Position numbers and translations under genes: made by a program
Source of the DNA: an uncultured Dehalococcoidaceae bacterium
Lineage (GTDB): Bacteria > Chloroflexota > Dehalococcoidia > Dehalococcoidales > RBG-16-60-22
NCBI GenBank assembly: GCA_964545815.1
Contig: CAZJGR010000003.1
Location: 1 to 57,745 of the forward strand
Direction of reading: 5' to 3'
DNA: 57,745 bases
Part shown: positions 1-57,745 of the stretch, in pieces
How the letters are laid out: the number at the start of each line of letters is the position of its first letter
How positions within the stretch are numbered: the stretch's first letter is position 1
Notes under the pieces: model-generated
What the model saw: the letters and a program-made list of their open reading frames with translations, nothing else
What the model was told of the DNA's origin: nothing
Database searches by the model: none

Positions 1-261
1 AATCAGACCGAGGTGAATGGTCACCCCGTCCTCGATGACGGCCCAGGTCACGTCAGGGACGGGTACCTCGTGGTGGGGTGCGGCCATTACCGCGAACAAT
101 GCCCAGATGGAGAGGGCCAGGGAGCCGGCAATCGATAAAATGGTGATATAGCCAGCCACCTTCGATTCTGCTCTGACGAAGGGGCGGATGAAAAACCCGA
201 TGATGACAAACGAGAAGAGCGGGAGCAGGAATATCAGCCAGATAAACTGGTGCGGTATCAT
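1..261 (-). CDS. nuoL: NADH-quinone oxidoreductase subunit L, N-terminal fragment (gene runs off the left edge)
   Basis: Absent from the ORF track because it is open at the window edge. Hand translation of the reverse strand from the ATG at 261-259 gives MIPHQFIWLIFLLPLFSFVIIGFFIRPFVRAESKVAGYITILSIAGSLALSIWALFAV...TIHLGLI, a typical hydrophobic NuoL/ND5 N-terminus. It follows nuoK in operon order. Its ATG overlaps the TGA of the upstream small ORF (ATGA at 258-261). Confidence 0.8.
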   Translation of the reverse strand, partial: MIPHQFIWLIFLLPLFSFVIIGFFIRPFVRAESKVAGYITILSIAGSLALSIWALFAVMAAPHHEVPVPDVTWAVIEDGVTIHLGLI

Positions 262-452
262 AGCTTCCTCAATACGTCCCGTATCACGTGTTCTTTATCT
301 TTTGGCACCAGGATGGAGTATTCGGCAAACTCCTGTCCGATGGGTATGCCTGAGGCGGGCAGGATGCGGGCGGGAACCCCCTCTCCCTCAAAGAGCTCCT
401 TCCACATCTCGGCGACCATCAGGCTGCTTGCCTTTTTAACTTCTACCCACAT
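258..452 (-). CDS. small soluble protein, DUF2007/PII-like fold suspected, embedded in the nuo operon
   Basis: 64-aa ORF MWVEVKKASSLMVAEMWKELFEGEGVPARILP...YSILVPKDKEHVIRDVLRKL. The pattern resembles DUF2007-type small domains (recognised from memory only). It starts 4 nt after the nuoK stop and its stop overlaps the nuoL start, so it looks translationally coupled. Confidence 0.6.
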   Translation of the reverse strand: MWVEVKKASSLMVAEMWKELFEGEGVPARILPASGIPIGQEFAEYSILVPKDKEHVIRDVLRKL

Positions 453-456
453 CTCT

Positions 457-768
457 TTACCACTTCAGCAAGTCTACTTTGCTCACATCAATATCTTCTA
501 GGCCGCGGTAGATGGCGAAGATAATCGCCAGCCCCACGGCCACCTCGGCCGCGGCCACGACAATGACGAAAATGGCGAAGACCTGGCCGGTGAGCAGCGC
601 CGGCACCACGTAGCGCGAGAAGGCCACCAGCGTGATGTTGACCGCGTTGAGCATCAGCTCGACGCACATCAGGATGATGACCGCATTGCGCTTGGCCAGC
701 ACGCCGTAAAGTCCGATGGAGAACAGGATGGCGGACAGTATCAGGTAATGCTCAAGGCCTATGACCAT
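457..768 (-). CDS. nuoK: NADH-quinone oxidoreductase subunit K
   Basis: MVIGLEHYLILSAILFSIGLYGVLAKRNAVIILMCVELMLNAVN... is a canonical NuoK. I prefer the ATG at 768 (GGGAGAAA RBS upstream, 4 nt after the nuoJ stop) over the track start at 795. Confidence 0.9.
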   Translation of the reverse strand: MVIGLEHYLILSAILFSIGLYGVLAKRNAVIILMCVELMLNAVNITLVAFSRYVVPALLTGQVFAIFVIVVAAAEVAVGLAIIFAIYRGLEDIDVSKVDLLKW

Positions 769-772
769 TGGC

Positions 773-1264
773 TCATTTCTCCCTCGCCATGACAATTGCG
801 CCCAGAATGGCAGCCAGCAGTAACACCGCGGCGATTTCCACCGGCAGGAGATACCCTCCCTCCCCGAAGAGGCTGTTCGCCAGCGCCGAGGTGGTTGGTG
901 CCGTCGGGGGTATGCTTGATATCGGCCACGGTGTGTTAATCAACGTCAGGACGAGCACTTCCAGGAACAGTATGGCGACGATGAAAGCGGGTATCTGGAA
1001 ACGGCTGTTCGGGCTGCCCCGCTGTACCTCCCGGGTCATCATGATGGCCAGGATAATCAGCACCGATATGGCGCCAACGTAGACCAGTATCTGGACTGCG
1101 GCTAGGAAATCGGCGCTGAGGGTGATATATAATCCAGCCACCATTAAAAAGCAAAGTATGAGTGATAATGCCGCGCGGAAGACGTTCCGCAGCAGAACCA
1201 CGCCCAGCGCGGCGATGAGCGCCACCACCGCCAGGAGCCAGAAAGAGATAGCCAGTCCCATCAC
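773..1264 (-). CDS. nuoJ: NADH-quinone oxidoreductase subunit J
   Basis: 163-aa polytopic membrane protein (..LRNVFRAALSLILCFLMVAGLYITLSADFLAAVQILVYVGAI..). It sits between nuoI and nuoK, and its start overlaps the nuoI stop. Confidence 0.9.
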   Translation of the reverse strand: MMGLAISFWLLAVVALIAALGVVLLRNVFRAALSLILCFLMVAGLYITLSADFLAAVQILVYVGAISVLIILAIMMTREVQRGSPNSRFQIPAFIVAILFLEVLVLTLINTPWPISSIPPTAPTTSALANSLFGEGGYLLPVEIAAVLLLAAILGAIVMAREK

Positions 1265-1758
1265 CTTTTCTCCGTTACCTTTTCCACGAGCAATGTCTGT
1301 TTCGGCAATTTATGGGCTTTATCCGGATAGAAGTAGCCGCTGACTTTTCGCTCCGGTGTTTCCAGCATGGTCTCTTTGCCCTGCACCAGTTCGCCGCGGC
1401 GGTACCGGGCGCACTCAAAGGTGTGGCTGAAGTAAAGCGCCTCGTACGGGCAGGCTTCCACGCAAAGGCCGCACTGGATGCAGTAGCCGGTGTCCACCTG
1501 GTATTTCTCAACGACGTATTTGTTTTCCGTCATATCGGTCGCGGTGACGATTTCGATGGCGCCCTGAGGGCAGGTCTTGGCACAGGTGCCGCAGCCGGTG
1601 CATTTATTCTGATTCCAGACGAGCTCATTGCCCCGAAAGCGCCGCGAAATATTGAGCCTTTGCTCCGGGTACTGGTTCACCGTCGGGTGGCGGAGCAAAT
1701 GTCTGATGGTCACCGTCAGGCCCTTGGCAATGCCGATTCCGTACCGTTCAAACTTCAA
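1261..1758 (-). CDS. nuoI: NADH-quinone oxidoreductase subunit I (2x[4Fe-4S])
   Basis: Two ferredoxin motifs, CTGCGTCAKTCP and CIQCGLCVEACP, and the N-terminal GLTVTIRHL motif typical of NuoI. Confidence 0.92.
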   Translation of the reverse strand: MKFERYGIGIAKGLTVTIRHLLRHPTVNQYPEQRLNISRRFRGNELVWNQNKCTGCGTCAKTCPQGAIEIVTATDMTENKYVVEKYQVDTGYCIQCGLCVEACPYEALYFSHTFECARYRRGELVQGKETMLETPERKVSGYFYPDKAHKLPKQTLLVEKVTEKR

Positions 1759-2875
1759 TTCTGCCCCATCCTAACCTGAAGAAAAATCTCGACCATATGA
1801 GAACCATAATCGCCGTCACGGCGAAGTTGACCATAATCATGGCCCATATCAATTGCGTGGGCCAGCCGGCCAGCACCTGCAGCGCGGTGATAAACAGGTT
1901 GAGCAGCGCCATGGGGAAGAGGAACTTCCAGGCGAAGGCCATCAACTGGTCGATTCTGATTCTGGGCAGGGTGGTGCGCGTCCAGACCATGGTGCAGAAG
2001 ACGAGGACCACCTTGACCACGAACCAGAGCCACGGCGGCAGCAAAGGGCCTTTCCAGCCACCGAGGAAAAGGGTGGTGATGATGGCGGCTATGGCCACCG
2101 CCTCGGCGTACTCCACCAGATAGAACATGGCGAACTTCATGCCCGAGTACTCGGTATGGAAGCCGGCCACGATTTCCGAATCGGCCTCCATGAGGTCGAA
2201 GGGGCTGCGGTTGATTTCGGCGCAGCCGGCGGCGAAGAAGAGCAGGAAGCCCAGCGGCTGGAGCAGGATAAAGGGGATGCTCTGTGCCACCACAATCTGG
2301 TTCAGTGATAATGAGCCGGCGATGAGCACCACGCCGACAATGGCCAGCACCAGCGGGATTTCATAGCTGACGATGGCGGCCACGTTGCGCATGGCGCCGA
2401 GCAGGGAATATTTGTTGCTCGAGCCCCACCCGGCCATGAAGACGCCCACCGTGGACACCGAGCTAATGGCCACCACGTAGAGGATGCCGATGTTCAGGTC
2501 GGCCAGCAGGGCACCATTTTCGAAGGGTATCACCGCAAATATCACCAGCACCGGGGCGAAAGCAATCACCGGCGCCAGCCAGTGGACGAGCTTGTCGGCG
2601 GCGCTGGGCACGATGTTCTCCTTGAGCAGCACTTTGACCGCATCGGCCACAGGCTGGAGGAGGCCAAAAGGACCGGTGCGGTTGGGGCCGAGGCGCGATT
2701 GCATCCTCCCCATCCCCCGCCGCTCGATGTAGATGACCCCCATCACCATACTCAGCACAAAGCCGATGATGACCACGGTGAAGAAGAGCCAGTGCCACCA
2801 GAACCCCCCCGGCCAGTCCGGAGGGACGGCCTGAAAAGCGACCAGACTATAAATATCAAAATTAAATGTTGCCAT
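1748..2875 (-). CDS. nuoH: NADH-quinone oxidoreductase subunit H
   Basis: 375-aa membrane protein with [32 protein letters not shown] and [15 protein letters not shown], which are NuoH/ND1 signatures. Confidence 0.93.
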   Translation of the reverse strand: [375 protein letters not shown]

Positions 2876-3978
2876 TAGCGGTCAATCTCACCCACGGTGA
2901 TATCAATGCTGCCAAAAATAATAATTAAATCGGCCACCTTCCAGCCGCGCACCATATCGCGCAGCGCCGTCAAATTTATCAGGCTCGGCGGGCGGATATG
3001 GCAGCGGTATGGAGCTATTGAATTATCGGACACCAGATAAAAGCCGAGTTCACCCTTCGGTGCCTCAATGCGGGCGTAGGCTTCACCGGCTGGGGGCCGG
3101 ACAAGGTGGGGCACGTCGGCTTTCACCGGGCCGGGAGGTATCTGCTCCATCGCCTGCCGGATAATGCGCAGGCTCTGCCGCATCTCCTCGACCCTCTGGC
3201 GGTAGCGGTCATAGCAGTCGCCGTTTGTCTGCGTCGGCACGTCAAAGTCAAAGCGGTCGTAGACGGAATAGGGGTCAGCCTTGCGGATGTCCCACTTCAC
3301 GCCGCTGGCACGCAGCACCGGACCGCTGACTGAGCTGTTAATCGCCTGTTCTCTGGTCAGAATGCCAACGCCCCTGGCGCGGGCAATCAGTATTTCGTTC
3401 TGCATCAGAAGCTGGTCGTACTCGTCAAGAAAGCGCGGCATCATGGCCATGAACTTGTGCAGGGCGGGCAGGAACTCCTCGGGCAGGTCCTGGCTGACAC
3501 CGCCCACCCGCATGTAGTTATAGGTCAGTCGCTGGCCGCTAGCCATCTCGAATAAATCAACGATTCGCTCCCGCTCCCGGAACATATAGAGGAAGGGTGT
3601 GAAGTAGGCACCGCAGTCGTTCAGAAAGGCGCCGACGGCAATGAGCAGGGCGGCGATGCGCTGGAGTTCGGCCATAATCACCCGTATATACTCGGCGTGC
3701 TCCGGCACCCTGATTCCCGCCAGCTTCTCCACGGCCAGGCAGTAGGCCAAGTTGTTGTTCATCGATGAGATATAGTCCAGCCGGTCGGTAAGCGGGATGA
3801 TGCCGGTGTAAGTCCGCTGTTCGGCGAGCTTCTCTATGCCGCGGTGCAGGTAGCCGAAAACCGGCTCAATATCGATAACCACCTCACCATCGAGGGTGGC
3901 CCGCATGCGAAATACGCCGTGGGTGCTGGGGTGCACCGGGCCCATATTGAGCACAAAAGGTTCGGTTCGCAGTGCCAT
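2875..3978 (-). CDS. nuoD: NADH-quinone oxidoreductase subunit D
   Basis: 367 aa. [24 protein letters not shown] and the C-terminal [17 protein letters not shown] are NuoD/49-kDa subunit motifs. Confidence 0.93.
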
Positions 3979-4418
3979 TACTTGAAGTCCTTCCGCAGGG
4001 GATGTCCGGCAAAACCTTCCCAGAGGAAGATGCGCTTCATGTTGGGATGACCTTCGAACTTGATGCCAAAGAGGTCGTAAATCTCTCTCTCCTGAAAATC
4101 AGCCCCCTGCCACAGTCCCACCACCGAAGGCGTAATCGGGTTCTCGCGGTCGTAGCATCGGGTCTTGATGGTCAGGCTGTGGTTGTGTTCTAGGGAACTG
4201 AGCCAATAAACAACTTCAAAGTGGTCGTAGTAATCGACGGCGGTGATGAAATTGAGGAAGTCGAAATCCAGGCCTTCGGTATCCTTGAGAAAACGGGCGA
4301 CATCAGGCAGGGAATCGCTCCTCACCACCAGGCTATCCTGGCTGGATTCCACCACGCTGCCGGGGAACTTATCTTCTATTTTACGGGCAACTTCCTTGCC
4401 GGAAAGGTAAACCGTCAT
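3978..4418 (-). CDS. nuoC: NADH-quinone oxidoreductase subunit C
   Basis: 146 aa. ..[29 protein letters not shown] is the NuoC/30-kDa signature. It lies between nuoB and nuoD with 1-4 nt overlaps. Confidence 0.9.
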
Positions 4419-5032
4419 CTTTCGAGCCGCTTTCTCACATAAATGTTTTTGCGTCGGGCAATTTTTTTCTGCAGCATCTGAATGCCATAAATGAGGGCTT
4501 CGGGGCGTGGGGGGCAGCCCGGGACATAGACATCCACCGGAATGATGCGGTTATAGCCCGGCACCACAGCATACGATGCCGAGGCGAAAATGCCGCCGCT
4601 GATGGCGCAGGCGCCCATGGCAATGACCCATTTCGGCTCCGCCATCTGGTGGTAGATGCGCCTCACGTTCGGTGCCATCTTCCAGGTGAGGGTGCCGGCG
4701 GTAATCATCAGGTCAGCCTGACGGGGCGAGGCGCGCATTATTTCCATGCCGAACCGTGCCAGGTCGAAACGTGGCCCGTTGGCGGCAATGAGCTCAAAGG
4801 CACAGCAGGCCGGGAAGCAGATGGCCGGCCAGAGCGAGGAGCGCCGCCCCCAGTTAATCAGCGCATCTACCGTGGTCAGCAGGATATTCTGCTCCAGCTC
4901 CTCATCAAGCCACTGGTCAGGGTCAGGAATCGGTTCCTGGCTATCTGCTTTCAGGCTTTCGATAACCTGACCCTCTTCCCGGTCCAGCTCGATATCGGAA
5001 TAAATGTATTTCCCGGCGGGCTTTATTTCCAT
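4415..5032 (-). CDS. nuoB: NADH-quinone oxidoreductase subunit B (with acidic N-terminal extension)
   Basis: [15 protein letters not shown]...[10 protein letters not shown]...[14 protein letters not shown] are the NuoB/PSST cluster N2 motifs. The first ~50 aa (..[32 protein letters not shown]) are an extra acidic segment. Confidence 0.9.
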
Positions 5033-5394
5033 TCCAGAGCCTTCTTTTTCCAGGCGTAAACGTAGCCAACCAGTATAATGGCCACCAGAATCAATATCGC
5101 GATAAAGCTGGCGCTGCCCAGTGCTCGCAGGTGGACTGCCCAGGGGTACAGGAAGACCACCAGGACATCAAGGGCCAGAAATATCAGGGCATAGAAGTAG
5201 TAATGGAAGTTGAACTGGACCCAGGTCTTGCCGATGGTCTCCATGCCGCATTCAAAGGTGGAGTTCTTGATGGGATTGGGATTATGAGGAACGATTTTAA
5301 GGAACCTGAGGGCGATGGGGATGATTACCATGAAAAGGGTGAATAGAACCGCGGCAATGACGAACAGCCCAATTGAGCCATAATTTGCGAGCAA
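5023..5394 (-). CDS. nuoA: NADH-quinone oxidoreductase subunit A
   Basis: 123 aa with 3 TM segments. ..[43 protein letters not shown] is the NuoA/ND3 signature. TTG start with a GGTGAGG RBS. Confidence 0.9.
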
Positions 5395-5427
5395 CTACCT
5401 GCCTCACCAAGTAAAATTTATGTTCGT

Positions 5428-5457
5428 AGTATATCATACTCGTTTTTTCCAAGGCAA
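5428..5457 (-). promoter_or_regulatory. candidate sigma70-like promoter for the nuo operon
   Basis: On the reverse strand: TTGCCT (5457-5452), an 18-nt spacer, then TATACT (5433-5428), about 35 nt upstream of the nuoA start. This is a consensus match only. Confidence 0.35.
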
Positions 5458-5486
5458 GTTATTTCCAGAAGCGGCTCTTTTCCAGT

Positions 5487-5744
5487 TTAACTGCGGAAGA
5501 TTAACAGGAAGACGGCGGCAATGGAGCTGATGAAGGAGGCAATACCGGTAACGACGAAGACCTTCACCAGGATATTTCTGACCATCTCCAGTGTCTCGTA
5601 GGGCCAGTGGAGTTGCTCAATATAGGCGTTAAACCAGCCCTCCCCGATCATAAAGACAATGATGGTCAGGAAAGCGGAGATGAAGAAGATGTAAAGTGCC
5701 ACTTTAAGACTGGTATTCCCGGTGTCTTTAGCCTCGTTTGCCAT
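5487..5744 (-). CDS. small membrane protein (2 predicted TM helices), unknown function
   Basis: 85-aa ORF with two long hydrophobic stretches (LKVALYIFFISAFLTIIVFMI; VKVFVVTGIASFISSIAAVFLLIF). No family recognised. Confidence 0.55.
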   Translation of the reverse strand: MANEAKDTGNTSLKVALYIFFISAFLTIIVFMIGEGWFNAYIEQLHWPYETLEMVRNILVKVFVVTGIASFISSIAAVFLLIFRS

Positions 5745-5862
5745 ATCACGTCACCTGATGAATGATGAAAGAGGTAAAGGAAGTATAAAACGGGTTTTGT
5801 GCAATGTCAACATTAAACGAATAAAACAGGTAGTTCTGGTAAGTGTTAGCCTCTGGTTTCCA

Positions 5863-5892
5863 TTGACATCGCCTTCGCTCCTTTTGTAAACT
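5863..5892 (+). promoter_or_regulatory. candidate promoter for tldD-pmbA
   Basis: TTGACA (5863-5868), an 18-nt spacer, then TAAACT (5887-5892), about 55 nt upstream of the tldD ATG. Confidence 0.35.
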
Positions 5893-5945
5893 GACTTCGT
5901 CCAAGCATTGAACTGTTACTATTTTTAGTCCGGAGCGATACCATC

Positions 5946-7319
5946 ATGACATTGGAAAACGTGGCTCAGGAACTGGCCGAATTGCTCAGGCGTGGCCAAG
6001 CTGATTATATTGAAGCCCATCTTGAAGAGAGCCAGACCAGCCACATCATGTATCGGGGAAGGGAACTGGAGTCGGTCGGCAGGGCGGAAGCGGTCGGCGG
6101 CAACGTACGGGCAATGGTCAAGGGGGGCTGGGGCTTTGTCAGCTTCAACAGTCTGGATGATATGCGGGGCCGGGTTGAGATGGCCATCAGCCAGGCCAGG
6201 CTGGTCGGCAGTGAGACCAGCCAGCTCACCGCGGTGCCGCCTGTGGTTGACCGGGTGCCGGCGGGGGTGGATAGAGACCCCGTGGCCATGCCACTGGCCG
6301 AAAAAAAACAGATACTGGACGAGTACAATGAGATTATCTGGCGGCAGCCCGAGATACGGACTTCTAACATTGGCTACGGTGATAGCCGCCGGAAGACCAT
6401 TTTCCTGAATTCATTGGGCAGCTATATTGACCAGGAAAGGGCGGACATTGCCCTGCGCATCGCGGCCGTTGCCGCTCGAGATGGCGATGTCCAGCAGGCG
6501 GGGCTGAGCATGGGCAGTCGTGGAGACCTGGCTCCAATCCGACAGCTCCACCAGGAGGTGGAGCACCTGTCGCGCCACGTCGTGGCGCTGCTCTCAGCAC
6601 CACAGGCCAGGGGTGGGGAGTACACGGTGGTCCTTGACCCGGTGCTGGCCGGTGTCTTTGTCCATGAAGCCTTCGGCCACCTGTCTGAGTCAGATTTCGT
6701 CTACGAAAACGAGCGCCTGCGTGAGCTTATGGCGCTGGGTAAACAGTTCGGCAGCCGAGAGCTCAATATCGTGGATACGGCCACGCTGCCCGGACTTCGT
6801 GGCAGCTATAAATACGATGATGAAGGCGTTCCCGCCGGCAAGACATATCTCATCAGGGAAGGCAAACTGGTGGGTAGACTGCACTCAAGGGAGACGGCGG
6901 CCAAAATGAAGGAGAAACCAACCGGCAATGCCCGCGCCATAAGCTACCGCTTCCCTCCCATCGTCCGCATGACCAATACCTATATTGAGCCGGGAATAGT
7001 TTCGTTTGAGGACATGGTCGGTGACATCAAAGAGGGAATCTATGCCAGGAACTGGTACGGGGGCACCACGAGCATGGAGATGTTCACCTTTTCCGCCGGC
7101 GAGGCCTATATGATACGCAATGGCAAAATCGCTGAGGCGCTGCGCCCCGTGGTGCTGACCGGCAACGTGTTCGAAACACTCCGGAACATCGATGCCATTG
7201 GCAATGACCTTGAGATGAACCAGGGAGGCGGCTGTGGCAAGGCCGGGCAGATGCCACTGCCGGTGGCCAATGGCAGCCCCCATATCCGGCTCCGCCGCTG
7301 CCTGGTGGGAGGCAAATAA
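5946..7319 (+). CDS. tldD: TldD family metalloprotease
   Basis: 457 aa. The HEAFGHLSE zinc motif (HExxxH) and the C-terminal GGGCGKAGQ..PV..G.P are typical of TldD. Confidence 0.9.
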   Translation: MTLENVAQELAELLRRGQADYIEAHLEESQTSHIMYRGRELESVGRAEAVGGNVRAMVKGGWGFVSFNSLDDMRGRVEMAISQARLVGSETSQLTAVPPVVDRVPAGVDRDPVAMPLAEKKQILDEYNEIIWRQPEIRTSNIGYGDSRRKTIFLNSLGSYIDQERADIALRIAAVAARDGDVQQAGLSMGSRGDLAPIRQLHQEVEHLSRHVVALLSAPQARGGEYTVVLDPVLAGVFVHEAFGHLSESDFVYENERLRELMALGKQFGSRELNIVDTATLPGLRGSYKYDDEGVPAGKTYLIREGKLVGRLHSRETAAKMKEKPTGNARAISYRFPPIVRMTNTYIEPGIVSFEDMVGDIKEGIYARNWYGGTTSMEMFTFSAGEAYMIRNGKIAEALRPVVLTGNVFETLRNIDAIGNDLEMNQGGGCGKAGQMPLPVANGSPHIRLRRCLVGGK

Positions 7320-8624
7320 GTGGAAGAGATATTAATGCAGGCCAAAAAAGCCGCCGAGGAAGCGGAGGTATTTTCCGTCTCCTCTGAGGAAACTCAGGTT
7401 CATTTTGAGGCCAACCGGCTGAAGCACCTCCAGACCAAGCAGCAGACCAGCACGGCGTTGCGCATCATTCGCCGGGGCAGGATTGGTTATGCCATCACCA
7501 CCAACCCTGATGACCATCCAAATCTGACCGACAATGCGGTGGAGACCGCGCAATTCGGGGTGCTGGCCAGGTTTGAAATGCCAGCCGCGAGTTCATATCC
7601 GCAGATTGAGGTTTACCGCGCCGAGGTTGAGTCAGTACCTGTGGCAGCGCTGGTTGAACTCGGTGAGGAGCTCATTTCTGCGGTTACCAGGCATACGCCG
7701 GGCATTATCTGTGAAGCGGAGGTATCCCGAGGCGTGATTTCAGTACGGCTGATGAATTCTCGCGGCGGGCAGGCGGAATACCGTAAAAGCCATTTCAGCG
7801 TTGGCCTGGAGGGCAATTTAATCAAGGACACCGATATGCTTTTTGTTGGCGATGGCACCAGCTCATGTCAGCCGATATTGAAACCGGACATCGTAATTGA
7901 CAACGTGCTCCAGCAACTGGAGCTGGCCAGGGACCAGTCATCAGTGTCCACCAAACCAATGCCGGTGGTCTTCACCCCGCATGGCGTGGCCAGTGCCCTC
8001 ATCACGCCACTGATGGCGGCCTTCAATGGCAAGACCGTTCTGGAAGGGGCTTCCCCGGTCGGGCAAAAACGGGGTGAAGTCGTCTTTGACCGGAAATTCC
8101 AGCTATGGGATGACCCGACGGTCAATTTCCAGCCGAGCAGTCGGCCCTGCGATGACGAGGGTGTGCCCAGCCAGCGCACCCCCCTTATTGAGGCCGGGAG
8201 AGTCGCCAATTTCCTCTACGACCTTCAGACCGCGGCTCTGGCCAAGACCCGTAGTACCGGCAATGGCAGCCGTGGTCATGGTGGACTGCCCGCACCCTCC
8301 CCGAGCGCCTTTGTCATTGCCCCGGGCAGCACCACCTTTGACGAGATGGTCAGCGACATCAAGGAGGGGCTGGTGGTGGAGCAGCTTATGGGTGCGGCCC
8401 AGGGAAACATTCTGGGCGGCGATTTCAGCGGCAATGTCCTGCTCGGCTACAAGGTGGAAAATGGTAAAATAGTGGGCAGGGTGAAGGATACCATGGTCTC
8501 CGGGAATGTCTATCAGGTGCTGAAGGAAATCGTTGCTCTTGGCAGCAAGGCCAGGTGGGTGGCTGACTTTTTACAGACCCCGCACATATACTGTCCCGCG
8601 CTATCAGTGGCCAGCAAGGGATAG
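7320..8624 (+). CDS. pmbA: PmbA/TldE family metalloprotease partner
   Basis: 434 aa, starting immediately after the tldD stop (GTG at 7320; alternative ATG at 7335). PmbA/TldD-fold sequence lacking the HExxxH motif, with the typical C-terminal ..GDFSGNV..GYKVENGKIVGRV. Confidence 0.85.
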   Translation: MEEILMQAKKAAEEAEVFSVSSEETQVHFEANRLKHLQTKQQTSTALRIIRRGRIGYAITTNPDDHPNLTDNAVETAQFGVLARFEMPAASSYPQIEVYRAEVESVPVAALVELGEELISAVTRHTPGIICEAEVSRGVISVRLMNSRGGQAEYRKSHFSVGLEGNLIKDTDMLFVGDGTSSCQPILKPDIVIDNVLQQLELARDQSSVSTKPMPVVFTPHGVASALITPLMAAFNGKTVLEGASPVGQKRGEVVFDRKFQLWDDPTVNFQPSSRPCDDEGVPSQRTPLIEAGRVANFLYDLQTAALAKTRSTGNGSRGHGGLPAPSPSAFVIAPGSTTFDEMVSDIKEGLVVEQLMGAAQGNILGGDFSGNVLLGYKVENGKIVGRVKDTMVSGNVYQVLKEIVALGSKARWVADFLQTPHIYCPALSVASKG

Positions 8625-8690
8625 TTTTTCTGACGGGTAGTCCACATGTGTTGCCTTCCTTTAGCACCATATTAAGTGAGGTGTGGTGAA

Positions 8691-9482
8691 ATGAATGAGT
8701 TAGTCAGTCTTCGCATTCGTCCCAGGCTGAGTGCCCCGAATATGCTGGCCGCCTGGCCAGGTGTCGGGAACGTGGCTATGATTGTGGCCACGTATCTCCA
8801 GAGGAAGCTGGATTTCAAAGAGCTTGGTGAGATAGAACCATCTTACTTCTTCGACCCCGTCGGCGTGGTGGTCAAAGATAATGTGGTTGAGGAGCCAAGG
8901 TTCCCGCAGAGCAAGTTCTACTACTGGAAGAACCGTGGTAAAGGAAGCGACCTTATCATGTTCATCGGCGAGGACCAGCCGGCTGCCAAAGGCTATGAGC
9001 TGGCCAACTGCGTCCTTGATGTGGCCGAGAAATTCAAGGTGCCGAGGATATTCACCTGTGCCGCGGCGCTGACTCGCATTCATCACAGCGAATCGCCCGG
9101 GGTGCTGGGAGTGGCGACCAATCCATCGGCCGCCGCCATTTTCAAGAAGTACAACCTGATACATGCCGGCAACCTGCAAATTGCGGGACTGAATGGGTTG
9201 CTATTGGGGGTGGCCAAGGAGAGGGAAATCGAGGGCATCTGTCTGCTCGGGGAGGTGCCGGTCTACGCCACCCGCATTCAGAACCCGATGGCGGCGCTGG
9301 CGGTGCTCGAGGTGCTGACCACGATGCTCGGTGTGGAGGTTGACCTTGATGAACTGGCGCAGCTGGCGGTGGAAACAAAGCAAAGAATGAAGCAGGTGGC
9401 CTCGCAGGCGATGGGCGAGTATATTGACTATTTCACCGAGCCGATATGGGAGCGTGGTGAGGAAGAGGAGGACGAGGAGTAG
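8691..9482 (+). CDS. PAC2 (proteasome-assembly-chaperone-2-like) family protein with acidic C-terminal tail
   Basis: ..PNMLAAWPGVGNVAMIVATYL... resembles the bacterial PAC2/DUF75 family (from memory). The C-terminus is WERGEEEEDEE. I prefer the ATG at 8691 (GAGGTG RBS 7 nt upstream) over the GTG at 8676. Confidence 0.65.
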   Translation: MNELVSLRIRPRLSAPNMLAAWPGVGNVAMIVATYLQRKLDFKELGEIEPSYFFDPVGVVVKDNVVEEPRFPQSKFYYWKNRGKGSDLIMFIGEDQPAAKGYELANCVLDVAEKFKVPRIFTCAAALTRIHHSESPGVLGVATNPSAAAIFKKYNLIHAGNLQIAGLNGLLLGVAKEREIEGICLLGEVPVYATRIQNPMAALAVLEVLTTMLGVEVDLDELAQLAVETKQRMKQVASQAMGEYIDYFTEPIWERGEEEEDEE

Positions 9483-9502
9483 TAACCCGAGGTCAAAGCA
9501 CT

Positions 9503-10042
9503 ATGCTGGGCACCAAGGTCAGACTGCGTGGGAAGAAACTAACCGACGCCCGCAACGATTACCGGTGGCAGACTAACCCGGAGCTGGTCCAACTTGACGC
9601 CATGCCCCCGCTGAATGTCAGTTTCCCCCGGTATCTGCTGGACTACGTGGCGGTGCTGCGCGACCCTTCCCCGAAGCGCCGGACCTTCGCCATAGAGACC
9701 CTTGACGGCAGGCACATCGGAAACTGCGTGTATTACAACATTGACCAGGTAAAGGGGGAGGTGGAGCTGGGGGTTATGATTGGCGACCGTAAATACTGGG
9801 ACCGGGGCTATGGCACTGACGCCGTGGCCACGCTTGTGGCTTATATATTCCGGGAGACCGGTCTCCAGCGTGTCCACCTCAAGACTCTGGACTGGAACGA
9901 GCGGGCACAGCGGTGCTTCCTCAAATGCGGCTTCACCCCCTGCGCGGAACTGGTGAAGAACGGGCATCATTTTGTGCTCATGGAGATGAAGAGAGATTGT
10001 TGGCCGAAAGGACAGGAGCAGATTAAGGGGGCCGGATTTTGA
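9503..10042 (+). CDS. GNAT family N-acetyltransferase (RimJ/RimL-like)
   Basis: 179 aa. ..LGVMIGDRKYWDRGYGTDAVATLVAYIFRETGLQRVHLKTLDWNERAQRCFLKCGF.. is the GNAT motif A/B region. Confidence 0.8.
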   Translation: MLGTKVRLRGKKLTDARNDYRWQTNPELVQLDAMPPLNVSFPRYLLDYVAVLRDPSPKRRTFAIETLDGRHIGNCVYYNIDQVKGEVELGVMIGDRKYWDRGYGTDAVATLVAYIFRETGLQRVHLKTLDWNERAQRCFLKCGFTPCAELVKNGHHFVLMEMKRDCWPKGQEQIKGAGF

Positions 10043-11076
10043 AAACGATTTATACTTCGCCGATAGACTGGCTGGGCGACCGTGTGTGCATCCTTGACCA
10101 GAGCCGACTGCCCGGCGCAGAGATATATCTGGAGCTGGGAGACTACCGGGAGGTTGCTTCAGCCATCGCAGAATTGAAAATAAGGGGTGCCCCGGCCATC
10201 GGAATAGCTGGAGCTTATGGAATCGCCCTGGGGGCGTTGAAAATTGAATCTGAGAAAGAGGGCGAATTTCGGAGAAAGCTGGCTCAGGTGATAGCCACCA
10301 TCGCCGCCACCCGCCCCACCGCACGCAATCTCTTCTGGGCCATTCAGCGCCTGCGGAAAGTGGCTGAGGCTGGCGATGATGTAAGCAGGCTAAAATCGGC
10401 GCTGGTTGACGAGGCGGTGAAAATACATGCCGAAGAGGCCGAGGCGACGCGGAAGCTGAGCCAGTTCGGGGCTGAGCTCATCCGGGATGGGGATACCGTT
10501 CTGGTGCACTGCAATGCCGGCCCGCTGGCCACCGCCGGGTACGGCACGGCGCTGGGCATAATTTTATTGGCCAGAGAGCAGGGGAAAAAGACTAAAGTGA
10601 TAGCTACCGAGACGCGCCCCGTGCTGCAGGGGGCAAGGCTTACCGCCTGGGAGCTCAGGAAAGCCGGCGTTCCGGTAACTCTCATTGCCGACTCTGCGGC
10701 GGGCTATTTTATGAAGCGGGGTGAAATCGACTGTGTTATCGTTGGGGCTGACCGCATTGCCGTCAACGGGGACACGGCCAACAAAATCGGCACCTATACC
10801 CTGGCGGTGCTGGCGAAGGAAAACAGCGTTCCGTTTTACGTTGCCGCCCCCACCTCCACCATAGACCCCACCCTCGCCTCCGGGGGGGAAATCCCCATTG
10901 AGCAGAGAAAGCCAGAGGAGATAACTCATATTCAGGGCCTGCGCATTGCGCCGGAAGGCGTTGCGGTTCTGAATCCCGCCTTTGACGTTACTCCCCATAA
11001 ATACATCACCGCCATCATCACCGAGAGGGGTATAATAAAAGAGCCGTATGGGGAGGGGATAAAGAGGATAATCTAA
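10039..11076 (+). CDS. mtnA: S-methyl-5-thioribose-1-phosphate isomerase (eIF-2B alpha/beta/delta family)
   Basis: 345 aa. ..ILDQSRLP..E...IRGAPAIGIAGAYG..TRPTARNLFWA..HCNAG.LAT.GYGTALG...ETRP.LQGARLTAWEL..GADRIA.NGDTANKIGTY is a full-length MtnA pattern. The TTG start overlaps the GNAT stop. Confidence 0.9.
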   Translation: MKTIYTSPIDWLGDRVCILDQSRLPGAEIYLELGDYREVASAIAELKIRGAPAIGIAGAYGIALGALKIESEKEGEFRRKLAQVIATIAATRPTARNLFWAIQRLRKVAEAGDDVSRLKSALVDEAVKIHAEEAEATRKLSQFGAELIRDGDTVLVHCNAGPLATAGYGTALGIILLAREQGKKTKVIATETRPVLQGARLTAWELRKAGVPVTLIADSAAGYFMKRGEIDCVIVGADRIAVNGDTANKIGTYTLAVLAKENSVPFYVAAPTSTIDPTLASGGEIPIEQRKPEEITHIQGLRIAPEGVAVLNPAFDVTPHKYITAIITERGIIKEPYGEGIKRII

Positions 11077-12896
11077 TGGCTACTGGAGAAATCGTCTTAG
11101 CGACTGATGGTGAAATAGCAATCAAAGTAGGCCCTTGGGCTAGGGAAAAAATACTTTATATAAGAAACCTTTGTGAGATATTTAACACTGGAATGAAAAA
11201 TAGATGGCCGGTGAGAACTTATATAGACTTATTTGCAGGTCCAGGAGTTTGTGTTATTGAGAGAAAAAAAGAAGGAAAAACGGGAGAGGAGATTTTGGGG
11301 TCACCCTTGGTAGCCTTAAGTTGTAAGACACCTTTTACACATTACTTTTTCAATGATGTTAGACAGGAATTCATTAATGCACTGAGAGTTAGAGCAACTT
11401 CTTACGGATTTCCTAATTTGGAATACTATACTCAGGATTGTAATTCAATAATAGATAACCTTTTACTGAAGTTACCACGTAATTCACTTGATTTTTGTTT
11501 TATTGACCCGCTTAATTGGGAAATCAAGTTTGAAACTATTCGTAGACTTACCAAGAATCGGAAAATGGATCTCGCTATTACTTTCCATATAGGTAATATA
11601 AAGAGGTCCGCTGCAAATCCAACTCAGGAATTAATTGATTTTTTCCCTGATTCTAGTTGGCATCAGGAATATTTAAATGCTAGGGAGGGGGGTAAACCTA
11701 CTGGGCGCTTATTACTAGATGCTTATGAACAAGGTTTGAGGGATATAGGGTATAGCTTTATAAGAGATGGTGTACTCGAAAAAAATAATAGAAATGTTCC
11801 GATTTATCATCTTATATTTGCTAGTAGACACCCTAGGGGATCAGACTTTTGGGATAAAGTAACCGAGCGGCAGGCAACAGGTCAGATAAGAATGTCTATT
11901 CCTGTCGGCGGAGTAATTTGTCAGCCAGCCAAAAGTAAGTCTAACTCAACAATTGTGAAAAGCATATATTTAATGTTGAACGGTAATAGAAGCTCAATAG
12001 TTCAGCAAGTTGGAGACGGTTCAATAATTACCCGTTTTGATAGAACCCCTCTTCCCACTAAAGATACTGATATAGTATGTCCCCATTTTCTTGAGCTGAA
12101 ATGGGCATATGGGTGTCCTTTTGACTGTGCTTGGTGCTATCTAAAGGGGACTTTCAGATTTCACCCAACTAAAACAAAGCCAGTATTTAAAGATTTAAGT
12201 AAAATAGAATTACACACCAGAGCGTTTCTTGAAGAAGTGGAAAAGCCTGAAATCCTAAACACAGGGGAGATAGCAGACTCCTTAATGGGAGAAAGCTTGA
12301 ACACTCCATTTTCTAAATTCATTATTCCTATGTTTGAAAAACAAAATAAGCATAAAGTTCTGTTTTTAACAAAATCCGATAATATAAAAAACCTATTAGA
12401 AATAAGTCCGCATAATCAAGTTATTGTGAGCTTTAGTCTTAACGCTAACGAGGTGGCGAAGAAATGGGAAAGCGGCGCTCCTTCTGTGGATAGGAGAATT
12501 GAGGCTAGTAGAAAGCTTAATGAAGCTGGTTATGAAGTGAGGGTGAGAATTGACCCAATGGTGCCAGTTCCAGAGTGGGAGAAACTCTATTTGGAGCTTG
12601 CGGAAAAGATATTTTCTAGCTTTGTTCCTTCTAGGATTACTCTGGGTTCACTCAGAGGATTACAAACTACCATTAATGGCAGCACAGATAAGAGTTGGCT
12701 GCAGTATTTAAAGGAGAATTCCAATTGGGGAAAGAAGATAGATTTCAGTATCCGTCGCAATATGTATGCCACTCTTATTAGCTTCCTAAAGGAAAATTAT
12801 AATTATACTGACATCGGACTTTGTAAAGAAACAGTGGAGATGTGGAGAAGTCTTGGTATGGATTATAGAAAGATTAAATGTAATTGTATCTGGTAA
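11076..12896 (+). CDS. fusion protein: N-terminal TcmP-like (three-Cys-motif partner, methyltransferase-fold) domain plus C-terminal SplB/COG1533-like radical-SAM domain
   Basis: 606-aa ORF of markedly low GC.
N-terminal domain (aa 1 to about 265):
- GPWAREKILYI.. N-terminus
- DLFAGPG (aa 51-57, SAM motif-I-like)
- FIDPLNW (aa 142-148, degenerate DPPY/RlmJ-like motif IV)
- HLIFASRHPRG
Together these match my memory of the 'three-Cys-motif partner protein TcmP' family.
C-terminal domain (aa about 336-606):
- YGCPFDCAWCYLKG, i.e. CX3CX2C at C347/C351/C354 (nt 12114-12137)
- LFLTKS, VSFSL, E.GAPS...R..A...L.EAGYEV.VRIDPMVP, which is the pattern of SplB-like 'DNA photolyase' radical-SAM proteins
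The ATG overlaps the mtnA stop by 1 nt. Confidence 0.85.
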   Translation: MATGEIVLATDGEIAIKVGPWAREKILYIRNLCEIFNTGMKNRWPVRTYIDLFAGPGVCVIERKKEGKTGEEILGSPLVALSCKTPFTHYFFNDVRQEFINALRVRATSYGFPNLEYYTQDCNSIIDNLLLKLPRNSLDFCFIDPLNWEIKFETIRRLTKNRKMDLAITFHIGNIKRSAANPTQELIDFFPDSSWHQEYLNAREGGKPTGRLLLDAYEQGLRDIGYSFIRDGVLEKNNRNVPIYHLIFASRHPRGSDFWDKVTERQATGQIRMSIPVGGVICQPAKSKSNSTIVKSIYLMLNGNRSSIVQQVGDGSIITRFDRTPLPTKDTDIVCPHFLELKWAYGCPFDCAWCYLKGTFRFHPTKTKPVFKDLSKIELHTRAFLEEVEKPEILNTGEIADSLMGESLNTPFSKFIIPMFEKQNKHKVLFLTKSDNIKNLLEISPHNQVIVSFSLNANEVAKKWESGAPSVDRRIEASRKLNEAGYEVRVRIDPMVPVPEWEKLYLELAEKIFSSFVPSRITLGSLRGLQTTINGSTDKSWLQYLKENSNWGKKIDFSIRRNMYATLISFLKENYNYTDIGLCKETVEMWRSLGMDYRKIKCNCIW

Positions 12897-12907
12897 GGAG
12901 GTCTCTC

Positions 12908-13777
12908 ATGCCACAGGCGAAGATAGCGGTTATCGGCGGGAGCGGGCTGTATGATATCGAGGGGATGAAAGACGTTGAGGAAGTTGACATAAACACGCCC
13001 TTTGGCAGGCCGAGTGATAAAATCGTGGTGGGGAAGCTGGAGGGGGTGGGGGTCGCCTTCCTGCCCCGGCACGGGCGGGGGCACCGCCTCCTGCCCACCG
13101 AGGTACCCTATCGGGCCAATATCTACGCCCTGAAGTCGCTGGGGGTGGAGAGGCTCATCGGCATAAACTCGGTGGGGAGCCTGAAAGAGGAGTTCCAGCC
13201 CAACGACCTTTTGATTCCTGACCAGCTTATCGACCGCACCAGGGGGAGAACCAGCACCTTTTTCGGCGAGGGCATCGTCGCCCATGTCCCCTTCGGCGAG
13301 CCGTTCTGCCCGTCTTTGAGCCAGCTGGTCTATCAGGCGGCCAAGGATGCCGGCGCCACCGCGCACCGGGGCGGCACCTATGTGGTCATGGAGGGGCCGG
13401 CCTTCTCCACCAAGGCGGAGTCCTTACTTTACCGTTCCTGGGGGGCGGACGTCATCGGCATGACGGCGCTGCCCGAGGCCAAGCTGGCGAGAGAGGCCGA
13501 GATATGCTACGCTATTATTGCCTGCGTCACCGATTACGACTGCTGGCGCCGGGGCCATGACGCTGTTACCGCCGAGATGATTATCAGTCGCCTGCGCCAG
13601 AACATTGAGGCCGCCAAGCGAATCATCAAGCTGGTGGTGCCTAAGGTTCCGCGGAAACGCGATTGCGACTGTGCCACGGCGTTGAGCACGGCGCTGGTGA
13701 CCGCTCCCGATGTTATGCCTGAAGCGCAGAAGAAAAAGCTCGACCTGTTAATTGGCAGGTACCTGAGAAAGGGTTAA
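12908..13777 (+). CDS. mtnP: S-methyl-5'-thioadenosine phosphorylase
   Basis: MPQAKIAVIGGSGLY...TPFG.PS......G..VAFLPRHGRGHR..P.EV.YRANI.ALK.LGV...I..N.VGSL......P.D..IPDQ.IDRT is a classical MTAP. I prefer the ATG at 12908 (AAGGAGG RBS at 12894-12900) over the track start at 12884, which lies inside the preceding gene. Confidence 0.92.
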   Translation: MPQAKIAVIGGSGLYDIEGMKDVEEVDINTPFGRPSDKIVVGKLEGVGVAFLPRHGRGHRLLPTEVPYRANIYALKSLGVERLIGINSVGSLKEEFQPNDLLIPDQLIDRTRGRTSTFFGEGIVAHVPFGEPFCPSLSQLVYQAAKDAGATAHRGGTYVVMEGPAFSTKAESLLYRSWGADVIGMTALPEAKLAREAEICYAIIACVTDYDCWRRGHDAVTAEMIISRLRQNIEAAKRIIKLVVPKVPRKRDCDCATALSTALVTAPDVMPEAQKKKLDLLIGRYLRKG

Positions 13778-13781
13778 CCAT

Positions 13782-14816
13782 ATGTCTGGAGTGGAGTTCA
13801 ACTGTTGGCCCACGGTTATCGGCAGCATGCCCCATACCGACCCTGCCGTGGCCTGCTCGCAGATTGCGCATTACCTCAAGGATATTCCTGCCTGGCCGCA
13901 GCTGCCCCGGCGCTCTTTCCTGGAAAACATGTATGTCCAGTACAGCCAGGGGTTCCCCGGGGTGGTGGTCAACGAAGCTGAGAAAAAAATCAACGTGAAT
14001 CGTCATCAGGACCTGACCCAACCTCTGGAGCAGCTCTACTCGGCTTTTCTGGGAAATAAGGTGGATGAACTTGCCATCAGTGTGGACTATGCCGCCGGCC
14101 TGTACCGATTTTTGGCGCTGGATAACCTGTCGCCGAGGGCGGTAAAAGGGCACGTCACCGGACCGGTAACCTGGGGGCTTACCGTGGTCGATGAGGAGGG
14201 CAAGGGTGTCCTCTACGATGACACTCTGGGCGATGCTGTGCCCAAGCTGCTGCAGCTGAAAGCGGCCTGGCAGGAGAGAGAGCTGAAGAAGTTGTGCCGC
14301 CGCACCATCATCTTCGTCGATGAGCCTTATATGTCGGCCTTCGGCTCGGTCTCCGTGATGCTTTCCCGGGAGAAGGTGGTCAGCCTGCTGAACGAGGTAT
14401 TCGGCGGCATTGAGGGGCTCAAGGGCGTCCACTGCTGCGGCAACACCGACTGGTCGGTGATACTGGGCAGCAACGTCGATATCATCAGCTTTGACGCTTA
14501 TAACTATGCCCGGTCCCTGAGCCTGTACCCCGAAGCGGTGAAGAAGTTCCTTGACCGGGGTGGCACCGTTGCCTGGGGGATTGTCCCCAATGAGGCCGGA
14601 GCCCTGAACCGTGAATCCGCGGCCAGCCTCAAGGACCGACTTGGAGAAGCGATGGCGCCCTTTACCCGAAAAGGTGTCCCTTTCCGGCAGTTGGTAGCGC
14701 AGGGGCTGCTGACGCCGAGCTGTGGGCTGGCTTCTCTCGCTACAGAGGAGGCGGCAGCGAGCGCTCTGGGACTGCTCACCGGGCTATCGGACCAAATCAG
14801 AAAACGATATGTATAA
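13782..14816 (+). CDS. MetE-like (cobalamin-independent methionine synthase C-terminal-domain family) methyltransferase, short 'core-MetE'-type
   Basis: 344 aa. PTVIGSMPHTD (compare the MetE TTIGSFPQT motif), GVHCCGN (the H-x-C zinc ligands) and TPSCGLASL (the MetE PDCGLK Cys ligand). The length corresponds to a single MetE catalytic barrel. Confidence 0.75.
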   Translation: MSGVEFNCWPTVIGSMPHTDPAVACSQIAHYLKDIPAWPQLPRRSFLENMYVQYSQGFPGVVVNEAEKKINVNRHQDLTQPLEQLYSAFLGNKVDELAISVDYAAGLYRFLALDNLSPRAVKGHVTGPVTWGLTVVDEEGKGVLYDDTLGDAVPKLLQLKAAWQERELKKLCRRTIIFVDEPYMSAFGSVSVMLSREKVVSLLNEVFGGIEGLKGVHCCGNTDWSVILGSNVDIISFDAYNYARSLSLYPEAVKKFLDRGGTVAWGIVPNEAGALNRESAASLKDRLGEAMAPFTRKGVPFRQLVAQGLLTPSCGLASLATEEAAASALGLLTGLSDQIRKRYV

Positions 14817-14855
14817 CTGAGGGGGAAAAAGCGGATAAAGGATGTACCGCAGACC

Positions 14856-14954
14856 ATGAATAAGACGAAACGAGTTGCCGCGCTGAAACACCGGCGCAAA
14901 ACGAAAAAGCTGAAGGAAAAACTCCAGGCGGAACTGCGGGAAAAGAAGAAATAG
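14856..14954 (+). CDS. possible very small, highly basic protein (32 aa)
   Basis: Hand-translated: MNKTKRVAALKHRRKTKKLKEKLQAELREKKK*. It fills the 14817-14998 gap between metE-like and the NTPase gene. No good RBS (AAAGGA lies about 14 nt upstream), and it is below the ORF-track length cut-off. Weak call. Confidence 0.2.
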   Translation: MNKTKRVAALKHRRKTKKLKEKLQAELREKKK

Positions 14955-14998
14955 TTCCCTGGTGAACTTATTCAGCGGGTGCTGGGCCATTGCCACCG

Positions 14999-15517
14999 AT
15001 GAAGACAGTGTGCCTGTTAACGGGCCGGCCGGGGACCGGCAAGACCAGCCTGATAAAGCAGGCCGTGGCCGAATTAAAGGGAAGGGCCGGCGGCTTCTAT
15101 ACTGAGGAGATACGCGGCCAGGGCTTGAGGCTCGGCTTTAAGCTGGTCACTCTGGATGGCCAGGAGACGGTGCTGGCTCATGTTGGCTTTCCTGGCCGGT
15201 ACCGGGTGGGGAAATACGGCGTTGCTGTTGAGAGCCTGGACCGGGTGGGGGTTCCGGCGCTGGCGGCGGCAATCAGACAGCGTGATGTCATCGTCATCGA
15301 TGAAATAGGCAAAATGGAGCTGTTTTCCAATCGCTTCCGGGAGGTCGTTCTGGAAGCGGTTCGCAGCGGCAAGCCGGTGCTCGGCACCATCATGCTGCCT
15401 CCGCATCCATGGGCCGATGATATTAAATGCCAGCCGCAGGTCAAACTGGTTGAAGTCACCCGAGCCAATTACATTGGCGTGCTGGCGGAGATAAAAGACT
15501 GGTTGGGGATGAAATAA
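14999..15517 (+). CDS. nucleoside-triphosphatase, THEP1/COG1618 family
   Basis: MKTVCLLTGRPGTGKTSLI (Walker A) ... VIVIDEIGKMEL (Walker B). About 170 aa, as in archaeal/Aquifex THEP1 NTPases. Confidence 0.8.
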   Translation: MKTVCLLTGRPGTGKTSLIKQAVAELKGRAGGFYTEEIRGQGLRLGFKLVTLDGQETVLAHVGFPGRYRVGKYGVAVESLDRVGVPALAAAIRQRDVIVIDEIGKMELFSNRFREVVLEAVRSGKPVLGTIMLPPHPWADDIKCQPQVKLVEVTRANYIGVLAEIKDWLGMK

Positions 15518-15520
15518 GCC

Positions 15521-16540
15521 ATGACACCGTTTCCGGAGTTAGTTCAGGCACTGCTTGACCCGAAAGCCTATTCGCATTCGCCGCCGTGGGTGGAACTGGC
15601 CCAGACCCAGATGTCGTTCGTTTTTCTGGCCGGCGACCTTGTTTACAAGGTGAAGAAGCCGGTGAACCTGGGCTATCTGGACTATACGACTCTGGAAAAG
15701 CGCCATTTTTTCTGCCAGAGAGAAGTCGAACTGAATCGACGGCTCTGTGCTGACGTTTATCTGGGCGTGGTTGCCATCACCGAACAGGGCGGAAAAATAA
15801 CCCTAGATGGGCGCGGCCAGCCTGTGGAGTATGCCGTCAAGATGCGCCGTCTCCCCCAGGAGGCGATGATGGATGCCAAACTCGTTCGGGGTGAAGTCAC
15901 GCCGGAGATGCTGGCCGCCGTGGCCGAAAAGCTAGCCGAATTCCACGGGAAAGCGGAAACCAGCGCCGCCATCAGTGCCTTTGGCGACCTGGACACCATC
16001 CGACAGAATACCGCCGAAAATTTTCGCCAGACTGAGAAATACGTCGGCACCACCATTTCCCCGGAGAGATACCGGCGTATTAAAGCCTACACCGAGGATT
16101 TCCTGTTGCCGAAGGCCCCGCTTTTTCGCCGCCGCATTCGCGCGGGCAGGATTCGAGACTGCCATGGCGACCTCCATGCTGCGCACATCTGCTTCTGGAA
16201 AGGAATCTGCATTTACGACTGCATTGAGTTCAATGACCGCTTTCGCTATGGCGATGTTGCCTCGGAGGTGGCCTTCCTGGCTATGGACCTGGACCATTAC
16301 GGTCGGGCTGACCTGTCGCGCCACTTTGTCAACGCCTATGTGTCAGCGAGCAAAGATGCGGAATTAATCGAACTGCTCAATTTCTATAAATGTTACCGGG
16401 CGTATGTCCGGGGGAAGGTGGCCAGTTTCCAGTTCGATGACCCCCATATCTCAAAGGCGGAGAAGAAAAGGATTCTGGCTGTCGCCCGGGACTATTTCGA
16501 ACTTGCCAGTTCGTATACCATACAGAGTGCGCCGGAATAA
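15521..16540 (+). CDS. aminoglycoside-phosphotransferase-like kinase-fold protein (N-terminal half of COG2187-type bifunctional proteins)
   Basis: ..TQMSFVFLAGDLVYKVKKPVNLGYLDYTTLEKRHFFCQREVELNRRLCADVYLGVV... and ..DCHGDLHAAHICF.. (APH-type HGD catalytic loop). This is the pattern of 'bifunctional aminoglycoside phosphotransferase/ATP-binding protein'. Confidence 0.8.
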   Translation: MTPFPELVQALLDPKAYSHSPPWVELAQTQMSFVFLAGDLVYKVKKPVNLGYLDYTTLEKRHFFCQREVELNRRLCADVYLGVVAITEQGGKITLDGRGQPVEYAVKMRRLPQEAMMDAKLVRGEVTPEMLAAVAEKLAEFHGKAETSAAISAFGDLDTIRQNTAENFRQTEKYVGTTISPERYRRIKAYTEDFLLPKAPLFRRRIRAGRIRDCHGDLHAAHICFWKGICIYDCIEFNDRFRYGDVASEVAFLAMDLDHYGRADLSRHFVNAYVSASKDAELIELLNFYKCYRAYVRGKVASFQFDDPHISKAEKKRILAVARDYFELASSYTIQSAPE

Positions 16541-16566
16541 ACTGGATTAAAGGAGGAGGTGGTGAA

Positions 16567-17172
16567 TTGAGAAAACCGTTTCGGCAGTTTATCGAGACCG
16601 AGCTGGGCTCAGGTTTTGTGCTTATCGCCTGTGGTCTTCCCGGCACCTGGAAAACAGAGACGACCGAAGAAATAGCCAGGGTTACCGGCTATCCTCTGTT
16701 GCGGACTGACCTGATTCGACTGGAGCTGCTCAAAAATGAGGATGTTTTTGACGAAAAAGTGGCGGCCAATATGGCTAAGCGGACGGCGGTCTATGATGAG
16801 ATGTTCCGACGGGCAGGGGAAATTTTAGCTAATAAAGGCGGAGGGGTGATACTGGATGCGACCTTCATCGCCCAATCGTTAAGACGGCGTGCTGCGGCCA
16901 TAGCGGCGGAACATAACCTGAAATTCGTTATCCTGCAAACCGACTGTCCACAGGCGGTAGCTATCAGGAGAATACTGGCGCGCACCAGAGGGAATTACGA
17001 ATCAAATGCCCTCACCGAGCAGGCTTACCTCAACAATAAAAAGAAGTTCGAAGCTGTGGACCTGAATGACCTGAAGAGGCTGTATCCGAAACTAGCTATC
17101 ACTCACCTGATAGTTGATACCAGCCAAGACCCGCCCGAAGGCTGGTGCATCACCGGTGTGGAGCAGAGGTAG
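16567..17172 (+). CDS. P-loop ATPase/kinase (AAA_33-like; C-terminal half of COG2187-type proteins)
   Basis: 201 aa with a TTG start. Walker A is CGLPGTWKTETT, and ..GGGVILDATF.. is Walker B-like. It immediately follows the APH-like gene. Confidence 0.75.
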   Translation: MRKPFRQFIETELGSGFVLIACGLPGTWKTETTEEIARVTGYPLLRTDLIRLELLKNEDVFDEKVAANMAKRTAVYDEMFRRAGEILANKGGGVILDATFIAQSLRRRAAAIAAEHNLKFVILQTDCPQAVAIRRILARTRGNYESNALTEQAYLNNKKKFEAVDLNDLKRLYPKLAITHLIVDTSQDPPEGWCITGVEQR

Positions 17173-17178
17173 CCGCGA

Positions 17179-17700
17179 CTAGATATTCTCTCCCTGATAT
17201 CTTCCCCGGTAGCCCCGGGTCTTCTGCGTCAGCTTGAAGAAAATGAGCTGCACCATTCTGGCATTTCGCTGCAGCCGGATGCCCTGAGGGTTATAGACCA
17301 CCATCAGCGATTGTGAGCGCCCGGAGTAGCCGGCATCCCAGACCGCCGTCTCGACGGTGACGCCGCAGCGGAGCAGGCTGGAGCGGGGTGCTGCCAGCGC
17401 GGTGATATCCTCGGGCAGGTGGACAATTTCATTATAGGTAATCAGGTATATGCCGGGCACCAGGTCAATATAGCCCATTCCGTCAAAGACAAGGGGAGCC
17501 ACCTCGGGGACCTGCCGCTGGCGGTTGTCCACGGCGATGGTGCCGGCGGACTGGAGCAGGCCAATCTCGCGCAGGGTGAGGTCAATGCCATTGGGCTGCA
17601 ACTGCTGCTCCAGGTCAATCAAATCCTCAACCAGAGGGGGCCTGCCTTTCAGTCGACGACGTATTTCGGCACGGGACAGCACGGTGGTCATTTTCTTCAC
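17179..17700 (-). CDS. dCTP deaminase/dUTPase (trimeric Dcd-Dut) family protein
   Basis: 173 aa. ..QPNGIDLTL...PGIYLITYNEIVHLPEDITALAAPRSSLLRCGV.VETAVWDAGYSG.S..L..V.NP.GI.L..NARMVQLIF is the archaeal-type Dut/Dcd pattern. Confidence 0.8.
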   Translation of the reverse strand: MKKMTTVLSRAEIRRRLKGRPPLVEDLIDLEQQLQPNGIDLTLREIGLLQSAGTIAVDNRQRQVPEVAPLVFDGMGYIDLVPGIYLITYNEIVHLPEDITALAAPRSSLLRCGVTVETAVWDAGYSGRSQSLMVVYNPQGIRLQRNARMVQLIFFKLTQKTRGYRGRYQGENI

Positions 17701-17809
17701 TTTAAGATAAGGTCATTGTCTAGTATACACTTTTATTACCGGATGGTTCACCCTCCTGTTCGGCGTTTTCTTTACAGAGGTGGCTGCTTTCGCTACAATA
17801 AGGCCGGCG

Positions 17810-18508
17810 ATGATTAAAGCCGTCTTTTTTGACCTGTACCATACGCTGGTCGGCTATGACCCACCACGGGAAGAACTCCAGGCCGAGGCGCTGAAGGAAC
17901 TGGGCGTTGCGGTGAAGCCTGAGGTTCTCCGCCGGCCCCTCGTCGTGGCCGATGAGTATATCTATCACGAGCATGCCCGTGCTTCACTGAGCCAGCGTCC
18001 CAAAGAGGAGCAGATGGCGGTCTGGGCGCAGTACGAGCGCATACTGCTCACCGAGGCCGGTATTGAAGCTGATGACCGGCTCATCCTCGGGCTGGTGGGC
18101 AAAATGAAGCAGTTTAAACTGAGGCAGGTGCTTTTTGATGACGTTTTGCCCGCGCTGAGCGAGCTCAAGAAGCGGGGCTTGGCTCTGGGCCTCATTTCCA
18201 ATATAGATAAGGATATCACCCCGCTGCTGGAAAACCTGGGGCTGATTACCTGGCTTCAGGTGGTGGTGACTTCACAGGATACCGGCTTTAACAAACCGAA
18301 TCCGGAGATATTTCAGGAGGCGGCGGAAAGGGCTGGCGTTCAACCCCGCGAGGCCATCTATGTTGGCGACCAGTACCAGATCGATGTCGTCGGTGCCAAC
18401 CAGGCGGGGATGAAGGGGATTTTGATTGACCGGGGCAACTATTTCGCCGGAGTGGGTGATTGCCCCCGTCTCCAGAATCTCGGGCAGATATCAGAATACC
18501 TGGCCTGA
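17810..18508 (+). CDS. HAD-IA family hydrolase
   Basis: MIKAVFFDLYHTLV (motif I), ..GLISN.. (motif II), and ..YVGDQYQIDVVGANQAGM.. (motifs III/IV). I prefer the ATG at 17810 over the track start at 17780. Confidence 0.8.
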   Translation: MIKAVFFDLYHTLVGYDPPREELQAEALKELGVAVKPEVLRRPLVVADEYIYHEHARASLSQRPKEEQMAVWAQYERILLTEAGIEADDRLILGLVGKMKQFKLRQVLFDDVLPALSELKKRGLALGLISNIDKDITPLLENLGLITWLQVVVTSQDTGFNKPNPEIFQEAAERAGVQPREAIYVGDQYQIDVVGANQAGMKGILIDRGNYFAGVGDCPRLQNLGQISEYLA

Positions 18509-18530
18509 GCACACCGTTTACCGCTGGCTC

Positions 18531-19970
18531 TCACCGCCTCACCTCCATGCCCAATGGGCAGATAGAGCATTTCCCCTGCGTGCAGAAGGTCTTATAGATG
18601 TGAATCAGGCCCTGCTGCCGCAGCGCGGAATTTATGGGCACACGGCTCCGGCCAAGCTGCTTTGACACGTGTCTTTCAATAGCGTTGGCGCCCGGCTTCG
18701 GGTAAGTGCGGAATATCTCCTGAGACTTGGTGGCTAATTCCGTTTGTGCGTTGAGACTGCCCCAGGCGTAGCTAAAGGGCAGGATGACGTTCACGGCCAT
18801 GGCGGCGGCACGGCTGGTTCCGATGAGCGCCGGGGCAATGCATCGACTGTAACCACCGACGTCGTAATGTGTCTTCCAGTAGCCGCGGGCCATTACCGTC
18901 ATGGCTGCCTCCAGTGCCCGGTGCGCCTGGTCAACTTTTATCCCCGATATCAGATTGATAATCTCTTCCAATAGGCTCACTTTACCATAGCGCAGCATCA
19001 GATAGCTTATGCCGGCAATACGACGTACCGGGTAGTTATTCGGTCTGATTTTAACCAGGTGCCAGCTATCGGCTGACATTACTTGGCCGTGCTTATATTC
19101 GCACCAGTATCTTTCCAGTAATTCAACCCAGCGGTCATTTGTTGACAGAAGGTTAGGGATGTCTCGTTGCGAAGGCATTAGGCCGGCGGTGCCCAGAAGC
19201 AGCGCCTGCTGCTGGGCAAGACGTTCCTCATCCGGCTGATGACGCCGCGCCATGACTTCCAGACGGTGCAGGGGCACCCTGCGGGCCAGTTCCTCGAAGG
19301 GGAGCTTGTTTTTGGAATATCCCAGTGCCCCCATTATTCCCCGGTAAAATATCTCGTCCGGTGTGTCTCTGCTTAATTCGTCCTGAAACGCGGCTGCTTT
19401 GGCCAGAAAACGTTCCTGACCGGCCGCATCCAGCATTTCATCAATTCTTTCTCTCGGCATTGATTTAGCCGCTTGGTAGCAGGGCAGGTTAAAAGCACCG
19501 GCGGGATAGTCAGCCCTCATTCGCCGCTGGGCCGCTGTTTCCAGGTGTTGGCTCAGCGCCAGAATCGGGACTTTCTTTTCGTTTTGTAACTGAGTGACCG
19601 GCTCTGTATCGCGCCACATCACCACGTGCAGGACGGTGCCATTATAGGCCGGGTCCTGATGATGGTGGTGTCTCTGCCAGTCGCTTGACCACCGGTGAAA
19701 CTCGATATCACCCTTCCTTAACCCCTGAGCCGATAAAATGACCGCGTCTCTTAAGTCAGCGCCCCTATCGTCATTTTCCCTTCCCGGGTAGATAAGGCGT
19801 ATCAGTTCACCCTCTTCAGTAATGAGGCCGGCCCGGCCCGTCAGCCGTTGCCAGACCTGAATAAGAAATCGTTCCGAGATTTCGGCTCCAGGCGCAGCCG
19901 CCCTGTCCTTTTGCCGGCTGCGGCCGGTTTTCCGCTGACTTTTTGGTGTCGTCGTCCGCACACTGAACAT
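18531..19970 (-). CDS. DUF2851 family protein
   Basis: 479 aa. ..IYPGRENDDRGADLRDAVI....GDIEFHRWSSDWQRHHHHQDPAYNGTVLHVVMW.. and the C-terminal CTQGKCSICPLG match my memory of DUF2851. Function unknown. Confidence 0.7.
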   Translation of the reverse strand: MFSVRTTTPKSQRKTGRSRQKDRAAAPGAEISERFLIQVWQRLTGRAGLITEEGELIRLIYPGRENDDRGADLRDAVILSAQGLRKGDIEFHRWSSDWQRHHHHQDPAYNGTVLHVVMWRDTEPVTQLQNEKKVPILALSQHLETAAQRRMRADYPAGAFNLPCYQAAKSMPRERIDEMLDAAGQERFLAKAAAFQDELSRDTPDEIFYRGIMGALGYSKNKLPFEELARRVPLHRLEVMARRHQPDEERLAQQQALLLGTAGLMPSQRDIPNLLSTNDRWVELLERYWCEYKHGQVMSADSWHLVKIRPNNYPVRRIAGISYLMLRYGKVSLLEEIINLISGIKVDQAHRALEAAMTVMARGYWKTHYDVGGYSRCIAPALIGTSRAAAMAVNVILPFSYAWGSLNAQTELATKSQEIFRTYPKPGANAIERHVSKQLGRSRVPINSALRQQGLIHIYKTFCTQGKCSICPLGMEVRR

Positions 19971-20052
19971 AATACACCATTTAAATGTGGGAAATAATAA
20001 GGGAATAAAAATTCACACCGTGGGCTAATAATACACGGTAACGTGTACGAAG

Positions 20053-20313
20053 TCAAGAGCCGGCCAGGCTATTTTTTGGCGCAGATGCGGTATATTTGAA
20101 TTTAGACTGCTCGGCGATGATGGAGAGGAGCGTTGTGGAGGCGCCGCGTGGCTGGTACATGCCGGTCTCCCATTCGCTGATGGTTTGCTGGCGGGTTCCC
20201 AGCCGCTCCGCAAGCTCACGCTGGGTGAGCCCCATATGTCGGCGCAAAGCCTGGATATGCTGGCGGTCCCAGTTTTTCTTTTGGGCTTCATACGGTTTAG
20301 CCATCGTGCTCAT
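20053..20313 (-). CDS. XRE-family helix-turn-helix transcriptional regulator
   Basis: ..IQALRRHMGLTQRELAERLGTRQQTISEWETGMYQPRGASTTLLSIIAE.. is a classic HTH_3 domain. The start is uncertain (TTG 20361, ATG 20352, 20313 or 20304). Confidence 0.8.
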   Translation of the reverse strand: MSTMAKPYEAQKKNWDRQHIQALRRHMGLTQRELAERLGTRQQTISEWETGMYQPRGASTTLLSIIAEQSKFKYTASAPKNSLAGS

Positions 20314-20474
20314 CTTACACGATTCAGTGTAGGCTGTCAAAAGGCCGACCATGGTGGGCAATAGATAAATTCAGAAAAATAAAGAAATATGGAAATTATT
20401 GAAGGAAAAGGGCAAAAATAATATATAAATGGCTGGCAATTGTGCTAATAGACAAAATATGGTAATCTATGGTG

Positions 20475-20504
20475 TTGATGAGAGCATCGCATTGCTGCTA
20501 TTAT
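20475..20504 (+). promoter_or_regulatory. candidate groESL promoter
   Basis: TTGATG (20475-20480), an 18-nt spacer, then TATTAT (20499-20504). The CIRCE operator begins 5 nt downstream, the usual arrangement. Confidence 0.4.
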
Positions 20505-20508
20505 ATCT

Positions 20509-20535
20509 TTAGCACTCTCACCACGAGAGTGCTAA
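20509..20535 (+). promoter_or_regulatory. CIRCE operator (HrcA binding site)
   Basis: TTAGCACTC-tcaccacga-GAGTGCTAA is a perfect match to the CIRCE consensus TTAGCACTC-N9-GAGTGCTAA, 48 nt upstream of groES. Confidence 0.95.
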
Positions 20536-20582
20536 ATAATGAAAAATCAATCATCGTTTAATTTCTAATAAGGAGGACAGGA

Positions 20583-20879
20583 ATGGCAATCAAGTTGCAG
20601 CCACTGGCGGACCGACTGGTGGTAAAACCAATTGAAGCGGAGGGAAAAACCAAGACCGGCATTTACCTGCCGGATACGGCCAAGGAAAAACCGCAGGAAG
20701 GTAAAGTAGTCGCCGTTGGCCCCGGCCGGCTATCCGATGATGGCAAGCGCATTGCCATGGAGGTCAAGGTTGGTGACATCGTAGTCTATGCCAAATATGG
20801 CGGCACCGAAATCAAGCTCGATGATGAGGAGTATATGATTCTGCGCGAGAGCGATATTCTGGCCAAGAAGGGCAAGTAA
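20583..20879 (+). CDS. groES: co-chaperonin GroES
   Basis: 98 aa. [45 protein letters not shown]... AGGAGG RBS. Confidence 0.97.
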
Positions 20880-22532
<1,653 letters not shown>

Positions 22533-22572
22533 GAACAGGTGCCGGTGCGGTAGAATCGCCGGAAAACAGAGA

Positions 22573-22604
22573 AGCCGCGGCCGAAAAGGCCGCGGCTCTT
22601 TTCT
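22573..22604 (+). terminator. intrinsic terminator of groESL
   Basis: AGCCGCGGCC-gaaaa-GGCCGCGGCT is a perfect 10-bp GC-rich stem followed by CTTTTCT, about 40 nt after the groEL stop. Confidence 0.85.
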
Positions 22605-22654
22605 AGGTGTCGGGGGTGGTGCCGTGCCAAGCCATCCGTCATATGAACGCGATA

Positions 22655-22683
22655 TTGACAAGCATGGGAAGCCCATGTAGTCT
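22655..22683 (+). promoter_or_regulatory. candidate promoter for the aminotransferase gene
   Basis: TTGACA (22655-22660), a 17-nt spacer, then TAGTCT (22678-22683), about 50 nt upstream of the ATG at 22736. Confidence 0.35.
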
Positions 22684-22735
22684 TTTTAATATAACCCTTA
22701 TCTGGGTCTTTTTTTAAATTGGCGGATTCATGTAG

Positions 22736-23920
22736 ATGGACTTATCCAAGATTGCCAAGCAGTTTACCGAGAGCATCATAAGGGATATGACCCGGGTGGC
22801 GTTGCGGCATCCCGGCAGTATAAATCTAGCCCAGGGATTTCCAGATTTCCCCGCCCCCGAACCCATCAAGCAAGCGGCAATTGAAGCTATCCAAAGAGAT
22901 AAAAATCAATATGCCATCACCTGGGGGACGGACTCGCTCCGGGAAGCCATTGCCGCAAAAGCCCATCGTTGCAATAAAATTGAAGCGGACCCAGATAAGA
23001 ATATCACCGTAACCTGTGGCTCGACTGAAGCCATGATGGCATCTCTGAAGGCGATTATTAACCCCGGTGATGAGGTCATAATTTTTGAGCCCTTCTATGA
23101 GAACTACGGCCCAGACTGTCTTCTTTCCGGAGCCACTCCCCGATATGTTCGATTGAGACCGCCTGACTGGTCTTTTGACTTTGACGAACTGGAAAGCGTT
23201 TTCAATTCAAAAACCAAGGCCGTCGTCATTAATACGCCAAATAACCCCACCGGGAAAGTATTCAGTGAGGAAGAGCTTCGTTTCATCGCCGGGCTTTGTG
23301 TGCAACATGATGTCATAGCCGTCACCGATGAGATATATGAACATATCCTGTATGATAATCACCGGCACGTATCGATTGCTTCTTTCCCCGAGATGGCAGA
23401 ACGGTCTGTTACCATAAATTCAATCTCGAAAACCTATTCTCTGACCGGGTGGCGGGTTGGCTGGGCCATTGCCGGCGACCGGATTACCAGAGAGATACGG
23501 AAGGTTCACGATTTTCTGACGGTGGGCGCGGCCACTCCTTTGCAGGAAGGCGCCGCTTTTGCTTTATCGCTGGGCGAGGAATACTATCAATGGCTGGCAG
23601 AATTCTACCGCAACGCCAGGGATACCCTGTATTACTCCCTCATGGAAACCGATTTGCACCCATATAAACCGGCCGGGGCATACTATATCATGTGCGAATG
23701 TAGTGACTTCATTCGGCAGCACGGGTTGCCGAACTCACTGGAGCTGTCCTATTTCCTGGTCAAGAATATCGGCATTGCTACGGTGCCGGGAAGCTCGTTT
23801 TATTCCGACCCCAGTTACGGACAATTTCAAATACGGTTTTGCTTCTGCAAGAATCCGGAGACATTACAAAAAGCACGGTCTTATCTTTCCAAGATACCGA
23901 AAGCAACCGGCAACCGCTGA
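22736..23920 (+). CDS. class I/II PLP-dependent aminotransferase (KAT/YbdL/MtnE-like)
   Basis: 394 aa. NLAQGFPDF.., NTPNNPTGKV and SISKTYSLTGWRVGW (PLP lysine motif). Confidence 0.88.
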   Translation: MDLSKIAKQFTESIIRDMTRVALRHPGSINLAQGFPDFPAPEPIKQAAIEAIQRDKNQYAITWGTDSLREAIAAKAHRCNKIEADPDKNITVTCGSTEAMMASLKAIINPGDEVIIFEPFYENYGPDCLLSGATPRYVRLRPPDWSFDFDELESVFNSKTKAVVINTPNNPTGKVFSEEELRFIAGLCVQHDVIAVTDEIYEHILYDNHRHVSIASFPEMAERSVTINSISKTYSLTGWRVGWAIAGDRITREIRKVHDFLTVGAATPLQEGAAFALSLGEEYYQWLAEFYRNARDTLYYSLMETDLHPYKPAGAYYIMCECSDFIRQHGLPNSLELSYFLVKNIGIATVPGSSFYSDPSYGQFQIRFCFCKNPETLQKARSYLSKIPKATGNR

Positions 23921-23959
23921 CCCGCCCCAGAATAATTCAGTCATAGGTAAATGGAAAGC

Positions 23960-25222
23960 CTAAAGCTTCAGCAACTCTTCCAGAGGCGCGTCCGGTGGGA
24001 CCGGCCCCACTATCGCTAGGCGGAGTTTCTCGCCGGTCAGAAGCTCACGGGCAAGCTGCTGCAGCTCTTCGGCGGTGACCTGGTCAATTATGGAAATGAC
24101 CTCGTCAACAGTGAGGATATGCTCGGTCAGCAGTTCCTGCCCGCCAATCCAGCCCGCCACACTGCGGCTGTCCTCCATGCGCAGCAGCAGACGTCCTTTG
24201 GCGAATTCTTTGGCCTTGTTCAGTTCCGGTTCCAGGATTGGTTCCTTGAGCTGGGCCAGCTCCTCAATGATAGCCTTTAGGGCCAGGTTCAAATTTTTCG
24301 TATCCACGCCGGCGGCGATGATGAGCGAGCCGGTATCGAGAAAATGGTCAACAAAGCTGCTGATGTTGTAGGCCAGTCCCAGCTTGTCCCGGATATTGGT
24401 GAATAAACGACTGCTCATACCGTCGCCGAGGATAACGTTGAGCAGGTCGGCGGCAAACCTCCTGGGGTGGAGGAGCGGCAGGCCCGGCAACGCCAGGCAA
24501 AGATGAACCTGCTCCAGCTCACGGTTCTCAATGTGCAGCTTGGGGAATTCTTTTTCTCGGTAGGTGAGGTATCCCGCCCGGGACGGCCGTCCCGTCCATT
24601 TGCCAAGTGCCTGATTTATCAGGCTCACCATTTCCTCGTGCTGGATGTTGCCGGCGGTGGCGACCACGGTATTGCCCGGCTGATATTGGTCCGCCAGGTA
24701 ATCGAGCATAAGCTCCCGGGTGATACTGCGCACTGAATCACGGCTGCCGGCGATATCGCGACCCAGCGGGTGTCCTGGCCAGAGCAGCTCGTCAATGAGT
24801 ATCCCCACCCGCTGCGAGGGAGAGTCGTTGCTCATGTTTATCTCCTCGATGATGACCTGGCGCTCCTTTTCCATATCTTCCGGATTGAACCGGGAATTGA
24901 TGAGCATATCCACCAGCACATCAAGGGCAATCTCGAGGTGGGGGCGGGCCACCTTGCACCAGTAAACGGTAAGTTCCTTGTCCGTGCCCCCGTTGAGGAT
25001 GCCGCCCACACCTTCGATGGCGGTGGAGATGTCCCTGGCCGCAGGCCGTTTCTCCGTGCCGCGGAAACACAGATGCTCGATGAAGTGGGAGATGCCGGCC
25101 TGAGAATCAGCTTCATAGCGCGAGCCGGTGCCGATGAAAAAACTGACCGATACGGAGCGGGTCTCGGGCATGGGTGAGGTCAGGATGCGCAGCCCGTTAT
25201 CCAGCGTGCTTTTCTGGTACAA
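23960..25222 (-). CDS. M16 family (insulinase/pitrilysin-like) zinc peptidase
   Basis: 420 aa with the inverted zinc motif HFIEHLCFRGT (HxxEH) near the N-terminus. Confidence 0.88.
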   Translation of the reverse strand: MYQKSTLDNGLRILTSPMPETRSVSVSFFIGTGSRYEADSQAGISHFIEHLCFRGTEKRPAARDISTAIEGVGGILNGGTDKELTVYWCKVARPHLEIALDVLVDMLINSRFNPEDMEKERQVIIEEINMSNDSPSQRVGILIDELLWPGHPLGRDIAGSRDSVRSITRELMLDYLADQYQPGNTVVATAGNIQHEEMVSLINQALGKWTGRPSRAGYLTYREKEFPKLHIENRELEQVHLCLALPGLPLLHPRRFAADLLNVILGDGMSSRLFTNIRDKLGLAYNISSFVDHFLDTGSLIIAAGVDTKNLNLALKAIIEELAQLKEPILEPELNKAKEFAKGRLLLRMEDSRSVAGWIGGQELLTEHILTVDEVISIIDQVTAEELQQLARELLTGEKLRLAIVGPVPPDAPLEELLKL

Positions 25223-25262
25223 TAAATCACCTCAGATTACCATCAGTTGACATAACATTATT

Positions 25263-27356
25263 CTACATGGGTCGTTGCATGGCCTGTCGGCACCGGTTGA
25301 GTATGGAAAGGACCTCGAAAGGCTCTTCCAGCATCGGGAAAGTGGGCACTCCTTTTGGTTCCAAGAATGCCTTGGCTGCTTCCATCTGCTTTCTCTCGGC
25401 GCTGAAAGCGACATAAAGCGGCTTCTCCGGGTATTTATGCGCCAGCCTGACCAGGAAGTCCAGAGGCGGTATGCCAATTTTTTCGGCCAGCATAAGAATC
25501 GGCACCACCGCATCGATACTTTCATCTTGCATCAGGGCTTCAATAGCCTCTCTATAGCTGAACTCGACGCTGTGCTCGAATACCGACGGCCAGATATCCA
25601 CCGGATTGCGCATGCGGATGAAGTCCGGGCTTATCTCCTGAAGGCGCATTCTGGTTTTTTCCTCGGGCTCGGGGAGGTCAAGACCCCACCGTTGCTCGCA
25701 GAGGTCCGAGAGCACCACCAGCAAGGCACCGGAAGGCGCCAGGAAGCCCACTCGATTTCCCTTTGGCAGTGGCATACAGGCGAGCGCCTTGGCTACCGAG
25801 ACCAGGTGCGAGTATTCATAAAGCCGGGTGATGCCAGCCTGCCTGATGACGCCGTCAAGGATGCGCTCATTCGAGGCCATGGAGGCGGTATGGGTCACGA
25901 CGGCTTTGGCTCCCGCCCCGGTGCTGCCCCCCATGAGCAGGAAGACGGGCTTGCGGCTGGTAACCTGGCGCGCCACTTCAATGAAGCGACTTGGCCGCTT
26001 TATGCTTTCGAGATAAAGAAAGATAACTTCTGTCTCCGGGTCCTCGGCGTAATATTCAAGGACGTCGCTCTCATCAACGTCGATTTTATTGCCCAGGCCG
26101 GTTACCCTGGCCACCCCAAAATTCTCGTCGATGATAATACAGTACATGGTGTGGGTGGCGAAGTTGCCCGTCTGGGCGATGTAGGAGATTTTGCCCTGCG
26201 GGACCTTGCCCAGCGGGAAAATGCTGGTGGTGAAGTGATAGGGCGTTGAGGTGTGGCCGGAGGTATTGGGGCCGATGACATTGGCGCCGGCCTCAACGAT
26301 GGTGCGCGTCAGCTCCTCCTGGAGCGCCTCGCCGTTCTCATTGACTTCGGAGAAGCCGCCGGCGCAGAGAACGAATGATTTAATGCCCTTTGCGATGCAC
26401 TCCTTTACCGCCTGAACCGTCGCCCGGGCGGGGATGACGATAGCGGCCAGGTCAACGCCGTCCGGCAGCTCGGCGATTAACGGGCAGACGGGTAAGCCCA
26501 TGATTTCGCCGCCTCTGGGGTTGACCGGATAGACTTTTCCCTGATAACCATTGACCAGGATATTGTGCGTAACCGTATAGCCGGCCTTGCCGGGCGTGGC
26601 GGAGGCGCCAATCACGGCGATGCTGTCCGGTTTATAGAGCTTGGTTAAGTCCTTCTTCGGGGCTATTTTTAGCCTCGGCTTTGTTGGTTCTTTGCTCAAT
26701 GTGACCAGCGCGTCCACGGCGACTAGCTTGCCGTCAGGCCTGATTTTAAGCGGGTTAATGTCGATTGATTGTATACTCTTATGCTGAAGCCCGATTTCAC
26801 CAAGCTTGACCAAGATGCTGGCCAGCGCCTCAGTGTCTGCGGCGGCCTCACCGCGGAAGGGCTGGAGCAGCTCTTTGTGTCTTATTTCCTGGACCATTTC
26901 CCGGCCGTCCTGTATGGTCAGGGGGGCCAAGCGGAAGACGATATCCTTAAAAATCTCGGTCATGATGCCACCGAGCCCGAACATGACACAGGGGCCGAAG
27001 TGGGCATCGCGGATGAGGCCGCAGACCAGCTCTCGCTCACCCCTGACCATCTCCTGCACCAGCACCGCCTGGCTGCCCGGTATCCGCAGCAGACGTTTGC
27101 TTTCCTGTTTCACCTCGGCCTGGTTTTTCAGGTTCAGGGCGATGCCACCGACCTCTGTTTTGTGGAAGAGCTCTTTGCCGCACGCTTTCAGGGCCACCGG
27201 AAATCCAATCTTTAAAGATTCCTTCACCGCGGCAGTGGCATCGTGGGCGATGGCTTCGCGGCAGACCGGGATGCCAAAGCGGTCGAGGAACTGTTTGGCT
27301 TCATACTCATTCAGGGCACTATGGCCTTGGCGCAGGGCTTCTTCAACAATATCCAT
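25263..27356 (-). CDS. ADP-forming acyl/acetyl-CoA synthetase, fused ATP-grasp plus CoA-binding/ligase domains
   Basis: N-terminal ATP-grasp (..LNEYEAKQFLDRFGIPV...GFPVALKACGKELFHKTEVGGIALNL), then CoA-binding (PDSIAVIGASATPGKAGYTV..N......GKVYPVNPRGGEI.G) and a succinyl-CoA-synthetase-like domain. I prefer the ATG at 27356 (AAGGA RBS) over the track start at 27461. Confidence 0.82.
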   Translation of the reverse strand: MDIVEEALRQGHSALNEYEAKQFLDRFGIPVCREAIAHDATAAVKESLKIGFPVALKACGKELFHKTEVGGIALNLKNQAEVKQESKRLLRIPGSQAVLVQEMVRGERELVCGLIRDAHFGPCVMFGLGGIMTEIFKDIVFRLAPLTIQDGREMVQEIRHKELLQPFRGEAAADTEALASILVKLGEIGLQHKSIQSIDINPLKIRPDGKLVAVDALVTLSKEPTKPRLKIAPKKDLTKLYKPDSIAVIGASATPGKAGYTVTHNILVNGYQGKVYPVNPRGGEIMGLPVCPLIAELPDGVDLAAIVIPARATVQAVKECIAKGIKSFVLCAGGFSEVNENGEALQEELTRTIVEAGANVIGPNTSGHTSTPYHFTTSIFPLGKVPQGKISYIAQTGNFATHTMYCIIIDENFGVARVTGLGNKIDVDESDVLEYYAEDPETEVIFLYLESIKRPSRFIEVARQVTSRKPVFLLMGGSTGAGAKAVVTHTASMASNERILDGVIRQAGITRLYEYSHLVSVAKALACMPLPKGNRVGFLAPSGALLVVLSDLCEQRWGLDLPEPEEKTRMRLQEISPDFIRMRNPVDIWPSVFEHSVEFSYREAIEALMQDESIDAVVPILMLAEKIGIPPLDFLVRLAHKYPEKPLYVAFSAERKQMEAAKAFLEPKGVPTFPMLEEPFEVLSILNRCRQAMQRPM

Positions 27357-27477
27357 GAGTATTTCCTTTCCCAAAAAGCTCGGCTTAAAATTATGGCACA
27401 GTGGCCTGTCGATGGCAAGTTTGCCTCTCAAATTGACTTTGGCGCAGGGCGTTGCTAACATTTAAGCAGGAGGGAGC

Positions 27478-28800
27478 ATGGCCAAGGGACAGAGCAAATC
27501 CAGACTGGCACTATTCCCAGCGACGGCTGAAATTAACGGGAAGAGCCATCTGGTCATTGGTGGCTGCGATACGGTGGCGCTGGCGGAGGAGTTTGGCACG
27601 CCTCTTTATATTTTCGATGAGGCGACGCTGCGTCAGAAGTGCGCCGAATTCAGGGACGAATTTGGCCGGCGCTATCCGGAGACGACGATTGTTTACGCGG
27701 GCAAGGCATTTATCAATCGGGCGCTGGCGCTCCTCTTCAAGAAGGAAGGGCTCGGGCTGGATGTTGTTTCCGGTGGAGAGCTGAGCATCGCCCGTTCCGT
27801 TTATTTCCCGATGGGAAGAATCTATTTCCACGGCAACAACAAGTCGGCCGGGGAACTGGGCATGGCTTTGGAGTTCAAGGTCGGGCGCATTGTCATCGAC
27901 AATTTCCAGGAGCTGGAAATGCTGGCGGAGATAGCCGCTCAGCGCGGTGCCAGACCTGACGTCCTGCTGCGGCTGACACCGGGCGTTGACCCGCACACGC
28001 ACCGGCACATCGCCACCGGCATCGTGGACAGCAAGTTCGGCATCCCGCTGGTCAGTGCTGATGAGGCGGTGGCCAGGGCCATGTCAGTTGCCAGTCTGAA
28101 CTTGGTCGGACTGCATTTTCACCTTGGCTCGCAGATATTCGAAGTCGAGCCGTACCGGGAGGCAATCAGGGTCATTCTTGACCTGGCAGCAGAGATGAAG
28201 TTCAGGCATGGCTTTGAACTCCGGGAGCTTGATATCGGCGGCGGCTTTGCCGTCCAGTATACCGTTGATTCACCGGCACCGCCGGTGTCCGCTTATGCCG
28301 AAATAATCGTGGCCACGGTGAACGAAAAATGCCGGGAACACAATCTTGGCCTTCCCAGGCTGGTCGTCGAGCCGGGCCGGTCCATCGTGGGGCGGGCGGG
28401 GGTGGCGCTGTATAAGGTTGGCGTGGTCAAGGACATACCCGGCATCAGGTGCTACGTATCCGTTGATGGCGGGATGGCGGACAATATCCGCCCGGCTTTA
28501 TATGGTGCCCGGTATGAAGCCGTGGTGGTCAACCGCATGAGCGACCGGAAGACGAAGAAGGTCACCATTGCCGGCCGGTTCTGTGAGTCCGGCGATATCC
28601 TGATCAAGGACATTGACCTTCCCGAAGTCACCGCGGAGGATATACTGGCGGTGCCCGATTGCGGTGCCTACTGTCTGGCGATGGGCAGCAACTACAATGC
28701 CTCGCTGAAACCGGCCATAGTGCTGGTTAACGATGGCCGGGCCCATCTCATCCGGCGACGGGAAACGTATGAAGATTTGCTCCGCTGTGACATGGTGTGA
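27478..28800 (+). CDS. lysA: diaminopimelate decarboxylase
   Basis: 440 aa. ..TPLYIFDE..., YAGKAF (PLP Lys), HFHLGSQI, EPGRSIVG and GRFCESGDIL are LysA/group IV decarboxylase motifs. Confidence 0.92.
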   Translation: MAKGQSKSRLALFPATAEINGKSHLVIGGCDTVALAEEFGTPLYIFDEATLRQKCAEFRDEFGRRYPETTIVYAGKAFINRALALLFKKEGLGLDVVSGGELSIARSVYFPMGRIYFHGNNKSAGELGMALEFKVGRIVIDNFQELEMLAEIAAQRGARPDVLLRLTPGVDPHTHRHIATGIVDSKFGIPLVSADEAVARAMSVASLNLVGLHFHLGSQIFEVEPYREAIRVILDLAAEMKFRHGFELRELDIGGGFAVQYTVDSPAPPVSAYAEIIVATVNEKCREHNLGLPRLVVEPGRSIVGRAGVALYKVGVVKDIPGIRCYVSVDGGMADNIRPALYGARYEAVVVNRMSDRKTKKVTIAGRFCESGDILIKDIDLPEVTAEDILAVPDCGAYCLAMGSNYNASLKPAIVLVNDGRAHLIRRRETYEDLLRCDMV

Positions 28801-28815
28801 AAGGCAGGTTTTGGT

Positions 28816-29868
28816 ATGTGGCAGGTAGTGGGGCAGGATAGGGCAGTCTCAATTCTGCAGCGCGGTCTGGAGCAGGGGACGCTCGCCCACGCTTATATGC
28901 TGGTCGGCCCGGCTCATGTGGGCAAGATGACGCTGGCGCTCAATCTGGCACAGGCCCTGAATTGTGAGTCTCCGGAGCCACCCTGCGGTCAGTGCCAGCC
29001 CTGCCAGAAGGTCGCTTCCGGCAATCATGCCGATGTCCAGGTAATCGGCTTAACCCAGAGTGAGGATGCGGCTGAGGCCAAGCTGATCAGCATTGACCAG
29101 GTACGTGATATGCAGCACTCGGCCAGCCTGCCGCCTTTTGAGGGTAAATGCAAGGTGTTTATCATTGAGGATGCCGAACTGCTGTCAATTGAGGCGGCCA
29201 ACTGCCTGCTCAAAACGCTGGAGGAGCCCACGGGCAAGGTGGTTTTCCTTTTGCTGACCACAAATGAAAAGCTCCTGCCAGAGACGGTGGTCTCGCGCTG
29301 CCAGCGCCTGGAGCTGATGCCGCTTTCCCTTCCCGATATTGAAGAGGCGCTCCAGAAACGCTGGAAAATTGAGCCACAACGGGCAAAACTGCTCGCCCGA
29401 TTGTCCCGGGGGTGTCTGGGCTGGGCAGTTATGGCCGCTTCCGACGACCAGATATTGCCAGCGAGGGCGGAAAAGCTGGAAAATTTATATGGGGTTATCC
29501 GGGCGGACACTGAGGGGCGTTTTCACCAGGCCGCACGGCTGGCGGCCCAGTTTGCGCAGGACAGGTCGGCGGTGCAGGAAGTGCTCGACCTCTGGTTGGG
29601 CTGGTGGCGCGACCTGCTGCTGGTGAAGACAGGTTGCCCGGATTACGTGGCCAATATTGACCAGTTGACTATATTGAATAATATGGCCGGGCATTATACC
29701 ATGGAACAGATAAGAGATTGTCTTGGCAGCATCAGGGCGGCGGAAAGGCAGCTCAGGCAGAACGCCAATCCGCGACTGGTGCTGGAAGTGCTGATGCTTG
29801 ATATGCCCGGTGCCAGGGCCGGCAGTAGTGGAGACCTGGCGGTGAGGGTGAAGGCGACCAATGGCTGA
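28816..29868 (+). CDS. holB: DNA polymerase III subunit delta'
   Basis: ..LAHAYMLVGPAHVGKMTLA..LAQALNCE...PCGQCQPCQKV..GNHADV...KVFIIEDAE.L...AANCLLKTLEEP is the HolB pattern. Confidence 0.9.
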   Translation: MWQVVGQDRAVSILQRGLEQGTLAHAYMLVGPAHVGKMTLALNLAQALNCESPEPPCGQCQPCQKVASGNHADVQVIGLTQSEDAAEAKLISIDQVRDMQHSASLPPFEGKCKVFIIEDAELLSIEAANCLLKTLEEPTGKVVFLLLTTNEKLLPETVVSRCQRLELMPLSLPDIEEALQKRWKIEPQRAKLLARLSRGCLGWAVMAASDDQILPARAEKLENLYGVIRADTEGRFHQAARLAAQFAQDRSAVQEVLDLWLGWWRDLLLVKTGCPDYVANIDQLTILNNMAGHYTMEQIRDCLGSIRAAERQLRQNANPRLVLEVLMLDMPGARAGSSGDLAVRVKATNG

Positions 29869-30658
29869 ACAGATTGTTGGCGTGAGATTCAGGACGGCGG
29901 GCAAGGTCTATTACTTTGACCCGGTGGGCCTGGAACTTGAGGTCAATGACCACGTTATCGTGGAAACGAGCCGTGGCCTGGAACTGGGGAAGGTGGTCAT
30001 TGCGCCGCGACAGGTGCTGGCCAACGAGGTCAGTGAGCCGCTCAAGCCGGTAACGCGCAAGGCCGAGCCTGAGGACGTTTCACGTGCTCAAGAGCTTGAA
30101 GCCAAAGCTGAACAGGCACTCATCGAGTGTGGAAAGATTATCGATGAGCTCCAGCTGCCGATGAAGCTCCTTGCTGCGGATTACAATATTGACGGCAGTC
30201 GCCTCACCTTCCTGTTCAGTGCCGAGCAGAGGGTGGACTTCCGTGAGCTGGTGCGCCGATTGGGCCGACAGCTCAAGGTAAAGGTGGAACTGCGACAGGT
30301 CGGCACCAGGGACGAGGCCAAGCTCATGGGTGGCTTCGGCCGGTGCGGTCGCCCGCTGTGCTGTATGAGCTTTATCACTGAGTTTGACCCGGTTTCCATA
30401 AGGATGGCGAAAGACCAGGACCTGCCGCTGAACCCGATGAAGATATCCGGCGTCTGCGGCCGTCTGATGTGCTGCCTGGGCTATGAGAACGAGCAGTACC
30501 GTGCCATGAAGGAGAAGATGCCCAGGGTGGGCCAGCAGGTATCAACCGCCATGGGTGACGCCACGGTCGTGGGCCATAACCCGCTGAAGGAAACGGTGCT
30601 GGTGCAGCTGGAGAGCGAGGCAACCGTGGAGCTGCCACTCAGCCAGGTATCATACTAG
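29861..30658 (+). CDS. PSP1 domain protein (RicT/YaaT-like)
   Basis: 265 aa. ..VGVRFRTAGKVYYFDP...RPLCCMSFITEFDPVSIRMAKDQDL.LNP.KISGVCGRLMCCL.YE. Overlaps holB by 8 nt, the usual holB-yaaT arrangement. Confidence 0.88.
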   Translation: MAEQIVGVRFRTAGKVYYFDPVGLELEVNDHVIVETSRGLELGKVVIAPRQVLANEVSEPLKPVTRKAEPEDVSRAQELEAKAEQALIECGKIIDELQLPMKLLAADYNIDGSRLTFLFSAEQRVDFRELVRRLGRQLKVKVELRQVGTRDEAKLMGGFGRCGRPLCCMSFITEFDPVSIRMAKDQDLPLNPMKISGVCGRLMCCLGYENEQYRAMKEKMPRVGQQVSTAMGDATVVGHNPLKETVLVQLESEATVELPLSQVSY

Positions 30659-30667
30659 CCGCTATAT

Positions 30668-31174
30668 TCACTGCGGCAGGTACTTTTGCCACTCAAGCCT
30701 GGCCTGGCGGTAGTGGTAAGGGATGCTGAATAAGAGGTTGTCGCCGGGGTAAGCCGGTTTGCGGGTGAGCTTCATCCCGGCTTCCTGCGGGGTTCTTCCT
30801 GCCTTGCGACGGTTGCAGGGCACACAGGCGCTGACCACGTTTTCCCAGGTGTGCTGTCCGCCCCGGTAGCGGGGGATGATGTGGTCAATGGTCAATTGTT
30901 TGGTCTCCCGGCCGCAGTACTGGCAGGTATATTTATCACGGTTGAAGACCTCATAGCGGGTCAGCTTTTTCTGCCGGTAGGGACGTTTCACCATGTAGGC
31001 CAGGCGGATTACGGAAGGAAGCTCAAAGCTATCGCTGACGGTGTGGATAAAGCCAACACCGTTCTCCAGCATCTCCGCCTTGCCCTGGTAAATCAGCACC
31101 ACGGCGCGCTTGGCCCGGCATATGGTGAGCGGTTCATAACTCTGGTTCAGTACCAGAACGGGAACATTTATCAT
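30668..31174 (-). CDS. HNH endonuclease family protein
   Basis: 168 aa. CQYCGR....LTIDHIIPRYRGGQHTWENVVSACVPCNRRKAGRTP is the HNH/McrA-type motif. Confidence 0.88.
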   Translation of the reverse strand: MINVPVLVLNQSYEPLTICRAKRAVVLIYQGKAEMLENGVGFIHTVSDSFELPSVIRLAYMVKRPYRQKKLTRYEVFNRDKYTCQYCGRETKQLTIDHIIPRYRGGQHTWENVVSACVPCNRRKAGRTPQEAGMKLTRKPAYPGDNLLFSIPYHYRQARLEWQKYLPQ

Positions 31175-31298
31175 CTTCTGGCTTTCTTTCTTTCCGAGAT
31201 TACTTCATTTTACTAGAAAAGCCCAAGCAGAAGCAAACAAATCAATTTTTTTGACAAAAGCCTTGGGTTTGGCCATTCCAACTTCCTTACCAGAGAGT

Positions 31299-32438
31299 CT
31301 ATTTTTTAGTCTGGCTGGCGACAAAGCGCATGGCACATTCGGCGGCATTGGCCAGCAGTTTCTTCGCCTGGGCCATGGACTGCTCAAGCGTGATGGGTCC
31401 CGGGGCGATGCTCATCACGGCATCGATTCCCTGGTCAAAGACCACGCGGCAATCGTCGGCCACCTCACCCGCCAGCGCGATGACGGTCGCGCCGAATTTC
31501 TTGGCGGCCATGGCCACGCCGGTGGGCACCTTGCCCATCGCCGACTGGCAGTCAATGCGGCCCTCGGCGGTAAAGACAAGCTGGGCACCTTTTAAATCAG
31601 CCACCAGATTGGTTGCCCGGATGACAACATCGATGCCGGGCACCATCCTGGCTTTCAGGAAGACCATCAGCCCCAGCCCCAATCCGCCGGCCGCCCCCGC
31701 CCCGGGCACGTCCCTGAGGTCGATATCAAGGTCTCTTTTAATTACGTCAGCGTAATGCGAGAGCGCGGCATCAAGCTGCTTCACCATCTCGGGGGTGGCG
31801 CCTTTCTGCGGGCCATAGATGGCAGATGCGCCTCGAGGTCCGCACAGCGGGTTGTTGACATCGGAAGCGAGCGTCACTTTAAAGTCAGCCAGCCGCCGGT
31901 CCATGGCGGAAATATCGATGCGAGACAGCCTGGCCAGCGCGGCACCGCCGAAGGGGAGTTCCTTGTCATCAGCGTCGAGGAGCCTGGCACCGAGTGCCTG
32001 CGCCATGCCGGCACCGCCGTCATTGGTGGCACTGCCCCCGATGCCGATAATCAGCTTTCGGCAGCCGTGGTCAAGCGCGGCGCGAATGAGCTCACCGGTA
32101 CCGTAGGTGGTGGTAATCAGCGGATTGCGCTTCTCCGGGGGCACCAGCGGCAGACCGGAGGCAGAGGCCATCTCAATCACGGCGGTGGTCTTATCGTTCA
32201 GGATTCCCCAGCGGGCGTTCACCCGTTCCCGCAGCGGTCCGGTGACCTCGGTGGCCATCATTTCGCCGCCGGTGGCATCGACCAGTGCCTGTACCGTGCC
32301 CTCACCGCCATCGGCCATTGGCTTTAATACCGTTTCCGCATCCGGCACGATGCGCTTTACCCCTTCCTCAATGGCCCGCGCTGCTTCCAGAGCGGTGAGG
32401 TTGCCTTTAAATCCTTGGGGGGCAATGACTATCTTCAT
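31299..32438 (-). CDS. glycerate kinase (GlxK/GarK class I family)
   Basis: 379 aa. MKIVIAPQGFKGNLTALEAARAIEEG...MADGGEGT......GSATNDGGAGM.QALG. Confidence 0.9.
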   Translation of the reverse strand: MKIVIAPQGFKGNLTALEAARAIEEGVKRIVPDAETVLKPMADGGEGTVQALVDATGGEMMATEVTGPLRERVNARWGILNDKTTAVIEMASASGLPLVPPEKRNPLITTTYGTGELIRAALDHGCRKLIIGIGGSATNDGGAGMAQALGARLLDADDKELPFGGAALARLSRIDISAMDRRLADFKVTLASDVNNPLCGPRGASAIYGPQKGATPEMVKQLDAALSHYADVIKRDLDIDLRDVPGAGAAGGLGLGLMVFLKARMVPGIDVVIRATNLVADLKGAQLVFTAEGRIDCQSAMGKVPTGVAMAAKKFGATVIALAGEVADDCRVVFDQGIDAVMSIAPGPITLEQSMAQAKKLLANAAECAMRFVASQTKK

Positions 32439-32472
32439 GGCATCGCTCCATCAGAGAAAGGCTGGCGTTTTT

Positions 32473-33747
32473 TCACCCATTGCCTCTGGCATTCCGGTAG
32501 GCTTCGTCAAGCAGTTCCACGATTTCGAGGACAGATACCGGCAGCTTCTGCTGGCCCACGCCGCAGGAAAGCTGCATAATGCAGGCAGGGCAGCTTGTAA
32601 CTAAAGTATCAGCGCCGGTCTTGGCAACGTTGCCCATCTTTCGCTCCAGCACCTTCTGGGATAAGTCATAGTTCTTGAAGGCGTAGCTCCCTGCGGCACC
32701 ACAGCACATATCCGCCTCACCCATCTCCACAAACTCAACGCCCGGGATGCTTTTCAGTATGGTGCGAGGCTGGTTCTTTATTTTCTGGTAGTGGGCGAGA
32801 TGGCAGGGGTCGTGGAAGGTAACTTTTCTTTTGAGCTCGCCCATTTCGGTGTTCAGGCCGATGCCAACCAGGAATTCGCTGATGTCCCTGGCTTTGCCGG
32901 CAAATTCCTTTGCCTTCTCCGCCCATTCTGGGTCGTCAGCCAGCAGCTTGGCGTAGTCTTTCAGGAAGGAACTGCAGCTGGCACAGGGCGTAACGATGGC
33001 GTCCACCTTGAGCTTGCTGGCCATCTCTATGTTTTTCTTGGCCAGGTTCCTGGCCGATTCCATATCGCCATAGCCGGCGGCGGGCAGGCCGCAGCAGACA
33101 AAGTCGGGCACGGCCACTTCCACCTGGTTTTTATTGAGCACACGAATCGTGGCGGCGGCTCTTTCCGGCGCGAGGTTGGGGGCGTAGCAGCCCACGAAAT
33201 AGGCCACGCCATATTTAGGCTTATCTATCTTTTTCACCAGGCGCTTTATGGCTTCCAGCCCTTCGCTGGCGGGCACTCTCGGCACCATGGCCTCTGCCTT
33301 GCCGGCGTCTCCTGCCAGTCTGGTCAGGCCGGTCTTCCTCGCCAGAGTACGCAGGCCGGTGACATCGGCCAGCCTGAGGAGCCGTGAAGCCCTGTGGAGC
33401 AGTTCCGGGTTGGGCAGCAATTTCTGGAACAGCAGGCGCTGTAGCCAGGAGCCTCCTTTCTGCCTGAGCAGCTCCTGCCTGGCCCTGAAGATAATGTCTC
33501 CGGTGGGCACCGCAGGTGGGCAGTGCTCCGTGCAACCGTTGCAGGTCAGGCAGTTGAATATGGGGTCATTCAGGTCAGCCAGCGCCAATCTTTTATCAAG
33601 AAGGGCGCTGCGGAGCAGGGCCACGCGCCCTCTGGCGTTGGTCCATTCTATTCCGGTAACTTTGTAGATGGGGCAGCCCGCCAGACAGAGCCCGCACTTG
33701 TTGCAAAGCTGTAATGTTTTCTCTAATTCCTCAGCCACGGTTGGCAT
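32473..33747 (-). CDS. (Fe-S)-binding subunit of a glycolate/D-lactate oxidase-type complex (GlcF-like)
   Basis: 424 aa. CNKCGLCLAGCP and CLTCNGCTEHCP (2x[4Fe-4S]) plus two CCG-type Cys-rich domains (..YFVGCY.., ..FHDPCHL..). Confidence 0.85.
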   Translation of the reverse strand: MPTVAEELEKTLQLCNKCGLCLAGCPIYKVTGIEWTNARGRVALLRSALLDKRLALADLNDPIFNCLTCNGCTEHCPPAVPTGDIIFRARQELLRQKGGSWLQRLLFQKLLPNPELLHRASRLLRLADVTGLRTLARKTGLTRLAGDAGKAEAMVPRVPASEGLEAIKRLVKKIDKPKYGVAYFVGCYAPNLAPERAAATIRVLNKNQVEVAVPDFVCCGLPAAGYGDMESARNLAKKNIEMASKLKVDAIVTPCASCSSFLKDYAKLLADDPEWAEKAKEFAGKARDISEFLVGIGLNTEMGELKRKVTFHDPCHLAHYQKIKNQPRTILKSIPGVEFVEMGEADMCCGAAGSYAFKNYDLSQKVLERKMGNVAKTGADTLVTSCPACIMQLSCGVGQQKLPVSVLEIVELLDEAYRNARGNG

Positions 33748-33749
33748 AA

Positions 33750-35114
33750 TCAGTATAGACCTCCTGCCAGTCGACCCGGGTTCAGGATGTTATTCGGGTC
33801 GAACTCAGTTTTCAGTCGTCTCATTAATGGGTAGTCATTGCGTGGCGGCAGCATATCCGCTTCTTTGCGGAACGAAAGCGGCGCCGATTCGATGAGGAAG
33901 AACCCGCCCAGACTGGCCGCCGCCTGCTTCAGTTCGTCGGCGATGCGAACCAGTTTCCCGGACTCGTCGGACAGGTAAGTATAGAGGATTCCGTTGCCGC
34001 AGTGGGCCGTCACGCCAATTGCCACGCCCTGGCGGGCGCTGATTTTCTTTACCTGTTGTGCCATATCTCCCAGCTTGCTGATGGGCACCGAGGCCTTGCC
34101 CTGAAGAGCTGATGGGCTGGCACCGAGCATTGCCTCGTGGATACCACGATACGCCGCCCAGGCACGAGAGGCTTTTTCGCCTTCAAGGATAATCGTGGCC
34201 TTCGCCTTATTTGCCTCCGCCAGAGTTTTTATCTCCTTCTGATGACGCATCACATCGTCCTTGACTCCTTCGGAGTTGGCGATTAAAAGCACCTCACCGT
34301 TATTTAGGCTTGAGCCTATGGCTTCGGCCACTTCAACGCCGGCGACGGCATCAACCAGCTCAATGGCGCTGGGGTTCAATGGTGAATTCAGGAGCTGGCC
34401 GACCATGCGGAAAGCGTCTTCAGGGTCAGGGAAAGTGATATAGAGGCCTGTGCTTGCTTCCGGCAGAGGGAAAAGTCTCAGCACGGCCTCGGTGATGACG
34501 CCCAGGGTGCCCCACGAGCCAATATACATCCGGCACAGGTCAAAGCCGGCCACGTTCTTCATCGTCTTCCCGCCGGTATGTGTGATGTCGCCGGTCGGGG
34601 TGACCGCCGTGACCCCGAGAACAAGGTCGCGAATCAATCCGTACATAATCCTTCGCGGCCCGTTGGCACTGGCGGCGATTTCCCCGCCGATGGTCGAACG
34701 CTCCGCATAGAGCGGGTCGACGGGGAAAAAGAGGTTCTTCTCCGCCAGTTGCTTCTGCAGCTCGCCGTTGACTATGCCTGCCTGTACCTGGACGGTGAAA
34801 TTGCTGGCATCAAGCTCGATAATCTGGTTCATATTTTTCAGGCAGAGCACGGTTTCGGCCGCTTCCAGGCATGGGCCGACCTGCTGCTTGGAGCCGCCCC
34901 CCCACGGGACGATTGTTACCCGGGATTCATTAGCTTCCCTGATGATACTGGCTATCTGCTTATTTGAAGCTGGGCAGACGATGGCTTGGGGAGTGAACCC
35001 GTCAGCGGTAAAGGGCGCGGTTGCCTTTTCGCCGGTCAGCACATTCTCAGCGCCAGCGATTTTGCCGAGCTTCTGATAGAAAGCCTGCTTCTCCGGTGGA
35101 ACGGTCTTATTCAT
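33750..35114 (-). CDS. FAD-binding oxidase, GlcD/GlcE family (second FAD subunit)
   Basis: 454 aa. FAD_binding_4-type N-terminus (..IVCPASNKQIASIIREANESRVTIVPWGGGS..) and a C-terminal ..FDPNNILNPG. Longer than canonical GlcE, so it is named by family only. Confidence 0.8.
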   Translation of the reverse strand: MNKTVPPEKQAFYQKLGKIAGAENVLTGEKATAPFTADGFTPQAIVCPASNKQIASIIREANESRVTIVPWGGGSKQQVGPCLEAAETVLCLKNMNQIIELDASNFTVQVQAGIVNGELQKQLAEKNLFFPVDPLYAERSTIGGEIAASANGPRRIMYGLIRDLVLGVTAVTPTGDITHTGGKTMKNVAGFDLCRMYIGSWGTLGVITEAVLRLFPLPEASTGLYITFPDPEDAFRMVGQLLNSPLNPSAIELVDAVAGVEVAEAIGSSLNNGEVLLIANSEGVKDDVMRHQKEIKTLAEANKAKATIILEGEKASRAWAAYRGIHEAMLGASPSALQGKASVPISKLGDMAQQVKKISARQGVAIGVTAHCGNGILYTYLSDESGKLVRIADELKQAAASLGGFFLIESAPLSFRKEADMLPPRNDYPLMRRLKTEFDPNNILNPGRLAGGLY

Positions 35115-36565
35115 TCCTGTGCTGCCCCTTCCTTCGCTGGCAGTGGTGCTTCTTTCTCCGGTGGGAACATCTTCCCCGGGTTAAAGATATCATCGGGGTC
35201 AAAGACATGCTTCACCTGGCGCATGGCGGCGATGTCCGCCGAGTCAAACATGGAATGCATGGCGTCTATCTTCTCCAGACCGATGCCGTGCTCGCCGGAT
35301 ATGGTACCGCCCATAGCGACGCAGGCATCAAGGATAATTGCGCCGGCTTTTTTAGCCGCTTTACGTTCCTCCGGGTTATTAACGTCAAAAAGAATCAGAG
35401 GGTGAAGGTTACCGTCGCCAGCGTGGGCCACATTGACGATGAGCACTTTATTTTTCTCCGCAATCTCGCCTACCTTGCGGAGGGCTTCGGGCAGCTTATT
35501 CCTGGGGACAGTGCCATCGCATACGATGTAAGGAGGGCAGATTCTGGCCACCGACCCGAAAGCCCCCCGGCGGCCTTTCCATAGTGCATCGCGTTCGGCA
35601 TTGGTCTGAGCAATGCGCAGTTCACGCACTTTGTCTTTCTGGCAGATCTGTGATATCTCCCGGACCTGCTTTTCCAGTGTATCGGCCAGCCCGGCGACTT
35701 CAATCAGGAGGATGCCGGCGGCATCGGTGGGGTAGCCGGCGCTCACACTCTGCTCAATTACCTGGCACATTTTCTGGTCGAGAAGCTCCATGGCTCCGGG
35801 AATGATGCCGGCGCTGATGATATCAGAGACCGCCTGACCGCTGTCTTCAAGATGGTTGAAGATGGCCAGCATGGTCTGTGATGCTTCCGGTTTGGGAATG
35901 ATATGCAGCACTAACTTGGTGGCCACGCCCAGCATTCCCTCGGAACCAATAAACGGGCCTCTCAAATCGTAGCCCGGGAAATCTTCAACATAGTCGCCGA
36001 CATTGACCACCTCGCCATCGGCCAGAACGATTTCTATGCCGCATACGTATTTGGAAGTTACCCCGTAACGGAGACACATTGGTCCACCGGCGTTCTCACC
36101 GATGTTGCCGCCCAGTGTGGAGCTTTTCTGGCTGGCCGGGTCCGGCGGATAGAAATAACCGAGCGGCGCTAGGGCATTCTGCAAGTCGAGGTTGACCACC
36201 CCGGGCTCAACCACTGCCCTCCGGTTGGCCGTATTTATCTCAAGAATCCGGTTCATACGACTGGTCTCCAGAACGATTCCGCCTTTGACCGGGATGGTGC
36301 CGCCGGACAGGTTCGTGCCCGCCCCTCGGGGCACTACCGGTATCTTTTCCCGATGGGCCAGCTTCATTATCGCTGAGACTTCTTTTGTGCTGTGCGGAAA
36401 GACAATGACATCCGGCAGCTCCTGCCTCATCGTGGCGTCGTAGGAATAGGAAATCAGGTCTTTCAGGTCGGCCAGTACATTTTCTCGACCAACTATCCTG
36501 GTCAAATCTTTGATAAGGCTCCGCGCAATCAAATTGAGTTTCTCCTTCCCGTACACTCTATTCAA
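35111..36565 (-). CDS. glcD: FAD-linked oxidase, glycolate oxidase subunit GlcD / D-lactate dehydrogenase-like
   Basis: 484 aa. ..VVFPHSTKEVSAIMKLAHREKIPVVPRGAGTNLSGG......GTISGEHGIGLEK.......K..FDPD.IFNPGK. Confidence 0.85.
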   Translation of the reverse strand: MNRVYGKEKLNLIARSLIKDLTRIVGRENVLADLKDLISYSYDATMRQELPDVIVFPHSTKEVSAIMKLAHREKIPVVPRGAGTNLSGGTIPVKGGIVLETSRMNRILEINTANRRAVVEPGVVNLDLQNALAPLGYFYPPDPASQKSSTLGGNIGENAGGPMCLRYGVTSKYVCGIEIVLADGEVVNVGDYVEDFPGYDLRGPFIGSEGMLGVATKLVLHIIPKPEASQTMLAIFNHLEDSGQAVSDIISAGIIPGAMELLDQKMCQVIEQSVSAGYPTDAAGILLIEVAGLADTLEKQVREISQICQKDKVRELRIAQTNAERDALWKGRRGAFGSVARICPPYIVCDGTVPRNKLPEALRKVGEIAEKNKVLIVNVAHAGDGNLHPLILFDVNNPEERKAAKKAGAIILDACVAMGGTISGEHGIGLEKIDAMHSMFDSADIAAMRQVKHVFDPDDIFNPGKMFPPEKEAPLPAKEGAAQE

Positions 36566-36616
36566 TGAAACAAGCGGTAATGCTGTGGCTTGGCGTTATC
36601 GCCCTGAGTCATTTAG

Positions 36617-37513
36617 CTATAATCTGGCCCATGCCTCCATAAGGGTGCGTTTGGCATTGGCCACCACCACGTCTGGGCTTTGCCCGGCCAGCGGCTTGAC
36701 CTCGAAGGCAACCACGTTCTGTTTTCCCTCGCCAATATACCCTATTTCCATCAGGGCTTTTAAGAACAGCCTTACTTCTTCCACATCGTTTTCACCGACG
36801 GCGAGCCCAAACGGGGGGTGTTTGTCTCCGTAGGCAGGGTGGCTTTTATCTTTCAGTATGCAGCTGCCGATGTGTACGTGTGTCAGGTAGTCCCTGGCCG
36901 TTTTAACGGCGTAGTCAGGCGTCTCTTTAAGCAGCGGCAGGTGGCTCAGGTCAATCATCAGGCCGAAGTTTGGATAGCGGCGTTTCACCTCCCTAGCTAC
37001 CTGAACCGCTTCTCCCGTGGGTCCAATGAGGCATTTCTTATCGTAATCCCGGTCAAATATCTCCATGGTGATGCCGAGGTTGCCCTTGGTCTGCGCGTAG
37101 CTGCAAATCTGCGAAAGCGAGTCGACCAGCAGTTCTTTTGCCTGGCGGTATTTCTCCTTGGCTGGTGCCGGACCGCTGAGCACGGCAAGCTTCCTGGCAC
37201 CTATCATATATGCCTCATCGATGCCAGCTTTAATTATGGAGATGGCGGCCTCCCGCTGCTGTGGTATCAGACTGTTGAGGTCAAGTTTGTTATTCAGAAG
37301 CAGCGGCTGGCCAACATAACCGATAAGGAGGTGGCTTGCCCCGAGTATCTGCGTTACCTCATCCCGAATCTCCTCTGGAATTGAGGTAATCTCGATAGCG
37401 CTGAAGAAGGCGTCCTCGGCAATCTTTCTGATGGACTCAACCGTATCCATCTCCGGATAGGCCATCAGCTGTACGATGCCGACCTTCATATAAGAATGCA
37501 GGTTTTCTCTCAT
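36617..37513 (-). CDS. xylose-isomerase-like TIM-barrel protein (sugar phosphate isomerase/epimerase family)
   Basis: 298 aa. The pattern ..ARKLAVLSG..., ..GITMEIF.., ..GLMIDLSHL.., ..THVHIG.. gives the E/D/H/E-type metal ligand spacing of the AP_endonuc_2 family. Specific activity unknown. Confidence 0.7.
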   Translation of the reverse strand: MRENLHSYMKVGIVQLMAYPEMDTVESIRKIAEDAFFSAIEITSIPEEIRDEVTQILGASHLLIGYVGQPLLLNNKLDLNSLIPQQREAAISIIKAGIDEAYMIGARKLAVLSGPAPAKEKYRQAKELLVDSLSQICSYAQTKGNLGITMEIFDRDYDKKCLIGPTGEAVQVAREVKRRYPNFGLMIDLSHLPLLKETPDYAVKTARDYLTHVHIGSCILKDKSHPAYGDKHPPFGLAVGENDVEEVRLFLKALMEIGYIGEGKQNVVAFEVKPLAGQSPDVVVANAKRTLMEAWARL

Positions 37514-37515
37514 GG

Positions 37516-37713
37516 CTATAACTCCTTTCGGAAATTCGCTGGAATGAAGTGCGGGTTGGTGCTTGGGTAAACTGTGACCGGGGGCGCTATTGCGGCGGGC
37601 TTTCTGAAAGTACGGCTATTCGGTTCAATTTTTCTTTTAAGGGTATCAAAGTTGACTGAAATACCATTTTCCGATTTCTGTACGGTGGCCTCGGTTTCTG
37701 GTATTCTGCTCAT
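37516..37713 (-). CDS. small hypothetical protein (65 aa)
   Basis: The ORF ends 2 nt upstream of the TIM-barrel gene start, inside a co-directional operon. No family recognised; low-complexity and Pro-rich in its second half. Confidence 0.4.
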   Translation of the reverse strand: MSRIPETEATVQKSENGISVNFDTLKRKIEPNSRTFRKPAAIAPPVTVYPSTNPHFIPANFRKEL

Positions 37714-37794
37714 ACGTTACCTCTGTGTAACTGCAGCAATGGGGGCGCTCACCTCAAATATAACATAGCACCTATATGGCGTCAAGGAAAACGC

Positions 37795-39069
37795 TCACTC
37801 TTCCAGCAGGGGGAGGATGAGGGGTCCTTCCGGAATGACGATGATTTCCGCATCATCTCCCAGAACGGAAAAAGCCCTCTCCATGCCTTCCTCAACGGTG
37901 CGGACCGGCGTTATCATCATATCGCGGACGGTGCCGTCATCCAGATTTGAGACCAGATAAATATCCTGTTTCAGCTGGGTGCGGGCCAGTATCTGGTTTT
38001 CCCACTGCACACCGATGGGCTCTTCCCGTTTTATCTTCCGGAGCACCTCTTTGGGAGAACCGACCGAGCGGTGCAGCTCCAGGAATGCCTCTGGCCCGAT
38101 GCCGGCGCGGCATGATGAGACCGTGATTATTATGCCACCATCGCGGGTGACCTGTGAGGCGGTGTCAATGCCCTTGCAGGTCTGGTACAGGTCCAGGTCA
38201 AGTGGTGCCCCGCTGTTGGTGGTTATGGTGATGTCTGCTCTCCGGGACACTTTAACGCCGGCGATTTCCTTCTCTATCTGGCAGCCTTTCTCATGGGCCC
38301 GGAAGGGGTGGCCGGCCACAACGTGGGTGATTTCATTTCGCTTATTGAGCAGCACATTGACGATGAAATTGAGCTTGGCCATCTGTGCCTGCTCTATCAT
38401 ATCTTCGTGGATAGGGTTGCCCTGCAGAATACCGGCCCGGACCTTTGGGTGCTCTATCATCTGGTAGCCATGGTTATGGTAGGCAGAGCGGACGCTGAAC
38501 ACCCCCGGAGCGATGCTTTTCCGTCCCCCGGAAAAGCCGGCAAAGAAATGTGGCTCGATAAAGCCGGTGCTGATGCGGAAATCGGCTTCAATGACGCGGC
38601 GGTTGATGTCTACCGGTGTTCCCCGTGAGGTGGTGCCAATGTAGACGGTATCGTTCACATCGTGGTTAACGACCTTATAGCTGGCCACGATGTCTTTGCC
38701 CAGTTTTCGGGAGAGCTCAGGCTCATTCAGCGGCGGGTGCAGGCCGAGGGCGACGATAATGGTGATGTTTTCCCGCGGCACTTTGCTTTCCAGCTCGGCG
38801 AGCAGCGGCGGCAGGATGCGGTCATCAGGGCAGGGCCTGGTATTATCGGTGGCCAGGACCACCACCTTAGCGTTGGGTTTAATCAGGTCGCGCAGCGGCG
38901 GTGAATCTATCGGCGAGCGCAGGCTCTGAATGATGGCTTCTCTTTCATCAACCAGACCCCTGGCGTCCTGCCTGGTGAGAATGCAGACAATGTTCTTGGC
39001 CGGTATCCGCGCCTTTAGCGAACATTCCCCGCAGGGTAATTCAATCTCGGTCAGTTCCATTCTTGGCAT
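37795..39069 (-). CDS. LarA family nickel-pincer-cofactor-dependent 2-hydroxyacid racemase/epimerase homolog
   Basis: 424 aa. ..VVLATDNTRPCP.. (compare LarA DxTRP), ..ALGLHPP.. (His of the ATGxH motif) and ..FIEPHFFAGFSGGRKSIAPG.. (LarA catalytic His and NPN-binding Lys region). Substrate not assignable. Confidence 0.85.
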   Translation of the reverse strand: MPRMELTEIELPCGECSLKARIPAKNIVCILTRQDARGLVDEREAIIQSLRSPIDSPPLRDLIKPNAKVVVLATDNTRPCPDDRILPPLLAELESKVPRENITIIVALGLHPPLNEPELSRKLGKDIVASYKVVNHDVNDTVYIGTTSRGTPVDINRRVIEADFRISTGFIEPHFFAGFSGGRKSIAPGVFSVRSAYHNHGYQMIEHPKVRAGILQGNPIHEDMIEQAQMAKLNFIVNVLLNKRNEITHVVAGHPFRAHEKGCQIEKEIAGVKVSRRADITITTNSGAPLDLDLYQTCKGIDTASQVTRDGGIIITVSSCRAGIGPEAFLELHRSVGSPKEVLRKIKREEPIGVQWENQILARTQLKQDIYLVSNLDDGTVRDMMITPVRTVEEGMERAFSVLGDDAEIIVIPEGPLILPLLEE

Positions 39070-39122
39070 TGTGCTCCCTTGCCCAGAGTGGGGAAGAGAC
39101 AGCGATTATTTCAGCAATTGAA

Positions 39123-39500
39123 TCAGGGTTTTTTACCGGCGGTTTTAACCAGAAGCTTGGCGGCGCGAGCCGGATTGAAGATGCCGCTCACCACCACCGA
39201 AAGCCCCAGGTCTGCCTCTTTGAGGTCTTTCAGCGCTCCGGTTACTGCCTGCGGGTTGTCAAATACGGCATGGGTATCGCCACGGGTGTCCGCGATGATT
39301 TCCTCAGGCCGGTACTCATACAGGCTGCCCTTGGTCTCACAGCCAATGTTCACCGGGTTATGACGCAGGCAGATACGTAAAAACTCCTGCAATTTCGGGA
39401 TGTAGTCCGTATCATTGACGCCGATGGCTTTAAGCATCAGGATAACGTAGTCCCCGCTCAGGCTCTCCGCCGTCCCACGACGGTGCAGCGTGTGTGTCAT
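39123..39500 (-). CDS. uncharacterized protein, short paralog (125 aa) of the adjacent 205-aa gene
   Basis: MTHTLHRRGTAESLSGDYV... By hand alignment, 62 of the first 107 residues are identical to the neighbouring ORF, and the C-terminal FNPARAAKLL is shared. No family recognised. Confidence 0.75.
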   Translation of the reverse strand: MTHTLHRRGTAESLSGDYVILMLKAIGVNDTDYIPKLQEFLRICLRHNPVNIGCETKGSLYEYRPEEIIADTRGDTHAVFDNPQAVTGALKDLKEADLGLSVVVSGIFNPARAAKLLVKTAGKKP

Positions 39501-39563
39501 CGGTTCGCTCCTTGAATGCAGACGGACTTCTCGAAACTATTTACTGGTTACGAGCGCCGGCGG

Positions 39564-40181
39564 CTATTTCTTGGCCATGGCCGCCAGCAACTTGGCCGCC
39601 CGAACCGGATTAAAGATGCCGCAGGCACACTGTGGTGTCAGGACTTTGGCTGCTTCATCCGGAGTCTTCCGCCCCGCTTTGATATCGTCTACCATGGACT
39701 TAATCAGGTTGGCGGAGATCATGGCGTGCCCGCACATCGTATGGACTTCGAGAATGTCATTACTGGGCAGTTTTTCGGTCTTGCCCCAGATGCCGAGCGA
39801 GAAATTGGCGGTGTGATGTTTCAGTCCGGCCTTCGCCAGGCATTCGTCAACCTTCTCGTAAATGCCACTTATCACCACGGACATCCCCAGCCCTGCCTTT
39901 TCCAGGTCTTTGAGCACGTCAACCACCTGGTCCTGCTTGACAAAGACGGCGTGGACGATGCCGTGAGCAGACTTAACCACCTCTTCCTTGGAGTGGCTGT
40001 ACATGTTGCCCGTGGAGATGGCACCGATGTTGACCGGGTCATGGCGCAGGGCGATGCGCAGGAACTCCGCCAATTTGGGTTCATGGTTCTTATCGTTGAA
40101 GCCAATGGCCGTCAGGCAGACCAGTACATAGTCTTGACTCAAGCTCTCCGCAGTACCACGTCGATGTAAACTATGTGTCAT
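39564..40181 (-). CDS. uncharacterized protein, long paralog (205 aa) with 82-aa Cys/His-containing insert
   Basis: MTHSLHRRGTAESLSQDYV... It has the same architecture as the 125-aa neighbour plus an insert at aa 108-189 (nt 39615-39860) containing HTMCGHAM and PQCACGI. No family recognised. Confidence 0.8.
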   Translation of the reverse strand: MTHSLHRRGTAESLSQDYVLVCLTAIGFNDKNHEPKLAEFLRIALRHDPVNIGAISTGNMYSHSKEEVVKSAHGIVHAVFVKQDQVVDVLKDLEKAGLGMSVVISGIYEKVDECLAKAGLKHHTANFSLGIWGKTEKLPSNDILEVHTMCGHAMISANLIKSMVDDIKAGRKTPDEAAKVLTPQCACGIFNPVRAAKLLAAMAKK

Positions 40182-40196
40182 TCATCTCCTCCTGAT

Positions 40197-40913
40197 TTAA
40201 ACATTGGCCAGAGGCCGGCCCAGGCCAACATTCTGTTTGCCGTTGATGTAATGGGGGATTCCCATCTCGTCGAGCAGCTTGAGCAGAGGGTAGGAGCCAT
40301 CGGGTTCAGCGCGGTTGATGACCTCAACGCTGAAGACAGTATCCACTTTCTTGGCTACCTCTTTCAGGGCAGTGATGATTTCCTTGAACTTCCCGATGGG
40401 GAACATGCACTCGATGATGGCGGAGAGCACCTTTTCCTTAAGCACCTCTTGCTTGAGCTTGCCGGTCTTTTTATCTTCCATCAGGAAGGTAACCGGGTTC
40501 TTGGGCTCAAACTCCGCGCCGTGCTTGGCCAGCACCTGGGACACCTTGTCCAGGTCATAGAAGCGGGTGCCGATGCCCGGTCGGCCAAACTCGCAGCCCA
40601 GGCCGACCCAGCCGCGCTTGAAGCGGCCGGTGACATCGTTGGTCTTCATCTCCTCCGTGCCGCGGCCGGCAATCCTCGTCTCCTTGTGCTCGGTCCTGGG
40701 GTCGGAGAAGGTGTTGCGCAGGGAGCGCGGCCAGGGTGCCGGCTCGAAGACGAAGGCGTCAACGGGGCAGACCTTTGACCTGAGGCAGACGGAGCAGTCC
40801 ACGCACTCCTCCTCATCGATGACGGCCACATCATTCTTCATGCTGATAACCCCCATCGGGCAGTAGGGCAGACAGGCCTCACAGGCGATGCACAGTTCCG
40901 GGTCAATTTTCAT
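40197..40913 (-). CDS. 4Fe-4S dicluster ferredoxin domain fused to a ~170-aa domain of unknown function
   Basis: The N-terminus has CIACEACLPYCP and CVDCSVCLRSKVCP. The remainder (..RTEHKETRIAGRGTEEMKTNDVTGRFKRGW...) matches no family I recognise. Confidence 0.8.
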   Translation of the reverse strand: MKIDPELCIACEACLPYCPMGVISMKNDVAVIDEEECVDCSVCLRSKVCPVDAFVFEPAPWPRSLRNTFSDPRTEHKETRIAGRGTEEMKTNDVTGRFKRGWVGLGCEFGRPGIGTRFYDLDKVSQVLAKHGAEFEPKNPVTFLMEDKKTGKLKQEVLKEKVLSAIIECMFPIGKFKEIITALKEVAKKVDTVFSVEVINRAEPDGSYPLLKLLDEMGIPHYINGKQNVGLGRPLANV

Positions 40914-40937
40914 TCTGCACTTTTCTCCTTCAATAAT

Positions 40938-42776
40938 TTATTTTGCCAGGTCTTCAATGCCCAGCTCTTTCAAGGTCTTGGGCAGTGGCATTCCGGTTTT
41001 TCTATCCCAGCCCATCAACTGGTAGTACTGGTCCATCATCTTTTCCCAGTGAGGGGCAATGGGCTTATCTTTGTTCGGGCCGTCCACAGACTGTGAGCAG
41101 TACCTTGGTGATGGCTTCTCCTTGCCCGGCGTCAGCCCGCACTTGAGGTTGTAGATGCGCAGCAGGTTGACGATGCGCCGGCCAATCTTCATTACCTCTT
41201 CCAGGCTGATGTTCCAGCCCGTAGCGGCATTGATGGCCTCGACCTGGGTCTCGGTATCGTTGAAGCTGGTGAACCAGCACTGGACAAGGCAGTCGCTGAT
41301 GGTCATTGAGCCAGTGGAGTTAACCTCGGCCTGGACGACATGGTCCGGGTTGAAAATGTCCATGGGATTGGGCATCTTCCACAGGGCTTTGTTCACCACC
41401 AGCATCTGGGTCTGAATCGTGCCGGTGTCGGAAATCGCGGTGTCAAGCATTTCCACCCAGCGTCCCCGGTGGTCATGGCCTCTCGGCGAATTGCCTTTGC
41501 CGGTGAAGATAGCCCATTTTACCGCCTCACCGCCCAGCTTCTCGGCGGCACTTTTCACGCCTTCGGCCAGGGTATTGCCGTAGCCGCGGCGCCTGGCTAT
41601 GTTTTCCAGCAGGGCGCGGGTTGCCTCAACGTTACCCCAGGTCATTTCCAGACCGTCGAGGTCTTTCTTCTTCAGCGCGCCTTTTTCGTAGCACTCCATT
41701 ACCCAGCCCACGACCCAGCTGGCCTCATTGCAGTCCATGCCAAGGCGGTCGCATACGTTGCTGAGCATGACAGCAGCGCCGGGGTCTTTCTGCCCAATTT
41801 GTGGTCCCCAGGCGGCCCACTGCTCATACTCCGGCTCCTTGCCGAAGAAATCTTTATACGGGCCCTCGGTGACGGTCATGAGCTCGTAGTGATGGGAAGC
41901 GCAGCCATAGCACGGGTAGGTCTGGCTCTGGAAGAGCGGGCGCACCCGCTGGCCATCAAAGAGGTCTTTTTCCGGGAAGACGTTGGTCAGGTAATTCTTG
42001 ACCGGCAGCCAGCCGGCAGCTTCCGCGCCCGGCACCACCCGGCTGGTCCCCCAGTTGAAAACGCCACCGCCACCAAAGCTTTTAGCACCTTCAGTGGTCT
42101 TCTTGGCCAGCTCGCCGATTTTCGGTGCGTCAACGAACTGAAGTTTGTTGGGGGCACGCTGGGCGGCAAATGCCTTGAGCTTTTTCGAGCCGAGCACAGC
42201 ACCGACGCCGTTGTGGGCGGCGGAATGCCCCCGGTCTCCGAATAGGCCGGCAAACCGCACCATCTTCTCACCCGCCGGGCCGATGCTGAAGACGCTCATT
42301 CCCCGTTCTTTATAGCCCAGTTCTGCCTTGATGGCGTCTTCTGTTTCCCAGGTATCCTTGCCCACTAATTTGCTGGCATCCCTGAGCTCGGCGCCACCTT
42401 CATGCAGGTAGAGGTATTTCCAGGTGGGGGAAGCGCCCTGAACGACGATGGCGTCATAGCCGCACCACTTCAGGTAGGCACCGAAATTCCCGTTGGCCTG
42501 TGTTGAAGTAGCGCCGTTGGTCATGGCACCTTTAGTGGTTATGGAGATGGTGGCGCAGCCGGGAATTCGGCTGCCCCCGAGAACGCCTGAGCCGAGGAAG
42601 AAAATGTTCTTCGGGTCAGACCAGTTAAGCTTGGGGTCCACCAGTTCCATCAGATACTTGGTGCCAAGCCCGGTACCACCGAGATATTTGCGGAGCGTGG
42701 CCTCGTCCAGAGCTTCGTCCCACAGTTTACCCTGAGTCAGGTTGACTCTCAGCACTTTGCCCGTAGAACCATACAT
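40938..42776 (-). CDS. aldehyde:ferredoxin oxidoreductase family (tungstopterin) enzyme
   Basis: 612 aa. MYGSTGKVLRVNLTQGKLWDE....RKYLGGTGLGTKYL is the AOR N-terminal domain, and AOR domains 2/3 follow throughout. Confidence 0.9.
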   Translation of the reverse strand: MYGSTGKVLRVNLTQGKLWDEALDEATLRKYLGGTGLGTKYLMELVDPKLNWSDPKNIFFLGSGVLGGSRIPGCATISITTKGAMTNGATSTQANGNFGAYLKWCGYDAIVVQGASPTWKYLYLHEGGAELRDASKLVGKDTWETEDAIKAELGYKERGMSVFSIGPAGEKMVRFAGLFGDRGHSAAHNGVGAVLGSKKLKAFAAQRAPNKLQFVDAPKIGELAKKTTEGAKSFGGGGVFNWGTSRVVPGAEAAGWLPVKNYLTNVFPEKDLFDGQRVRPLFQSQTYPCYGCASHHYELMTVTEGPYKDFFGKEPEYEQWAAWGPQIGQKDPGAAVMLSNVCDRLGMDCNEASWVVGWVMECYEKGALKKKDLDGLEMTWGNVEATRALLENIARRRGYGNTLAEGVKSAAEKLGGEAVKWAIFTGKGNSPRGHDHRGRWVEMLDTAISDTGTIQTQMLVVNKALWKMPNPMDIFNPDHVVQAEVNSTGSMTISDCLVQCWFTSFNDTETQVEAINAATGWNISLEEVMKIGRRIVNLLRIYNLKCGLTPGKEKPSPRYCSQSVDGPNKDKPIAPHWEKMMDQYYQLMGWDRKTGMPLPKTLKELGIEDLAK

Positions 42777-42793
42777 GCTTTAAACTCCTCCTT

Positions 42794-43138
42794 TCATCCC
42801 CCATAAAAGCCTGGGGTTAGTTTTACATTGTCTCCTTCTTTAAGCTCAGTATTGAGGGCATGAAGCGAAGATAAAAAGGTGCCGTTATAAATCACGGCAC
42901 AGTAGTCAAGCAAATTTTGTTTGGCATCGATAAAGGCTTTCTGCCTGAACTTGGGATATTTCCTGGCCAGCTGTTGCAGCAAATCCATTATTGACGAACC
43001 CCGGGCAACTTCCTGGTCGAAAATCAGCTTGTCCCAGCCTTCATGGCCGAAGTCCTCCTTAAGCCAGGCCATAACCTCAATGCTGACCTTTATTTTTGTC
43101 CTTGCTTTAACCCCGGTTCCAGACACACCCGCTTCCAT
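42794..43138 (-). CDS. MoaD/ThiS-like ubiquitin-fold protein with C-terminal Gly-Gly
   Basis: 114 aa ending ..LKEGDNVKLTPGFYGG. Located immediately upstream of the AOR gene. Confidence 0.7.
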   Translation of the reverse strand: MEAGVSGTGVKARTKIKVSIEVMAWLKEDFGHEGWDKLIFDQEVARGSSIMDLLQQLARKYPKFRQKAFIDAKQNLLDYCAVIYNGTFLSSLHALNTELKEGDNVKLTPGFYGG

Positions 43139-43187
43139 ACCGGTCCCAGTTTCCTGTTTGGTCGATATGCGGAATGTAAGTTAAATG

Positions 43188-43955
43188 TTATGATTGTCCC
43201 CGTGCCATCTGTAGATATTCGCGCCCTGACTTCACCAGCATCGTTACGGCATTGTAAGTGATGAACTTGAAGCCCTGTTCCTGGCGCAGTTTCAGCGTTT
43301 CCGCATCATAGGCGATAGTGCCGGTCGCCCTGCCGGCAGCGTGAATCTCCTTGACGAGTTTGGCAATCATTTTATGCACTTCAGGGTGGTTCTGCTGACC
43401 GGTGTAACCCATGGCTGCGGACAGGTCGTTCGGGCCGATGAAGACAATGTCGACGCCGGGAACGGTCAGTATCTCTTTGAGGTTTTCCACCGCCTCCATG
43501 GTCTCTATCTGCACGATGACCAGGTTCTGGCGGTTTGCTTCCTCTACGTACTTGGCTGTCGGCCCCCACATTCCCCAGTTGTTAGCCCTGACCCCGGCCA
43601 GACCTCTCCGGCCCACCGGCCGGTACCTGACCGAACGCACCACATTTTCCACGTCCGCCTTGGTATTGAGCAGCGGCAGCTGAACGCCCAGTGCCCCCAT
43701 GTCAAGGTAGCGCAGAATGTTCTGCTGGATGTTCATGGCAATGCGAACCAGTGGTGTGATATTGACCACATCGGCGGCCCGTATCATCTGCTCACAGGTC
43801 TCCAGACCCATGGGGCCATGCTCGGCATCTATTAGGGCGAAATCAAAGCCAAGATGACCGATGACTTCGACAATGGCGGGGGAGGGGATATTGATGAAGA
43901 CACCGTAGGCGGTTTCGCCGGCCAGGATTTTCTCCTTGGTCAGGTTCTTTCTCAT
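43188..43955 (-). CDS. HpcH/HpaI family 2-keto-3-deoxy-acid aldolase
   Basis: 255 aa. ..GVFINIPSPAIVEVIGHLGFDFALIDAEHGP.......R......TPLVR......I.R.LD.GA.GV..P is the class II pyruvate aldolase pattern. Confidence 0.88.
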   Translation of the reverse strand: MRKNLTKEKILAGETAYGVFINIPSPAIVEVIGHLGFDFALIDAEHGPMGLETCEQMIRAADVVNITPLVRIAMNIQQNILRYLDMGALGVQLPLLNTKADVENVVRSVRYRPVGRRGLAGVRANNWGMWGPTAKYVEEANRQNLVIVQIETMEAVENLKEILTVPGVDIVFIGPNDLSAAMGYTGQQNHPEVHKMIAKLVKEIHAAGRATGTIAYDAETLKLRQEQGFKFITYNAVTMLVKSGREYLQMARGQS

Positions 43956-43996
43956 GCTTCTTTCTTACCCTTCTTTCCAAAACCTAAACTGCTGGT

Positions 43997-44026
43997 ATGT
44001 TAGCACAGGCCTATTTTATTTGTCAA
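43997..44026 (-). promoter_or_regulatory. candidate promoter of the long reverse-strand catabolic operon
   Basis: On the reverse strand: TTGACA (44026-44021), an 18-nt spacer, then TAACAT (44002-43997), about 40 nt upstream of the aldolase ATG at 43955. Confidence 0.4.
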
Positions 44027-44079
44027 AAATAGGGTCGCTTTATTTTAAAGTGCCGTGGTTAAAAAGGGAAGGTCAATCG

Positions 44080-44088
44080 TGCTATAAT
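44080..44088 (+). promoter_or_regulatory. candidate extended -10 element (TGcTATAAT) for the Trm112-like gene
   Basis: TGCTATAAT at 44080-44088. The first in-frame ATG (44096) is only 7 nt downstream, so the transcript would be leaderless, or translation starts at the second ATG (44111). Confidence 0.35.
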
Positions 44089-44095
44089 CGGGGTT

Positions 44096-44278
44096 ATGAA
44101 AAGAGGGCTTATGGACATCCTGGTCTGTCCGGTGTGCAAGGGGGAACTGCAATTAACGGTGGCTGAAGAAAACGAAGAGGAAATTGTCAGCGGCAAACTG
44201 AACTGTGGCAAATGCAGGGTGGACTACCCGATTGTGGATACCATCCCCAACCTGCTGCCGCCAGACCAGCGCGATTAG
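44096..44278 (+). CDS. Trm112/UPF0434 family zinc-ribbon protein
   Basis: 60 aa. MDILVCPVCKGELQL.....L.CGKCRVDYPIVDTIPNLL is the Trm112p-like pattern. Confidence 0.8.
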   Translation: MKRGLMDILVCPVCKGELQLTVAEENEEEIVSGKLNCGKCRVDYPIVDTIPNLLPPDQRD

Positions 44279-44646
44279 TCAGGCCGGTAGGTGGCACCGC
44301 TCTGGGGAGATTCCCAGACCTCAACGCTGGAGACAGAGACCGGTGTCCCGGCCAGCTTTTCCCCGAGTTCACGGTAGATTATCGTGGCCAGGTGCTCGGA
44401 GGAGGGGTTTATTTCGTCAAATGGTGGCACGTCATTGAGGCAGGTGTGGTCAAATTTGCCTAGGACGTCATTCAGGTGTTTTTTCAGCTCGGTGAAGTCG
44501 TAGGCTATGCCGGCGTCATCGAGCTTATCAGCATTTACCTTGGCCACCACGCGAAAACGATGTCCGTGCAGCGCCTCGCACTTTCCACGGTAACCGCGCA
44601 GGAAGTGGGCGGCATCAAAATGGCTTTCGACGGCTATTTCATACAT
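44275..44646 (-). CDS. 6-pyruvoyl-tetrahydropterin synthase family protein (QueD / PTPS paralog)
   Basis: 123 aa. MYEIAVESHFDAAHFLRGYRGKCEALHGHRFRV.. carries the CxxxHGH motif of QueD/PTPS. It is the last gene of the folP-folK-PTPS operon. Confidence 0.85.
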   Translation of the reverse strand: MYEIAVESHFDAAHFLRGYRGKCEALHGHRFRVVAKVNADKLDDAGIAYDFTELKKHLNDVLGKFDHTCLNDVPPFDEINPSSEHLATIIYRELGEKLAGTPVSVSSVEVWESPQSGATYRPD

Positions 44647-44661
44647 GTCTGAACCTGTCTA

Positions 44662-45144
44662 TTACAGCTTGAGGACTCCCTGTTTTTCAGTAACGCTCTG
44701 GAGCAGTTCTTTTACCGTCTTGCCCGCTACCGGGTGAACGAGGTCAGAAGCAATTTCATCCAGGGGGATGAGGACAAAAGCTCTTTCCGTCATTTTGGGG
44801 TGAGGGATTACCAGCTCCGGCGTCTTAATGACCTGGTCGCCATAGAGAAGGATATCGATGTCTATGGTTCGTGGTGCACCCGATTTACCGACCCGGCCCA
44901 GCTTGAGCTCAATCCCCTTGGCCAGCGCCAGCAGTCCGGCTGGTTCCAGGTGGGTGAATGCCTGGCACACCAGGTTGAGGAATCGGGGCTGGCTGCTGTC
45001 ACCCAGTGGTTCGGTATCGTAAATAGATGAGATTTTGCCCATGCGCAGACGCTGAGATAAAAATTCCAGCGCCCTATCCAGGTTGGCCTGACGGTCTCCC
45101 AGGTTTGAGCCCAGGCCAAGATATACGGTTACTGCTTCAGTCAC
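44662..45144 (-). CDS. folK: 2-amino-4-hydroxy-6-hydroxymethyldihydropteridine diphosphokinase
   Basis: 160 aa. VYLGLGSNLGDR.ANL..A...L.........S.IY.TEP.G...QP.FLN........RTIDIDILLY....I....L.IPHP. Confidence 0.9.
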   Translation of the reverse strand: MTEAVTVYLGLGSNLGDRQANLDRALEFLSQRLRMGKISSIYDTEPLGDSSQPRFLNLVCQAFTHLEPAGLLALAKGIELKLGRVGKSGAPRTIDIDILLYGDQVIKTPELVIPHPKMTERAFVLIPLDEIASDLVHPVAGKTVKELLQSVTEKQGVLKL

Positions 45145-45145
45145 G

Positions 45146-45997
45146 TTATGTCCTCCTTCTGATTATAGCGTCGCTCATCCGACAGACACGGACCATCGGC
45201 TTCACGTCATGGACTCGGACGATGTCGGCGCCGTTGGCAATGCCGATGGCCAATGTGGCGGCGGTTCCCTCAAGGCGCTGGTCAGCGGGCAGGTCCAGCA
45301 CCAGACCAATCATTGACTTGCGTGAGCTGCCCAGGAGAATCGGCTTGCCCAGTGTCCTGAGTTCACCCAGCCGGCGAATGATTTCCAGATTCTGTTCCAG
45401 GCTCTTGCCGAAGCCGATTCCGGGGTCAACGATGATATTGTGTGCTGGCACCCCGGTCTCGGTGGCCTGCTGGATAGCCCTCTTCAGGTCGGCAATTATG
45501 GTGGGCATGATGTCAGCCGCCGGCGCTTCACGCTGGTTGCTCATCAGGATTATGGGCACATTGTGTTCGGCGGCCAGCCGTGCCAGCCTGGGGTCGCGCT
45601 GCAATGCCCAGATATCGTTAATCATTGAGGCGCCAGCCTTAAGTGCCCGGCTGGCCACGCTATACTTATAGGTATCAATGCTGATGGGCACCGTTATTTC
45701 ACCGGCCAGCCTTTCTATGGCGGGAATTACCAGCCGCAGTTCCTCATCAATGTCATCTACAGTCTGTGGCTTGGTTCCGGGGCGGGTGGACTCCCCGCCA
45801 ACGTCAATGATGTCGGCCCCTGCCTGCACCATGCGCCGTGCCTGTGCCAGAGTCGCCTCGATATCACTGCCGAGGCCGTCCCCGGAGAACGAGTCTGGAC
45901 TCAGGTTACAGATGCCCATGACATAGGTGCGCTCACCCCAGCGGAACTCGTCCTGGCCGATGCGTGTCGCACTTAGGACTGAACTTCTTGATTTCAA
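45146..45997 (-). CDS. folP: dihydropteroate synthase
   Basis: 283 aa. MGICNLSPDSFSGDG...GADIIDVGGESTRPG...ISIDTYK..VA..AL.AGA.MINDI. Confidence 0.92.
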   Translation of the reverse strand: MKSRSSVLSATRIGQDEFRWGERTYVMGICNLSPDSFSGDGLGSDIEATLAQARRMVQAGADIIDVGGESTRPGTKPQTVDDIDEELRLVIPAIERLAGEITVPISIDTYKYSVASRALKAGASMINDIWALQRDPRLARLAAEHNVPIILMSNQREAPAADIMPTIIADLKRAIQQATETGVPAHNIIVDPGIGFGKSLEQNLEIIRRLGELRTLGKPILLGSSRKSMIGLVLDLPADQRLEGTAATLAIGIANGADIVRVHDVKPMVRVCRMSDAIIRRRT

Positions 45998-46116
45998 ATC
46001 GCTTCTCTGGCCGCTGATTAAAAAATAGAATTTGACTATTATTCTAGCATCTTCTCGGCACTTCGCAAAGTATTTACCATATGGTATTATTTTATTGTGG
46101 TCGGAGGTGACGCAGC

Positions 46117-47661
46117 ATGAAAGAGGAAATGGAGAAGCTGGCCAAACTGGAGGCGGAAATCAAGGCCGGTGGCGGCGAAAAGCGCGTCCAGCAGCAGCAT
46201 GCCTCCGGCAAACTGACGGCGCGGGAACGACTTGACCTTCTTTTCGATAAAGGCACCTTCCACGAGCTAGACTTATTTGTGAAACACCGCTGCACTGACT
46301 TCGGCATGGATAAGCAGTCCATACCGGCCGATGGCGTGGTTACCGGGTACGGCCTGATTGACGGGCGTACCGTTTGTGCCTATGCTCAGGACTTCACCAG
46401 CCGGGGCGGCACACTCGGTGAGATGCATGCCAGGAAGATATGCCGGGTAATGGACCTGGCGATGAAGATGAAGTGCCCCATGATTAGCCTGATTGACAGC
46501 GGTGGGGCGCGCATTCAGGAGGGCGTCAACGCTCTGGATGGCTACGGCAACATTTTCTTCCGCAACGCCTGCGCTTCCGGCGTCATCCCGCAGATATCGG
46601 CCGTTATGGGGCCGGCGGCGGGAGGGGCAGTCTACTCGCCGGCGATGACCGACTTCGTCTTCATGGTGAAGAAGACGAGCTATATGTATATCACCGGCCC
46701 CCAGGTGGTCAAGACCGCTACCAGCGAGGAGATAAGTGATGAGGAGCTGGGTGGGGCCATGACCCACAATGCGAAAAGTGGCGTGGCGCATTTTGCCTGC
46801 GATAATGACCGGCAGTGCCTTGAGCAGATGAAACGGTTGCTCAGCTACCTGCCATCGAACTGTGAAGAGAAGCCAGTTGACATAACGACTAAAGATAAAC
46901 CAGACCGGGCGGACCCGGCGCTTGATGATATCATACCGCCGGAAGCGAGCAAGGTTTATGATATGAAGGCGGTCATCCGTGCCATTGTGGATGATGGCGA
47001 GTTCTGTGAGCCTTCCCGGCATTATGCCCTGAATATTATCACCAGCTTTGCCCGTCTGAATGGTCATGTTACCGGCATCATTGCCAACCAGCCGAGCTGT
47101 CTGGCGGGATGCCTGGACATCAATGCCTCGGACAAGGCGACCCGCTTTATCCGCTTCTGTGATGCCTTCAATATTCCATTGTTGACCATTGTTGATGTCC
47201 CGGGGTATCTGCCCGGGAGCCATCAGGAGTGGGGAGGCATCATCCGGCACGGTGCCAAGATGCTGTGGAGTTACTCCGAGGCCACCGTTCCCAAGATAAC
47301 CCTGATTATGCGGAAGGCGTACGGCGGGTCATATCTGGCTATGTGTGCCCAGAGCCTTGGTGCTGACTATACGCTGGCCTGGCCCAAGGCGGAAATCGCG
47401 GTGATGGGGGCAGAGGGTGCCGCGGCCATTATCCACCGGCAGGAAATCAAGGAAGCCGCTGACCCCGCCGCCAAGGAGAAAGAAAAGATAGAGGAATACC
47501 GCCAGCACTTCTATAACCCGTTTGTTGCGGCCAGCATGGGCTATATCAATGCCGTTATCCGACCACGTGATACTCGCCTCGAGATAATCGCGGCATTTGA
47601 AGCACTGCGCAGTAAGAAGGAGACCCGCCCGCCCCGAAAACACGGCAATATACCAATGTAG
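46117..47661 (+). CDS. acyl-CoA carboxylase carboxyltransferase subunit (propionyl-CoA carboxylase beta / methylmalonyl-CoA carboxyltransferase 12S-like)
   Basis: 514 aa. ..QQHASGKLTARERLDLLFD.GTF.E.D.....R...FGM.....P.DGVVTG.G.I.GR......QDFT..GG.LGE.HA.KI and a full carboxyl_trans domain. Confidence 0.9.
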   Translation: MKEEMEKLAKLEAEIKAGGGEKRVQQQHASGKLTARERLDLLFDKGTFHELDLFVKHRCTDFGMDKQSIPADGVVTGYGLIDGRTVCAYAQDFTSRGGTLGEMHARKICRVMDLAMKMKCPMISLIDSGGARIQEGVNALDGYGNIFFRNACASGVIPQISAVMGPAAGGAVYSPAMTDFVFMVKKTSYMYITGPQVVKTATSEEISDEELGGAMTHNAKSGVAHFACDNDRQCLEQMKRLLSYLPSNCEEKPVDITTKDKPDRADPALDDIIPPEASKVYDMKAVIRAIVDDGEFCEPSRHYALNIITSFARLNGHVTGIIANQPSCLAGCLDINASDKATRFIRFCDAFNIPLLTIVDVPGYLPGSHQEWGGIIRHGAKMLWSYSEATVPKITLIMRKAYGGSYLAMCAQSLGADYTLAWPKAEIAVMGAEGAAAIIHRQEIKEAADPAAKEKEKIEEYRQHFYNPFVAASMGYINAVIRPRDTRLEIIAAFEALRSKKETRPPRKHGNIPM

Positions 47662-47689
47662 CTTGGCTACCTTAACACCGAAGGCATCA

Positions 47690-48580
47690 ATGATGGGGAT
47701 GAGCGGGAAGGGAGTGAGGCTGATAACCACGAAAATCAGGGAAATAAAGGCTAAAGATATCGCCGATACAGTTGCTCAGCTCTGCCAGCGGGCCAATCTT
47801 GAGCTTGATGAGGACGTCCTGGCGGCACTGAAGCAGGCGCAGCCGCGTGAGGAGTCACCTCTGGGCAAAGAGATACTGCACCAGCTCGTGGAAAATGCCC
47901 GCATTGCTGAGGATAAAAATCTGCCTCTGTGTCAGGACTGTGGCAGCGCCGTGATTTTCCTTGAGGTGGGACAGGACGTGCACGTGGTCGGTGGGGAGCT
48001 TGAGGTGGCGGTGGGGGAAGGTGTCAGACAGGGCTACACGCAGGGGTACCTGCGCAAGTCCATGGTCAGCCAGCCGTTTTCCAAGAGAAAAAACACCGGG
48101 GACAATACCCCGCCGATAATTCATACCGAGATTGTGCCCGGGGACCACATCAGGATTGTCTGCCTGCCCAAGGGAGCCGGCTCCGAGAATATGAGCCGTC
48201 TGGCCATGCTGCGGCCGGGCGATGGTCGGGAGGGCATTATTGATTTCGTCGTCAGGGCAGTCGATGAGGCCGGGGCCAGCCCCTGCCCGCCGTTGATTAT
48301 TGGGCTGGGCATTGGTGCCACCTCGGAAGGGGCCATGCTGCTGGCCAAGAAGGCGCTGTTACGCCCCATCGGCCAGCCCAATACCGACCCGGAAATTGCC
48401 GCGCTGGAGAACGAACTTCTATCCCGCATCAATGACCTGGGGCTCGGGCCCATGGGTGTGGGCGGCAGCACGACGGCACTGGCGGTACATGCCGAGGCCA
48501 GGCCAACACATATTGCCTGCCTCCCGGTCGCCATAAACTTTCAATGTCACTGCTCACGGCACAAGGAGGCCAGACTGTAA
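47690..48580 (+). CDS. Fe-S type hydro-lyase alpha subunit (class I fumarate hydratase / L-tartrate dehydratase family)
   Basis: ..LCQDCGSAVIFLEVGQDVHV.. and ..GIGATSEGAMLLAKKAL are the family pattern. The track start at 47597 overlaps the preceding gene, so I prefer the ATG cluster at 47690-47701. Confidence 0.82.
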   Translation: MMGMSGKGVRLITTKIREIKAKDIADTVAQLCQRANLELDEDVLAALKQAQPREESPLGKEILHQLVENARIAEDKNLPLCQDCGSAVIFLEVGQDVHVVGGELEVAVGEGVRQGYTQGYLRKSMVSQPFSKRKNTGDNTPPIIHTEIVPGDHIRIVCLPKGAGSENMSRLAMLRPGDGREGIIDFVVRAVDEAGASPCPPLIIGLGIGATSEGAMLLAKKALLRPIGQPNTDPEIAALENELLSRINDLGLGPMGVGGSTTALAVHAEARPTHIACLPVAINFQCHCSRHKEARL

Positions 48581-49141
48581 ATGGAAGCAGTGCCTATAAC
48601 CATGCCTCTAGACCCTAAAACGATTAAAGAACTGACTGCGGGCACATCGGTGCTGATTTCCGGGACGCTCTACACGGCGCGTGACGCTGCCCACAAAAGA
48701 CTCGTAGAGGCGTTAAAAAATCGAGAAGGGCTTCCCTTTGTCTTGAAGGGGCAGACCATCTATTACACCGGGCCTTCGCCGGCGAGGCCGGGCCGCATCA
48801 TTGGTTCCGCGGGCCCCACCACCAGCGGTCGCATGGACATCTATACGCCCCGCCTGCTGGCGGCCGGTATGAAGGCGATGATTGGCAAAGGCGGCCGCTC
48901 CGTGGAAGTCAGGGAAGCGCTGCAGAAATACCGGGCGATTTACTTCATTGCCACCGGCGGGGCCGGTGCCCTGCTCGCCCAGTCGATTAAGAAGGCAGAG
49001 GTCGTGGCCTATGATGACCTTGGCCCGGAGGCAATCAGGAGGTTAACCGTGGAGGATTTCCCGGCCATTGTCGCCGATGATATTTATGGGAATGACCTGT
49101 TTGAGCAGGGCAAAGCCAGATACCGGAAGGAGAAGGGTTAG
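48581..49141 (+). CDS. Fe-S type hydro-lyase beta subunit (class I fumarate hydratase / tartrate dehydratase)
   Basis: 186 aa. ..ISGTLYTARDAAHKRL......G.PSPA.....GS.GPTTS.RMD......L..G....IGKG. Confidence 0.85.
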   Translation: MEAVPITMPLDPKTIKELTAGTSVLISGTLYTARDAAHKRLVEALKNREGLPFVLKGQTIYYTGPSPARPGRIIGSAGPTTSGRMDIYTPRLLAAGMKAMIGKGGRSVEVREALQKYRAIYFIATGGAGALLAQSIKKAEVVAYDDLGPEAIRRLTVEDFPAIVADDIYGNDLFEQGKARYRKEKG

Positions 49142-49145
49142 CCCA

Positions 49146-49487
49146 ATGGAATGTATTTTCTGCCGGATTGTGGCCGGCGAGCTTCCCAGCGATACGCTGT
49201 ACCAGGATGATGAGGTGATGGCCTTCCGGGATATCAACCCTCTGGCACCAACCCATGTGCTGATAATACCAAAGCGGCACATCGCTTCTCTGGCTGATTT
49301 AAGTGACGACGAAACACGGATTATCGGACACATGGCCAGGGTGGCCAATAAGCTTGCCCGACAGGAAGGTGTGGCCAGGAAGGGCTACCGGCTTGTGGTC
49401 AGCAGTGGCAAGGATGGAGGGCAGGTGGTTCCCCACCTCCACATGCACCTTCTGGCCGGGAAAAGGCTATCGGACCGGCTGTGCTAG
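49146..49487 (+). CDS. HIT family nucleotide hydrolase/transferase
   Basis: MECIFCRIVAGELPSDTLYQDDEVMAFRDINPLAPTHVLIIPKRH...GGQVVPHLHMHLLAG carries the histidine triad HxHxHxx. I chose the ATG at 49146 rather than the track start at 49068, which overlaps the preceding gene. Confidence 0.9.
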   Translation: MECIFCRIVAGELPSDTLYQDDEVMAFRDINPLAPTHVLIIPKRHIASLADLSDDETRIIGHMARVANKLARQEGVARKGYRLVVSSGKDGGQVVPHLHMHLLAGKRLSDRLC

Positions 49488-50044
49488 CCAGCCTTTTTCT
49501 TTGCCTTTCGGTATTCCAGGTAGGTAAGTAATCCGGCAATGCTCTTGGCATCGCAGATGCGTCCGGAGGCTATCAGGTCGGGTATTTTCTCAAGTGGCAC
49601 CCGGACAATGTTGATTTCCTCGGTATCTTCGGCGATTAACTGGCTCGGCACCAGTTCCGTGGCCAGGTAAAGGTAAAGGTACTCGCTGCAGTAGCCCGGT
49701 GCCGAATAGAAGCCACCCAGCCTCTGCACCTTTCGGGGCAGGTAGCCGATTTCTTCCCGCAGCTCGCGGCTGACCGCCTCTTCCGGGCCTTCACCGGGGT
49801 CAATGCCGCCTGCCGGAATCTCCAGCAGCTCATTCTCCACCGCCTTGCGGAACTGTTTCACCAGCAGCACATTATTATTCTCGTCAATGACGACGACGGC
49901 AATGCAGTCGCTGTGCTCCACGATTTCTCTGGTTGTCTGCCGGCCGTTGCTCATCTGGACAGAATCCACCCTGAGCTTTACCGCCCGGCCATCGTAAATC
50001 AACTGGCTGGAAAGCGTCTCTTCCACTGAAAGGCAACCTCTCAT
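49484..50044 (-). CDS. NUDIX hydrolase (ADP-ribose pyrophosphatase-like)
   Basis: 186 aa. The Nudix box is AGGIDPGEGPEEAVSRELREEIGY. The N-terminal ..YDGRAVKLRVDSV...GR...REIVEH is as in NudF. Confidence 0.88.
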   Translation of the reverse strand: MRGCLSVEETLSSQLIYDGRAVKLRVDSVQMSNGRQTTREIVEHSDCIAVVVIDENNNVLLVKQFRKAVENELLEIPAGGIDPGEGPEEAVSRELREEIGYLPRKVQRLGGFYSAPGYCSEYLYLYLATELVPSQLIAEDTEEINIVRVPLEKIPDLIASGRICDAKSIAGLLTYLEYRKAKKKAG

Positions 50045-50500
50045 TTAAAAATGACGGACCAGGGCTACCTCACCGCAGTCGGGGAATTTGGGGCACCGGA
50101 AGCACTCGGTCCAGACCTTGCGCGGCAGCTCCATCTTGTCGATGCGGCTGAGGCCGAACTTTTCAAAGAAGGCGGGCTGATAGGTCAGGCAAAAAACGGT
50201 GGGGATGCCCAGCGACCCCGCTTCCTTCAGGCAGGCTTCAACGAGCCTGGTACCAATGCCCTGCCTCTGGTATTCTTTGGCCACGGCGACGGACTTGATT
50301 TCCGACAGGTCCGACCATATGATGTGCAGTGCCGCACAGGCAAGCACACGCTCGTCCTGGCGGTAAACGAAATAGTCCCGAATGTTTTCGTATATCTCAC
50401 TCAGCGGACGGGGCAGCATCTCGTCTCTGCTGGCAAAGTGGTTTATCAGTTGATGGATTTGGGGTACGTCCTGGATTTTGGCTTTTTCTATTGTGCTCAA
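50045..50500 (-). CDS. GNAT family N-acetyltransferase
   Basis: 151 aa. ..IKSVAVAKEYQRQGIGTRLVEACLKEA.. is acetyl-CoA-binding motif A. Confidence 0.82.
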   Translation of the reverse strand: MSTIEKAKIQDVPQIHQLINHFASRDEMLPRPLSEIYENIRDYFVYRQDERVLACAALHIIWSDLSEIKSVAVAKEYQRQGIGTRLVEACLKEAGSLGIPTVFCLTYQPAFFEKFGLSRIDKMELPRKVWTECFRCPKFPDCGEVALVRHF

Positions 50501-50501
50501 T

Positions 50502-51332
50502 TTACCGTTTTCCTTTCAGTTTTTGTTCCAGCGAGCGGTAGAAGGCGTCTTCGGGCTGGATGCGCAGAAACCGTATCCGGTATGGACTTTGTTTTACCGT
50601 GATGGCCGCCCCATCAGGAAGAGGTGTATTGATGTGTCCATCAATGCTGAGTGTTGCCGGCGGTGCTGCTGTGACCACTAACTGAACCGATGTTTCTGCC
50701 GGCAGTACCAGTGCATAGGCTGGACTGAGGTGGGGCGTAATTGGTACCAGTAGATAATCCTTGGCTTGCGGGTACAGAATGGGCCCCCCGGCGGCCAGTG
50801 AGTAACCGGTGCTGCCTGTGGCCGTCGCCACAATCACTCCGTCCGCTTTATAGTCGGCAAGGTGATTCCCGTCGATGCTGATGGCCACGCGAACCAGGCG
50901 GGCAATGGCGCCCCTCGCCACCACCACGTCATTCAGGGCATGATAGGTGCTGGTCTTCTGACCAGAGGCGGAAAGCTCGGCCTGAAGCATAGTCCTTTCA
51001 TCAATCCATCCCTCCCCGGAAACCAGGGAGAGCAATTTGTCTGAAGCCTCATCGGCGCCAAGTTCGGTCATGAACCCCAGTTTGCCCAGATTTATGCCGA
51101 TTATCGGAATCATGCGCGGGACTACGGCCTGCGCCGAGCGCAGAATGGTGCCGTCGCCGCCAACGCTTAAAATAACGTCGGTATCGTTCAGCCGTGCCCT
51201 GGTGGCTTCACTTTCCCAGGCGGAGCCGAGCCAGGCAGTGATGCCGTGAGAAGCGAGGAAATCCTGCAACTGCTTCGCCTTGGTCTGGGTGGCTTCAATT
51301 AAAGGGTGATAGAAAATACCAACGTTTTTCAC
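50502..51332 (-). CDS. nadK: NAD(+) kinase
   Basis: ..VILSVGGDGTILR..., INLGKLGFMTE and ATATGSTGYSLAAGGPI are NadK motifs. I prefer the GTG at 51332 (276 aa). The ATG at 51440 is an alternative. The 380-aa track ORF would run across the divergent nusB gene. Confidence 0.85.
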   Translation of the reverse strand: MKNVGIFYHPLIEATQTKAKQLQDFLASHGITAWLGSAWESEATRARLNDTDVILSVGGDGTILRSAQAVVPRMIPIIGINLGKLGFMTELGADEASDKLLSLVSGEGWIDERTMLQAELSASGQKTSTYHALNDVVVARGAIARLVRVAISIDGNHLADYKADGVIVATATGSTGYSLAAGGPILYPQAKDYLLVPITPHLSPAYALVLPAETSVQLVVTAAPPATLSIDGHINTPLPDGAAITVKQSPYRIRFLRIQPEDAFYRSLEQKLKGKR

Positions 51333-51439
51333 CGGTTGACCTGCTATGCTTGTTAAAACCAACGACCACGGGAAGGGAACAAGGGAAGTGTAGCAAGTAT
51401 CGCCTTCGGGTGTCAAGGTAGAGAACATGCGGGTATACA

Positions 51440-51448
51440 TGATATAAT
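51440..51448 (+). promoter_or_regulatory. candidate extended -10 element (TGaTATAAT) for nusB
   Basis: TGATATAAT at 51440-51448, about 25 nt upstream of the nusB ATG, which is preceded by a GGGAG RBS. Confidence 0.35.
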
Positions 51449-51473
51449 GTTTGTTCAAGTTCGGGAGCAAGCC

Positions 51474-51884
51474 ATGACCGGGCCAAGACGGAAAGCGAGA
51501 GCTATTGCCCTGCAGGCAATGTATGAAATCGATACCACGCGACATGAGGCGGAGGAGGTACTGGGCCGACTTCTGGCTGAGGGAGACCTGTCCGAAGATA
51601 ATAATGCCTTTGTTCGCCAGCTGGTGGGCCAGGCGGTGCAGCACCGGGAGGAGATTGACCGTAAAATTCAGCGGTTTGCGCCGGCCTGGCCCGTAAGGCA
51701 GCTCTCGGTCATTGACCGGAACATCCTCCGACTTGCAATCTCTGAAATTTTGTTTGATAATAGAGTAACAATTAAGGTAGCCATCAATGAAGCCGTGGAA
51801 CTGGCTAAAAAGTTCGGTGGCGAAAGTTCATCAAAGTTTGTCAATGGCGTGCTGGGTTCAGTCAGTGCGCTTGCCGAAAGATGA
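51474..51884 (+). CDS. nusB: transcription antitermination factor NusB
   Basis: [20 protein letters not shown]...[15 protein letters not shown]....[15 protein letters not shown]......FVNGVL. I prefer the ATG at 51474 over the track start at 51447. Confidence 0.9.
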
Positions 51885-51909
51885 TAGGTTTCCGGAAAGG
51901 GGGTAAAAC

Positions 51910-52170
51910 GTGCCGACCATTTATGAACGGATAAAACCCATAGTTGTGGAACAACTTGGTGTCGAAGAAGCAAACGTAAAACCTACTGCGAGCTTTGTGG
52001 AAGACCTGGGAGCCGATTCTCTTGACCTGGTAGAACTGATAATGTCACTGGAAGAGGAATTCAGCACTCCGGCGAAGAAGGTTGAGATACCGGATGAGGA
52101 TGCGGAAAAGATAGTCACCATTCAGGACGCGGTTGATTACATTAAGGACCTGGGAATAGAAGACAGTTAA
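51910..52170 (+). CDS. acpP: acyl carrier protein
   Basis: 86 aa. ..[23 protein letters not shown].. carries the phosphopantetheine Ser motif DSLD. GTG start. Confidence 0.9.
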
Positions 52171-52197
52171 GTTTTAATTCGCGTTTTAAATAATATA

Positions 52198-52223
52198 AGC
52201 TCGGCACGAACCCGTGCCGAGCT
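52198..52223. terminator. hairpin between convergent acpP and AOR genes (likely bidirectional terminator)
   Basis: AGCTCGGCACG-aacc-CGTGCCGAGCT is a perfect 11-bp stem with AT-rich flanks on both sides. Confidence 0.6.
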
Positions 52224-52259
52224 ATTAATATAACTATTTCAGCCGTGGAGCCGGCTGGT

Positions 52260-54128
52260 CTAGCTCCCTTTGCTGGCATCCTCCACGGCGAAGTCCAGCC
52301 CCAGTTCGAGCAGCTTTTTCTTGGTCGGGTTGCCGGTCTTCAGGTCCCAGCCCCGATAGGCGTAGTAATCGTCCTTCAATCGCTCAAGGGTCTCCTTGGG
52401 GATGTAGCTTCCCTTCATCGGTCCTTCCGGTATCGGCTCTTCCATGAAGCGGGCGGGCAGCTGGTCATCTCTGCGGGTGAACCCCTCTCTGGCGGTAAAG
52501 CAGCGGATCATGTTCCACTCCCTTTCCGCAATCTTCCTGGCCCCTGTGTAGTCAAGCTCCCATCCCGTAACCGCATTCAGGGCATTTATCATGCTAGCGC
52601 TGATTTTAAGCGGTCCCCAGATTGGCTCGGCCAGGTGGCATACCAGCATGGAGTCGCCAAGTATCAGCCAGTGATTGACTTCCGCTGCCAGCGCCCCTTT
52701 CCCCTCAAGTGTCCTGCGGTCGACCAGTCCGCTCCTCTCGGCAGTGGGTCGGATGTCATGGTGGCTGCCGCCTCTTGGCCCGGTGGCATAGCCGACGGCG
52801 GCGGCAGGGAAGGGACGACAGGTATGGCCCGGCCACTCCAGCCCCTTGTTCTGGATGGCAAAGCGGCTGGTATCCTTGCCCACGATTTTCGATGCTTCCC
52901 TTGTTCCCTTGGCCAGCAGCGCTCCCAGCCCTTCCCTTTTGCCGATTTTTTCAATCATCTGGAGCATGCCATCGGCATTTCCGAACCGTAAGTCAATGCC
53001 ACCGGTGTCTTTTTTGTTGAAAATCCCTTTCTCGTAGCACTCCATAGCCCAGCCAATGCTCACTCCGGTCGAGATGAGGTCGATTCCATAATGGTCGCAG
53101 AGCTCGTCTGCCTTGCAGAGCACCTCGATGTTGTCCACCTCACAGATGCTGCCAAAGGCGTAAATCGTCTCATAGTCAGCACCGTTGATGATTGATTTAT
53201 ACGGACCCTTTGGCACCACGCTGTACTTGGTGCAGTTAATGGAACAGGCGAAACAGGCGCGGTCGCCCTTGACCACCTGCTTCCTCATCGCCTCGCCGGT
53301 GATATTTTTCATCCCCTTAAAAGTCTCGGTCTGCCAGTTTCTGGTAGGCAGGGTGCCGCCTTCATTCATGGCGGCCACATTGCGTGGTGTGCCGTACCCG
53401 GAGAGGCCCTGTACCGCCGGGGTGGTGGCAAAGAGCTCATTGATTCTGACGGCAGTGTTGTAGACCCTGAGCATATTGGGCACGGTAATGCCTCCGGTGC
53501 CTCTGACGGCGATGGCCTTGAGGTTTTTCGAGCCCATCACCGACCCCAGCCCGCCGCGGCCGGCCGCCCGGATGTCGCAGAGAATCATGGCGTAGGGTGC
53601 CTTCTCCTCACCGGCCAGCCCGATGGTGGCGATGTGAATTTCCTCATCGCCAATCTCACTGCGCAGGATTTCCTCGGCCGTGAACGGGTCTTTACCCCAG
53701 AGGTGGCGGGCATCTCTGATTTCAACCCGGTCATCGTCAATCCAGATATAGGAGGGCTTGTCTGCCCGGCCTTCAATTATCAGGCCATCGTAGCCGGCGA
53801 ACTTGAGCTCAGGCCCCAGAAAGCCGCCGAAGATGCTGTGGTAAAACGATTTGGTGTACGGTGACTTGGCGCAGAAAGAGGAGCGTGAAGCCGCCGGAAT
53901 CATCGTGCCATTAACCGGGCCGGTCATCATGACCAGCTTATTCTCCGGCCCCAGAGGGTCGATTTTGGGCGGGAGCTCTTCGTAGAGGATTCTGGCCGAT
54001 AGTCCGACGCCACCAACGAAATCCCTGGCCCAGTCTTCACTGAGGTCTTCCTTGGCAATGCGTTTCTTACTGAGATTGACCCTGAGTAGCTGTCCGATAT
54101 ATCCGCCGTAGGGAAAGCCTTTCGCCAT
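52260..54128 (-). CDS. aldehyde:ferredoxin oxidoreductase family (tungstopterin) enzyme, second copy
   Basis: 622 aa. ..GYIGQLLRVNLSKKRIAKEDLSEDWARDFVGGVGLSARILYEE.. and AOR domains throughout. Paralogous to 40938-42776. Confidence 0.9.
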   Translation of the reverse strand: MAKGFPYGGYIGQLLRVNLSKKRIAKEDLSEDWARDFVGGVGLSARILYEELPPKIDPLGPENKLVMMTGPVNGTMIPAASRSSFCAKSPYTKSFYHSIFGGFLGPELKFAGYDGLIIEGRADKPSYIWIDDDRVEIRDARHLWGKDPFTAEEILRSEIGDEEIHIATIGLAGEEKAPYAMILCDIRAAGRGGLGSVMGSKNLKAIAVRGTGGITVPNMLRVYNTAVRINELFATTPAVQGLSGYGTPRNVAAMNEGGTLPTRNWQTETFKGMKNITGEAMRKQVVKGDRACFACSINCTKYSVVPKGPYKSIINGADYETIYAFGSICEVDNIEVLCKADELCDHYGIDLISTGVSIGWAMECYEKGIFNKKDTGGIDLRFGNADGMLQMIEKIGKREGLGALLAKGTREASKIVGKDTSRFAIQNKGLEWPGHTCRPFPAAAVGYATGPRGGSHHDIRPTAERSGLVDRRTLEGKGALAAEVNHWLILGDSMLVCHLAEPIWGPLKISASMINALNAVTGWELDYTGARKIAEREWNMIRCFTAREGFTRRDDQLPARFMEEPIPEGPMKGSYIPKETLERLKDDYYAYRGWDLKTGNPTKKKLLELGLDFAVEDASKGS

Positions 54129-54130
54129 GA

Positions 54131-54418
54131 TTAACCTCCTCCTATGGGAAAGATGATGGCGATTTCATCGCCGTCTTTGATTTTATGGTCCATATCAGAC
54201 GTGGACCTGATGATGGACTCGTTTAATTTGATGAGGAAGTGGGCCATTTCACCGGTATTCGGGTCCCAGATTTTCTCCTTGAAAGGCCGGCCGTACCGGT
54301 GCACCAGTTCCTGGAAGAGCCCGCCTACCGTTTCCGGTTTGTTGACGTCGATTTCAATTATCTCCGCCCCGAGCACGTCCCGGATTACGGAGAAGCTTTT
54401 TACCTTCACTCTGGCCAC
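54131..54418 (-). CDS. MoaD/ThiS-like ubiquitin-fold protein with C-terminal Gly-Gly
   Basis: 95 aa. MARVKVKSFSVIRDVLG... ending DGDEIAIIFPIGGG. Located directly upstream of the second AOR gene. Confidence 0.75.
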   Translation of the reverse strand: MARVKVKSFSVIRDVLGAEIIEIDVNKPETVGGLFQELVHRYGRPFKEKIWDPNTGEMAHFLIKLNESIIRSTSDMDHKIKDGDEIAIIFPIGGG

Positions 54419-54428
54419 TTCTAACCGC

Positions 54429-54743
54429 CTACCTGCTCACCGATTTCAGCCATTCTCCGGCCATTTTCTTGGCTTCCGAGACCCTGGGTCGCTCCGGCTT
54501 GGCTTCCATTTGCTTCCACTCGATTGCCTTGGGCAAGCAGAACTGGATGCAGGCCGGATTGCCGAAACAGTAATCGCAGCTATCGAGGATTATCGGCACG
54601 GGAATCTCCGGAATGCCGACCAGGCATACTTTGATTCTTGAATCTCTGGGTCGGAATATGCCCGTTTTCACTGCAGAGCAGGCCAGCTCACACAGCTTGC
54701 AGCCGGTACATTTGTCCATATGTACTTCAATGTGCTTTTCCAA
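54429..54743 (-). CDS. 4Fe-4S ferredoxin-domain protein
   Basis: 104 aa. CTGCKLCELAC plus a second Cys group, CDYCFGNPACIQFC. Confidence 0.75.
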   Translation of the reverse strand: MEKHIEVHMDKCTGCKLCELACSAVKTGIFRPRDSRIKVCLVGIPEIPVPIILDSCDYCFGNPACIQFCLPKAIEWKQMEAKPERPRVSEAKKMAGEWLKSVSR

Positions 54744-54763
54744 GACTGGGCCTCCTCAGTTGA

Positions 54764-55444
54764 TTATTCTTTAGGCTCTTTCCGGAGGGTCAGCAGGGCA
54801 TCCTCCTTAGCCAGTTCAATGTGCTCACGCATTGTTTTCTCACACAGTTCCGGGTCTTTTAAATGCAGGGCCAGCAGTATCTTCTGGTGGCCATCAAGCG
54901 TTCTCTGCGCACCTTCAATGGATTGCAGGGTTACTTTGCGGTGCCGCAGCACCTGTTTTCTCATATCAACAATCAGTCGATAAAGGCGTATCTTATCCGA
55001 AACGAGCTCATGAAGATGGTCGTGGAAGTTGGTGTTCCATTTGAAGACATCACCCATCCGGCGTGCTTCCAGCGCCGCCTGCGCCTTATCAATGAATGTG
55101 CCCAGCTGATGAAGGCTCTCTTTGGTGATTCTTTCCGAGATGATTCTGAGGGCGTATCCTTCCAGAATGGCGCGGAGTTCAAAGAGCTCTGCCATTTCCT
55201 CCCTTGAATCTCCGGAGACAATGAAGCCCCTGGTCTCCAGAGGGCGAATCAGGCCTTCCGACTCGAGCTTATAGAGTGCCTCTCGCACCGGAGTGCGGCT
55301 TACCCCCAGCGTTTCCGCCAGGTGCTCTTCGGTCAGCCTTTCCTCTGGCCCCAGCTGGCCGGAAAGAATCGCCGTCTTCAGATGCTCGTAAACTCTTTTC
55401 CGAACCGGGACATTTCTCTTTTCAACGCGACTACTTACGGCCAT
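54764..55444 (-). CDS. GntR family transcriptional regulator (FadR/FCD subfamily)
   Basis: ..VYEHLKTAILSGQLGPEERLTEEHLAETLGVSRTPVREALYKLESEGLI.. is the winged HTH, followed by a helical FCD-type C-terminal domain. I prefer the ATG at 55444 over the track start at 55528. Confidence 0.88.
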   Translation of the reverse strand: MAVSSRVEKRNVPVRKRVYEHLKTAILSGQLGPEERLTEEHLAETLGVSRTPVREALYKLESEGLIRPLETRGFIVSGDSREEMAELFELRAILEGYALRIISERITKESLHQLGTFIDKAQAALEARRMGDVFKWNTNFHDHLHELVSDKIRLYRLIVDMRKQVLRHRKVTLQSIEGAQRTLDGHQKILLALHLKDPELCEKTMREHIELAKEDALLTLRKEPKE

Positions 55445-55452
55445 TTCACGGT

Positions 55453-55466
55453 AATTGTATACAATT
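55453..55466. promoter_or_regulatory. candidate GntR operator 1 (perfect 14-bp palindrome)
   Basis: AATTGTATACAATT lies 9 nt upstream of the gntR ATG. It has the GT-N-AC core typical of GntR/FadR operators. Confidence 0.45.
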
Positions 55467-55517
55467 AGGCGATAATTTGTCAATAAGTTTGCTAAATTAC
55501 CGTTGCAATATATTATT

Positions 55518-55529
55518 ATTGTATACATT
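55518..55529. promoter_or_regulatory. candidate GntR operator 2 (imperfect copy)
   Basis: ATTGTATACATT shares the TGTATACA palindromic core with operator 1, about 60 nt further upstream. Confidence 0.35.
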
Positions 55530-55777
55530 CCTTGGCGCTAAACGTAGAAGATTCAAAAAGTGGCCGGGAAGATAAATTATTTTGGCTGGGACACCTCTCG
55601 TACCTGTCGGCCATCAGTTCTCACTTGACAGTGGCGGCATGGTTTAGATAACATACCTTCAAAAGGCCATGAGAGAATTATTTCTCGCTCTTTATTTGAG
55701 GTCTTTTAATAGCCCCCGCTTGAAGCTCGGTCTGAGCTCCTTTATTTCCCGTAGCGTTAATTGCAGGAGAAGGTATA

Positions 55778-56407
55778 TTGTTTAAGTTTTCCTTATTGCC
55801 CAGAGGTAAAATATTTTTTGAGCTTTTCCAGGAAAGTGCCGTCAACATGGTCGAGACCGCTGAACTCATGAAGGACATGGTCGACCACTGGGAGAAGCTT
55901 GAGCATAACGTGGCGCAGATAGAAGAATGTGAGCATAAAGGCGACAATACCACACATCGGATTATTGAGCTATTGCACCGCTCTTTTGTGACGCCATTTG
56001 ACCAGGAGGACATGGCGCTTTTAGCCCATTCCCTTGATGACATCGTGGACTTGATTCACGCCGCCGCCGTGGCGATGTTTATTTACAAAATAGACACTCC
56101 TAAAGAGGGCGCCAAAGACCTGGCCGATATCATCGTGTCCGCTTCAAAAGAGGTGGCAGTGGCCTTAGGGCAGCTGCCCCCTCGTCCCAAACTGACACAG
56201 GTTTTGAAGCACTGCATCGAGATTAATCGACTGGAAAATGCGGCGGACAGTGTCTTTCGTAGCGCCATGGCGGAACTATTCGATAATTGCACCAATACGG
56301 CCGATATCATAAAATGGCGCGAGATTCTGGAGCATATGGAGAGCGCGACCGACCGGTGTGAGGATGTGGCCAATGTCCTGGAAGGGGTAGCGCTCAAGCA
56401 TGCCTGA
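55778..56407 (+). CDS. DUF47 (PhoU-like) phosphate-transport accessory protein
   Basis: 209 aa with a TTG start after GGAGAAGG. ..FFELFQESAVNMVETAELMKDMV.... and ..E.ADR.ED.AN.LE.. give the DUF47 pattern. Paired with the PiT transporter. Confidence 0.82.
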   Translation: MFKFSLLPRGKIFFELFQESAVNMVETAELMKDMVDHWEKLEHNVAQIEECEHKGDNTTHRIIELLHRSFVTPFDQEDMALLAHSLDDIVDLIHAAAVAMFIYKIDTPKEGAKDLADIIVSASKEVAVALGQLPPRPKLTQVLKHCIEINRLENAADSVFRSAMAELFDNCTNTADIIKWREILEHMESATDRCEDVANVLEGVALKHA

Positions 56408-57395
56408 GGGCGGTTTACCGCTGATAGTCGCCTTGCTATTGGTGCTGGCAGCGGAGTTTGTCAATGGCTGGACAGATGCTCCTAATGCTATTGCCACAGT
56501 AGTAGGTACTCGTGTTCTCTCGCCGCAAAATGCAATAATAATGGCTGCTGTACTTAATATCGTGGGTGCTCTGGTAACCGGCACTGCTGTGGCAGCCACT
56601 ATAGGGACAGGAATTGTAAGGCCAGAGGTTATCGGTCTCCCTGTAGTGATAGCCGCTATGTTCACTGTTGTGCTCTGGAGTACGGTATGCTGGTTCTATG
56701 GCATACCCACCAGCGAAAGCCATGAGCTTATTGCCGGTCTTACTGGCGCTGGCTTGGCAGCCGCCGGTCCCTCCGCTCTCCTCTGGGAAGGATGGCAGAA
56801 GGTACTTATCGGTCTGGGTCTCTCCACACTGCTTGGTTTTTCTCTAAGCATGATGATAATGACTAGTCTTTACTGGTTACTGCGGCGAACCAGCCTGTCA
56901 TCTATTCGCGGTGCCTTCAGCAAGCTTCAGATACTTTCCGCCGCTTTCATGGCGTTCAGCCATGGTAGCAACGACGGGCAGAAGTTTATGGGGGCCTTCG
57001 CCCTGACGTTGGTGCTGGGAGGAGCGATGACACAGTTCTCCGTCCCAAGGTGGGTAATGCTACTCTGTGGCGCAGTGATGGGGTTGGGTACGGCTTGTGG
57101 CGGGTGGCGCATTATCCGCACCATGGGCTTCAGGATTACCAAGTTAGAGCCAGCAAACGGTTTTGCCGCCGAGACTTCAGCTGGATTGGCAATTCTATTA
57201 GCCTCCGCTTTTGGCATACCCTTGAGCACCACTCATTGTATAGGTACATCCATTATGGGAGTAGGCGCTACCAGGAGATTTTCTGCAGTGCACTGGGGAA
57301 TCGGGGGCAATATTATAGCCGCCTGGATACTTACCTTTCCCATTTGTGGCCTTTTGAGTTATATCTTCATCCTGTTGTTGAATGTGATATATTAA
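56400..57395 (+). CDS. inorganic phosphate transporter, PiT family
   Basis: 331-aa polytopic membrane protein. ..EFVNGWTDAPNAIAT.. and ..FSHGSNDGQK are the PHO4/PiT signature repeats. Overlaps the DUF47 gene by 8 nt. Confidence 0.9.
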   Translation: MPEGGLPLIVALLLVLAAEFVNGWTDAPNAIATVVGTRVLSPQNAIIMAAVLNIVGALVTGTAVAATIGTGIVRPEVIGLPVVIAAMFTVVLWSTVCWFYGIPTSESHELIAGLTGAGLAAAGPSALLWEGWQKVLIGLGLSTLLGFSLSMMIMTSLYWLLRRTSLSSIRGAFSKLQILSAAFMAFSHGSNDGQKFMGAFALTLVLGGAMTQFSVPRWVMLLCGAVMGLGTACGGWRIIRTMGFRITKLEPANGFAAETSAGLAILLASAFGIPLSTTHCIGTSIMGVGATRRFSAVHWGIGGNIIAAWILTFPICGLLSYIFILLLNVIY

Positions 57396-57745
57396 TCACC
57401 GGCCCATCAGATTGGTTCTACCGCCGTTGCAGGCAATAATCTCCGCTGTGATGAAGGCGGAATCGTCCGAAGCTAAAAACAGGGCTAAATGAGCTACATC
57501 TTCAACCGTGCCCAGCCTTCCCAGGACGGCGGTGCTGATGCCTACTTCGATGAATTTTTCCACCTGTTCCGGCGTCCGGCTGGCGTAAATCAACGGTGTT
57601 AGAATTCGCCCCGGGGCGATGGCGTTGACATTTATCCCGTAGGGGCCAAACTCGCGGGCACACGCCTTGGTAAATGCGTTTACCCCACTCTTGGAAGCGG
57701 CATAGGCTGCCTGCCCCGGTTCGTTTGCCCCCAGTGCGGCGGTTG
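57396..57745 (-). CDS. short-chain dehydrogenase/reductase (SDR), C-terminal part (5' end beyond right edge)
   Basis: The hand-translated reverse strand continues upstream of the track ORF: ..TAALGANEPGQAAYAASKSGVNAFTKACAREFGPYGINVNAIAPGRILTPLIYASRTPEQ.. with the YxxxK catalytic motif. The track 'M' at 57593 is an internal TTG. Confidence 0.85.
   Translation of the reverse strand, partial: TAALGANEPGQAAYAASKSGVNAFTKACAREFGPYGINVNAIAPGRILTPLIYASRTPEQVEKFIEVGISTAVLGRLGTVEDVAHLALFLASDDSAFITAEIIACNGGRTNLMGR

Follow-up and report, generated by a model that had tools for sequence, protein, structure and literature searches.

Between mtnA and mtnP, in the 57,745-nt stretch of DNA analyzed here (the window), lies a single compositionally foreign gene that joins a TcmP domain to a radical-SAM domain. 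Our comparisons identify this cassette as a partner-swapped form of the TcmP/DUF5131 pair, in which an SPL-like CX3CX2C enzyme replaces DUF5131, and as a new variant of a catalogued, uncharacterized candidate system (PDC-M41/PDC-M30). Its product is probably an accessory, defense-linked radical enzyme predicted to target DNA. We put the whole explanation—an intact, accessory cassette that came from an AT-rich pool of horizontally exchanged genes and sits in a hotspot of a Dehalococcoidales-type genome, a two-module relative of PDC-M41/PDC-M30, with predicted radical chemistry on DNA—at a probability of roughly one in two. The anatomy of the gene, its family memberships, its hotspot distribution, the swapping of its modules, and its association with restriction-modification (R-M) enzymes are directly supported by the data below.

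Composition and junctions of the cassette

10039..11076 (+): upstream flank, mtnA, S-methyl-5-thioribose-1-phosphate isomerase (TIGR00512, 433 bits)
11074..11078 (+): 5' junction TAATG, mtnA stop overlapping the cassette start
11076..12896 (+): whole cassette, TcmP plus SPL-like radical-SAM domain in one ORF of 606 aa
12894..12910 (+): 3' junction, with cassette TAA, host ribosome-binding site (RBS) GGAGG, and mtnP ATG (12908)
12908..13777 (+): downstream flank, mtnP, S-methyl-5'-thioadenosine phosphorylase (TIGR01694, 337 bits)

The cassette has a GC content of 0.374, compared to 0.560 in the remainder of the window, and the 1-kb bins at 11 to 13 kb deviate from the other bins with z scores of −6.0 and −5.3. 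Its GC3 is 0.318 (0.66 to 0.79 in ten neighboring genes), and no other frame of the window deviates as far in tetranucleotide usage as the 1,821-nt frame placed on it (0.67 versus a median of 0.22), while mtnA (0.576) and mtnP (0.611) are host-like in GC. The strongly atypical composition found in these windowed scans agrees with the first-pass annotation, whose five hand counts for the G+C drop were exact (24, 21, and 15 in 60-nt lines within the gene, 38 and 45 in lines beyond it). Its coordinates for an insert of exactly one ORF, with a TAATG overlap and a TAA at the mtnP RBS, were likewise correct. The 5' arrangement recurs in the syntenic locus L083; at the 3' end, the cassette TAA (12894-12896) is followed by GGAGGTCTCTC and then by the mtnP ATG at 12908. 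Because a relative with an empty junction (L002) has the same AAGGAGGTCTCT, the RBS before mtnP is a property of the host.

Neighboring genes within about 5 kb in both directions are of housekeeping type by Pfam/NCBIfam (TldD/PmbA-like, PAC2, GNAT, mtnA, mtnP, NTPase), and the next gene downstream shows weak similarity to methionine synthase. As claimed earlier, the window contains no tRNA, and apart from short chance matches no direct or inverted repeats flank the cassette; no integrase or transposase domain occurs among the genes called in L083, and promoter- and terminator-like matches are at chance level. No defense, R-M, or mobility gene adjoins the cassette in the window, and type IIG, DUF5131, and DUF3800 genes are absent from the entire 57 kb.

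The mtnA-mtnP junction as a shared hotspot

Dozens of Dehalococcoidales loci carry a cassette at this junction, always AT-richer than its flanks. Both flanks are visible in at least 32 of these loci and at least one in about 57, and in more than 30 a distance of 8 to 13 nt separates the cassette stop from the start of mtnP. Since more than 40 loci, with flanks that now share 60 to 87% identity, have the same cassette at the same junction and keep its tight 3' architecture, the junction is an old, shared hotspot, and the private, recent splice-in proposed earlier does not hold. The expectation of foreign composition together with empty sites in relatives was borne out, as the junction is polymorphic for presence and absence: it is empty in L002, L005, L013, L048, and L052, and in L001 it holds another low-GC gene, DUF3800. 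Elsewhere it has taken up type IIG enzymes, ParE toxin or toxin-antitoxin genes, an NYN-domain protein, and, in some relatives, a PDC-M30A-type TcmP-wHTH gene. Related cassettes in other lineages are located away from mtn genes, and family members outside the clade (L081, L086, L105-108, L180, L182, L184) never adjoin them.

The TcmP half and the linker

11136..11870 (+): TcmP domain, aa 21-265, Rossmann methyltransferase-like with an RlmJ-like fold
11226..11246 (+): SAM-binding motif I DLFAGPG, aa 51-57
11436..11444 (+): DCN, aa 121-123, invariant
11499..11519 (+): motif-IV-like FIDPLNW, aa 142-148
11871..11999 (+): variable linker, aa 266-308, of low confidence in the model

Residues 21-265 match TIGR04474 well above its cutoff (139.2 bits against 53; E = 2e-40) and PADLOC PDC-M41A with an E value of 7e-16, so that the TcmP assignment of the first-pass annotation is confirmed. 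The modeled domain (pLDDT about 90) is closest in Foldseek to RlmJ (6qdx/7p9i/4blu; E about 5e-7, TM about 0.5), in line with the RlmJ-type resemblance noted before, and then to Trm1 and Hen1; all three are RNA methyltransferases. The fold and sequence searches proposed earlier thus return significant similarity for this half, as they do to SPL-like enzymes for the other. With RlmJ, a 23S rRNA A2030 N6-methyltransferase (DUF519), TcmP shares the Rossmann core, motif I, and the D-P at the motif IV position; the cassette differs in having neither a sequence-profile match to RlmJ in the PDB nor a Pfam match to the RlmJ family, and in that the DPPY aromatic residue is not conserved in TcmP. Motif I appears intact, with L52, F53, and G55 invariant and conservation of at least 90% at D51 and G57, and DCN may occupy the position of methyltransferase motif III. 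Within FIDPLNW, only D144 and P145 are invariant and the aromatic position varies (DPTGL in the 630-aa clade), which makes methyl transfer by TcmP doubtful. The linker region is where TcmP stops and the radical-SAM gene starts in split relatives, and 705-aa relatives carry a GMT-like wHTH at the corresponding place between the two parts.

The radical-SAM half

12000..12893 (+): SPL-like radical-SAM domain, aa 309-606
12078..12089 (+): CPHF (C335), extra invariant cysteine 1
12114..12137 (+): CX3CX2C cluster motif CPFDCAWC (C347, C351, C354), followed by invariant Y355-L356
12264..12281 (+): GEIADS, aa 397-402, aligning with the H-atom-donor Cys140 loop of SPL
12822..12833 (+): CKET (C583), extra invariant cysteine 2
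12879..12887 (+): CNC (C602, C604), extra invariant cysteines 3 and 4

The C-terminal half, which includes a conserved N-terminal extension (V..GDGSIITRFD..P), has relatives in 173 representative clusters at E ≤ 1e-30. It matches PF20903 over aa 343-515 (66 bits; cutoff 27), SPL in the PDB (E = 1e-11 with the single sequence, 8e-15 with a profile), and the SPL structures 4rh0/4fhc in Foldseek (E = 7e-8). The CX3CX2C motif is invariant in 28 fused and 38 distant standalone relatives and aligns with SPL CMGHCHYCYL, so the cysteine triad singled out in the first-pass annotation is indeed conserved; the other motif positions given there were also accurate (DLFAGPG 51-57, FIDPLNW 142-148, LTKS 431-434, VSFSL 451-455). 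Equally invariant in fused and standalone relatives are the four extra cysteines C335, C583, C602, and C604, the last two placed three residues before the C terminus, which constitute a candidate second metal or Fe-S site.

The earlier SplB-like assignment therefore stands at the level of the family and fails at the level of the enzyme. Over aa 342-515, SplB (4fhc, 4rh0) is the best match in both sequence and fold, the CX3CX2C-Y-L, LTKS, SFSLN, and RIDP SAM-binding-type motifs are common to both, and by homology the cassette, like SplB, may encode a radical enzyme directed at DNA bases. Yet the cassette is not a bona fide SplB: it (i) scores 79 bits against an equivalog cutoff of 400 and, in the Pfam profile, matches only positions 83-253 of 338; (ii) has no cysteine in the GEIADS loop that aligns with the Cys140 loop; (iii) carries the additional CPHF, CKET, and CNC cysteines; (iv) is fused to or paired with TcmP; and (v) belongs to a family found in non-sporulating Dehalococcoidales-type genomes and phage-like contigs.

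Module swapping and relation to known systems

Full-length homologs (P0002-P0005) are 57 to 67% identical over 100% of the protein. Fused forms make up about 100 of the 120 top protein clusters and come in three types, of 600, 630, and 705 aa; the single polypeptide, previously seen as a departure from the usual two genes, is thus not exceptional. Among the best 80 hits, a sample of loci that leans to close relatives and contains some redundancy, 34 are fused and 46 split into two genes. Locus pairs whose radical-SAM parts are at least 85% identical (n = 97) have a median TcmP identity of only 30%, and identity correlates with flank identity for the radical-SAM part (rho 0.60) and not for TcmP (rho 0.05): the TcmP module is exchanged around a conserved radical-SAM core.

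The canonical partner of TcmP is DUF5131 ('Gp37/Gp68'), with a C-x6-C-x2-C motif, and not an SPL-like CX3CX2C enzyme. The PADLOC candidates PDC-M41 and PDC-M30 consist of TcmP and DUF5131, and the cassette resembles them in its A component (above the TIGR04474 cutoff and matched by PDC-M41A), in having a Cys-motif partner of the radical-SAM superfamily—RadicalSAM.org treats DUF5131 (subgroup 5-2) and SPL (subgroup 5-3) as siblings—and in that both kinds occur near R-M and Abi genes. It differs in its B component, SPL-like with CX3CX2C, about 300 aa, and four extra invariant cysteines instead of a C-x6-C-x2-C DUF5131 protein of about 250 aa (hhalign gives a weak, co-linear profile match between the two, with a probability of 7% and an E value of 0.005), and in the fusion of the two parts.

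Elp3, in which a radical-SAM domain fused to an acetyltransferase domain acts in tRNA U34 cm5 formation, offers an analogy for one polypeptide combining a radical-SAM and a second cofactor-binding, transferase-fold domain in joint nucleobase modification; its second domain, though, is GNAT and not Rossmann methyltransferase-like, it belongs to another radical-SAM subgroup, and its role is universal housekeeping.

Restriction-modification context

In 24 of 62 evaluable loci, from several unrelated lineages, a type IIG-like enzyme lies directly upstream of the cassette on the same strand, with a gap of 0 nt in L182 and 41 nt in L086, in support of the defense or R-M link suggested earlier. Canonical TcmP/DUF5131 pairs are found near Abi genes and an MmeI-like enzyme, and distant standalone radical-SAM members adjoin Dam-type, C5, or N6/N4 DNA methyltransferases in phage-like contigs. 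The genes from which the PDC models derive lie within BREX, DISARM, or type I R-M systems. As to the earlier description of the locus as an undescribed system, the radical-SAM half of the partner-swapped form matches none of the PADLOC models, but TcmP pairs are already catalogued as PDC-M41 and PDC-M30. About 60% of the evaluable loci are solo cassettes; this, the lack of an adjoining defense gene in the window, the absence of a PADLOC model for the radical-SAM half, and the mere candidate status of PDC-M41/M30 count against a defensive role.

Predicted mechanism

From this context and from the two domains, we infer a substrate, a chemistry, and a role in defense. The cassette would be read through with the mtnA-mtnP operon. 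The TcmP module would recognize a target in nucleic acid, probably a flipped DNA base, and present it, while the radical-SAM module, with its predicted [4Fe-4S]/SAM site, would cleave SAM reductively to a 5'-deoxyadenosyl radical that may abstract a hydrogen from the base or a base substituent. As a result, a DNA modification could be installed, converted, or removed, or foreign DNA damaged; the enzyme might work by itself, as it would in the window, or assist a type IIG R-M enzyme. The modification, repair, or defense function named in the first-pass annotation is likewise a prediction.

DNA is favored as the substrate by the SPL-fold precedents, the wHTH insert of the 705-aa variant, and the DNA methyltransferase neighbors. 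Only two SPL-fold enzymes have been characterized, SPL and phage M6 gp53, and the substrates of both are thymine-derived bases in DNA; gp53 is SPL-like and serves as the radical-SAM isomerase in thymidine hypermodification (Lee et al. 2021, PMC8989533). As described, gp53 combines an SPL fold with a modified DNA base in a setting of phage-host conflict, and it is a precedent for this fold installing or converting DNA modifications; its 5-hmdU pathway differs in including a kinase, a transferase, and a PLP decarboxylase, none of which is encoded here.

Alternative explanations

Because the N-terminal half is structurally closest to an rRNA methyltransferase, RNA is a possible substrate: the RlmJ-like module would target rRNA or tRNA and the radical-SAM module would functionalize a C-H bond of an RNA base, as a dispensable translation-tuning factor with a logic like that of RlmN/Cfr, MiaB, or Elp3. 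Most radical-SAM enzymes acting on nucleic acids act on RNA, the next structural matches (Trm1, Hen1) point the same way, and the L180 gene adjoins a TrmI-like tRNA methyltransferase and that of L086 is near a CCA-adding enzyme. We nevertheless consider this unlikely, given the patchy presence in close relatives, the foreign composition, the recurrent operonic pairs with type IIG enzymes, an SPL fold so far associated with DNA substrates only, the wHTH insertion, and the DNA methyltransferase neighbors in phage-like loci. A fixed rRNA or tRNA target is also hard to reconcile with TcmP modules swapped between near-identical radical-SAM genes; RlmJ itself is a housekeeping rRNA enzyme, whereas TcmP is hypervariable.

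The tight coupling to mtnP and the partial tracking of host phylogeny, unusual for defense cargo, leave room for a link to SAM/5'-deoxyadenosine metabolism. Radical-SAM enzymes release inhibitory 5'-deoxyadenosine, which MTA phosphorylases or nucleosidases remove, and an enzyme whose substrate was a metabolite related to SAM, MTA, or 5'-dA, or which needed MtnP/MtnA to clear this by-product, would account for at least 32 loci having the gene wired between mtnA and mtnP, the 8- to 13-nt spacing, the correlation of radical-SAM with flank identity, and the weakly methionine synthase-like gene downstream. Such a partnership is distinctly unlikely, since out-of-clade members are never beside mtn genes, many relatives have adjacent mtnA and mtnP without a cassette, the site also takes unrelated cargo (DUF3800, type IIG, toxin-antitoxin, NYN-domain gene), both domains resemble nucleic-acid enzymes, and a GC3 of 0.32, compared to about 0.7 for the host, speaks against an integrated housekeeping gene.

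DNA repair has an equally slender chance. Here an SPL-like lyase would directly reverse a thymine adduct, cross-link, or alkylation product after lesion recognition by TcmP, consistent with SPL being nearest to the C-terminal half both among solved structures and in sequence, the conserved Y98-equivalent residue (CYL), the link of SplB-like enzymes to SOS operons, a split relative directly downstream of lexA (L103), and another two genes from a pyrimidine-dimer glycosylase (L184). These two neighbors are single anecdotes, however, and the low equivalog score, the cysteine-free H-donor loop, the foreign composition, and the accessory distribution argue otherwise; R-M pairing and a swappable TcmP better match conflict systems.

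A selfish homing-type gene that drives its own insertion by cleaving or marking the empty mtnA-mtnP site would fit a single, compositionally foreign gene without integrase or repeats, polymorphic at one precise position across many genomes, but is hardly credible for a protein with no nuclease or recombinase domain in Pfam/NCBIfam, at a site that takes unrelated cargo and from a family present at many other sites, and homologous recombination via the conserved flanks is a simpler account of the pattern.

A compositionally foreign gene between mtnA and mtnP

With a probability of about one in two, we read the 606-amino-acid protein of the cassette as an exchangeable TcmP ("three-Cys-motif partner protein") targeting module joined to a radical SPL-like module that acts on a nucleic-acid base. 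The gene and its two junctions lie as follows:

11076..12896, + strand: cassette ORF of 606 aa, from ORF calling
11074-11078, + strand: 5' junction TAATG, in which the cassette ATG overlaps the mtnA stop codon
12894-12896, + strand: cassette stop codon TAA (3' junction), followed directly by GGAGGTCTCTC and by the mtnP ATG at 12908

The flanking genes are securely identified as mtnA (TIGR00512, 433 bits) and mtnP (TIGR01694, 337 bits), and the coordinates verify both that the cassette ATG overlaps the mtnA stop and that its TAA abuts the mtnP ribosome-binding site. The foreign composition proposed in the first-pass annotation is evident in scans of the window for GC, GC3 and tetranucleotides, all of which are atypical at this gene: (i) its GC content is 0.374 compared to 0.560 in the rest of the window; (ii) its GC3 is 0.318 compared to 0.66 to 0.79 across ten neighbouring genes; (iii) the two 1-kb bins covering it lie 5.3 to 6.0 SD below the other bins; and (iv) it is the top tetranucleotide outlier within the 57 kb. 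The five hand counts of GC behind the original proposal were recounted and agree exactly. A tRNA search found none in the window, and a repeat search found only chance-level short matches as flanking or terminal repeats at the cassette, as had been reported from the sequence. Promoter-like and terminator-like matches, including internal ones, showed no excess over chance, and for about 5 kb on each side of the cassette the genes have housekeeping-type Pfam or NCBIfam matches. Milder GC dips (0.467, 0.479 and 0.478 against ∼0.56) occur at 5001-6000, 20001-21000 and 55001-56000, the first of which covers a stretch of ∼900 nt between an ORF end at 5032 and an ORF start at 5946.

Domain assignment of the two halves

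HMM, PDB and Foldseek matches for the two halves agree overall with the first domain reading. The N-terminal half scores well above the curated TcmP cutoff (TIGR04474, 139.2 bits compared to 53; aa 21-265, profile positions 2-261 of 263), and it gives partial matches to the A components of two candidate defence systems in PADLOC, PDC-M41A (E 7e-16) and PDC-M30A (E 6e-5). Conserved in this half are motif I (DLFAGPG), the acidic residue ending strand 2 and an invariant DCN; at the position of motif IV, D144-P145 is kept in the alignment of relatives and the aromatic residue of DPPY is variable. In an AlphaFold model built with 28 full-length relatives as input (mean pLDDT 77.7; ∼90 for the N-terminal domain), the N-terminal half resembles Escherichia coli RlmJ and the DUF519 protein LPL1258 (Foldseek E ∼5e-7, TM ∼0.5). 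A PDB profile search and Pfam gave no sequence-profile link to RlmJ, and the modelled likeness is one of fold only, outside the RlmJ/DUF519 family proper. Given this predicted RlmJ-like fold an RNA substrate is possible, and the sharing of an RNA-methyltransferase fold leaves some room, although not much, for the cassette protein being an RNA-modification enzyme. A Foldseek comparison with viral predicted structures (BFVD) returned generic methyltransferase matches alone and was uninformative.

The SplB-like radical-SAM assignment of the C-terminal half is confirmed by the Pfam SPL family (PF20903, 66 bits compared to a threshold of 27; profile positions 83-253 of 338), by the Geobacillus SPL in the PDB (E 1e-11 from the single sequence, 8e-15 from the profile) and by a fold match to SPL (Foldseek E 7e-8). 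Against the general radical-SAM model PF04055, the window protein reaches 25.7 bits compared to a gathering threshold of 29.5, with close relatives at 28.6 to 30.6. Judged from its sequence, this half is a member of an SplB-like family and not a true SplB, because its scores lie far under the cutoff of the equivalog TIGR04070 (79.2 bits compared to 400; TIGR03886, 47.6 compared to 437), and because the loop after β2 that in SPL carries the H-donor Cys140 (C140/C141) aligns to NTGEIADS, free of cysteine in both alignments. The cysteines of the CX3CX2C motif (C347, C351 and C354), whose conservation the first-pass annotation had put forward as a check, are invariant in 28 fused relatives and so are their equivalents in 38 distant standalone relatives. 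Four further cysteines are invariant, namely C335 (CPHF), C583 (CKET) and C602 and C604 (CNC), and none of the family's invariant cysteines falls in the H-donor loop. Since distant standalone relatives at 30 to 40% identity retain all seven, these cysteines define a radical-SAM subfamily, and the pattern suggests that the four extra ones form a second metal site. An SPL-like repair enzyme, as might be expected with SPL as the closest relative, is unlikely in view of the missing H-donor cysteine.

Relation to the TcmP/DUF5131 candidate defence systems

In PADLOC, TcmP with DUF5131 constitutes PDC-M41, and TcmP-wHTH with DUF5131 constitutes PDC-M30; DUF5131 matches their B components (PDC-M41B and PDC-M30B) at about E 1e-99. 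Their candidacy stems from genes of this kind being found inside BREX, DISARM or type I restriction-modification (R-M) systems. The window cassette has the A component, TcmP, in common with both but carries an SPL-like rSAM where they have DUF5131: its rSAM half matched no PADLOC model, and Pfam found no PF07505 (DUF5131/Gp37-Gp68) in the window protein. RadicalSAM.org places DUF5131 (Megacluster-5-2) and SPL (5-3) in sibling subgroups. Comparing the rSAM half with DUF5131 gave nothing for a profile against a single sequence and a weak profile-profile match (probability 7%), co-linear over the cluster motif and the SDSL/SMSDLF and LTKS/LTKR motifs.

We therefore place the cassette with a catalogued candidate system, as a new form in which the partner is swapped and, here, fused to TcmP; of the earlier claim of an undescribed system the SPL-like variant stands as new, whereas its TcmP component was already catalogued in PDC-M41/M30. 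The canonical TcmP/DUF5131 pair, itself a listed candidate for a defence system, occurs very widely (searching for DUF5131 gave at least 8,000 candidates at E≤1e-10). We confirmed such pairs in two comparison loci (L178 and L179); a Deinococcus plasmid has one adjoining an MmeI-like enzyme, and on a Leisingera plasmid a pair adjoins two Abi genes. Literature searches on TcmP, DUF5131, PDC-M41/M30 and radical SAM with type IIG or BREX returned only incidental annotations and the candidate-system preprint, and TcmP, DUF5131, PDC-M41 and PDC-M30 all go unmentioned in a large BREX survey of 2026. With only one or two genes, the SPL-like variant is a compact way into TcmP systems and has clear mutational targets in the CX3CX2C triad, the four-cysteine site and TcmP motif I.

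The mtnA-mtnP junction as an insertion hotspot

The nearest relative found, in a Dehalococcoidales MAG (L083), has mtnA and mtnP 87% identical to those of the window and the same synteny (TldD/PmbA, PAC2, GNAT, mtnA ... mtnP, 344-aa gene). Its cassette at the same junction consists of two genes, for a TcmP of 270 aa and an rSAM of 335 aa, with a GC content of 0.37 compared to 0.53 to 0.57 in the flanks, and the called genes of this locus include no integrase or transposase domain. Two independent fused variants, the related proteins P0003 (597 aa) and P0090 (708 aa, with wHTH), also lie precisely between mtnA and mtnP. Among 97 related loci, the cassette is flanked by both genes in 32, by one visible gene in ∼25 more and by neither in 19; the 3' junction, which reads C-N-C-[IV]-W, stop, (A)AGGAGG, 6 to 8 nt and the mtnP ATG, is kept in more than 30 loci, and nearly everywhere the cassette is AT-richer than its flanks.

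Species-representative genomes whose mtnA is more distant show variation at the junction: four (L005, L013, L048 and L052) have it empty, L001 has a low-GC DUF3800 gene alone there (6068-6826), and L004 and L020 have host-GC genes. Some of the occupied junctions contain additional genes, among them type IIG R-M enzymes, a ParE toxin, an NYN-domain protein and HicAB-like pairs. Neither L001 nor L002 retains cassette remnants, the host mtnP ribosome-binding site being all that is common. Across the related loci, identity of the rSAM partially tracks that of the flanks (Spearman 0.60, p 1e-5), compared to 0.05 for TcmP. We read the junction as an old intra-operon insertion hotspot with cargo that persists and is traded; homologous recombination in the conserved flanks is the probable route. 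The suggestion of an acquired insert is thus upheld by presence/absence variation, whereas a private recent acquisition is contradicted by the cassette's occurrence there in more than 30 loci. The Dehalococcoidales mtnA-mtnP junction thereby provides a clean intra-operon hotspot for AT-rich, defence-type cargo with no recognisable mobility gene.

The tight, conserved coupling to mtnP could also point to a functional tie to methionine or 5'-deoxyadenosine salvage, but family members elsewhere have no mtn neighbours and other cargo occupies the same site, and we give such a tie little credence. A self-homing element is most improbable, as the cassette has neither a nuclease nor a recombinase domain.

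Individual junctions differ in detail. In L002 (6018-6256), the "empty" junction is a spacer of 237 nt, rich in hairpins, whose four GC-rich stem-loops may be of REP or terminator type. The ParE-type toxin lies at L100:8148-8411, the NYN-domain protein at L135:6941-7567 and the small HicAB-like ORFs at L150:6969-8304. The 344-aa gene directly 3' of mtnP (window 13782-14816; synteny kept in L083, L091 and L092) has no Pfam match and a weak, sub-threshold methionine synthase match (PRK00957, E 2e-6). A divergent core methionine synthase of the MetE type is one possible product, and it would complete a methionine salvage and synthesis operon.

Fused and split forms, module exchange and restriction-modification partners

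When the rSAM half alone was searched against 1.84 billion representative proteins, 173 relatives appeared at E≤1e-30 and 967 at E≤1e-10. For the window protein, a search of 5.8 billion proteins gave 852 relatives, which fall into four forms:

Architectures of the family (form; length; remarks)
TcmP-rSAM fusion; 596-606 aa; the window's type, with P0002-P0005 (full-length identity 57-67%)
TcmP-rSAM, large clade; about 630 aa; extra Cys-rich N-terminal extension
TcmP-wHTH-rSAM; about 705 aa; GMT-like wHTH domain
Standalone rSAM; about 335 aa; split form

We compared 80 loci whose rSAM ORF is intact: the two modules are fused in 34, and in the other 46 they are encoded by two overlapping genes. 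Fusion is therefore one recurrent state of a two-component system and not a singular event: the first-pass annotation was right that the two domains form one polypeptide here, but this is not exceptional. In collections of plasmids and phages from cultured organisms, no protein spans the whole fusion; the matches are TcmP on its own or genuine SplB. Where the two genes are separate, the end of TcmP and the beginning of rSAM share ∼19 nt read in different frames (L083:8001-8019 and many other split loci); because this overlap recurs across many distinct loci, it represents a genuine two-gene arrangement and not a sequencing error, and it may reflect translational coupling. The N termini of the 630-aa clade (alignment A1, columns 1-60, e.g., P0006-P0062) show a zinc-ribbon-like C-x2-C ... 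C ... C pattern that is missing from the window protein and its 600-aa relatives. The name of the "GMT-wHTH" domain (PF22560) raised a link to the Gamma-Mobile-Trio, which we dropped, as the components given in the GMT paper are two recombinases and an StbA-like protein, and neither TcmP nor a methyltransferase is among them.

In 97 locus pairs with rSAM at least 85% identical, the median identity of TcmP is 30%; in L170 and L173, for example, the rSAMs are 93% identical and the TcmPs 20%. The TcmP module has therefore been exchanged around a conserved catalytic partner, in a manner resembling, by analogy, the exchange of specificity modules in R-M systems. The neighbourhoods of the related loci show an association with R-M: among 62 loci with enough upstream sequence visible, 24 (about 18 distinct cassettes) have a gene for a type IIG-like enzyme immediately upstream, on the strand of the cassette. 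Such enzymes have a PD-(D/E)xK nuclease together with an Eco57I/MmeI-type N6-adenine methyltransferase and a specificity domain of TaqI_C or S type, match REase_MTase_IIG of PADLOC (E 1e-115) and are separated from the cassette by 41 nt in L086-L090 and by 0 nt in L182/L183. The pairing occurs both inside the Dehalococcoidales hotspot and in unrelated lineages, to which L086-L090 and L182/L183 belong, amid housekeeping genes. In the window there is no type IIG enzyme (no ORF of more than 732 aa and no tblastn match) and no gene for DUF5131 or DUF3800 by tblastn; the cassette is therefore solo here. The SPL-like variant thus comes with natural type IIG partners and with natural module swaps that resemble specificity changes.

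Substrate and proposed mechanism

SPL and gp53 of phage M6 (PMC8989533), which isomerises a glycinyl-thymidine within DNA, are the only two radical-SAM enzymes known to act on DNA, and all characterised SPL-fold enzymes (SPL and gp53) do so. The 705-aa variant has a winged-helix domain. Among 13 viral-contig loci examined, including L174 and L177, TcmP is adjacent in three (L174, L177 and L189), an N6/N4 DNA methylase with an HTH protein is adjacent in two and a C5 methyltransferase lies nearby in two. The SPL-fold precedents, the winged helix and the DNA-methyltransferase neighbours favour a DNA substrate.

The anatomy, distribution, module exchange and R-M association of the cassette are observed; its substrate, chemistry and a role in defence we infer as follows. 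TcmP would serve as the exchangeable targeting and SAM-binding module, presenting a base of a nucleic acid, most likely DNA, from which the SPL-like module would abstract hydrogen by radical chemistry. A base modification would thereby be installed, converted or removed, or foreign DNA damaged, by an enzyme working alone, as in the window, or beside a type IIG enzyme. Should the cassette modify or attack DNA, it would bring new chemistry to restriction-modification biology.

More tentatively, and with odds well short of even, TcmP with the SPL-like rSAM could be an immunity or epigenetic module of a new class, one that acts on DNA by radical chemistry. Here the methyltransferase-fold TcmP would choose and flip the target base, and the rSAM, with its putative second, four-cysteine metal site, would convert, remove or destroy the base or its modification. 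The candidate target would be N6-methyladenine made by a partner type IIG, PglX or DrmMI-type methyltransferase or, alternatively, a thymidine or cytosine hypermodification of phages. If true, this reading would add a third radical-SAM chemistry to those known on DNA, the first that cells employ for R-M-type defence, and would assign a function to the very large TcmP/DUF5131 (Gp37/Gp68) family.

Additional neighbourhoods

A phage-like region (L187:3248-7738) has an overlapping string of a C5 DNA methyltransferase, a Dam-type methyltransferase and a distant standalone rSAM (37% identity), with a large serine recombinase two genes past the rSAM, after a 55-aa ORF. In L103 (468-3053), split tcmP and rSAM genes lie directly 3' of lexA (Peptidase_S24 and LexA DNA-binding domain), a single case that hints at SOS control. 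In L081 (7363-11420) and L082, a 635-aa fusion lies between conserved genes of 189 and 470 aa, which gave no Pfam or PADLOC match and may be additional partners of the fusion; HigB/M78, DUF3800 and a DEAD-box helicase are found in the vicinity in this lineage. In L184 (9932-11923), a fusion is followed by a metallo-β-lactamase-fold gene with an Apyc1-like (anti-Pycsar) Pfam match and, two genes further, by a pyrimidine-dimer DNA glycosylase (Pyr_excise).

Follow-up and report, generated by a model that had tools for sequence, protein, structure and literature searches.

A conserved Dehalococcoidales gene cluster with a tungsten-type oxidoreductase and a LarA homolog: a possible lower pathway for sugar-acid fragments

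The minus strand of the window (the whole stretch of DNA that was analysed, 57,745 nt) carries between positions 31299 and 43955 thirteen co-directional genes (Table 1). All of them are present as listed in a preliminary description of this DNA and belong to the families named there, as assigned with Pfam and NCBIfam profile searches. The very short spacers mentioned in the description were found for most of the genes (-4 to 63 nt), but not for LarA and the TIM barrel, the sole exception, which are 281 nt apart, or 81 + 2 nt when the 65-aa ORF between them is counted. Within the cluster there is no dehydratase or transporter gene.

Table 1. Genes and promoter-like sites of the cluster, listed from the upstream end
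Feature	Position	Strand	Basis
P1 promoter-like site, TTGACA-18-TAACAT with TG, 5' of the aldolase	43997..44026	-	Consensus scan; conservation in 7 loci
Class II pyruvate aldolase, HpcH/HpaI family	43188..43955	-	PF03328, 124.5 bits
MoaD/ThiS-like beta-grasp protein ending in GG	42794..43138	-	PF02597, 35.8 bits; TIGR01687, 43.2 (cut-off 49.5)
AOR/WOR-family large subunit, divergent uncharacterised clade	40938..42776	-	AFOR_N, 201 bits; AFOR_C, 303 bits
FdFus, 2x[4Fe-4S] ferredoxin domain + conserved C-terminal domain	40197..40913	-	Fer4 at residues 1-58
unk205, partner subunit	39564..40181	-	N-terminal MTHxLHRxG + 3-Cys/His block (TMCGH, CxCG)
unk125, in-frame deletion derivative, without the Cys/His block	39123..39500	-	No family
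LarA homolog, lactate-racemase (LAR) group	37795..39069	-	Lar_N + LarA_C
P2 internal promoter-like site, TTGACG-17-TATATT with TG	37757..37785	-	Scan; invariant in 7 MAG loci
65-aa upstream ORF	37516..37713	-	Shine-Dalgarno + ATGAGC start invariant in 7 loci
Divergent xylose-isomerase-like TIM barrel (isomerase/epimerase-like)	36617..37513	-	AP_endonuc_2 PF01261, weak, 55 bits
GlcD-like FAD subunit of a GlcDEF-type D-2-hydroxyacid (glycolate/D-lactate) dehydrogenase	35111..36565	-	FAD_binding_4 + FAD-oxidase_C
Second FAD-linked oxidase subunit, GlcE position	33750..35114	-	FAD_binding_4, 124 bits; FAD-oxidase_C, 85 bits
GlcF/LdhH-like Fe-S subunit, 2x[4Fe-4S] + two CCG domains	32473..33747	-	CCG, 137 bits; Fer4_8
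Glycerate kinase, PF02595 class	31299..32438	-	PF02595, 519.7 bits; TIGR00045, 518 (cut-off 168)

A comparison of synteny in other MAGs, as the preliminary description had proposed, revealed the same gene order in about 20 uncultured Dehalococcoidales MAG species. In 19 species-level loci unk205 lies upstream of LarA, directly or interrupted by inserts (LutAB-like, PPDK or Gcl-like genes), and is followed by the downstream order up to the contig ends. AOR-FdFus-unk205 is kept in all 10 loci that extend upstream, as are the MoaD-like gene and the aldolase wherever the contig is long enough to include them; from one orthologous locus (L022) the aldolase is missing. The complete cluster was found in four MAG loci (L018, L020, L025 and L027), and ortholog proteins across the syntenic loci are 49-92% identical. 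Because of this synteny across MAG species the cluster is more than a chance assembly, and its nature as a conserved unit is confirmed.

The single upstream promoter originally proposed is a real pattern (P1), with its -35 and extended -10 elements invariant in 7 orthologous MAG loci while the flanks diverge, but it is not the only one. P2, equally conserved, begins 10 nt past the LarA stop, inside the 281-nt gap. (The consensus scan by itself is at chance level, with 9 sites versus 7.2 expected.) P2 suggests a separate regulation of the TIM-GlcDEF-glycerate kinase block, and a single transcript is therefore not established. Since only 10 nt separate the LarA stop from P2 and no terminator-like site was seen between them, read-through from P1 is likely. 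The 65-aa ORF downstream of P2 ends 2 nt ahead of the TIM start and overlaps the TIM ribosome-binding site; its body is variable across loci (tblastn identity 52-61% in four), it is shortened in L010 and L012, and it matches no protein family (Pfam/NCBIfam) and no Rfam entry.

The aldolase retains the HpaI residues H45, R70, E149 and D175. It scores below all equivalog cut-offs (HpaI 183.7 bits, cut-off 368.8; GarL 166.8, cut-off 393; RhmA 146.9, cut-off 441). HpaI, RhmA and GarL are equally distant from it, and the sequence gives no substrate assignment. The MoaD-like protein is probably a maturation factor of the tungsten cofactor; MoaD-like proteins (aorD/aorE) are known from the aor operon of A. 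aromaticum (PMC6365974).

The best solved relative of the AOR is PfAOR (1aor, 310 bits), of which Thr243 and Glu313 are kept. All orthologs of the cluster AOR have other residues in place of Cys295, Arg182 and Tyr427 and lack the His448 loop; the changes concern two of the four hallmark residues of the active site, one Cys that is a cluster ligand and one pterin-phosphate Arg. Tyr427, His448, Thr243 and Glu313 have been described as nearly invariant among aldehyde-oxidising members (PMC13328260). Many representatives of the clade (35-47% identity) likewise have His for Arg182 and HDxR motifs and are without the His448 loop. The enzyme is thus an atypical member of a large tungsten-oxidoreductase clade; its family is as described before, but with Tyr427, His448, Arg182 and Cys295 not conserved, aldehyde oxidation is no more than a putative function of it.

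The gene described as a ferredoxin fusion indeed encodes an N-terminal 2x[4Fe-4S] domain fused to about 170 aa that match no family, but it is half of an obligate pair: in the loci compared FdFus always occurs with unk205. In FdFus 8 Cys are invariant, the C-terminal motifs are conserved, the AF2 model has a pLDDT of 88.8, and outside the ferredoxin domain there is no PDB match. For unk205 no Pfam or NCBIfam match was obtained, its 807 homologs are every one named hypothetical, and a fold search with the predicted structure (pLDDT 91.9) gave no clear match. Beyond the ferredoxin domain neither protein belongs to a known family or fold. Structure prediction puts the two together as a heterodimer (ipSAE 0.91, versus 0.00 for the best of three controls; among solved complexes 58 of 80 reach this mark, among mismatched pairs 2 of 110); the runs have at least 92% of their contacts in common, and the partner pLDDT is at least 92. 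Conserved residues of both line the predicted interface beside the ferredoxin cluster loops.

The pair occurs in several phyla. In Syntrophaceae, NC10, Clostridia and Thermodesulfobacteriota no AOR accompanies it, so that it cannot be regarded as a mere subunit of AOR. In other phyla it adjoins ureidoglycolate/allantoin genes, Aminotran_5 and glycerate kinase; in L034, whose ORF layout is the same in L032 and L033, it comes after a non-homologous pyruvate aldolase (RraA-like). The "two unknown paralogs" of the preliminary description, unk125 and unk205, are related (57% identity over 108 aa), but unk125 derives by in-frame deletion from a third, partner-less unk205 paralog: it is 90-91% identical over 108-109 aa to full-length genes (205/206 aa) that occupy this position in L015 and L010, and the deletion fuses two GIF motifs.

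Three conserved Cys plus a His, exactly the set found in unk205, are typical of site-differentiated [4Fe-4S] hydro-lyases and reductive dehydroxylases. This pattern, the interface residues near the ferredoxin cluster loops, the replaced AOR residues and their recurrence in many of the closest clade representatives would fit an "AOR" that is not an aldehyde oxidoreductase and that together with FdFus/unk205 carries out different ferredoxin-linked chemistry with a hydroxy- or oxo-acid as substrate, such as reductive dehydroxylation or 2-oxoacid/acid reduction, with the aldolase and the hydroxyacid enzymes surrounding that chemistry. Precedents of WORs without an aldehyde role are BamB, PfASOR and CsWOR41, which has no aldehyde activity (PMC13328260). 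We consider this rather unlikely, as Thr243 and Glu313 are kept, classical PfAOR is the closest solved relative, the neighbouring genes suit the products of aldehyde oxidation well, and positive evidence for an alternative substrate is absent.

LarA scores just under the equivalog cut-off (NF033504, 446.6 bits, cut-off 460) and has 2yjg as best PDB match (302 bits). The LarA1 residues R75, H108, H174, K184, H200, Y294, Q295 and K298 are conserved, and it thus resembles L. plantarum LarA (5HUQ) and 2YJG in all catalytic, NPN-binding and carboxylate-binding residues. With Glu at the T359 equivalent it is like T. thermosaccharolyticum LarA (2YJG) and LarAH51; enzymes of this LAR group, which includes LarAH43, racemise lactate and glycerate (PMC11770544). 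The assignment as a LarA homolog was correct, but a search of this 89.5%-complete genome for larB, larC and larE, proposed at the outset, found none, and LarA may therefore lack its cofactor. In the family the three genes were found in 1 of 18 genomes searched, while the genomes of the lineage have 1-7 LarA homologs each. GlcD/GlcF-type COGs are known neighbours of several LarAH groups (PMC7583248); unlike these, the LarA here is embedded beside a tungsten oxidoreductase.

Of the dehydrogenase subunits, the GlcD-like one reaches 524.3 bits with TIGR00387 (cut-off 567.9), the full-length GlcE-position subunit (454 aa) 157 bits with the GlcE model (cut-off 284), and the Fe-S subunit 193.7 bits with GlcF (cut-off 333) and 291.6 bits with the C-terminal half of LdhH. 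The best PDB match of the TIM barrel is D-tagatose 3-epimerase (27 bits), and its best NCBIfam E-values are 5e-8 to 7e-4. It is not the canonical Hyi of the genome; true Hyi (381 bits, cut-off 353) is encoded on another contig (C54), together with a tartronate-semialdehyde reductase (TSR; 405 bits, cut-off 341), and a Gcl-like gene (766 bits) is found on C23.

Several sister MAGs carry inserts exactly at the module junctions: a LutA/LutB(LdhH)-like L-lactate dehydrogenase pair 5' of LarA in L014, L017 and L024, PPDK (985 bits, cut-off 843) after LarA in L014 and L024, and a Gcl-like gene (750 bits, cut-off 791) after LarA in L013. In L014 and L024 the LutAB-like genes take the position of a second FdFus-unk205 pair present in other MAGs; in L017 both are present. 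The inserts point to the conversions of lactate via pyruvate to PEP and of glyoxylate to glycerate, and a theme of short 2-hydroxyacids, aldehydes and glycerate is supported. With 13 MR_MLE (enolase-superfamily) proteins and 9 HpcH aldolases elsewhere, the host genome is rich in acid-sugar dehydratase candidates and aldolases; it also has 5-6 AORs. On its contig C19 an AOR and a LarA homolog are divergent neighbours; on C10 a 17-kb stretch contains an AOR and, about 11 kb away from it, two LarA homologs, which adjoin a GarD/UxaA-like dehydratase and a lactonase-like gene.

The inserts at the junctions, P2 directly after LarA, the occurrence of FdFus-unk205 alone in other phyla and the stand-alone context known for LarA with GlcD/GlcF-type neighbours (PMC7583248) would also agree with two juxtaposed, functionally independent modules: a lactate/glycolate unit (LarA, GlcDEF-type dehydrogenase, glycerate kinase, TIM barrel) and a tungsten-oxidoreductase unit that has a redox partner and an aldolase of its own, the two being adjacent only by vertical inheritance in one family. 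The full-order loci are indeed all from one order-level lineage. What makes this possibility doubtful is that the adjacency persists down to 49% GlcE-like identity, that read-through from P1 is likely, and that the association recurs, on C19 and C10 as AOR-LarA proximity and on an unrelated contig, where a member of the same WOR clade (46% identical) has LutB/LutC, a TSR-like dehydrogenase and a LarA homolog as neighbours.

The Gcl-like insert, the Gcl-like, Hyi and TSR genes of the genome, and the ureidoglycolate/allantoin, Aminotran_5 and glycerate kinase neighbours in other phyla could be taken for a dedicated C2 route from glycolaldehyde via glycolate and glyoxylate to glycerate, the aldolase handling glyoxylate and pyruvate (4-hydroxy-2-oxoglutarate-type chemistry) rather than cleaving sugar acids. 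This is improbable: glycolate is achiral, which would leave LarA without a role, the LutAB-like and PPDK variants indicate lactate and pyruvate, and the aldolase is close to no characterised glyoxylate-using enzyme.

Non-phosphorylative Entner-Doudoroff/Dahms-type lower pathways use a KD(P)G-type aldolase and the oxidation of glyceraldehyde or glycolaldehyde, followed by glycerate kinase or glycolate oxidase; in the archaeal versions the aldehyde is oxidised by a ferredoxin-dependent aldehyde oxidoreductase. The cluster is analogous in bringing together genes for a pyruvate aldolase, an enzyme of the aldehyde-oxidising type, a dehydrogenase for glycolate or D-lactate and glycerate kinase, and in the proposed use of ferredoxin-type acceptors rather than NAD. 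It differs from the archaeal routes in its bacterial host, a class II HpcH instead of a class I DHDPS/NAL-type KDG aldolase, a PF02595 instead of a MOFRL-type glycerate kinase, the atypical WOR clade, the additional LarA and Fe-S heterodimer, and the lack of an internal dehydratase.

E. coli has glycolate oxidase (glcDEF), the glycerate pathway gcl-hyi-glxR-glxK and garPLRK (GarL aldolase, GarR, GarK). Like these, the organism has a three-subunit GlcD/E/F-type enzyme, glycerate kinase, an HpcH-family aldolase and, in the same genome, Gcl-like, Hyi and TSR genes; unlike in E. coli, all three Glc subunits are under the equivalog cut-offs, the GlcE-like one is full length, gcl and hyi-glxR are unlinked, the TIM barrel of the cluster is not Hyi, and malate synthase is absent. 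WorL has a MoaD-like gene and a ferredoxin-domain protein beside it also in aorABCDE of A. aromaticum (PMC6365974) and in the WOR classes described by Putumbaka et al. 2026 (PMC13328260), but the partner here has two clusters rather than four, a domain that matches no family and a second subunit that matches none either, there is no FAD subunit, and active-site and cluster residues diverge. FdFus-unk205, for its part, can be likened in function to LutABC/HdrBC/GlcF-type systems (a ferredoxin-like Fe-S module with a Cys-rich, presumably catalytic partner in a hydroxy-acid context), without a CCG or LUD domain and without detectable similarity in sequence or fold.

In the following scheme all substrates, the direction in which electrons flow and any physical contact of the oxidoreductase with the pair are inferred. 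In a first module (P1; aldolase, MoaD-like protein, tungsten oxidoreductase, FdFus/unk205) the metal-dependent aldolase would cleave a 2-keto-3-deoxy (4-hydroxy-2-oxo) acid to pyruvate and a short aldehyde, which the tungsten-type oxidoreductase, matured with the help of the MoaD-like protein, would oxidise to lactate, glycolate or glycerate. The electrons would pass to the ferredoxin domain of the heterodimer, itself a putative redox enzyme with a third cluster site from three Cys and His. LarA, the second module, would interconvert L- and D-lactate and, more weakly, glycerate. In the third (P2; small upstream ORF, TIM barrel, GlcD/E/F, glycerate kinase) the GlcDEF-type dehydrogenase would convert D-lactate to pyruvate and glycolate to glyoxylate, from which D-glycerate would be formed via the unlinked gcl-like and hyi-glxR genes; glycerate kinase would phosphorylate D-glycerate, feeding glycolysis.

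The sugar-acid route put forward in the preliminary description thus gains from the conserved unit, the theme and its inserts, the LarA and aldolase residues and the genome content, while P2, the AOR residues, the lacking larB/larC/larE, L022 and the equidistant aldolase weigh against it. We give a probability of about 45% to the reading of the cluster as a conserved "lower-pathway" island, modular in build, of a Dehalococcoidales host that would be specialised, by gene content, in sugar acids. Its thirteen genes most likely serve to make pyruvate and phosphoglycerate from small fragments of sugar acids (aldehydes, lactate, glycolate, glycerate).

The thirteen reverse-strand open reading frames of the preliminary description are present as described, and the families it named were confirmed with Pfam and NCBIfam (see the table). 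Its very short spacers hold where the gaps run from −4 to 63 nt, but not between the LarA homolog and the TIM-barrel gene, which are 281 nt apart. Co-directionality by itself is weak proof of a cluster, and the scans for promoters (9 sites versus 7.2 expected) and terminators (17 versus 16.1) were at chance level; the sole evidence used was conservation across species. Scanning a genome collection with the family-less 205-residue protein (unk205) yielded 42 loci, onto which all 13 window proteins were mapped. In 19 Dehalococcoidia loci (one genome per species; the window's relatives are Dehalococcoidales/Dehalococcoidaceae MAGs) unk205 lies upstream of LarA, directly or across inserts, and the downstream order is kept as far as the contigs reach. 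The genes for the tungsten oxidoreductase (AOR), the ferredoxin-fusion protein (FdFus) and unk205 stay together in ten of ten loci that reach upstream, joined by the MoaD-like gene and the aldolase where the contig extends to them; the sole locus lacking the aldolase at a position covered by its contig is L022. The full gene order is found in four loci (L018, L020, L025 and L027), with ortholog identities from 92% (glycerate kinase) down to 49% (GlcE-like subunit). Synteny in other Dehalococcoidia MAGs, which the preliminary description had put forward as a check, thus places the cluster beyond chance. Our search of the literature on Dehalococcoidia found no description of this island. The HNH endonuclease gene that follows the cluster has a counterpart in L018, an ORF of the same size placed likewise.

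Coordinates of the features discussed (positions in the window unless a contig, C, of the same genome or a MAG locus, L, is named; cluster genes in their order on the minus strand)
Feature	Position	Description
Cluster	31299-43955	13 genes, minus strand
P1	44026-43997	TTGACA-18-TAACAT, promoter-like site before the aldolase
Aldolase		HpcH/HpaI family
MoaD-like protein		ThiS/MoaD-like, C-terminal Gly-Gly
AOR	40938-42776	AFOR_N/AFOR_C tungsten oxidoreductase, large subunit
FdFus	40197-40913	N-terminal 2x[4Fe-4S] domain and about 170 residues without family
unk205	39564-40181	family-less protein
unk125	39123-39500	family-less protein
LarA homolog	37795-39069	Lar_N/LarA_C protein
P2	37785-37757	TTGACG-17-TATATT with TG, promoter-like site
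65-aa ORF
TIM barrel	36617-37513	xylose-isomerase-like, weak family score
GlcD and GlcE-like proteins		two FAD-linked oxidase subunits
GlcF-like protein		Fer4 and 2xCCG subunit
Glycerate kinase
HNH endonuclease	30668-31174	same strand, 124 nt downstream of glycerate kinase
Second AOR region	52260-54418	MoaD-family gene directly before an AOR (52260-54128)
Two further LarA homologs	C10:1274-3835	within the C10 region
C10 region	C10:147-17072	LarA homologs, dehydratase, lactonase
Fourth LarA homolog	C19:12124-12918	within the C19 region
C19 region	C19:8098-17427	L070:3099-12427
Aldolase with MR_MLE genes	C55:1121-6385
unk205 paralog	C11:21436-22014	L071:6389-7015, minus strand
larE-larB-larC operon	G006:C14:2632-4891	genome of a relative
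Divergent flank of the island	L027:1795-6056
RraA-like gene with FdFus-unk205	L034:2566-5855
Second Dehalococcoidia loci	L032:1596-4122; L033:7332-10621

The most economical reading, to which we give a probability of about 0.45, is that the island encodes a modular lower pathway that would process the C2 and C3 fragments of sugar-acid cleavage. This is much what the preliminary description had proposed when it led a cleaved 2-keto-3-deoxy acid through the AOR, the LarA homolog, the GlcDEF-type oxidase and glycerate kinase. The outline of that proposal stands; it is qualified by the two promoters, the atypical oxidoreductase, the missing cofactor genes LarBCE, the dispensable aldolase of L022 and the family-less Fe-S pair.

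The −35 and extended −10 elements of P1 are invariant in seven loci whose flanks otherwise diverge, which bears out the upstream promoter candidate but not its being the only one, P2, which begins 10 nt past the LarA stop, being invariant in seven loci as well. Since P2 is conserved directly after LarA, transcription of the island probably starts at two promoters and, from the first, runs on past the second. After P2 come an invariant Shine-Dalgarno sequence and the start codon (ATG) of the 65-aa ORF, P2 and the ORF together spanning 37516-37785. The body of the ORF is variable (shortened in two MAGs), its stop lies 2 nt before the TIM-barrel start and it overlaps the ribosome-binding site of that gene. 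The ORF may be translationally coupled to the TIM-barrel gene, and because of this coupling, the invariant ribosome-binding site and start and the variable body it may be a leader peptide or a regulatory upstream ORF. An Rfam E-value scan of 31000-44500, the 281-nt gap included, found no riboswitch or RNA family. A search of sequencing runs listed no RNA run with the sequence; nine DNA runs (sediment, lake, wetland) carry at most 0.26 of the sequence words. The TIM barrel itself scores only 19.3 bits with each of the equivalog models for hydroxypyruvate isomerase (Hyi) and 2-oxo-tetronate isomerase, and it is not Hyi, since the true enzyme (381.2 bits, cut-off 353.45) is encoded on contig C54 of the window's genome (G000), as is a tartronate-semialdehyde reductase.

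In sister MAGs extra genes are placed exactly at the module junctions: before LarA a CCG protein and a LUD/Fer4 protein (LutB/LdhH-like, 337 bits; L014, L017, L024), after LarA a pyruvate phosphate dikinase (985 bits, cut-off 843; L014, L024) or a glyoxylate-carboligase-like enzyme (750 bits, cut-off 791; L013). These inserts name the traffic that the island would carry, from lactate via pyruvate to PEP and from glycolate/glyoxylate to glycerate. A strictly C2 route, which would suit the carboligase-like insert and a similar gene in G000 (766 bits, with an IclR regulator, on C23), is quite improbable; the LutB/LdhH-like and dikinase inserts lie on the lactate side. That the adjacent modules are functionally independent of each other is rather unlikely; the second promoter and the junction inserts would agree with such independence, the adjacency kept down to GlcE-like identities of 49% with a joint role.

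The modular lower pathway would be embedded in a genome rich in related genes. G000 (1.64 Mb, 89.5% complete) encodes nine HpcH aldolase paralogs, five or six AORs, four LarA homologs, lactonase candidates (PTE-like and NHL/SGL-like) and 13 enolase-superfamily (MR_MLE) proteins, of which three surround one of the HpcH aldolases, on C55. On C10 two LarA homologs, a GarD/UxaA-like dehydratase (split) and a lactonase candidate form one region; an AOR follows on this contig at a distance of about 11 kb. Judged by this gene content, acid-sugar catabolism is an unusually heavy investment for a Dehalococcoidales genome. As the preliminary description had noted, no sugar-acid dehydratase is encoded with the aldolase within the cluster (Pfam, NCBIfam); the MR_MLE proteins and the GarD/UxaA-like dehydratase are encoded elsewhere in G000. 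A separate association of the two enzymes is found on C19, where the genes for an AOR and a LarA homolog adjoin in divergent orientation; around them lie an OYE/2,4-dienoyl-reductase-like flavoprotein, an indolepyruvate-type (IOR-like) 2-oxoacid:ferredoxin oxidoreductase and an aminotransferase. It probably serves amino-acid-derived 2-oxo and 2-hydroxy acids. The divergent flank of the island in L027 carries a Tdh-like Zn-dehydrogenase, a DUF1537 D-threonate-kinase-like gene and a PdxA-family gene, which is a signature of four-carbon acid-sugar catabolism; the region upstream of the island in L020 resembles it, as compared by ORF layout only.

The aldolase belongs to its family (PF03328, 124.5 bits, cut-off 25), and its catalytic and metal-binding residues H45, R70, E149 and D175 (HpaI numbering) are identical in the alignment to 4b5s. 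It stays below the cut-offs of the substrate-specific equivalogs HpaI (183.7/368.8 bits), GarL (166.8/393) and RhmA (146.9/441). The oxidase subunits likewise share the domain architecture of the glycolate oxidase GlcDEF and score below its equivalogs (GlcD 524.3/567.9, GlcE 157.2/284, GlcF 193.7/333). Glycerate kinase is clear (PF02595/TIGR00045, 518 bits, cut-off 168.45).

The AOR has both family domains (AFOR_N 201.2 bits, AFOR_C 302.9 bits), and its closest solved relative is the Pyrococcus furiosus enzyme PfAOR (310 bits). According to a classification of 2026, Thr243, Glu313, Tyr427, His448 and the cluster ligands are nearly invariant in aldehyde-oxidising members (PMC13328260). We aligned the AOR, whose orthologs come from loci L018-L035, with PfAOR, nine orthologs and four paralogs (the second AOR of the window and those on C19, C10 and C31). 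Thr243 and Glu313 are retained; His stands in place of Tyr427 (GHDHRG) and of Arg182 (AAHNG), and all nine orthologs lack the His448 loop. Of the [4Fe-4S] ligands C288, C291, C295 and C494, the motif CYGCASHHYE lacks the Cys at C295. The four paralogs have the canonical Arg182, C-x2-C-x3-C and His448-loop motifs. In an exhaustive representative search, many of the closest clusters (35-47% identity) share the His for Arg182 and the HDxR motif and lack the His448 loop, and no solved or characterised enzyme is among them. From these alignments the AOR is a member of a large uncharacterised clade of tungsten oxidoreductases marked by defined substitutions. On an unrelated contig a member of the clade (46% identical) lies beside LutB/LutC, a LarA homolog and a TSR-like dehydrogenase. 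Of the earlier assignment as an aldehyde oxidiser, the family stands; because hallmark residues (Tyr427, the His448 loop, C295) are replaced or lost and the clade has no characterised member, aldehyde oxidation is plausible, not secured. That the oxidoreductase together with FdFus/unk205 catalyses a non-aldehyde reaction, a reading that partly overlaps the others, is unlikely; the same substitutions would accommodate it, while the two retained residues are those of aldehyde oxidisers.

The MoaD-like protein (PF02597, 35.8 bits, cut-off 22.5; C-terminus GFYGG) scores 43.2 bits with TIGR01687, under the cut-off of 49.5. MoaD-like genes are already known in AOR operons as aorD/aorE (PMC6365974), and since the second AOR of the window also has a MoaD-family gene directly before it (TIGR01687, 63.3 bits, above the cut-off), the pairing is a general habit of G000. 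In a search for tungstate uptake, WtpA was not found in G000. Of TupABC, a TupA/TupB-like pair is encoded on C48, and because its scores lie below the equivalog cut-offs (168.7/400, 172.5/320), uptake is plausible, not proven.

FdFus and unk205 form an obligate pair: where the DNA upstream of a full-length unk205 homolog is present, it encodes an FdFus homolog in nearly all cases. This is so in Dehalococcoidia, Syntrophaceae, NC10, Clostridia and Thermodesulfobacteriota, and frequently two or three such pairs stand in tandem; the exceptions are a third paralog directly upstream of LarA and an orphan on C11. This orphan, 64% identical to unk205, has the gene for a MacB-type ABC permease on one side and that for a leucine-rich-repeat protein on the other, and no FdFus partner for it was detectable elsewhere in G000. 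The unk205 family has at least 807 members in several phyla, every one named hypothetical, and neither a Pfam family nor an Atlas name was found for it. Conserved in unk205 are an invariant N-terminal M-T-H-x-L-H-R-x-G, an HT motif, TMCGH and CxCG, i.e., three Cys and several His; FdFus has eight cluster Cys, the motifs GRGTEEMKTNDVTGR and GRPG, and a C-terminal K-x-N-x-G. The predicted folds are confident (pLDDT 91.9 for unk205, 88.8 for FdFus). Against the PDB (Foldseek; VIA wide) unk205 matched only generic ferredoxin-like alpha/beta folds (best Z 6.9) and FdFus only the clostridial ferredoxin domain; in the Atlas, FdFus matched only unnamed "4Fe-4S binding" clusters, and a feature search with unk205 only "hypothetical protein" clusters.

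The predicted complex of the two reached an ipSAE of 0.91 (best of three controls 0.00). Among 80 solved complexes 58 attain this mark, among 110 mismatched pairs only 2; the runs share at least 92% of their contacts, and the pLDDT of the partner is at least 92. At the interface lie the motifs conserved in either chain, together with the ferredoxin cluster loops. The model supports a heterodimer, which we read as a putative redox enzyme with a composite active site. In other organisms the pair is found near Aminotran_5, glycerate kinase, LrgAB and GntP (Clostridia), near ureidoglycolate/allantoin genes (NC10), and near 2-hydroxyacid dehydrogenase, TctABC and Fer4_11, Prismane and Pyr_redox_2 proteins (other anaerobes). 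In L034 an RraA-like (CHA/HMG aldolase-type) gene lies directly upstream, with a divergent EamA transporter; L032 and L033 have the same ORF layout, which is all that was compared. These contexts point to C2-C4 hydroxy- and oxo-acids. The RraA-like gene is a second pyruvate aldolase linked to the pair, non-homologous to the HpcH/HpaI aldolase of the cluster.

The neighbouring unk125 is 57% identical to unk205 over 108 residues and 90-91% identical (108-109 residues) to a full-length, partner-less gene of 205/206 residues that takes its place in L015 and L010. Some 80 residues between two GIF motifs, the whole Cys/His block among them, are cleanly deleted in frame, so that unk125 is probably a copy in decay or without catalytic function, or else the product of an assembly that collapsed the GIF repeats.

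The LarA homolog, aligned to LarA1 (5huq), keeps the catalytic H108 and H174, the tether/nickel residues K184 and H200 of the nickel-pincer cofactor (NPN), and the carboxylate/substrate-binding R75, Y294, Q295 and K298; with NF033504 it scores 446.6 bits, narrowly under the equivalog cut-off of 460. At the specificity position T359 it has Glu, as do the Thermoanaerobacterium enzyme and LarAH51. Enzymes of the LAR group racemise lactate and also glycerate and 2-hydroxybutyrate (PMC11770544), and several LarA groups have COGs of the GlcD and GlcF types among their recorded neighbours (PMC7583248). The search for larB/larC/larE, suggested earlier, gave no LarB, LarC or LarE above cut-off in the 89.5%-complete G000. 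Among 31 genomes (G000 and 30 relatives), the 18 of the window's family all have LarA homologs, one to seven each; a larE-larB-larC operon is present in one of these 18 and in a single genome from another family. Among the family members that lack it is one 93% complete, in 10 contigs, with seven LarA homologs. Going by this survey, the lineage appears to retain numerous nickel-pincer enzymes while lacking the known pathway to their cofactor. FdFus-unk205 as an alternative NPN pathway was rejected, the pair being found in loci and phyla without LarA nearby, and so were NphT-type AKR nickel enzymes, members of a different superfamily, as an identity of the family-less proteins.

Jointly, these results make it a tentative possibility that the island combines an undescribed ferredoxin-centred redox module with LarA racemases functioning without the LarB/LarE/LarC route. 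In this module a divergent tungsten oxidoreductase, its cluster site His-substituted and its active site remodelled, would be partnered with FdFus/unk205. The latter would be a new two-subunit iron-sulfur enzyme family, with a three-Cys/His site at the subunit interface, and would itself act directly on short hydroxy- or oxo-acids.

The FdFus/unk205 pair offers an entry point to a widespread enzyme family without known family or fold, and a clade of uncharacterised tungsten oxidoreductases is now recognisable by defined substitutions. The lineage poses a paradox, being rich in LarA homologs and nearly devoid of genes for the nickel-pincer cofactor; LarA activity without LarB/LarE/LarC, if true, would mean that the cofactor is scavenged or made by a novel route. 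Such Dehalococcoidales are abundant in sediments and uncultured, and their carbon sources are largely guessed. For these the island provides a testable model, in which C2 and C3 sugar-acid fragments would be processed by ferredoxin-linked rather than NAD-linked enzymes, and, if this is true, low-potential electrons would be conserved in an energy-limited anaerobe.

Follow-up and report, generated by a model that had tools for sequence, protein, structure and literature searches.

AorABC-type aldehyde:ferredoxin oxidoreductase (AOR) complexes and CooS-CooF-FNOR CO dehydrogenase modules are oxidoreductases of anaerobes that are built from Fe-S and catalytic subunits. The genomic contexts of such enzymes (AOR and CODH modules) have been described previously (PMC6344411). 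Within the stretch of DNA analysed here (57,745 nt, referred to below as the window), we found a gene pair, Y and X, that invites comparison with them; as in AorABC and CooS-CooF-FNOR, the gene for a dicluster or polyferredoxin protein lies beside, and is sometimes fused to, that of its partner, and Y-X operons overlap those systems in content (AOR, CooF-like, Prismane/CODH-like and FAD-oxidoreductase genes). X, however, shows no relationship in sequence or fold to AOR, CODH, HCP or other catalytic subunits in Pfam or the PDB, and the C-terminal domain of Y is unmatched. The literature that we searched on the LarA superfamily and on the genomic contexts of AOR and Ni-CODH contained no mention of the Y-X gene pair.

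Three other described systems share individual features with X or Y. IspG, IspH and 4-hydroxybutyryl-CoA dehydratase are three-Cys (with or without His) [4Fe-4S] enzymes fed by ferredoxin, and by analogy X may be likened to them in its three Cys plus one His, its ferredoxin-type electron wire and its hydroxy-acid context; it differs from them in having no detectable homology and in its motif spacing (C-G-H, 32 residues, C-x-C). The CDGSH/mitoNEET proteins are 3Cys-1His [2Fe-2S] domains with motifs ~8 residues apart, and X shares ligand-type motifs with them (C-x-C and C-(D)G-(S)-H); in X, however, the motif order is reversed, the separation is 32 residues instead of ~8, and the predicted fold is helical, while no zf-CDGSH Pfam match was obtained in 38 diverse X members. 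Finally, HgcA/HgcB and the ‘HgcAB-like fusion’ resemble Y-X in that a dedicated 2x[4Fe-4S] ferredoxin is found beside its partner and is fused to it in some genomes, but their partner is a corrinoid membrane protein. Against NF040864 and NF043039, Y matched through the generic ferredoxin domain only (30.9 bits, cutoff 99; and 22.5 bits, cutoff 285, respectively).

In the window, X is followed by a shortened paralogue, X'. The initial annotation had described these two genes as adjacent relatives with common ends, and this description was upheld: both ORFs (205 aa and 125 aa) are present, adjacent and co-directional on the minus strand (Table 1), and their N-termini are paralogous (62/108 identities over residues 1–108, E = 2e-44, BLASTP), a similarity far above chance. 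FNP[VA]RAAKLL and a Lys-rich tail close both copies, and the block by which they differ was correctly located at residues 108–189 of the 205-aa copy, where it contains HTMCGHAM and PQCACGI. X begins with MTHSLHRRG, and an AAGGAG ribosome-binding site (RBS) precedes X', 7 nt 5' of its ATG.

Table 1. Features of the Y-X locus, in order of ascending position in the window.
Feature	Position (nt)	Strand	Basis and remarks
LarA homologue (nickel-pincer 2-hydroxyacid racemase/epimerase family)	37795..39069	minus	Directly downstream of X'; Pfam Lar_N + LarA_C
X'-delta, 125-aa shortened paralogue	39123..39500	minus	ORF list; N-terminal alpha/beta domain (1–107) and C-terminal helix kept, family residues 108–189 gone
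Deletion junction GCGGCATCTT	39178..39187	minus	Remaining copy of ~10-nt direct repeat encoding (S/C)GIF; DNA alignment with L001–L003 and per-base left/right match analysis
X, intact 205-aa member of unannotated family	39564..40181	minus	ORF; AF2 model
X segment absent from X' (residues 108–189)	39615..39860	minus	Helical subdomain; conserved HHTxxFSLGxWGxTxxLP loop, TMCGH, CxCG
Y, 238-aa conserved partner of X	40197..40913	minus	N-terminal 2x[4Fe-4S] ferredoxin domain and ~175-aa C-terminal domain
Aldehyde:ferredoxin oxidoreductase (AOR)	40938..42776	minus	Pfam AFOR_N + AFOR_C; directly upstream of Y in Dehalococcoidia loci
ThiS/MoaD-like small protein	42794..43138	minus	Pfam ThiS; upstream of AOR, conserved
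HpcH/HpaI-type aldolase, first gene of co-directional unit	43188..43955	minus	Synteny with loci whose called gene matches PF03328

The assignment of both copies to an unrecognised family also stood: Pfam, NCBIfam and the PDB gave no match, and RefSeq offers only the name ‘hypothetical protein’. Neither copy matched a Pfam or NCBIfam family at or above its curated gathering cutoff, and a scan of the 38 diverse members (E ≤ 1) returned only sub-threshold HAD_2, in 9/38. This likeness extends over a single beta-alpha-beta stretch (residues ~71–124; profile positions 68–122 of 178, about one third of the profile) and, for the window protein, reaches 15.3 bits vs. a cutoff of 23.8, and the N-terminus of X reads MTHxLHRxG where HAD_2 has its DxD nucleophile motif; we rejected HAD membership (PF13419). 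The name V4R/COG1719, ‘predicted hydrocarbon binding protein’, given by JGI to the homologue P0158, was rejected as well, there being no V4R match among the 38 members at E ≤ 1. Searches against the PDB gave a best E of 0.11 for the X profile against sequences, 0.13 (TM ~0.27) for Foldseek with the AF2 model of X (pLDDT 86.7, pTM 0.83), and 0.08 for Foldseek with the model of an X-Y fusion, and the fold comparisons amounted to a generic ferredoxin-like alpha/beta resemblance.

The family is nevertheless widespread, with ~800 clusters at 50% identity in at least five phyla of anaerobes, and 277 matches were confirmed in a collection with one genome per species; the survey of related loci was seeded with the closer alignment A1. 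Among the members are proteins of Halanaerobium sp. MA284_MarDTE_T2 (WP_114457817.1) and Schnuerera sp. xch1 (WP_223376327.1). Eleven residues are invariant family-wide (H6, R7, G99, G130, G133, C150, G151, H152, C185, C187 and N191). Conservation in X peaks at the Cys/His residues, three Cys and one His dominating the invariant set, and is also extreme at the very N-terminus (M-T-H-x-L-H-R-x-G, with H6 and R7 invariant). In mean-field DCA (394 sequences, Meff 170, with indel-prone columns dominating), the pair of Cys/His segments reached only z ~2.4. From the conservation we infer that X carries a Cys3His metal site, for which C150, H152, C185 and C187 would be the ligands.

The initial annotation took the block of 82 residues for an insert in the long copy, and comparison with orthologues overturned this, showing that the short one has lost 246 nt in frame; judged from these alignments, the block is ancestral and was deleted on one contig. 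The closest relatives of X' are full length (205–210 aa; alignment with P0122, P0123 and P0125), the nearest being P0122 and P0123 (94–97% protein identity over residues 1–108, best 97%), and full-length orthologues of X' hold the same place, upstream of LarA, X' being intact in L001–L006, L010, L015, L016, L031, L114 and L115. At the DNA level, 313/321 positions are identical up to GCGGCATCTT, and the match resumes 246 nt further at GCGGTATCTTCAATCC. The repeats that bound the loss are ~10 nt long (GCGG[C/T]ATCTT) and encode a recurring (S/C)GIF motif, and the 246 nt were probably lost in frame by slippage or recombination between these two direct repeats. We know the 125-aa protein from one contig only, and it forms a singleton cluster among its homologues. 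An exact-protein look-up of this form yielded no other record, a contig with identical Y, sought as a second assembly of the deletion allele, stops inside X, and when metagenome contigs were scanned with a degenerate pattern of the junction, all 23 matches were chance ones outside the X family.

The loss takes 7/11 of the family-invariant residues (G130, G133, C150, G151, H152, C185 and C187), while X' keeps H6, R7, G99 and the Asn of FNP. By its sequence, X' is a truncated derivative and not a complete X-family member, and it is most likely non-functional because the helical subdomain with the invariant C150-G-H152 and C185-x-C187 is gone. The part that was retained has not decayed, its RBS and reading frame are kept, and its omega is 0.18 (vs. 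0.14 and 0.12 for neighbouring genes), which argues that the lesion is recent. The truncated product is probably inert and its lesion very recent.

Alternative origins and roles for the short copy were weighed against this reading. The initial annotation favoured a model in which a Cys/His module was inserted into a short ancestor, with the long and short forms making up a conserved heteromeric pair. The two genes are indeed adjacent, co-directional and alike at both termini, but we hold this model to be highly improbable: the short form is restricted to one contig, whereas full-length proteins make up the ~800 family clusters and are encoded by each of the 96 complete X-family genes in the surveyed loci (all at least 203 aa); the X' orthologues are full length too, and the junction sits at a direct repeat; and pairing of paralogues is not obligate, since X copies number 1–3 per locus and some genomes have a single X and others three. 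It is also conceivable, if improbable, that X' is really full length in the organism and that the deletion stems from an error of assembly or consensus, or from a minority allele in the sampled population. Such an error might be suspected from the clustering of three separate deletions (41, 246 and 36 nt) inside ~700 nt of the window relative to close relatives, and from other assemblies that break in this region at a palindrome, with no second assembly showing the allele; yet a ~10-nt repeat would be too short for a de Bruijn mis-join at usual k values, the deletion preserves the reading frame exactly, the resulting ORF is clean and keeps its RBS, and the flanks are collinear at 95–97% identity. 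We give similarly little credence to the notion that truncated X' has become functional anew, as an N-domain-only competitor for Y, a regulator or a decoy. The preserved frame, RBS and C-terminal helix and the omega of the retained part would fit such a role, as would the deletion edges, which match predicted edges of secondary structure (the end of strand 101–105 and the start of helix 192–204); against it, the 125-aa form is conserved nowhere else, most of the invariant residues are missing, and a low omega is equally expected from a very recent deletion. With X' read as a truncated derivative, the 82-residue difference becomes an ordinary strain-specific deletion that offers no basis for work on a long/short heteromer, and the allele marks a subdomain worth targeting by mutagenesis.

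The conserved partner of X is the upstream ferredoxin-fusion protein Y, not a second paralogue. Y is found directly upstream of 80/95 assessable X genes (median gap 18 nt), and for five X genes Y is absent from the vicinity; the adjacency spans Dehalococcoidia, Deltaproteobacteria/Syntrophales, Firmicutes, Acidobacteriota and Synergistota. Natural X-Y fusions also exist (P0366 and P0367; X match E = 1e-43, Y match E = 5e-59), and they are not read-through artefacts because X precedes Y in them, the reverse of the gene order. In a further protein (P0229), X is fused to a CooF-type polyferredoxin (Fer4_11). Residues 1–58 of Y score above cutoff as a 2x[4Fe-4S] bacterial ferredoxin (PF00037, 33.4 bits, cutoff 21.1; PF12838, 32.7 bits, cutoff 27), with Cys residues in the classical spacing that are invariant in 21 sequences (C8, C11, C14, C18, C37, C40, C43 and C49) and with PDB matches down to E = 1.6e-21. 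The PDB sequence matches are limited to Y residues 2–69, and no known relatives were found for the C-terminal domain; homology between this domain and the N-domain of X, as in a pseudo-symmetric heterodimer with a common ‘RG-T-E’ motif, was considered and rejected (hhalign probability 2.4%). Our best reading is that the functional unit would be Y plus X, a two-subunit Fe-S redox module.

The role that the initial annotation had derived from the position of the genes in the cluster was borne out in part. A redox or catalytic link to the ferredoxin-fusion gene is plausible given the adjacency and the fusions, but the association with AOR and LarA is mostly a feature of Dehalococcoidia: LarA is linked to X in Dehalococcoidia only, and AOR lies a few kb off in three other loci (L061, L063 and L079). 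Neighbourhoods of X vary between phyla, with redox and organic-acid enzymes and carboxylate transporters as the neighbours across loci; in other phyla, Y-X is accompanied by a CooF/Prismane-CODH-like/FAD-oxidoreductase set or by a ThDP enzyme with CoA-transferases.

We propose that the two cubane clusters of Y would carry electrons between a donor/acceptor enzyme and the X site, which may be a metal or Fe-S centre with three Cys and one His as its ligands. The donor/acceptor would be the tungsten/molybdenum AOR encoded directly upstream in the window genome, and one of the two enzyme sets just named in other phyla, and the X site might reduce, oxidise or reductively dehydroxylate a small substrate related to organic acids. 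We consider it likely that the joint reading is correct, that is, X' as a recent in-frame deletion that is probably non-functional, Y + X as the unit, and a redox mechanism at a Cys3His site. A more specific proposal is offered tentatively: Y-X may be an undescribed two-subunit (sometimes single-chain) Fe-S enzyme of anaerobes with a new fold, in which electrons at ferredoxin level, delivered by AOR, CODH-like or ThDP-dependent enzymes, would be used at a catalytic Cys3His-ligated cluster for the reduction or reductive dehydroxylation of a C2–C4 hydroxy or oxo acid. If true, Y-X would supply a missing reaction in the way Dehalococcoidia and at least four further phyla break down glycolate, glyoxylate and sugar acids anaerobically.

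Two other functions could account for parts of these data. X might act with Y as a maturation or chaperone factor for the metallocentres of W/Mo-AOR, Ni-pincer LarA and Prismane/CODH-like enzymes instead of being an enzyme subunit. The Ni chaperone HypA has an N-terminal metal hook plus a Zn site, and the extremely conserved N-terminus of X together with its Cys3His site recalls both; complex metalloenzymes are, moreover, frequent among the neighbours. We nonetheless think this unlikely, as fusion to electron-transfer domains (the Fer4 of Y, the CooF-like Fer4_11) is unusual for chaperones, the loci where three Y-X pairs lie in tandem downstream of TRAP transporters look like sets of substrate-diversified enzymes, and many Y-X loci (e.g. 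L071 and L081) are without a metalloenzyme inside 8 kb. The other function, that of a non-redox three-Cys Fe-S hydro-lyase, would make X the enzyme for the dehydration of sugar acids or hydroxy acids that the aldolase/AOR/LarA cluster lacks, with Y only protecting or reactivating its cluster. Three-Cys [4Fe-4S] clusters are used by aconitase, Fe-S serine dehydratase and class I fumarase, and X has exactly three invariant Cys; HpcH aldolases have 2-keto-3-deoxy acids as substrates, and the Dehalococcoidia cluster includes an HpcH aldolase but no recognisable dehydratase, while hydroxy-acid enzymes (Ldh_2, PdxA-like, Fe-ADH) occur at other X loci. Set against this, X resembles no known Fe-S dehydratase in sequence or fold, and the dicluster ferredoxin partner and polyferredoxin fusions argue for net electron transfer, so we regard a hydro-lyase as decidedly unlikely.

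X, a widespread and unannotated protein without a structural relative in the PDB, has an invariant Cys3His signature and is genetically tied to an equally unannotated dicluster-ferredoxin fusion protein. Uncultured Dehalococcoidia, syntrophs and fermenters carry Y-X in operons for the oxidation of aldehydes, for CODH-like enzymes and for the uptake of organic acids. Knowing the chemistry of Y-X would close a gap that recurs when the metabolism of subsurface anaerobes is reconstructed. Elsewhere in the cluster, the LarA homologue scores 446.6 bits against NCBIfam Ni_dep_LarA, below the cutoff of 460, and a promoter-like site is found at 44026–43997, upstream of the gene for the HpcH/HpaI-type aldolase.

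The initial annotation described X and X', two adjacent genes in the window, as tandem paralogs that differ by an 82-aa block inserted in the long copy, X, and proposed that the long and short proteins look like a heteromeric module. The paralogy was readily reproduced: both open reading frames are present, residues 1-108 of the two proteins share 62 identities, far above chance (E = 2e-44, BLASTP), and both finish with FNP[VA]RAAKLL and a Lys-rich tail. The insertion, on the other hand, turned out to be a loss. When the short protein was searched against the database, X' formed a cluster of one, found solely on this 57,745-nt contig, while its best relatives were all 205-210 aa and the closest two (database proteins P0122 and P0123) were 94-97% identical over residues 1-108; an exact-sequence look-up found no other occurrence of the short product. 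Alignment with P0122, P0123, P0125, P0127, P0128, P0129 and P0137 placed the 82 missing residues between ...VVSGI and FNPAR..., and full-length X' orthologues lie directly upstream of the LarA homologue, just as X' does in the window (retrieved loci L001-L006, L115). The DNA of X' agrees with that of the L001 orthologue at 313/321 positions as far as ...GTGAGCGGCATCTT; X' then resumes the orthologue's sequence 246 nt on, at ...TGCGGTATCTTCAATCC.... Since the orthologues are full length and the DNA resumes at this distance, the supposed insert is an in-frame 246-nt deletion in X', which very probably accounts for the length difference. The breakpoint falls within a ~10-nt direct repeat, GCGG(C/T)ATCTT, which arises from two occurrences of the peptide motif (S/C)GIF in the protein.

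Coordinates in the window of the genes, spacers and segments discussed
Feature	Position (nt)	Strand	Length or residues	Remark
LarA homologue	37795-39069	-		
X'-LarA spacer	39070-39122			
X' (short copy)	39123..39500	-	125 aa	
X-X' spacer	39501-39563			
X (long copy)	39564..40181	-	205 aa	co-directional with X'
Extra block of X	39615-39860	-	residues 108-189	holds HTMCGHAM and PQCACGI
SLGxWGxTxxLP loop of X	~39786-39809	-	residues 125-132	
N-terminus of X	40155-40181	-	residues 1-9	
Y	40197..40913	-	238 aa	gene upstream of X
ThiS/MoaD-like gene	42794-43138	-		
Second AOR-family paralogue	52260-54128	-		

All other genomes examined have an intact X' (including L010, L015, L016, L031 and L115), and in L114 the junction region reads through as ...VVSGIFATVD. 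In a set of 99 family genes from 75 loci, every gene uncut by a contig end encodes at least 203 aa, and a codon-degenerate search of the metagenome collection for the deletion-specific junction VVSGIFNPA gave 23 matches, 0 of them encoding a family member. With the short form on one contig and complete genes of at least this size, a conserved long/short pairing is not supported; the dimorphism is an ordinary, strain-specific deletion, and X' is a deletion derivative without the family's conserved core.

Substitution comparison with the orthologue gave no sign of decay in what remains of X' (differences: 5 synonymous, 3 non-synonymous; omega ~0.18; neighbouring genes, LarA 0.14 and TIM-barrel 0.12), so the lesion is recent or, with less likelihood, the N-domain is still in use. 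A neofunctionalised short form is an unlikely rival reading. The X-X' spacer is 41 nt shorter than in the relatives also used for the X' comparison, and in close relatives these 41 nt comprise a perfect 13-bp hairpin and then a T-run (dG = -23.9 kcal/mol, z = -2.8). This hairpin is terminator-like, GTACTACCCATT-gtat-AATGGGTAGTAC TTTATT (L114:3334-3375; L115 ~1060-1105). Several related-strain assemblies break between X and X' because of the palindrome, and contigs from two samples (L112/L001, L113/L003) end exactly at it. The X'-LarA spacer is 36 nt shorter than that of the closest relative (L001:661-749). Three deletions (41, 246 and 36 nt) thus surround X' within ~700 nt, a packing that lends a small possibility to an assembly or consensus problem as the source of the deletion; we retain a true deletion as the preferred reading.

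The intact family is real, widespread and without assigned function, and its partner and conserved site are now defined. Word-indexed searches returned 807 hits with the long query and 1,235 with the short one; 803 representatives at 50% identity (E <= 1e-3) were nearly all 200-230 aa and covered the whole profile, and 277 tblastn-confirmed matches came from a one-genome-per-species collection. We retrieved 76 loci, from Dehalococcoidia/Chloroflexota, Syntrophales and other Deltaproteobacteria/Thermodesulfobacteriota, Firmicutes, Acidobacteriota and Synergistota. That the family is unrecognised was confirmed by every search: intact X had no Pfam or NCBIfam match at or above threshold and none among PDB sequences, and 38 diverse members gave nothing but a sub-threshold, partial HAD_2 signal (9/38). 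Membership in HAD, V4R or CDGSH groups was likewise rejected. RefSeq names X 'hypothetical protein' in Halanaerobium and Schnuerera.

AlphaFold2 modelled X confidently (pLDDT 86.7, pTM 0.83) with residues 1-107 as an N-terminal alpha/beta domain and residues 108-204 as a helical subdomain; for this model Foldseek found nothing significant in the PDB (best E = 0.13, TM ~0.27; generic ferredoxin-like resemblance only). Eleven residues are invariant family-wide (H6, R7, G99, G130, G133, C150, G151, H152, C185, C187 and N191), and 7/11, among them His152 and each of the three Cys, fall within the segment deleted from X'. The Met1-started N-terminus is almost invariant throughout the family (M-T-H/N-x-L-H-R-x-G); such conservation is unusual and suggests that the N-terminus may itself take part in an active or metal site.

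Y, a ferredoxin-domain fusion protein, stands directly upstream of X on the same strand (median 18 nt) for 80 of the 95 X genes whose upstream DNA extends far enough to tell, in loci from genomes and metagenomes; 10/95 are preceded by another X, as X' is in the window, and 5/95 by neither. Anthranilate synthase genes lie near three (L036, L044, L046) of these five orphans, the others being L049 and L052. The N-terminal part of Y is a classical 2x[4Fe-4S] ferredoxin domain in which eight Cys are invariant; it carries two cubane-cluster motifs and is the sole part of the pair in a known family; the ~175-aa C-terminal domain matched nothing in the searches run and has no detectable homology to the X N-domain (hhalign probability 2.4%). 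Natural X-Y fusions also occur (P0366, 476 aa; P0367, 471 aa, with residues 1-181 matching X at E = 1e-43 and residues 208-465 matching Y at E = 5e-59). Their domain order, X then Y, is the reverse of the gene order, and on its contig the fusion forms one uninterrupted ORF, so we rejected a missed stop codon. In P0229 and P0241, a CooF-type (Fer4_11) polyferredoxin is joined to the C-terminus of X (L111:937-2172), and the gene ahead of P0229 encodes a 246-aa Fer4 protein, presumably Y. X and Y are therefore a conserved, occasionally fused pair, as the adjacency and fusions show, and we are fairly confident of their partnership. In the AF2 model of the fusion, the X and Y-C domains are confident (pTM 0.72), and the conserved SLGxWGxTxxLP loop, disordered in X alone (pLDDT < 50), has an ordered equivalent in strands (pLDDT ~87-91), a weak hint that it might pack against Y.

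Dehalococcoidia conserve the gene order HpcH aldolase, ThiS/MoaD-like gene, aldehyde:ferredoxin oxidoreductase (AOR), Y and X. Sometimes one or two more X or Y-X copies come next; the order then continues with LarA, a xylose-isomerase-like TIM barrel, GlcD-like FAD oxidases, a CCG/Fer4 protein and glycerate kinase. Upstream of HpcH the window unit carries a promoter-like site, and no convincing terminator lies inside the unit. Outside Dehalococcoidia the LarA linkage is absent, and AOR occurs only in L061, L063 and L079, a few kb from Y-X. There, Y-X belongs to a five-gene set with a CooF-like polyferredoxin, a divergent Prismane/CODH-family protein and a Pyr_redox_2 FAD oxidoreductase (L070, L073-L077, L079, L082, L084). 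This set is conserved over Firmicutes, Acidobacteriota and Deltaproteobacteria; its Prismane/CODH-family protein is ~440-520 aa, with a profile match only in the N-terminal ~100 residues. In Deltaproteobacteria and Thermodesulfobacteriota, Y-X is flanked by a ThDP enzyme on one side and by one or two family-III CoA-transferases on the other (L060, L062-L065, also L085), an oxalate/glyoxylate-like or 2-hydroxyacyl-CoA-lyase-like setting. The ThDP enzyme is of acetolactate-synthase / oxalyl-CoA-decarboxylase type. Elsewhere, tandem Y-X pairs that look like substrate-diversified paralogues directly follow TRAP transporter genes (DctP/DctM; three pairs in L053 and L055, two plus an unpaired X in L056), or Y-X adjoins TctABC or GntP carboxylate transporters, Ldh_2, Fe-ADH and PdxA-like genes (L071, L081). 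A PdxA-like dehydrogenase sits just past the tandem pairs on the opposite strand in L053 and L055. What these settings share is ferredoxin-level redox chemistry and the metabolism of small organic acids.

We reasoned that Y would wire electrons between X and an adjacent redox enzyme, AOR in the window, and that a substrate would be transformed at a Cys3His-ligated metal or Fe-S site in X; the odds on this redox-enzyme mechanism are about even. Ferredoxin-fed reductive dehydroxylases use a substrate-binding [4Fe-4S] cluster, with which the three-Cys signature of X would be compatible. A metallochaperone is a rival, as is a non-redox Fe-S dehydratase; an enzyme would be favoured over a chaperone because tandem copies follow transporter genes and because fusions with electron-transfer domains occur. 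In outline the pair resembles the oxidoreductases of anaerobes that combine a ferredoxin subunit with a catalytic subunit. X itself has no Pfam, NCBIfam, PDB sequence or PDB fold membership. The Y-X module belongs to a known general kind of system, within which this family pair is uncharacterised, and the literature searched (LarA-superfamily, AOR and Ni-CODH genomic context) held no mention of it.

Against the NCBIfam lactate racemase model, the LarA homologue falls just short of the cutoff (446.6 bits vs 460); against the malate racemase model it is well below (410.9 bits vs 500). The second AOR-family paralogue is 29% identical to the cluster AOR and has no Y/X gene adjoining. The ThiS/MoaD-like gene adjoins AOR-Y-X in Dehalococcoidia and, on an unrelated contig, the natural X-Y fusion gene (L110:1622-1894, - strand), and may be more than an AOR accessory.
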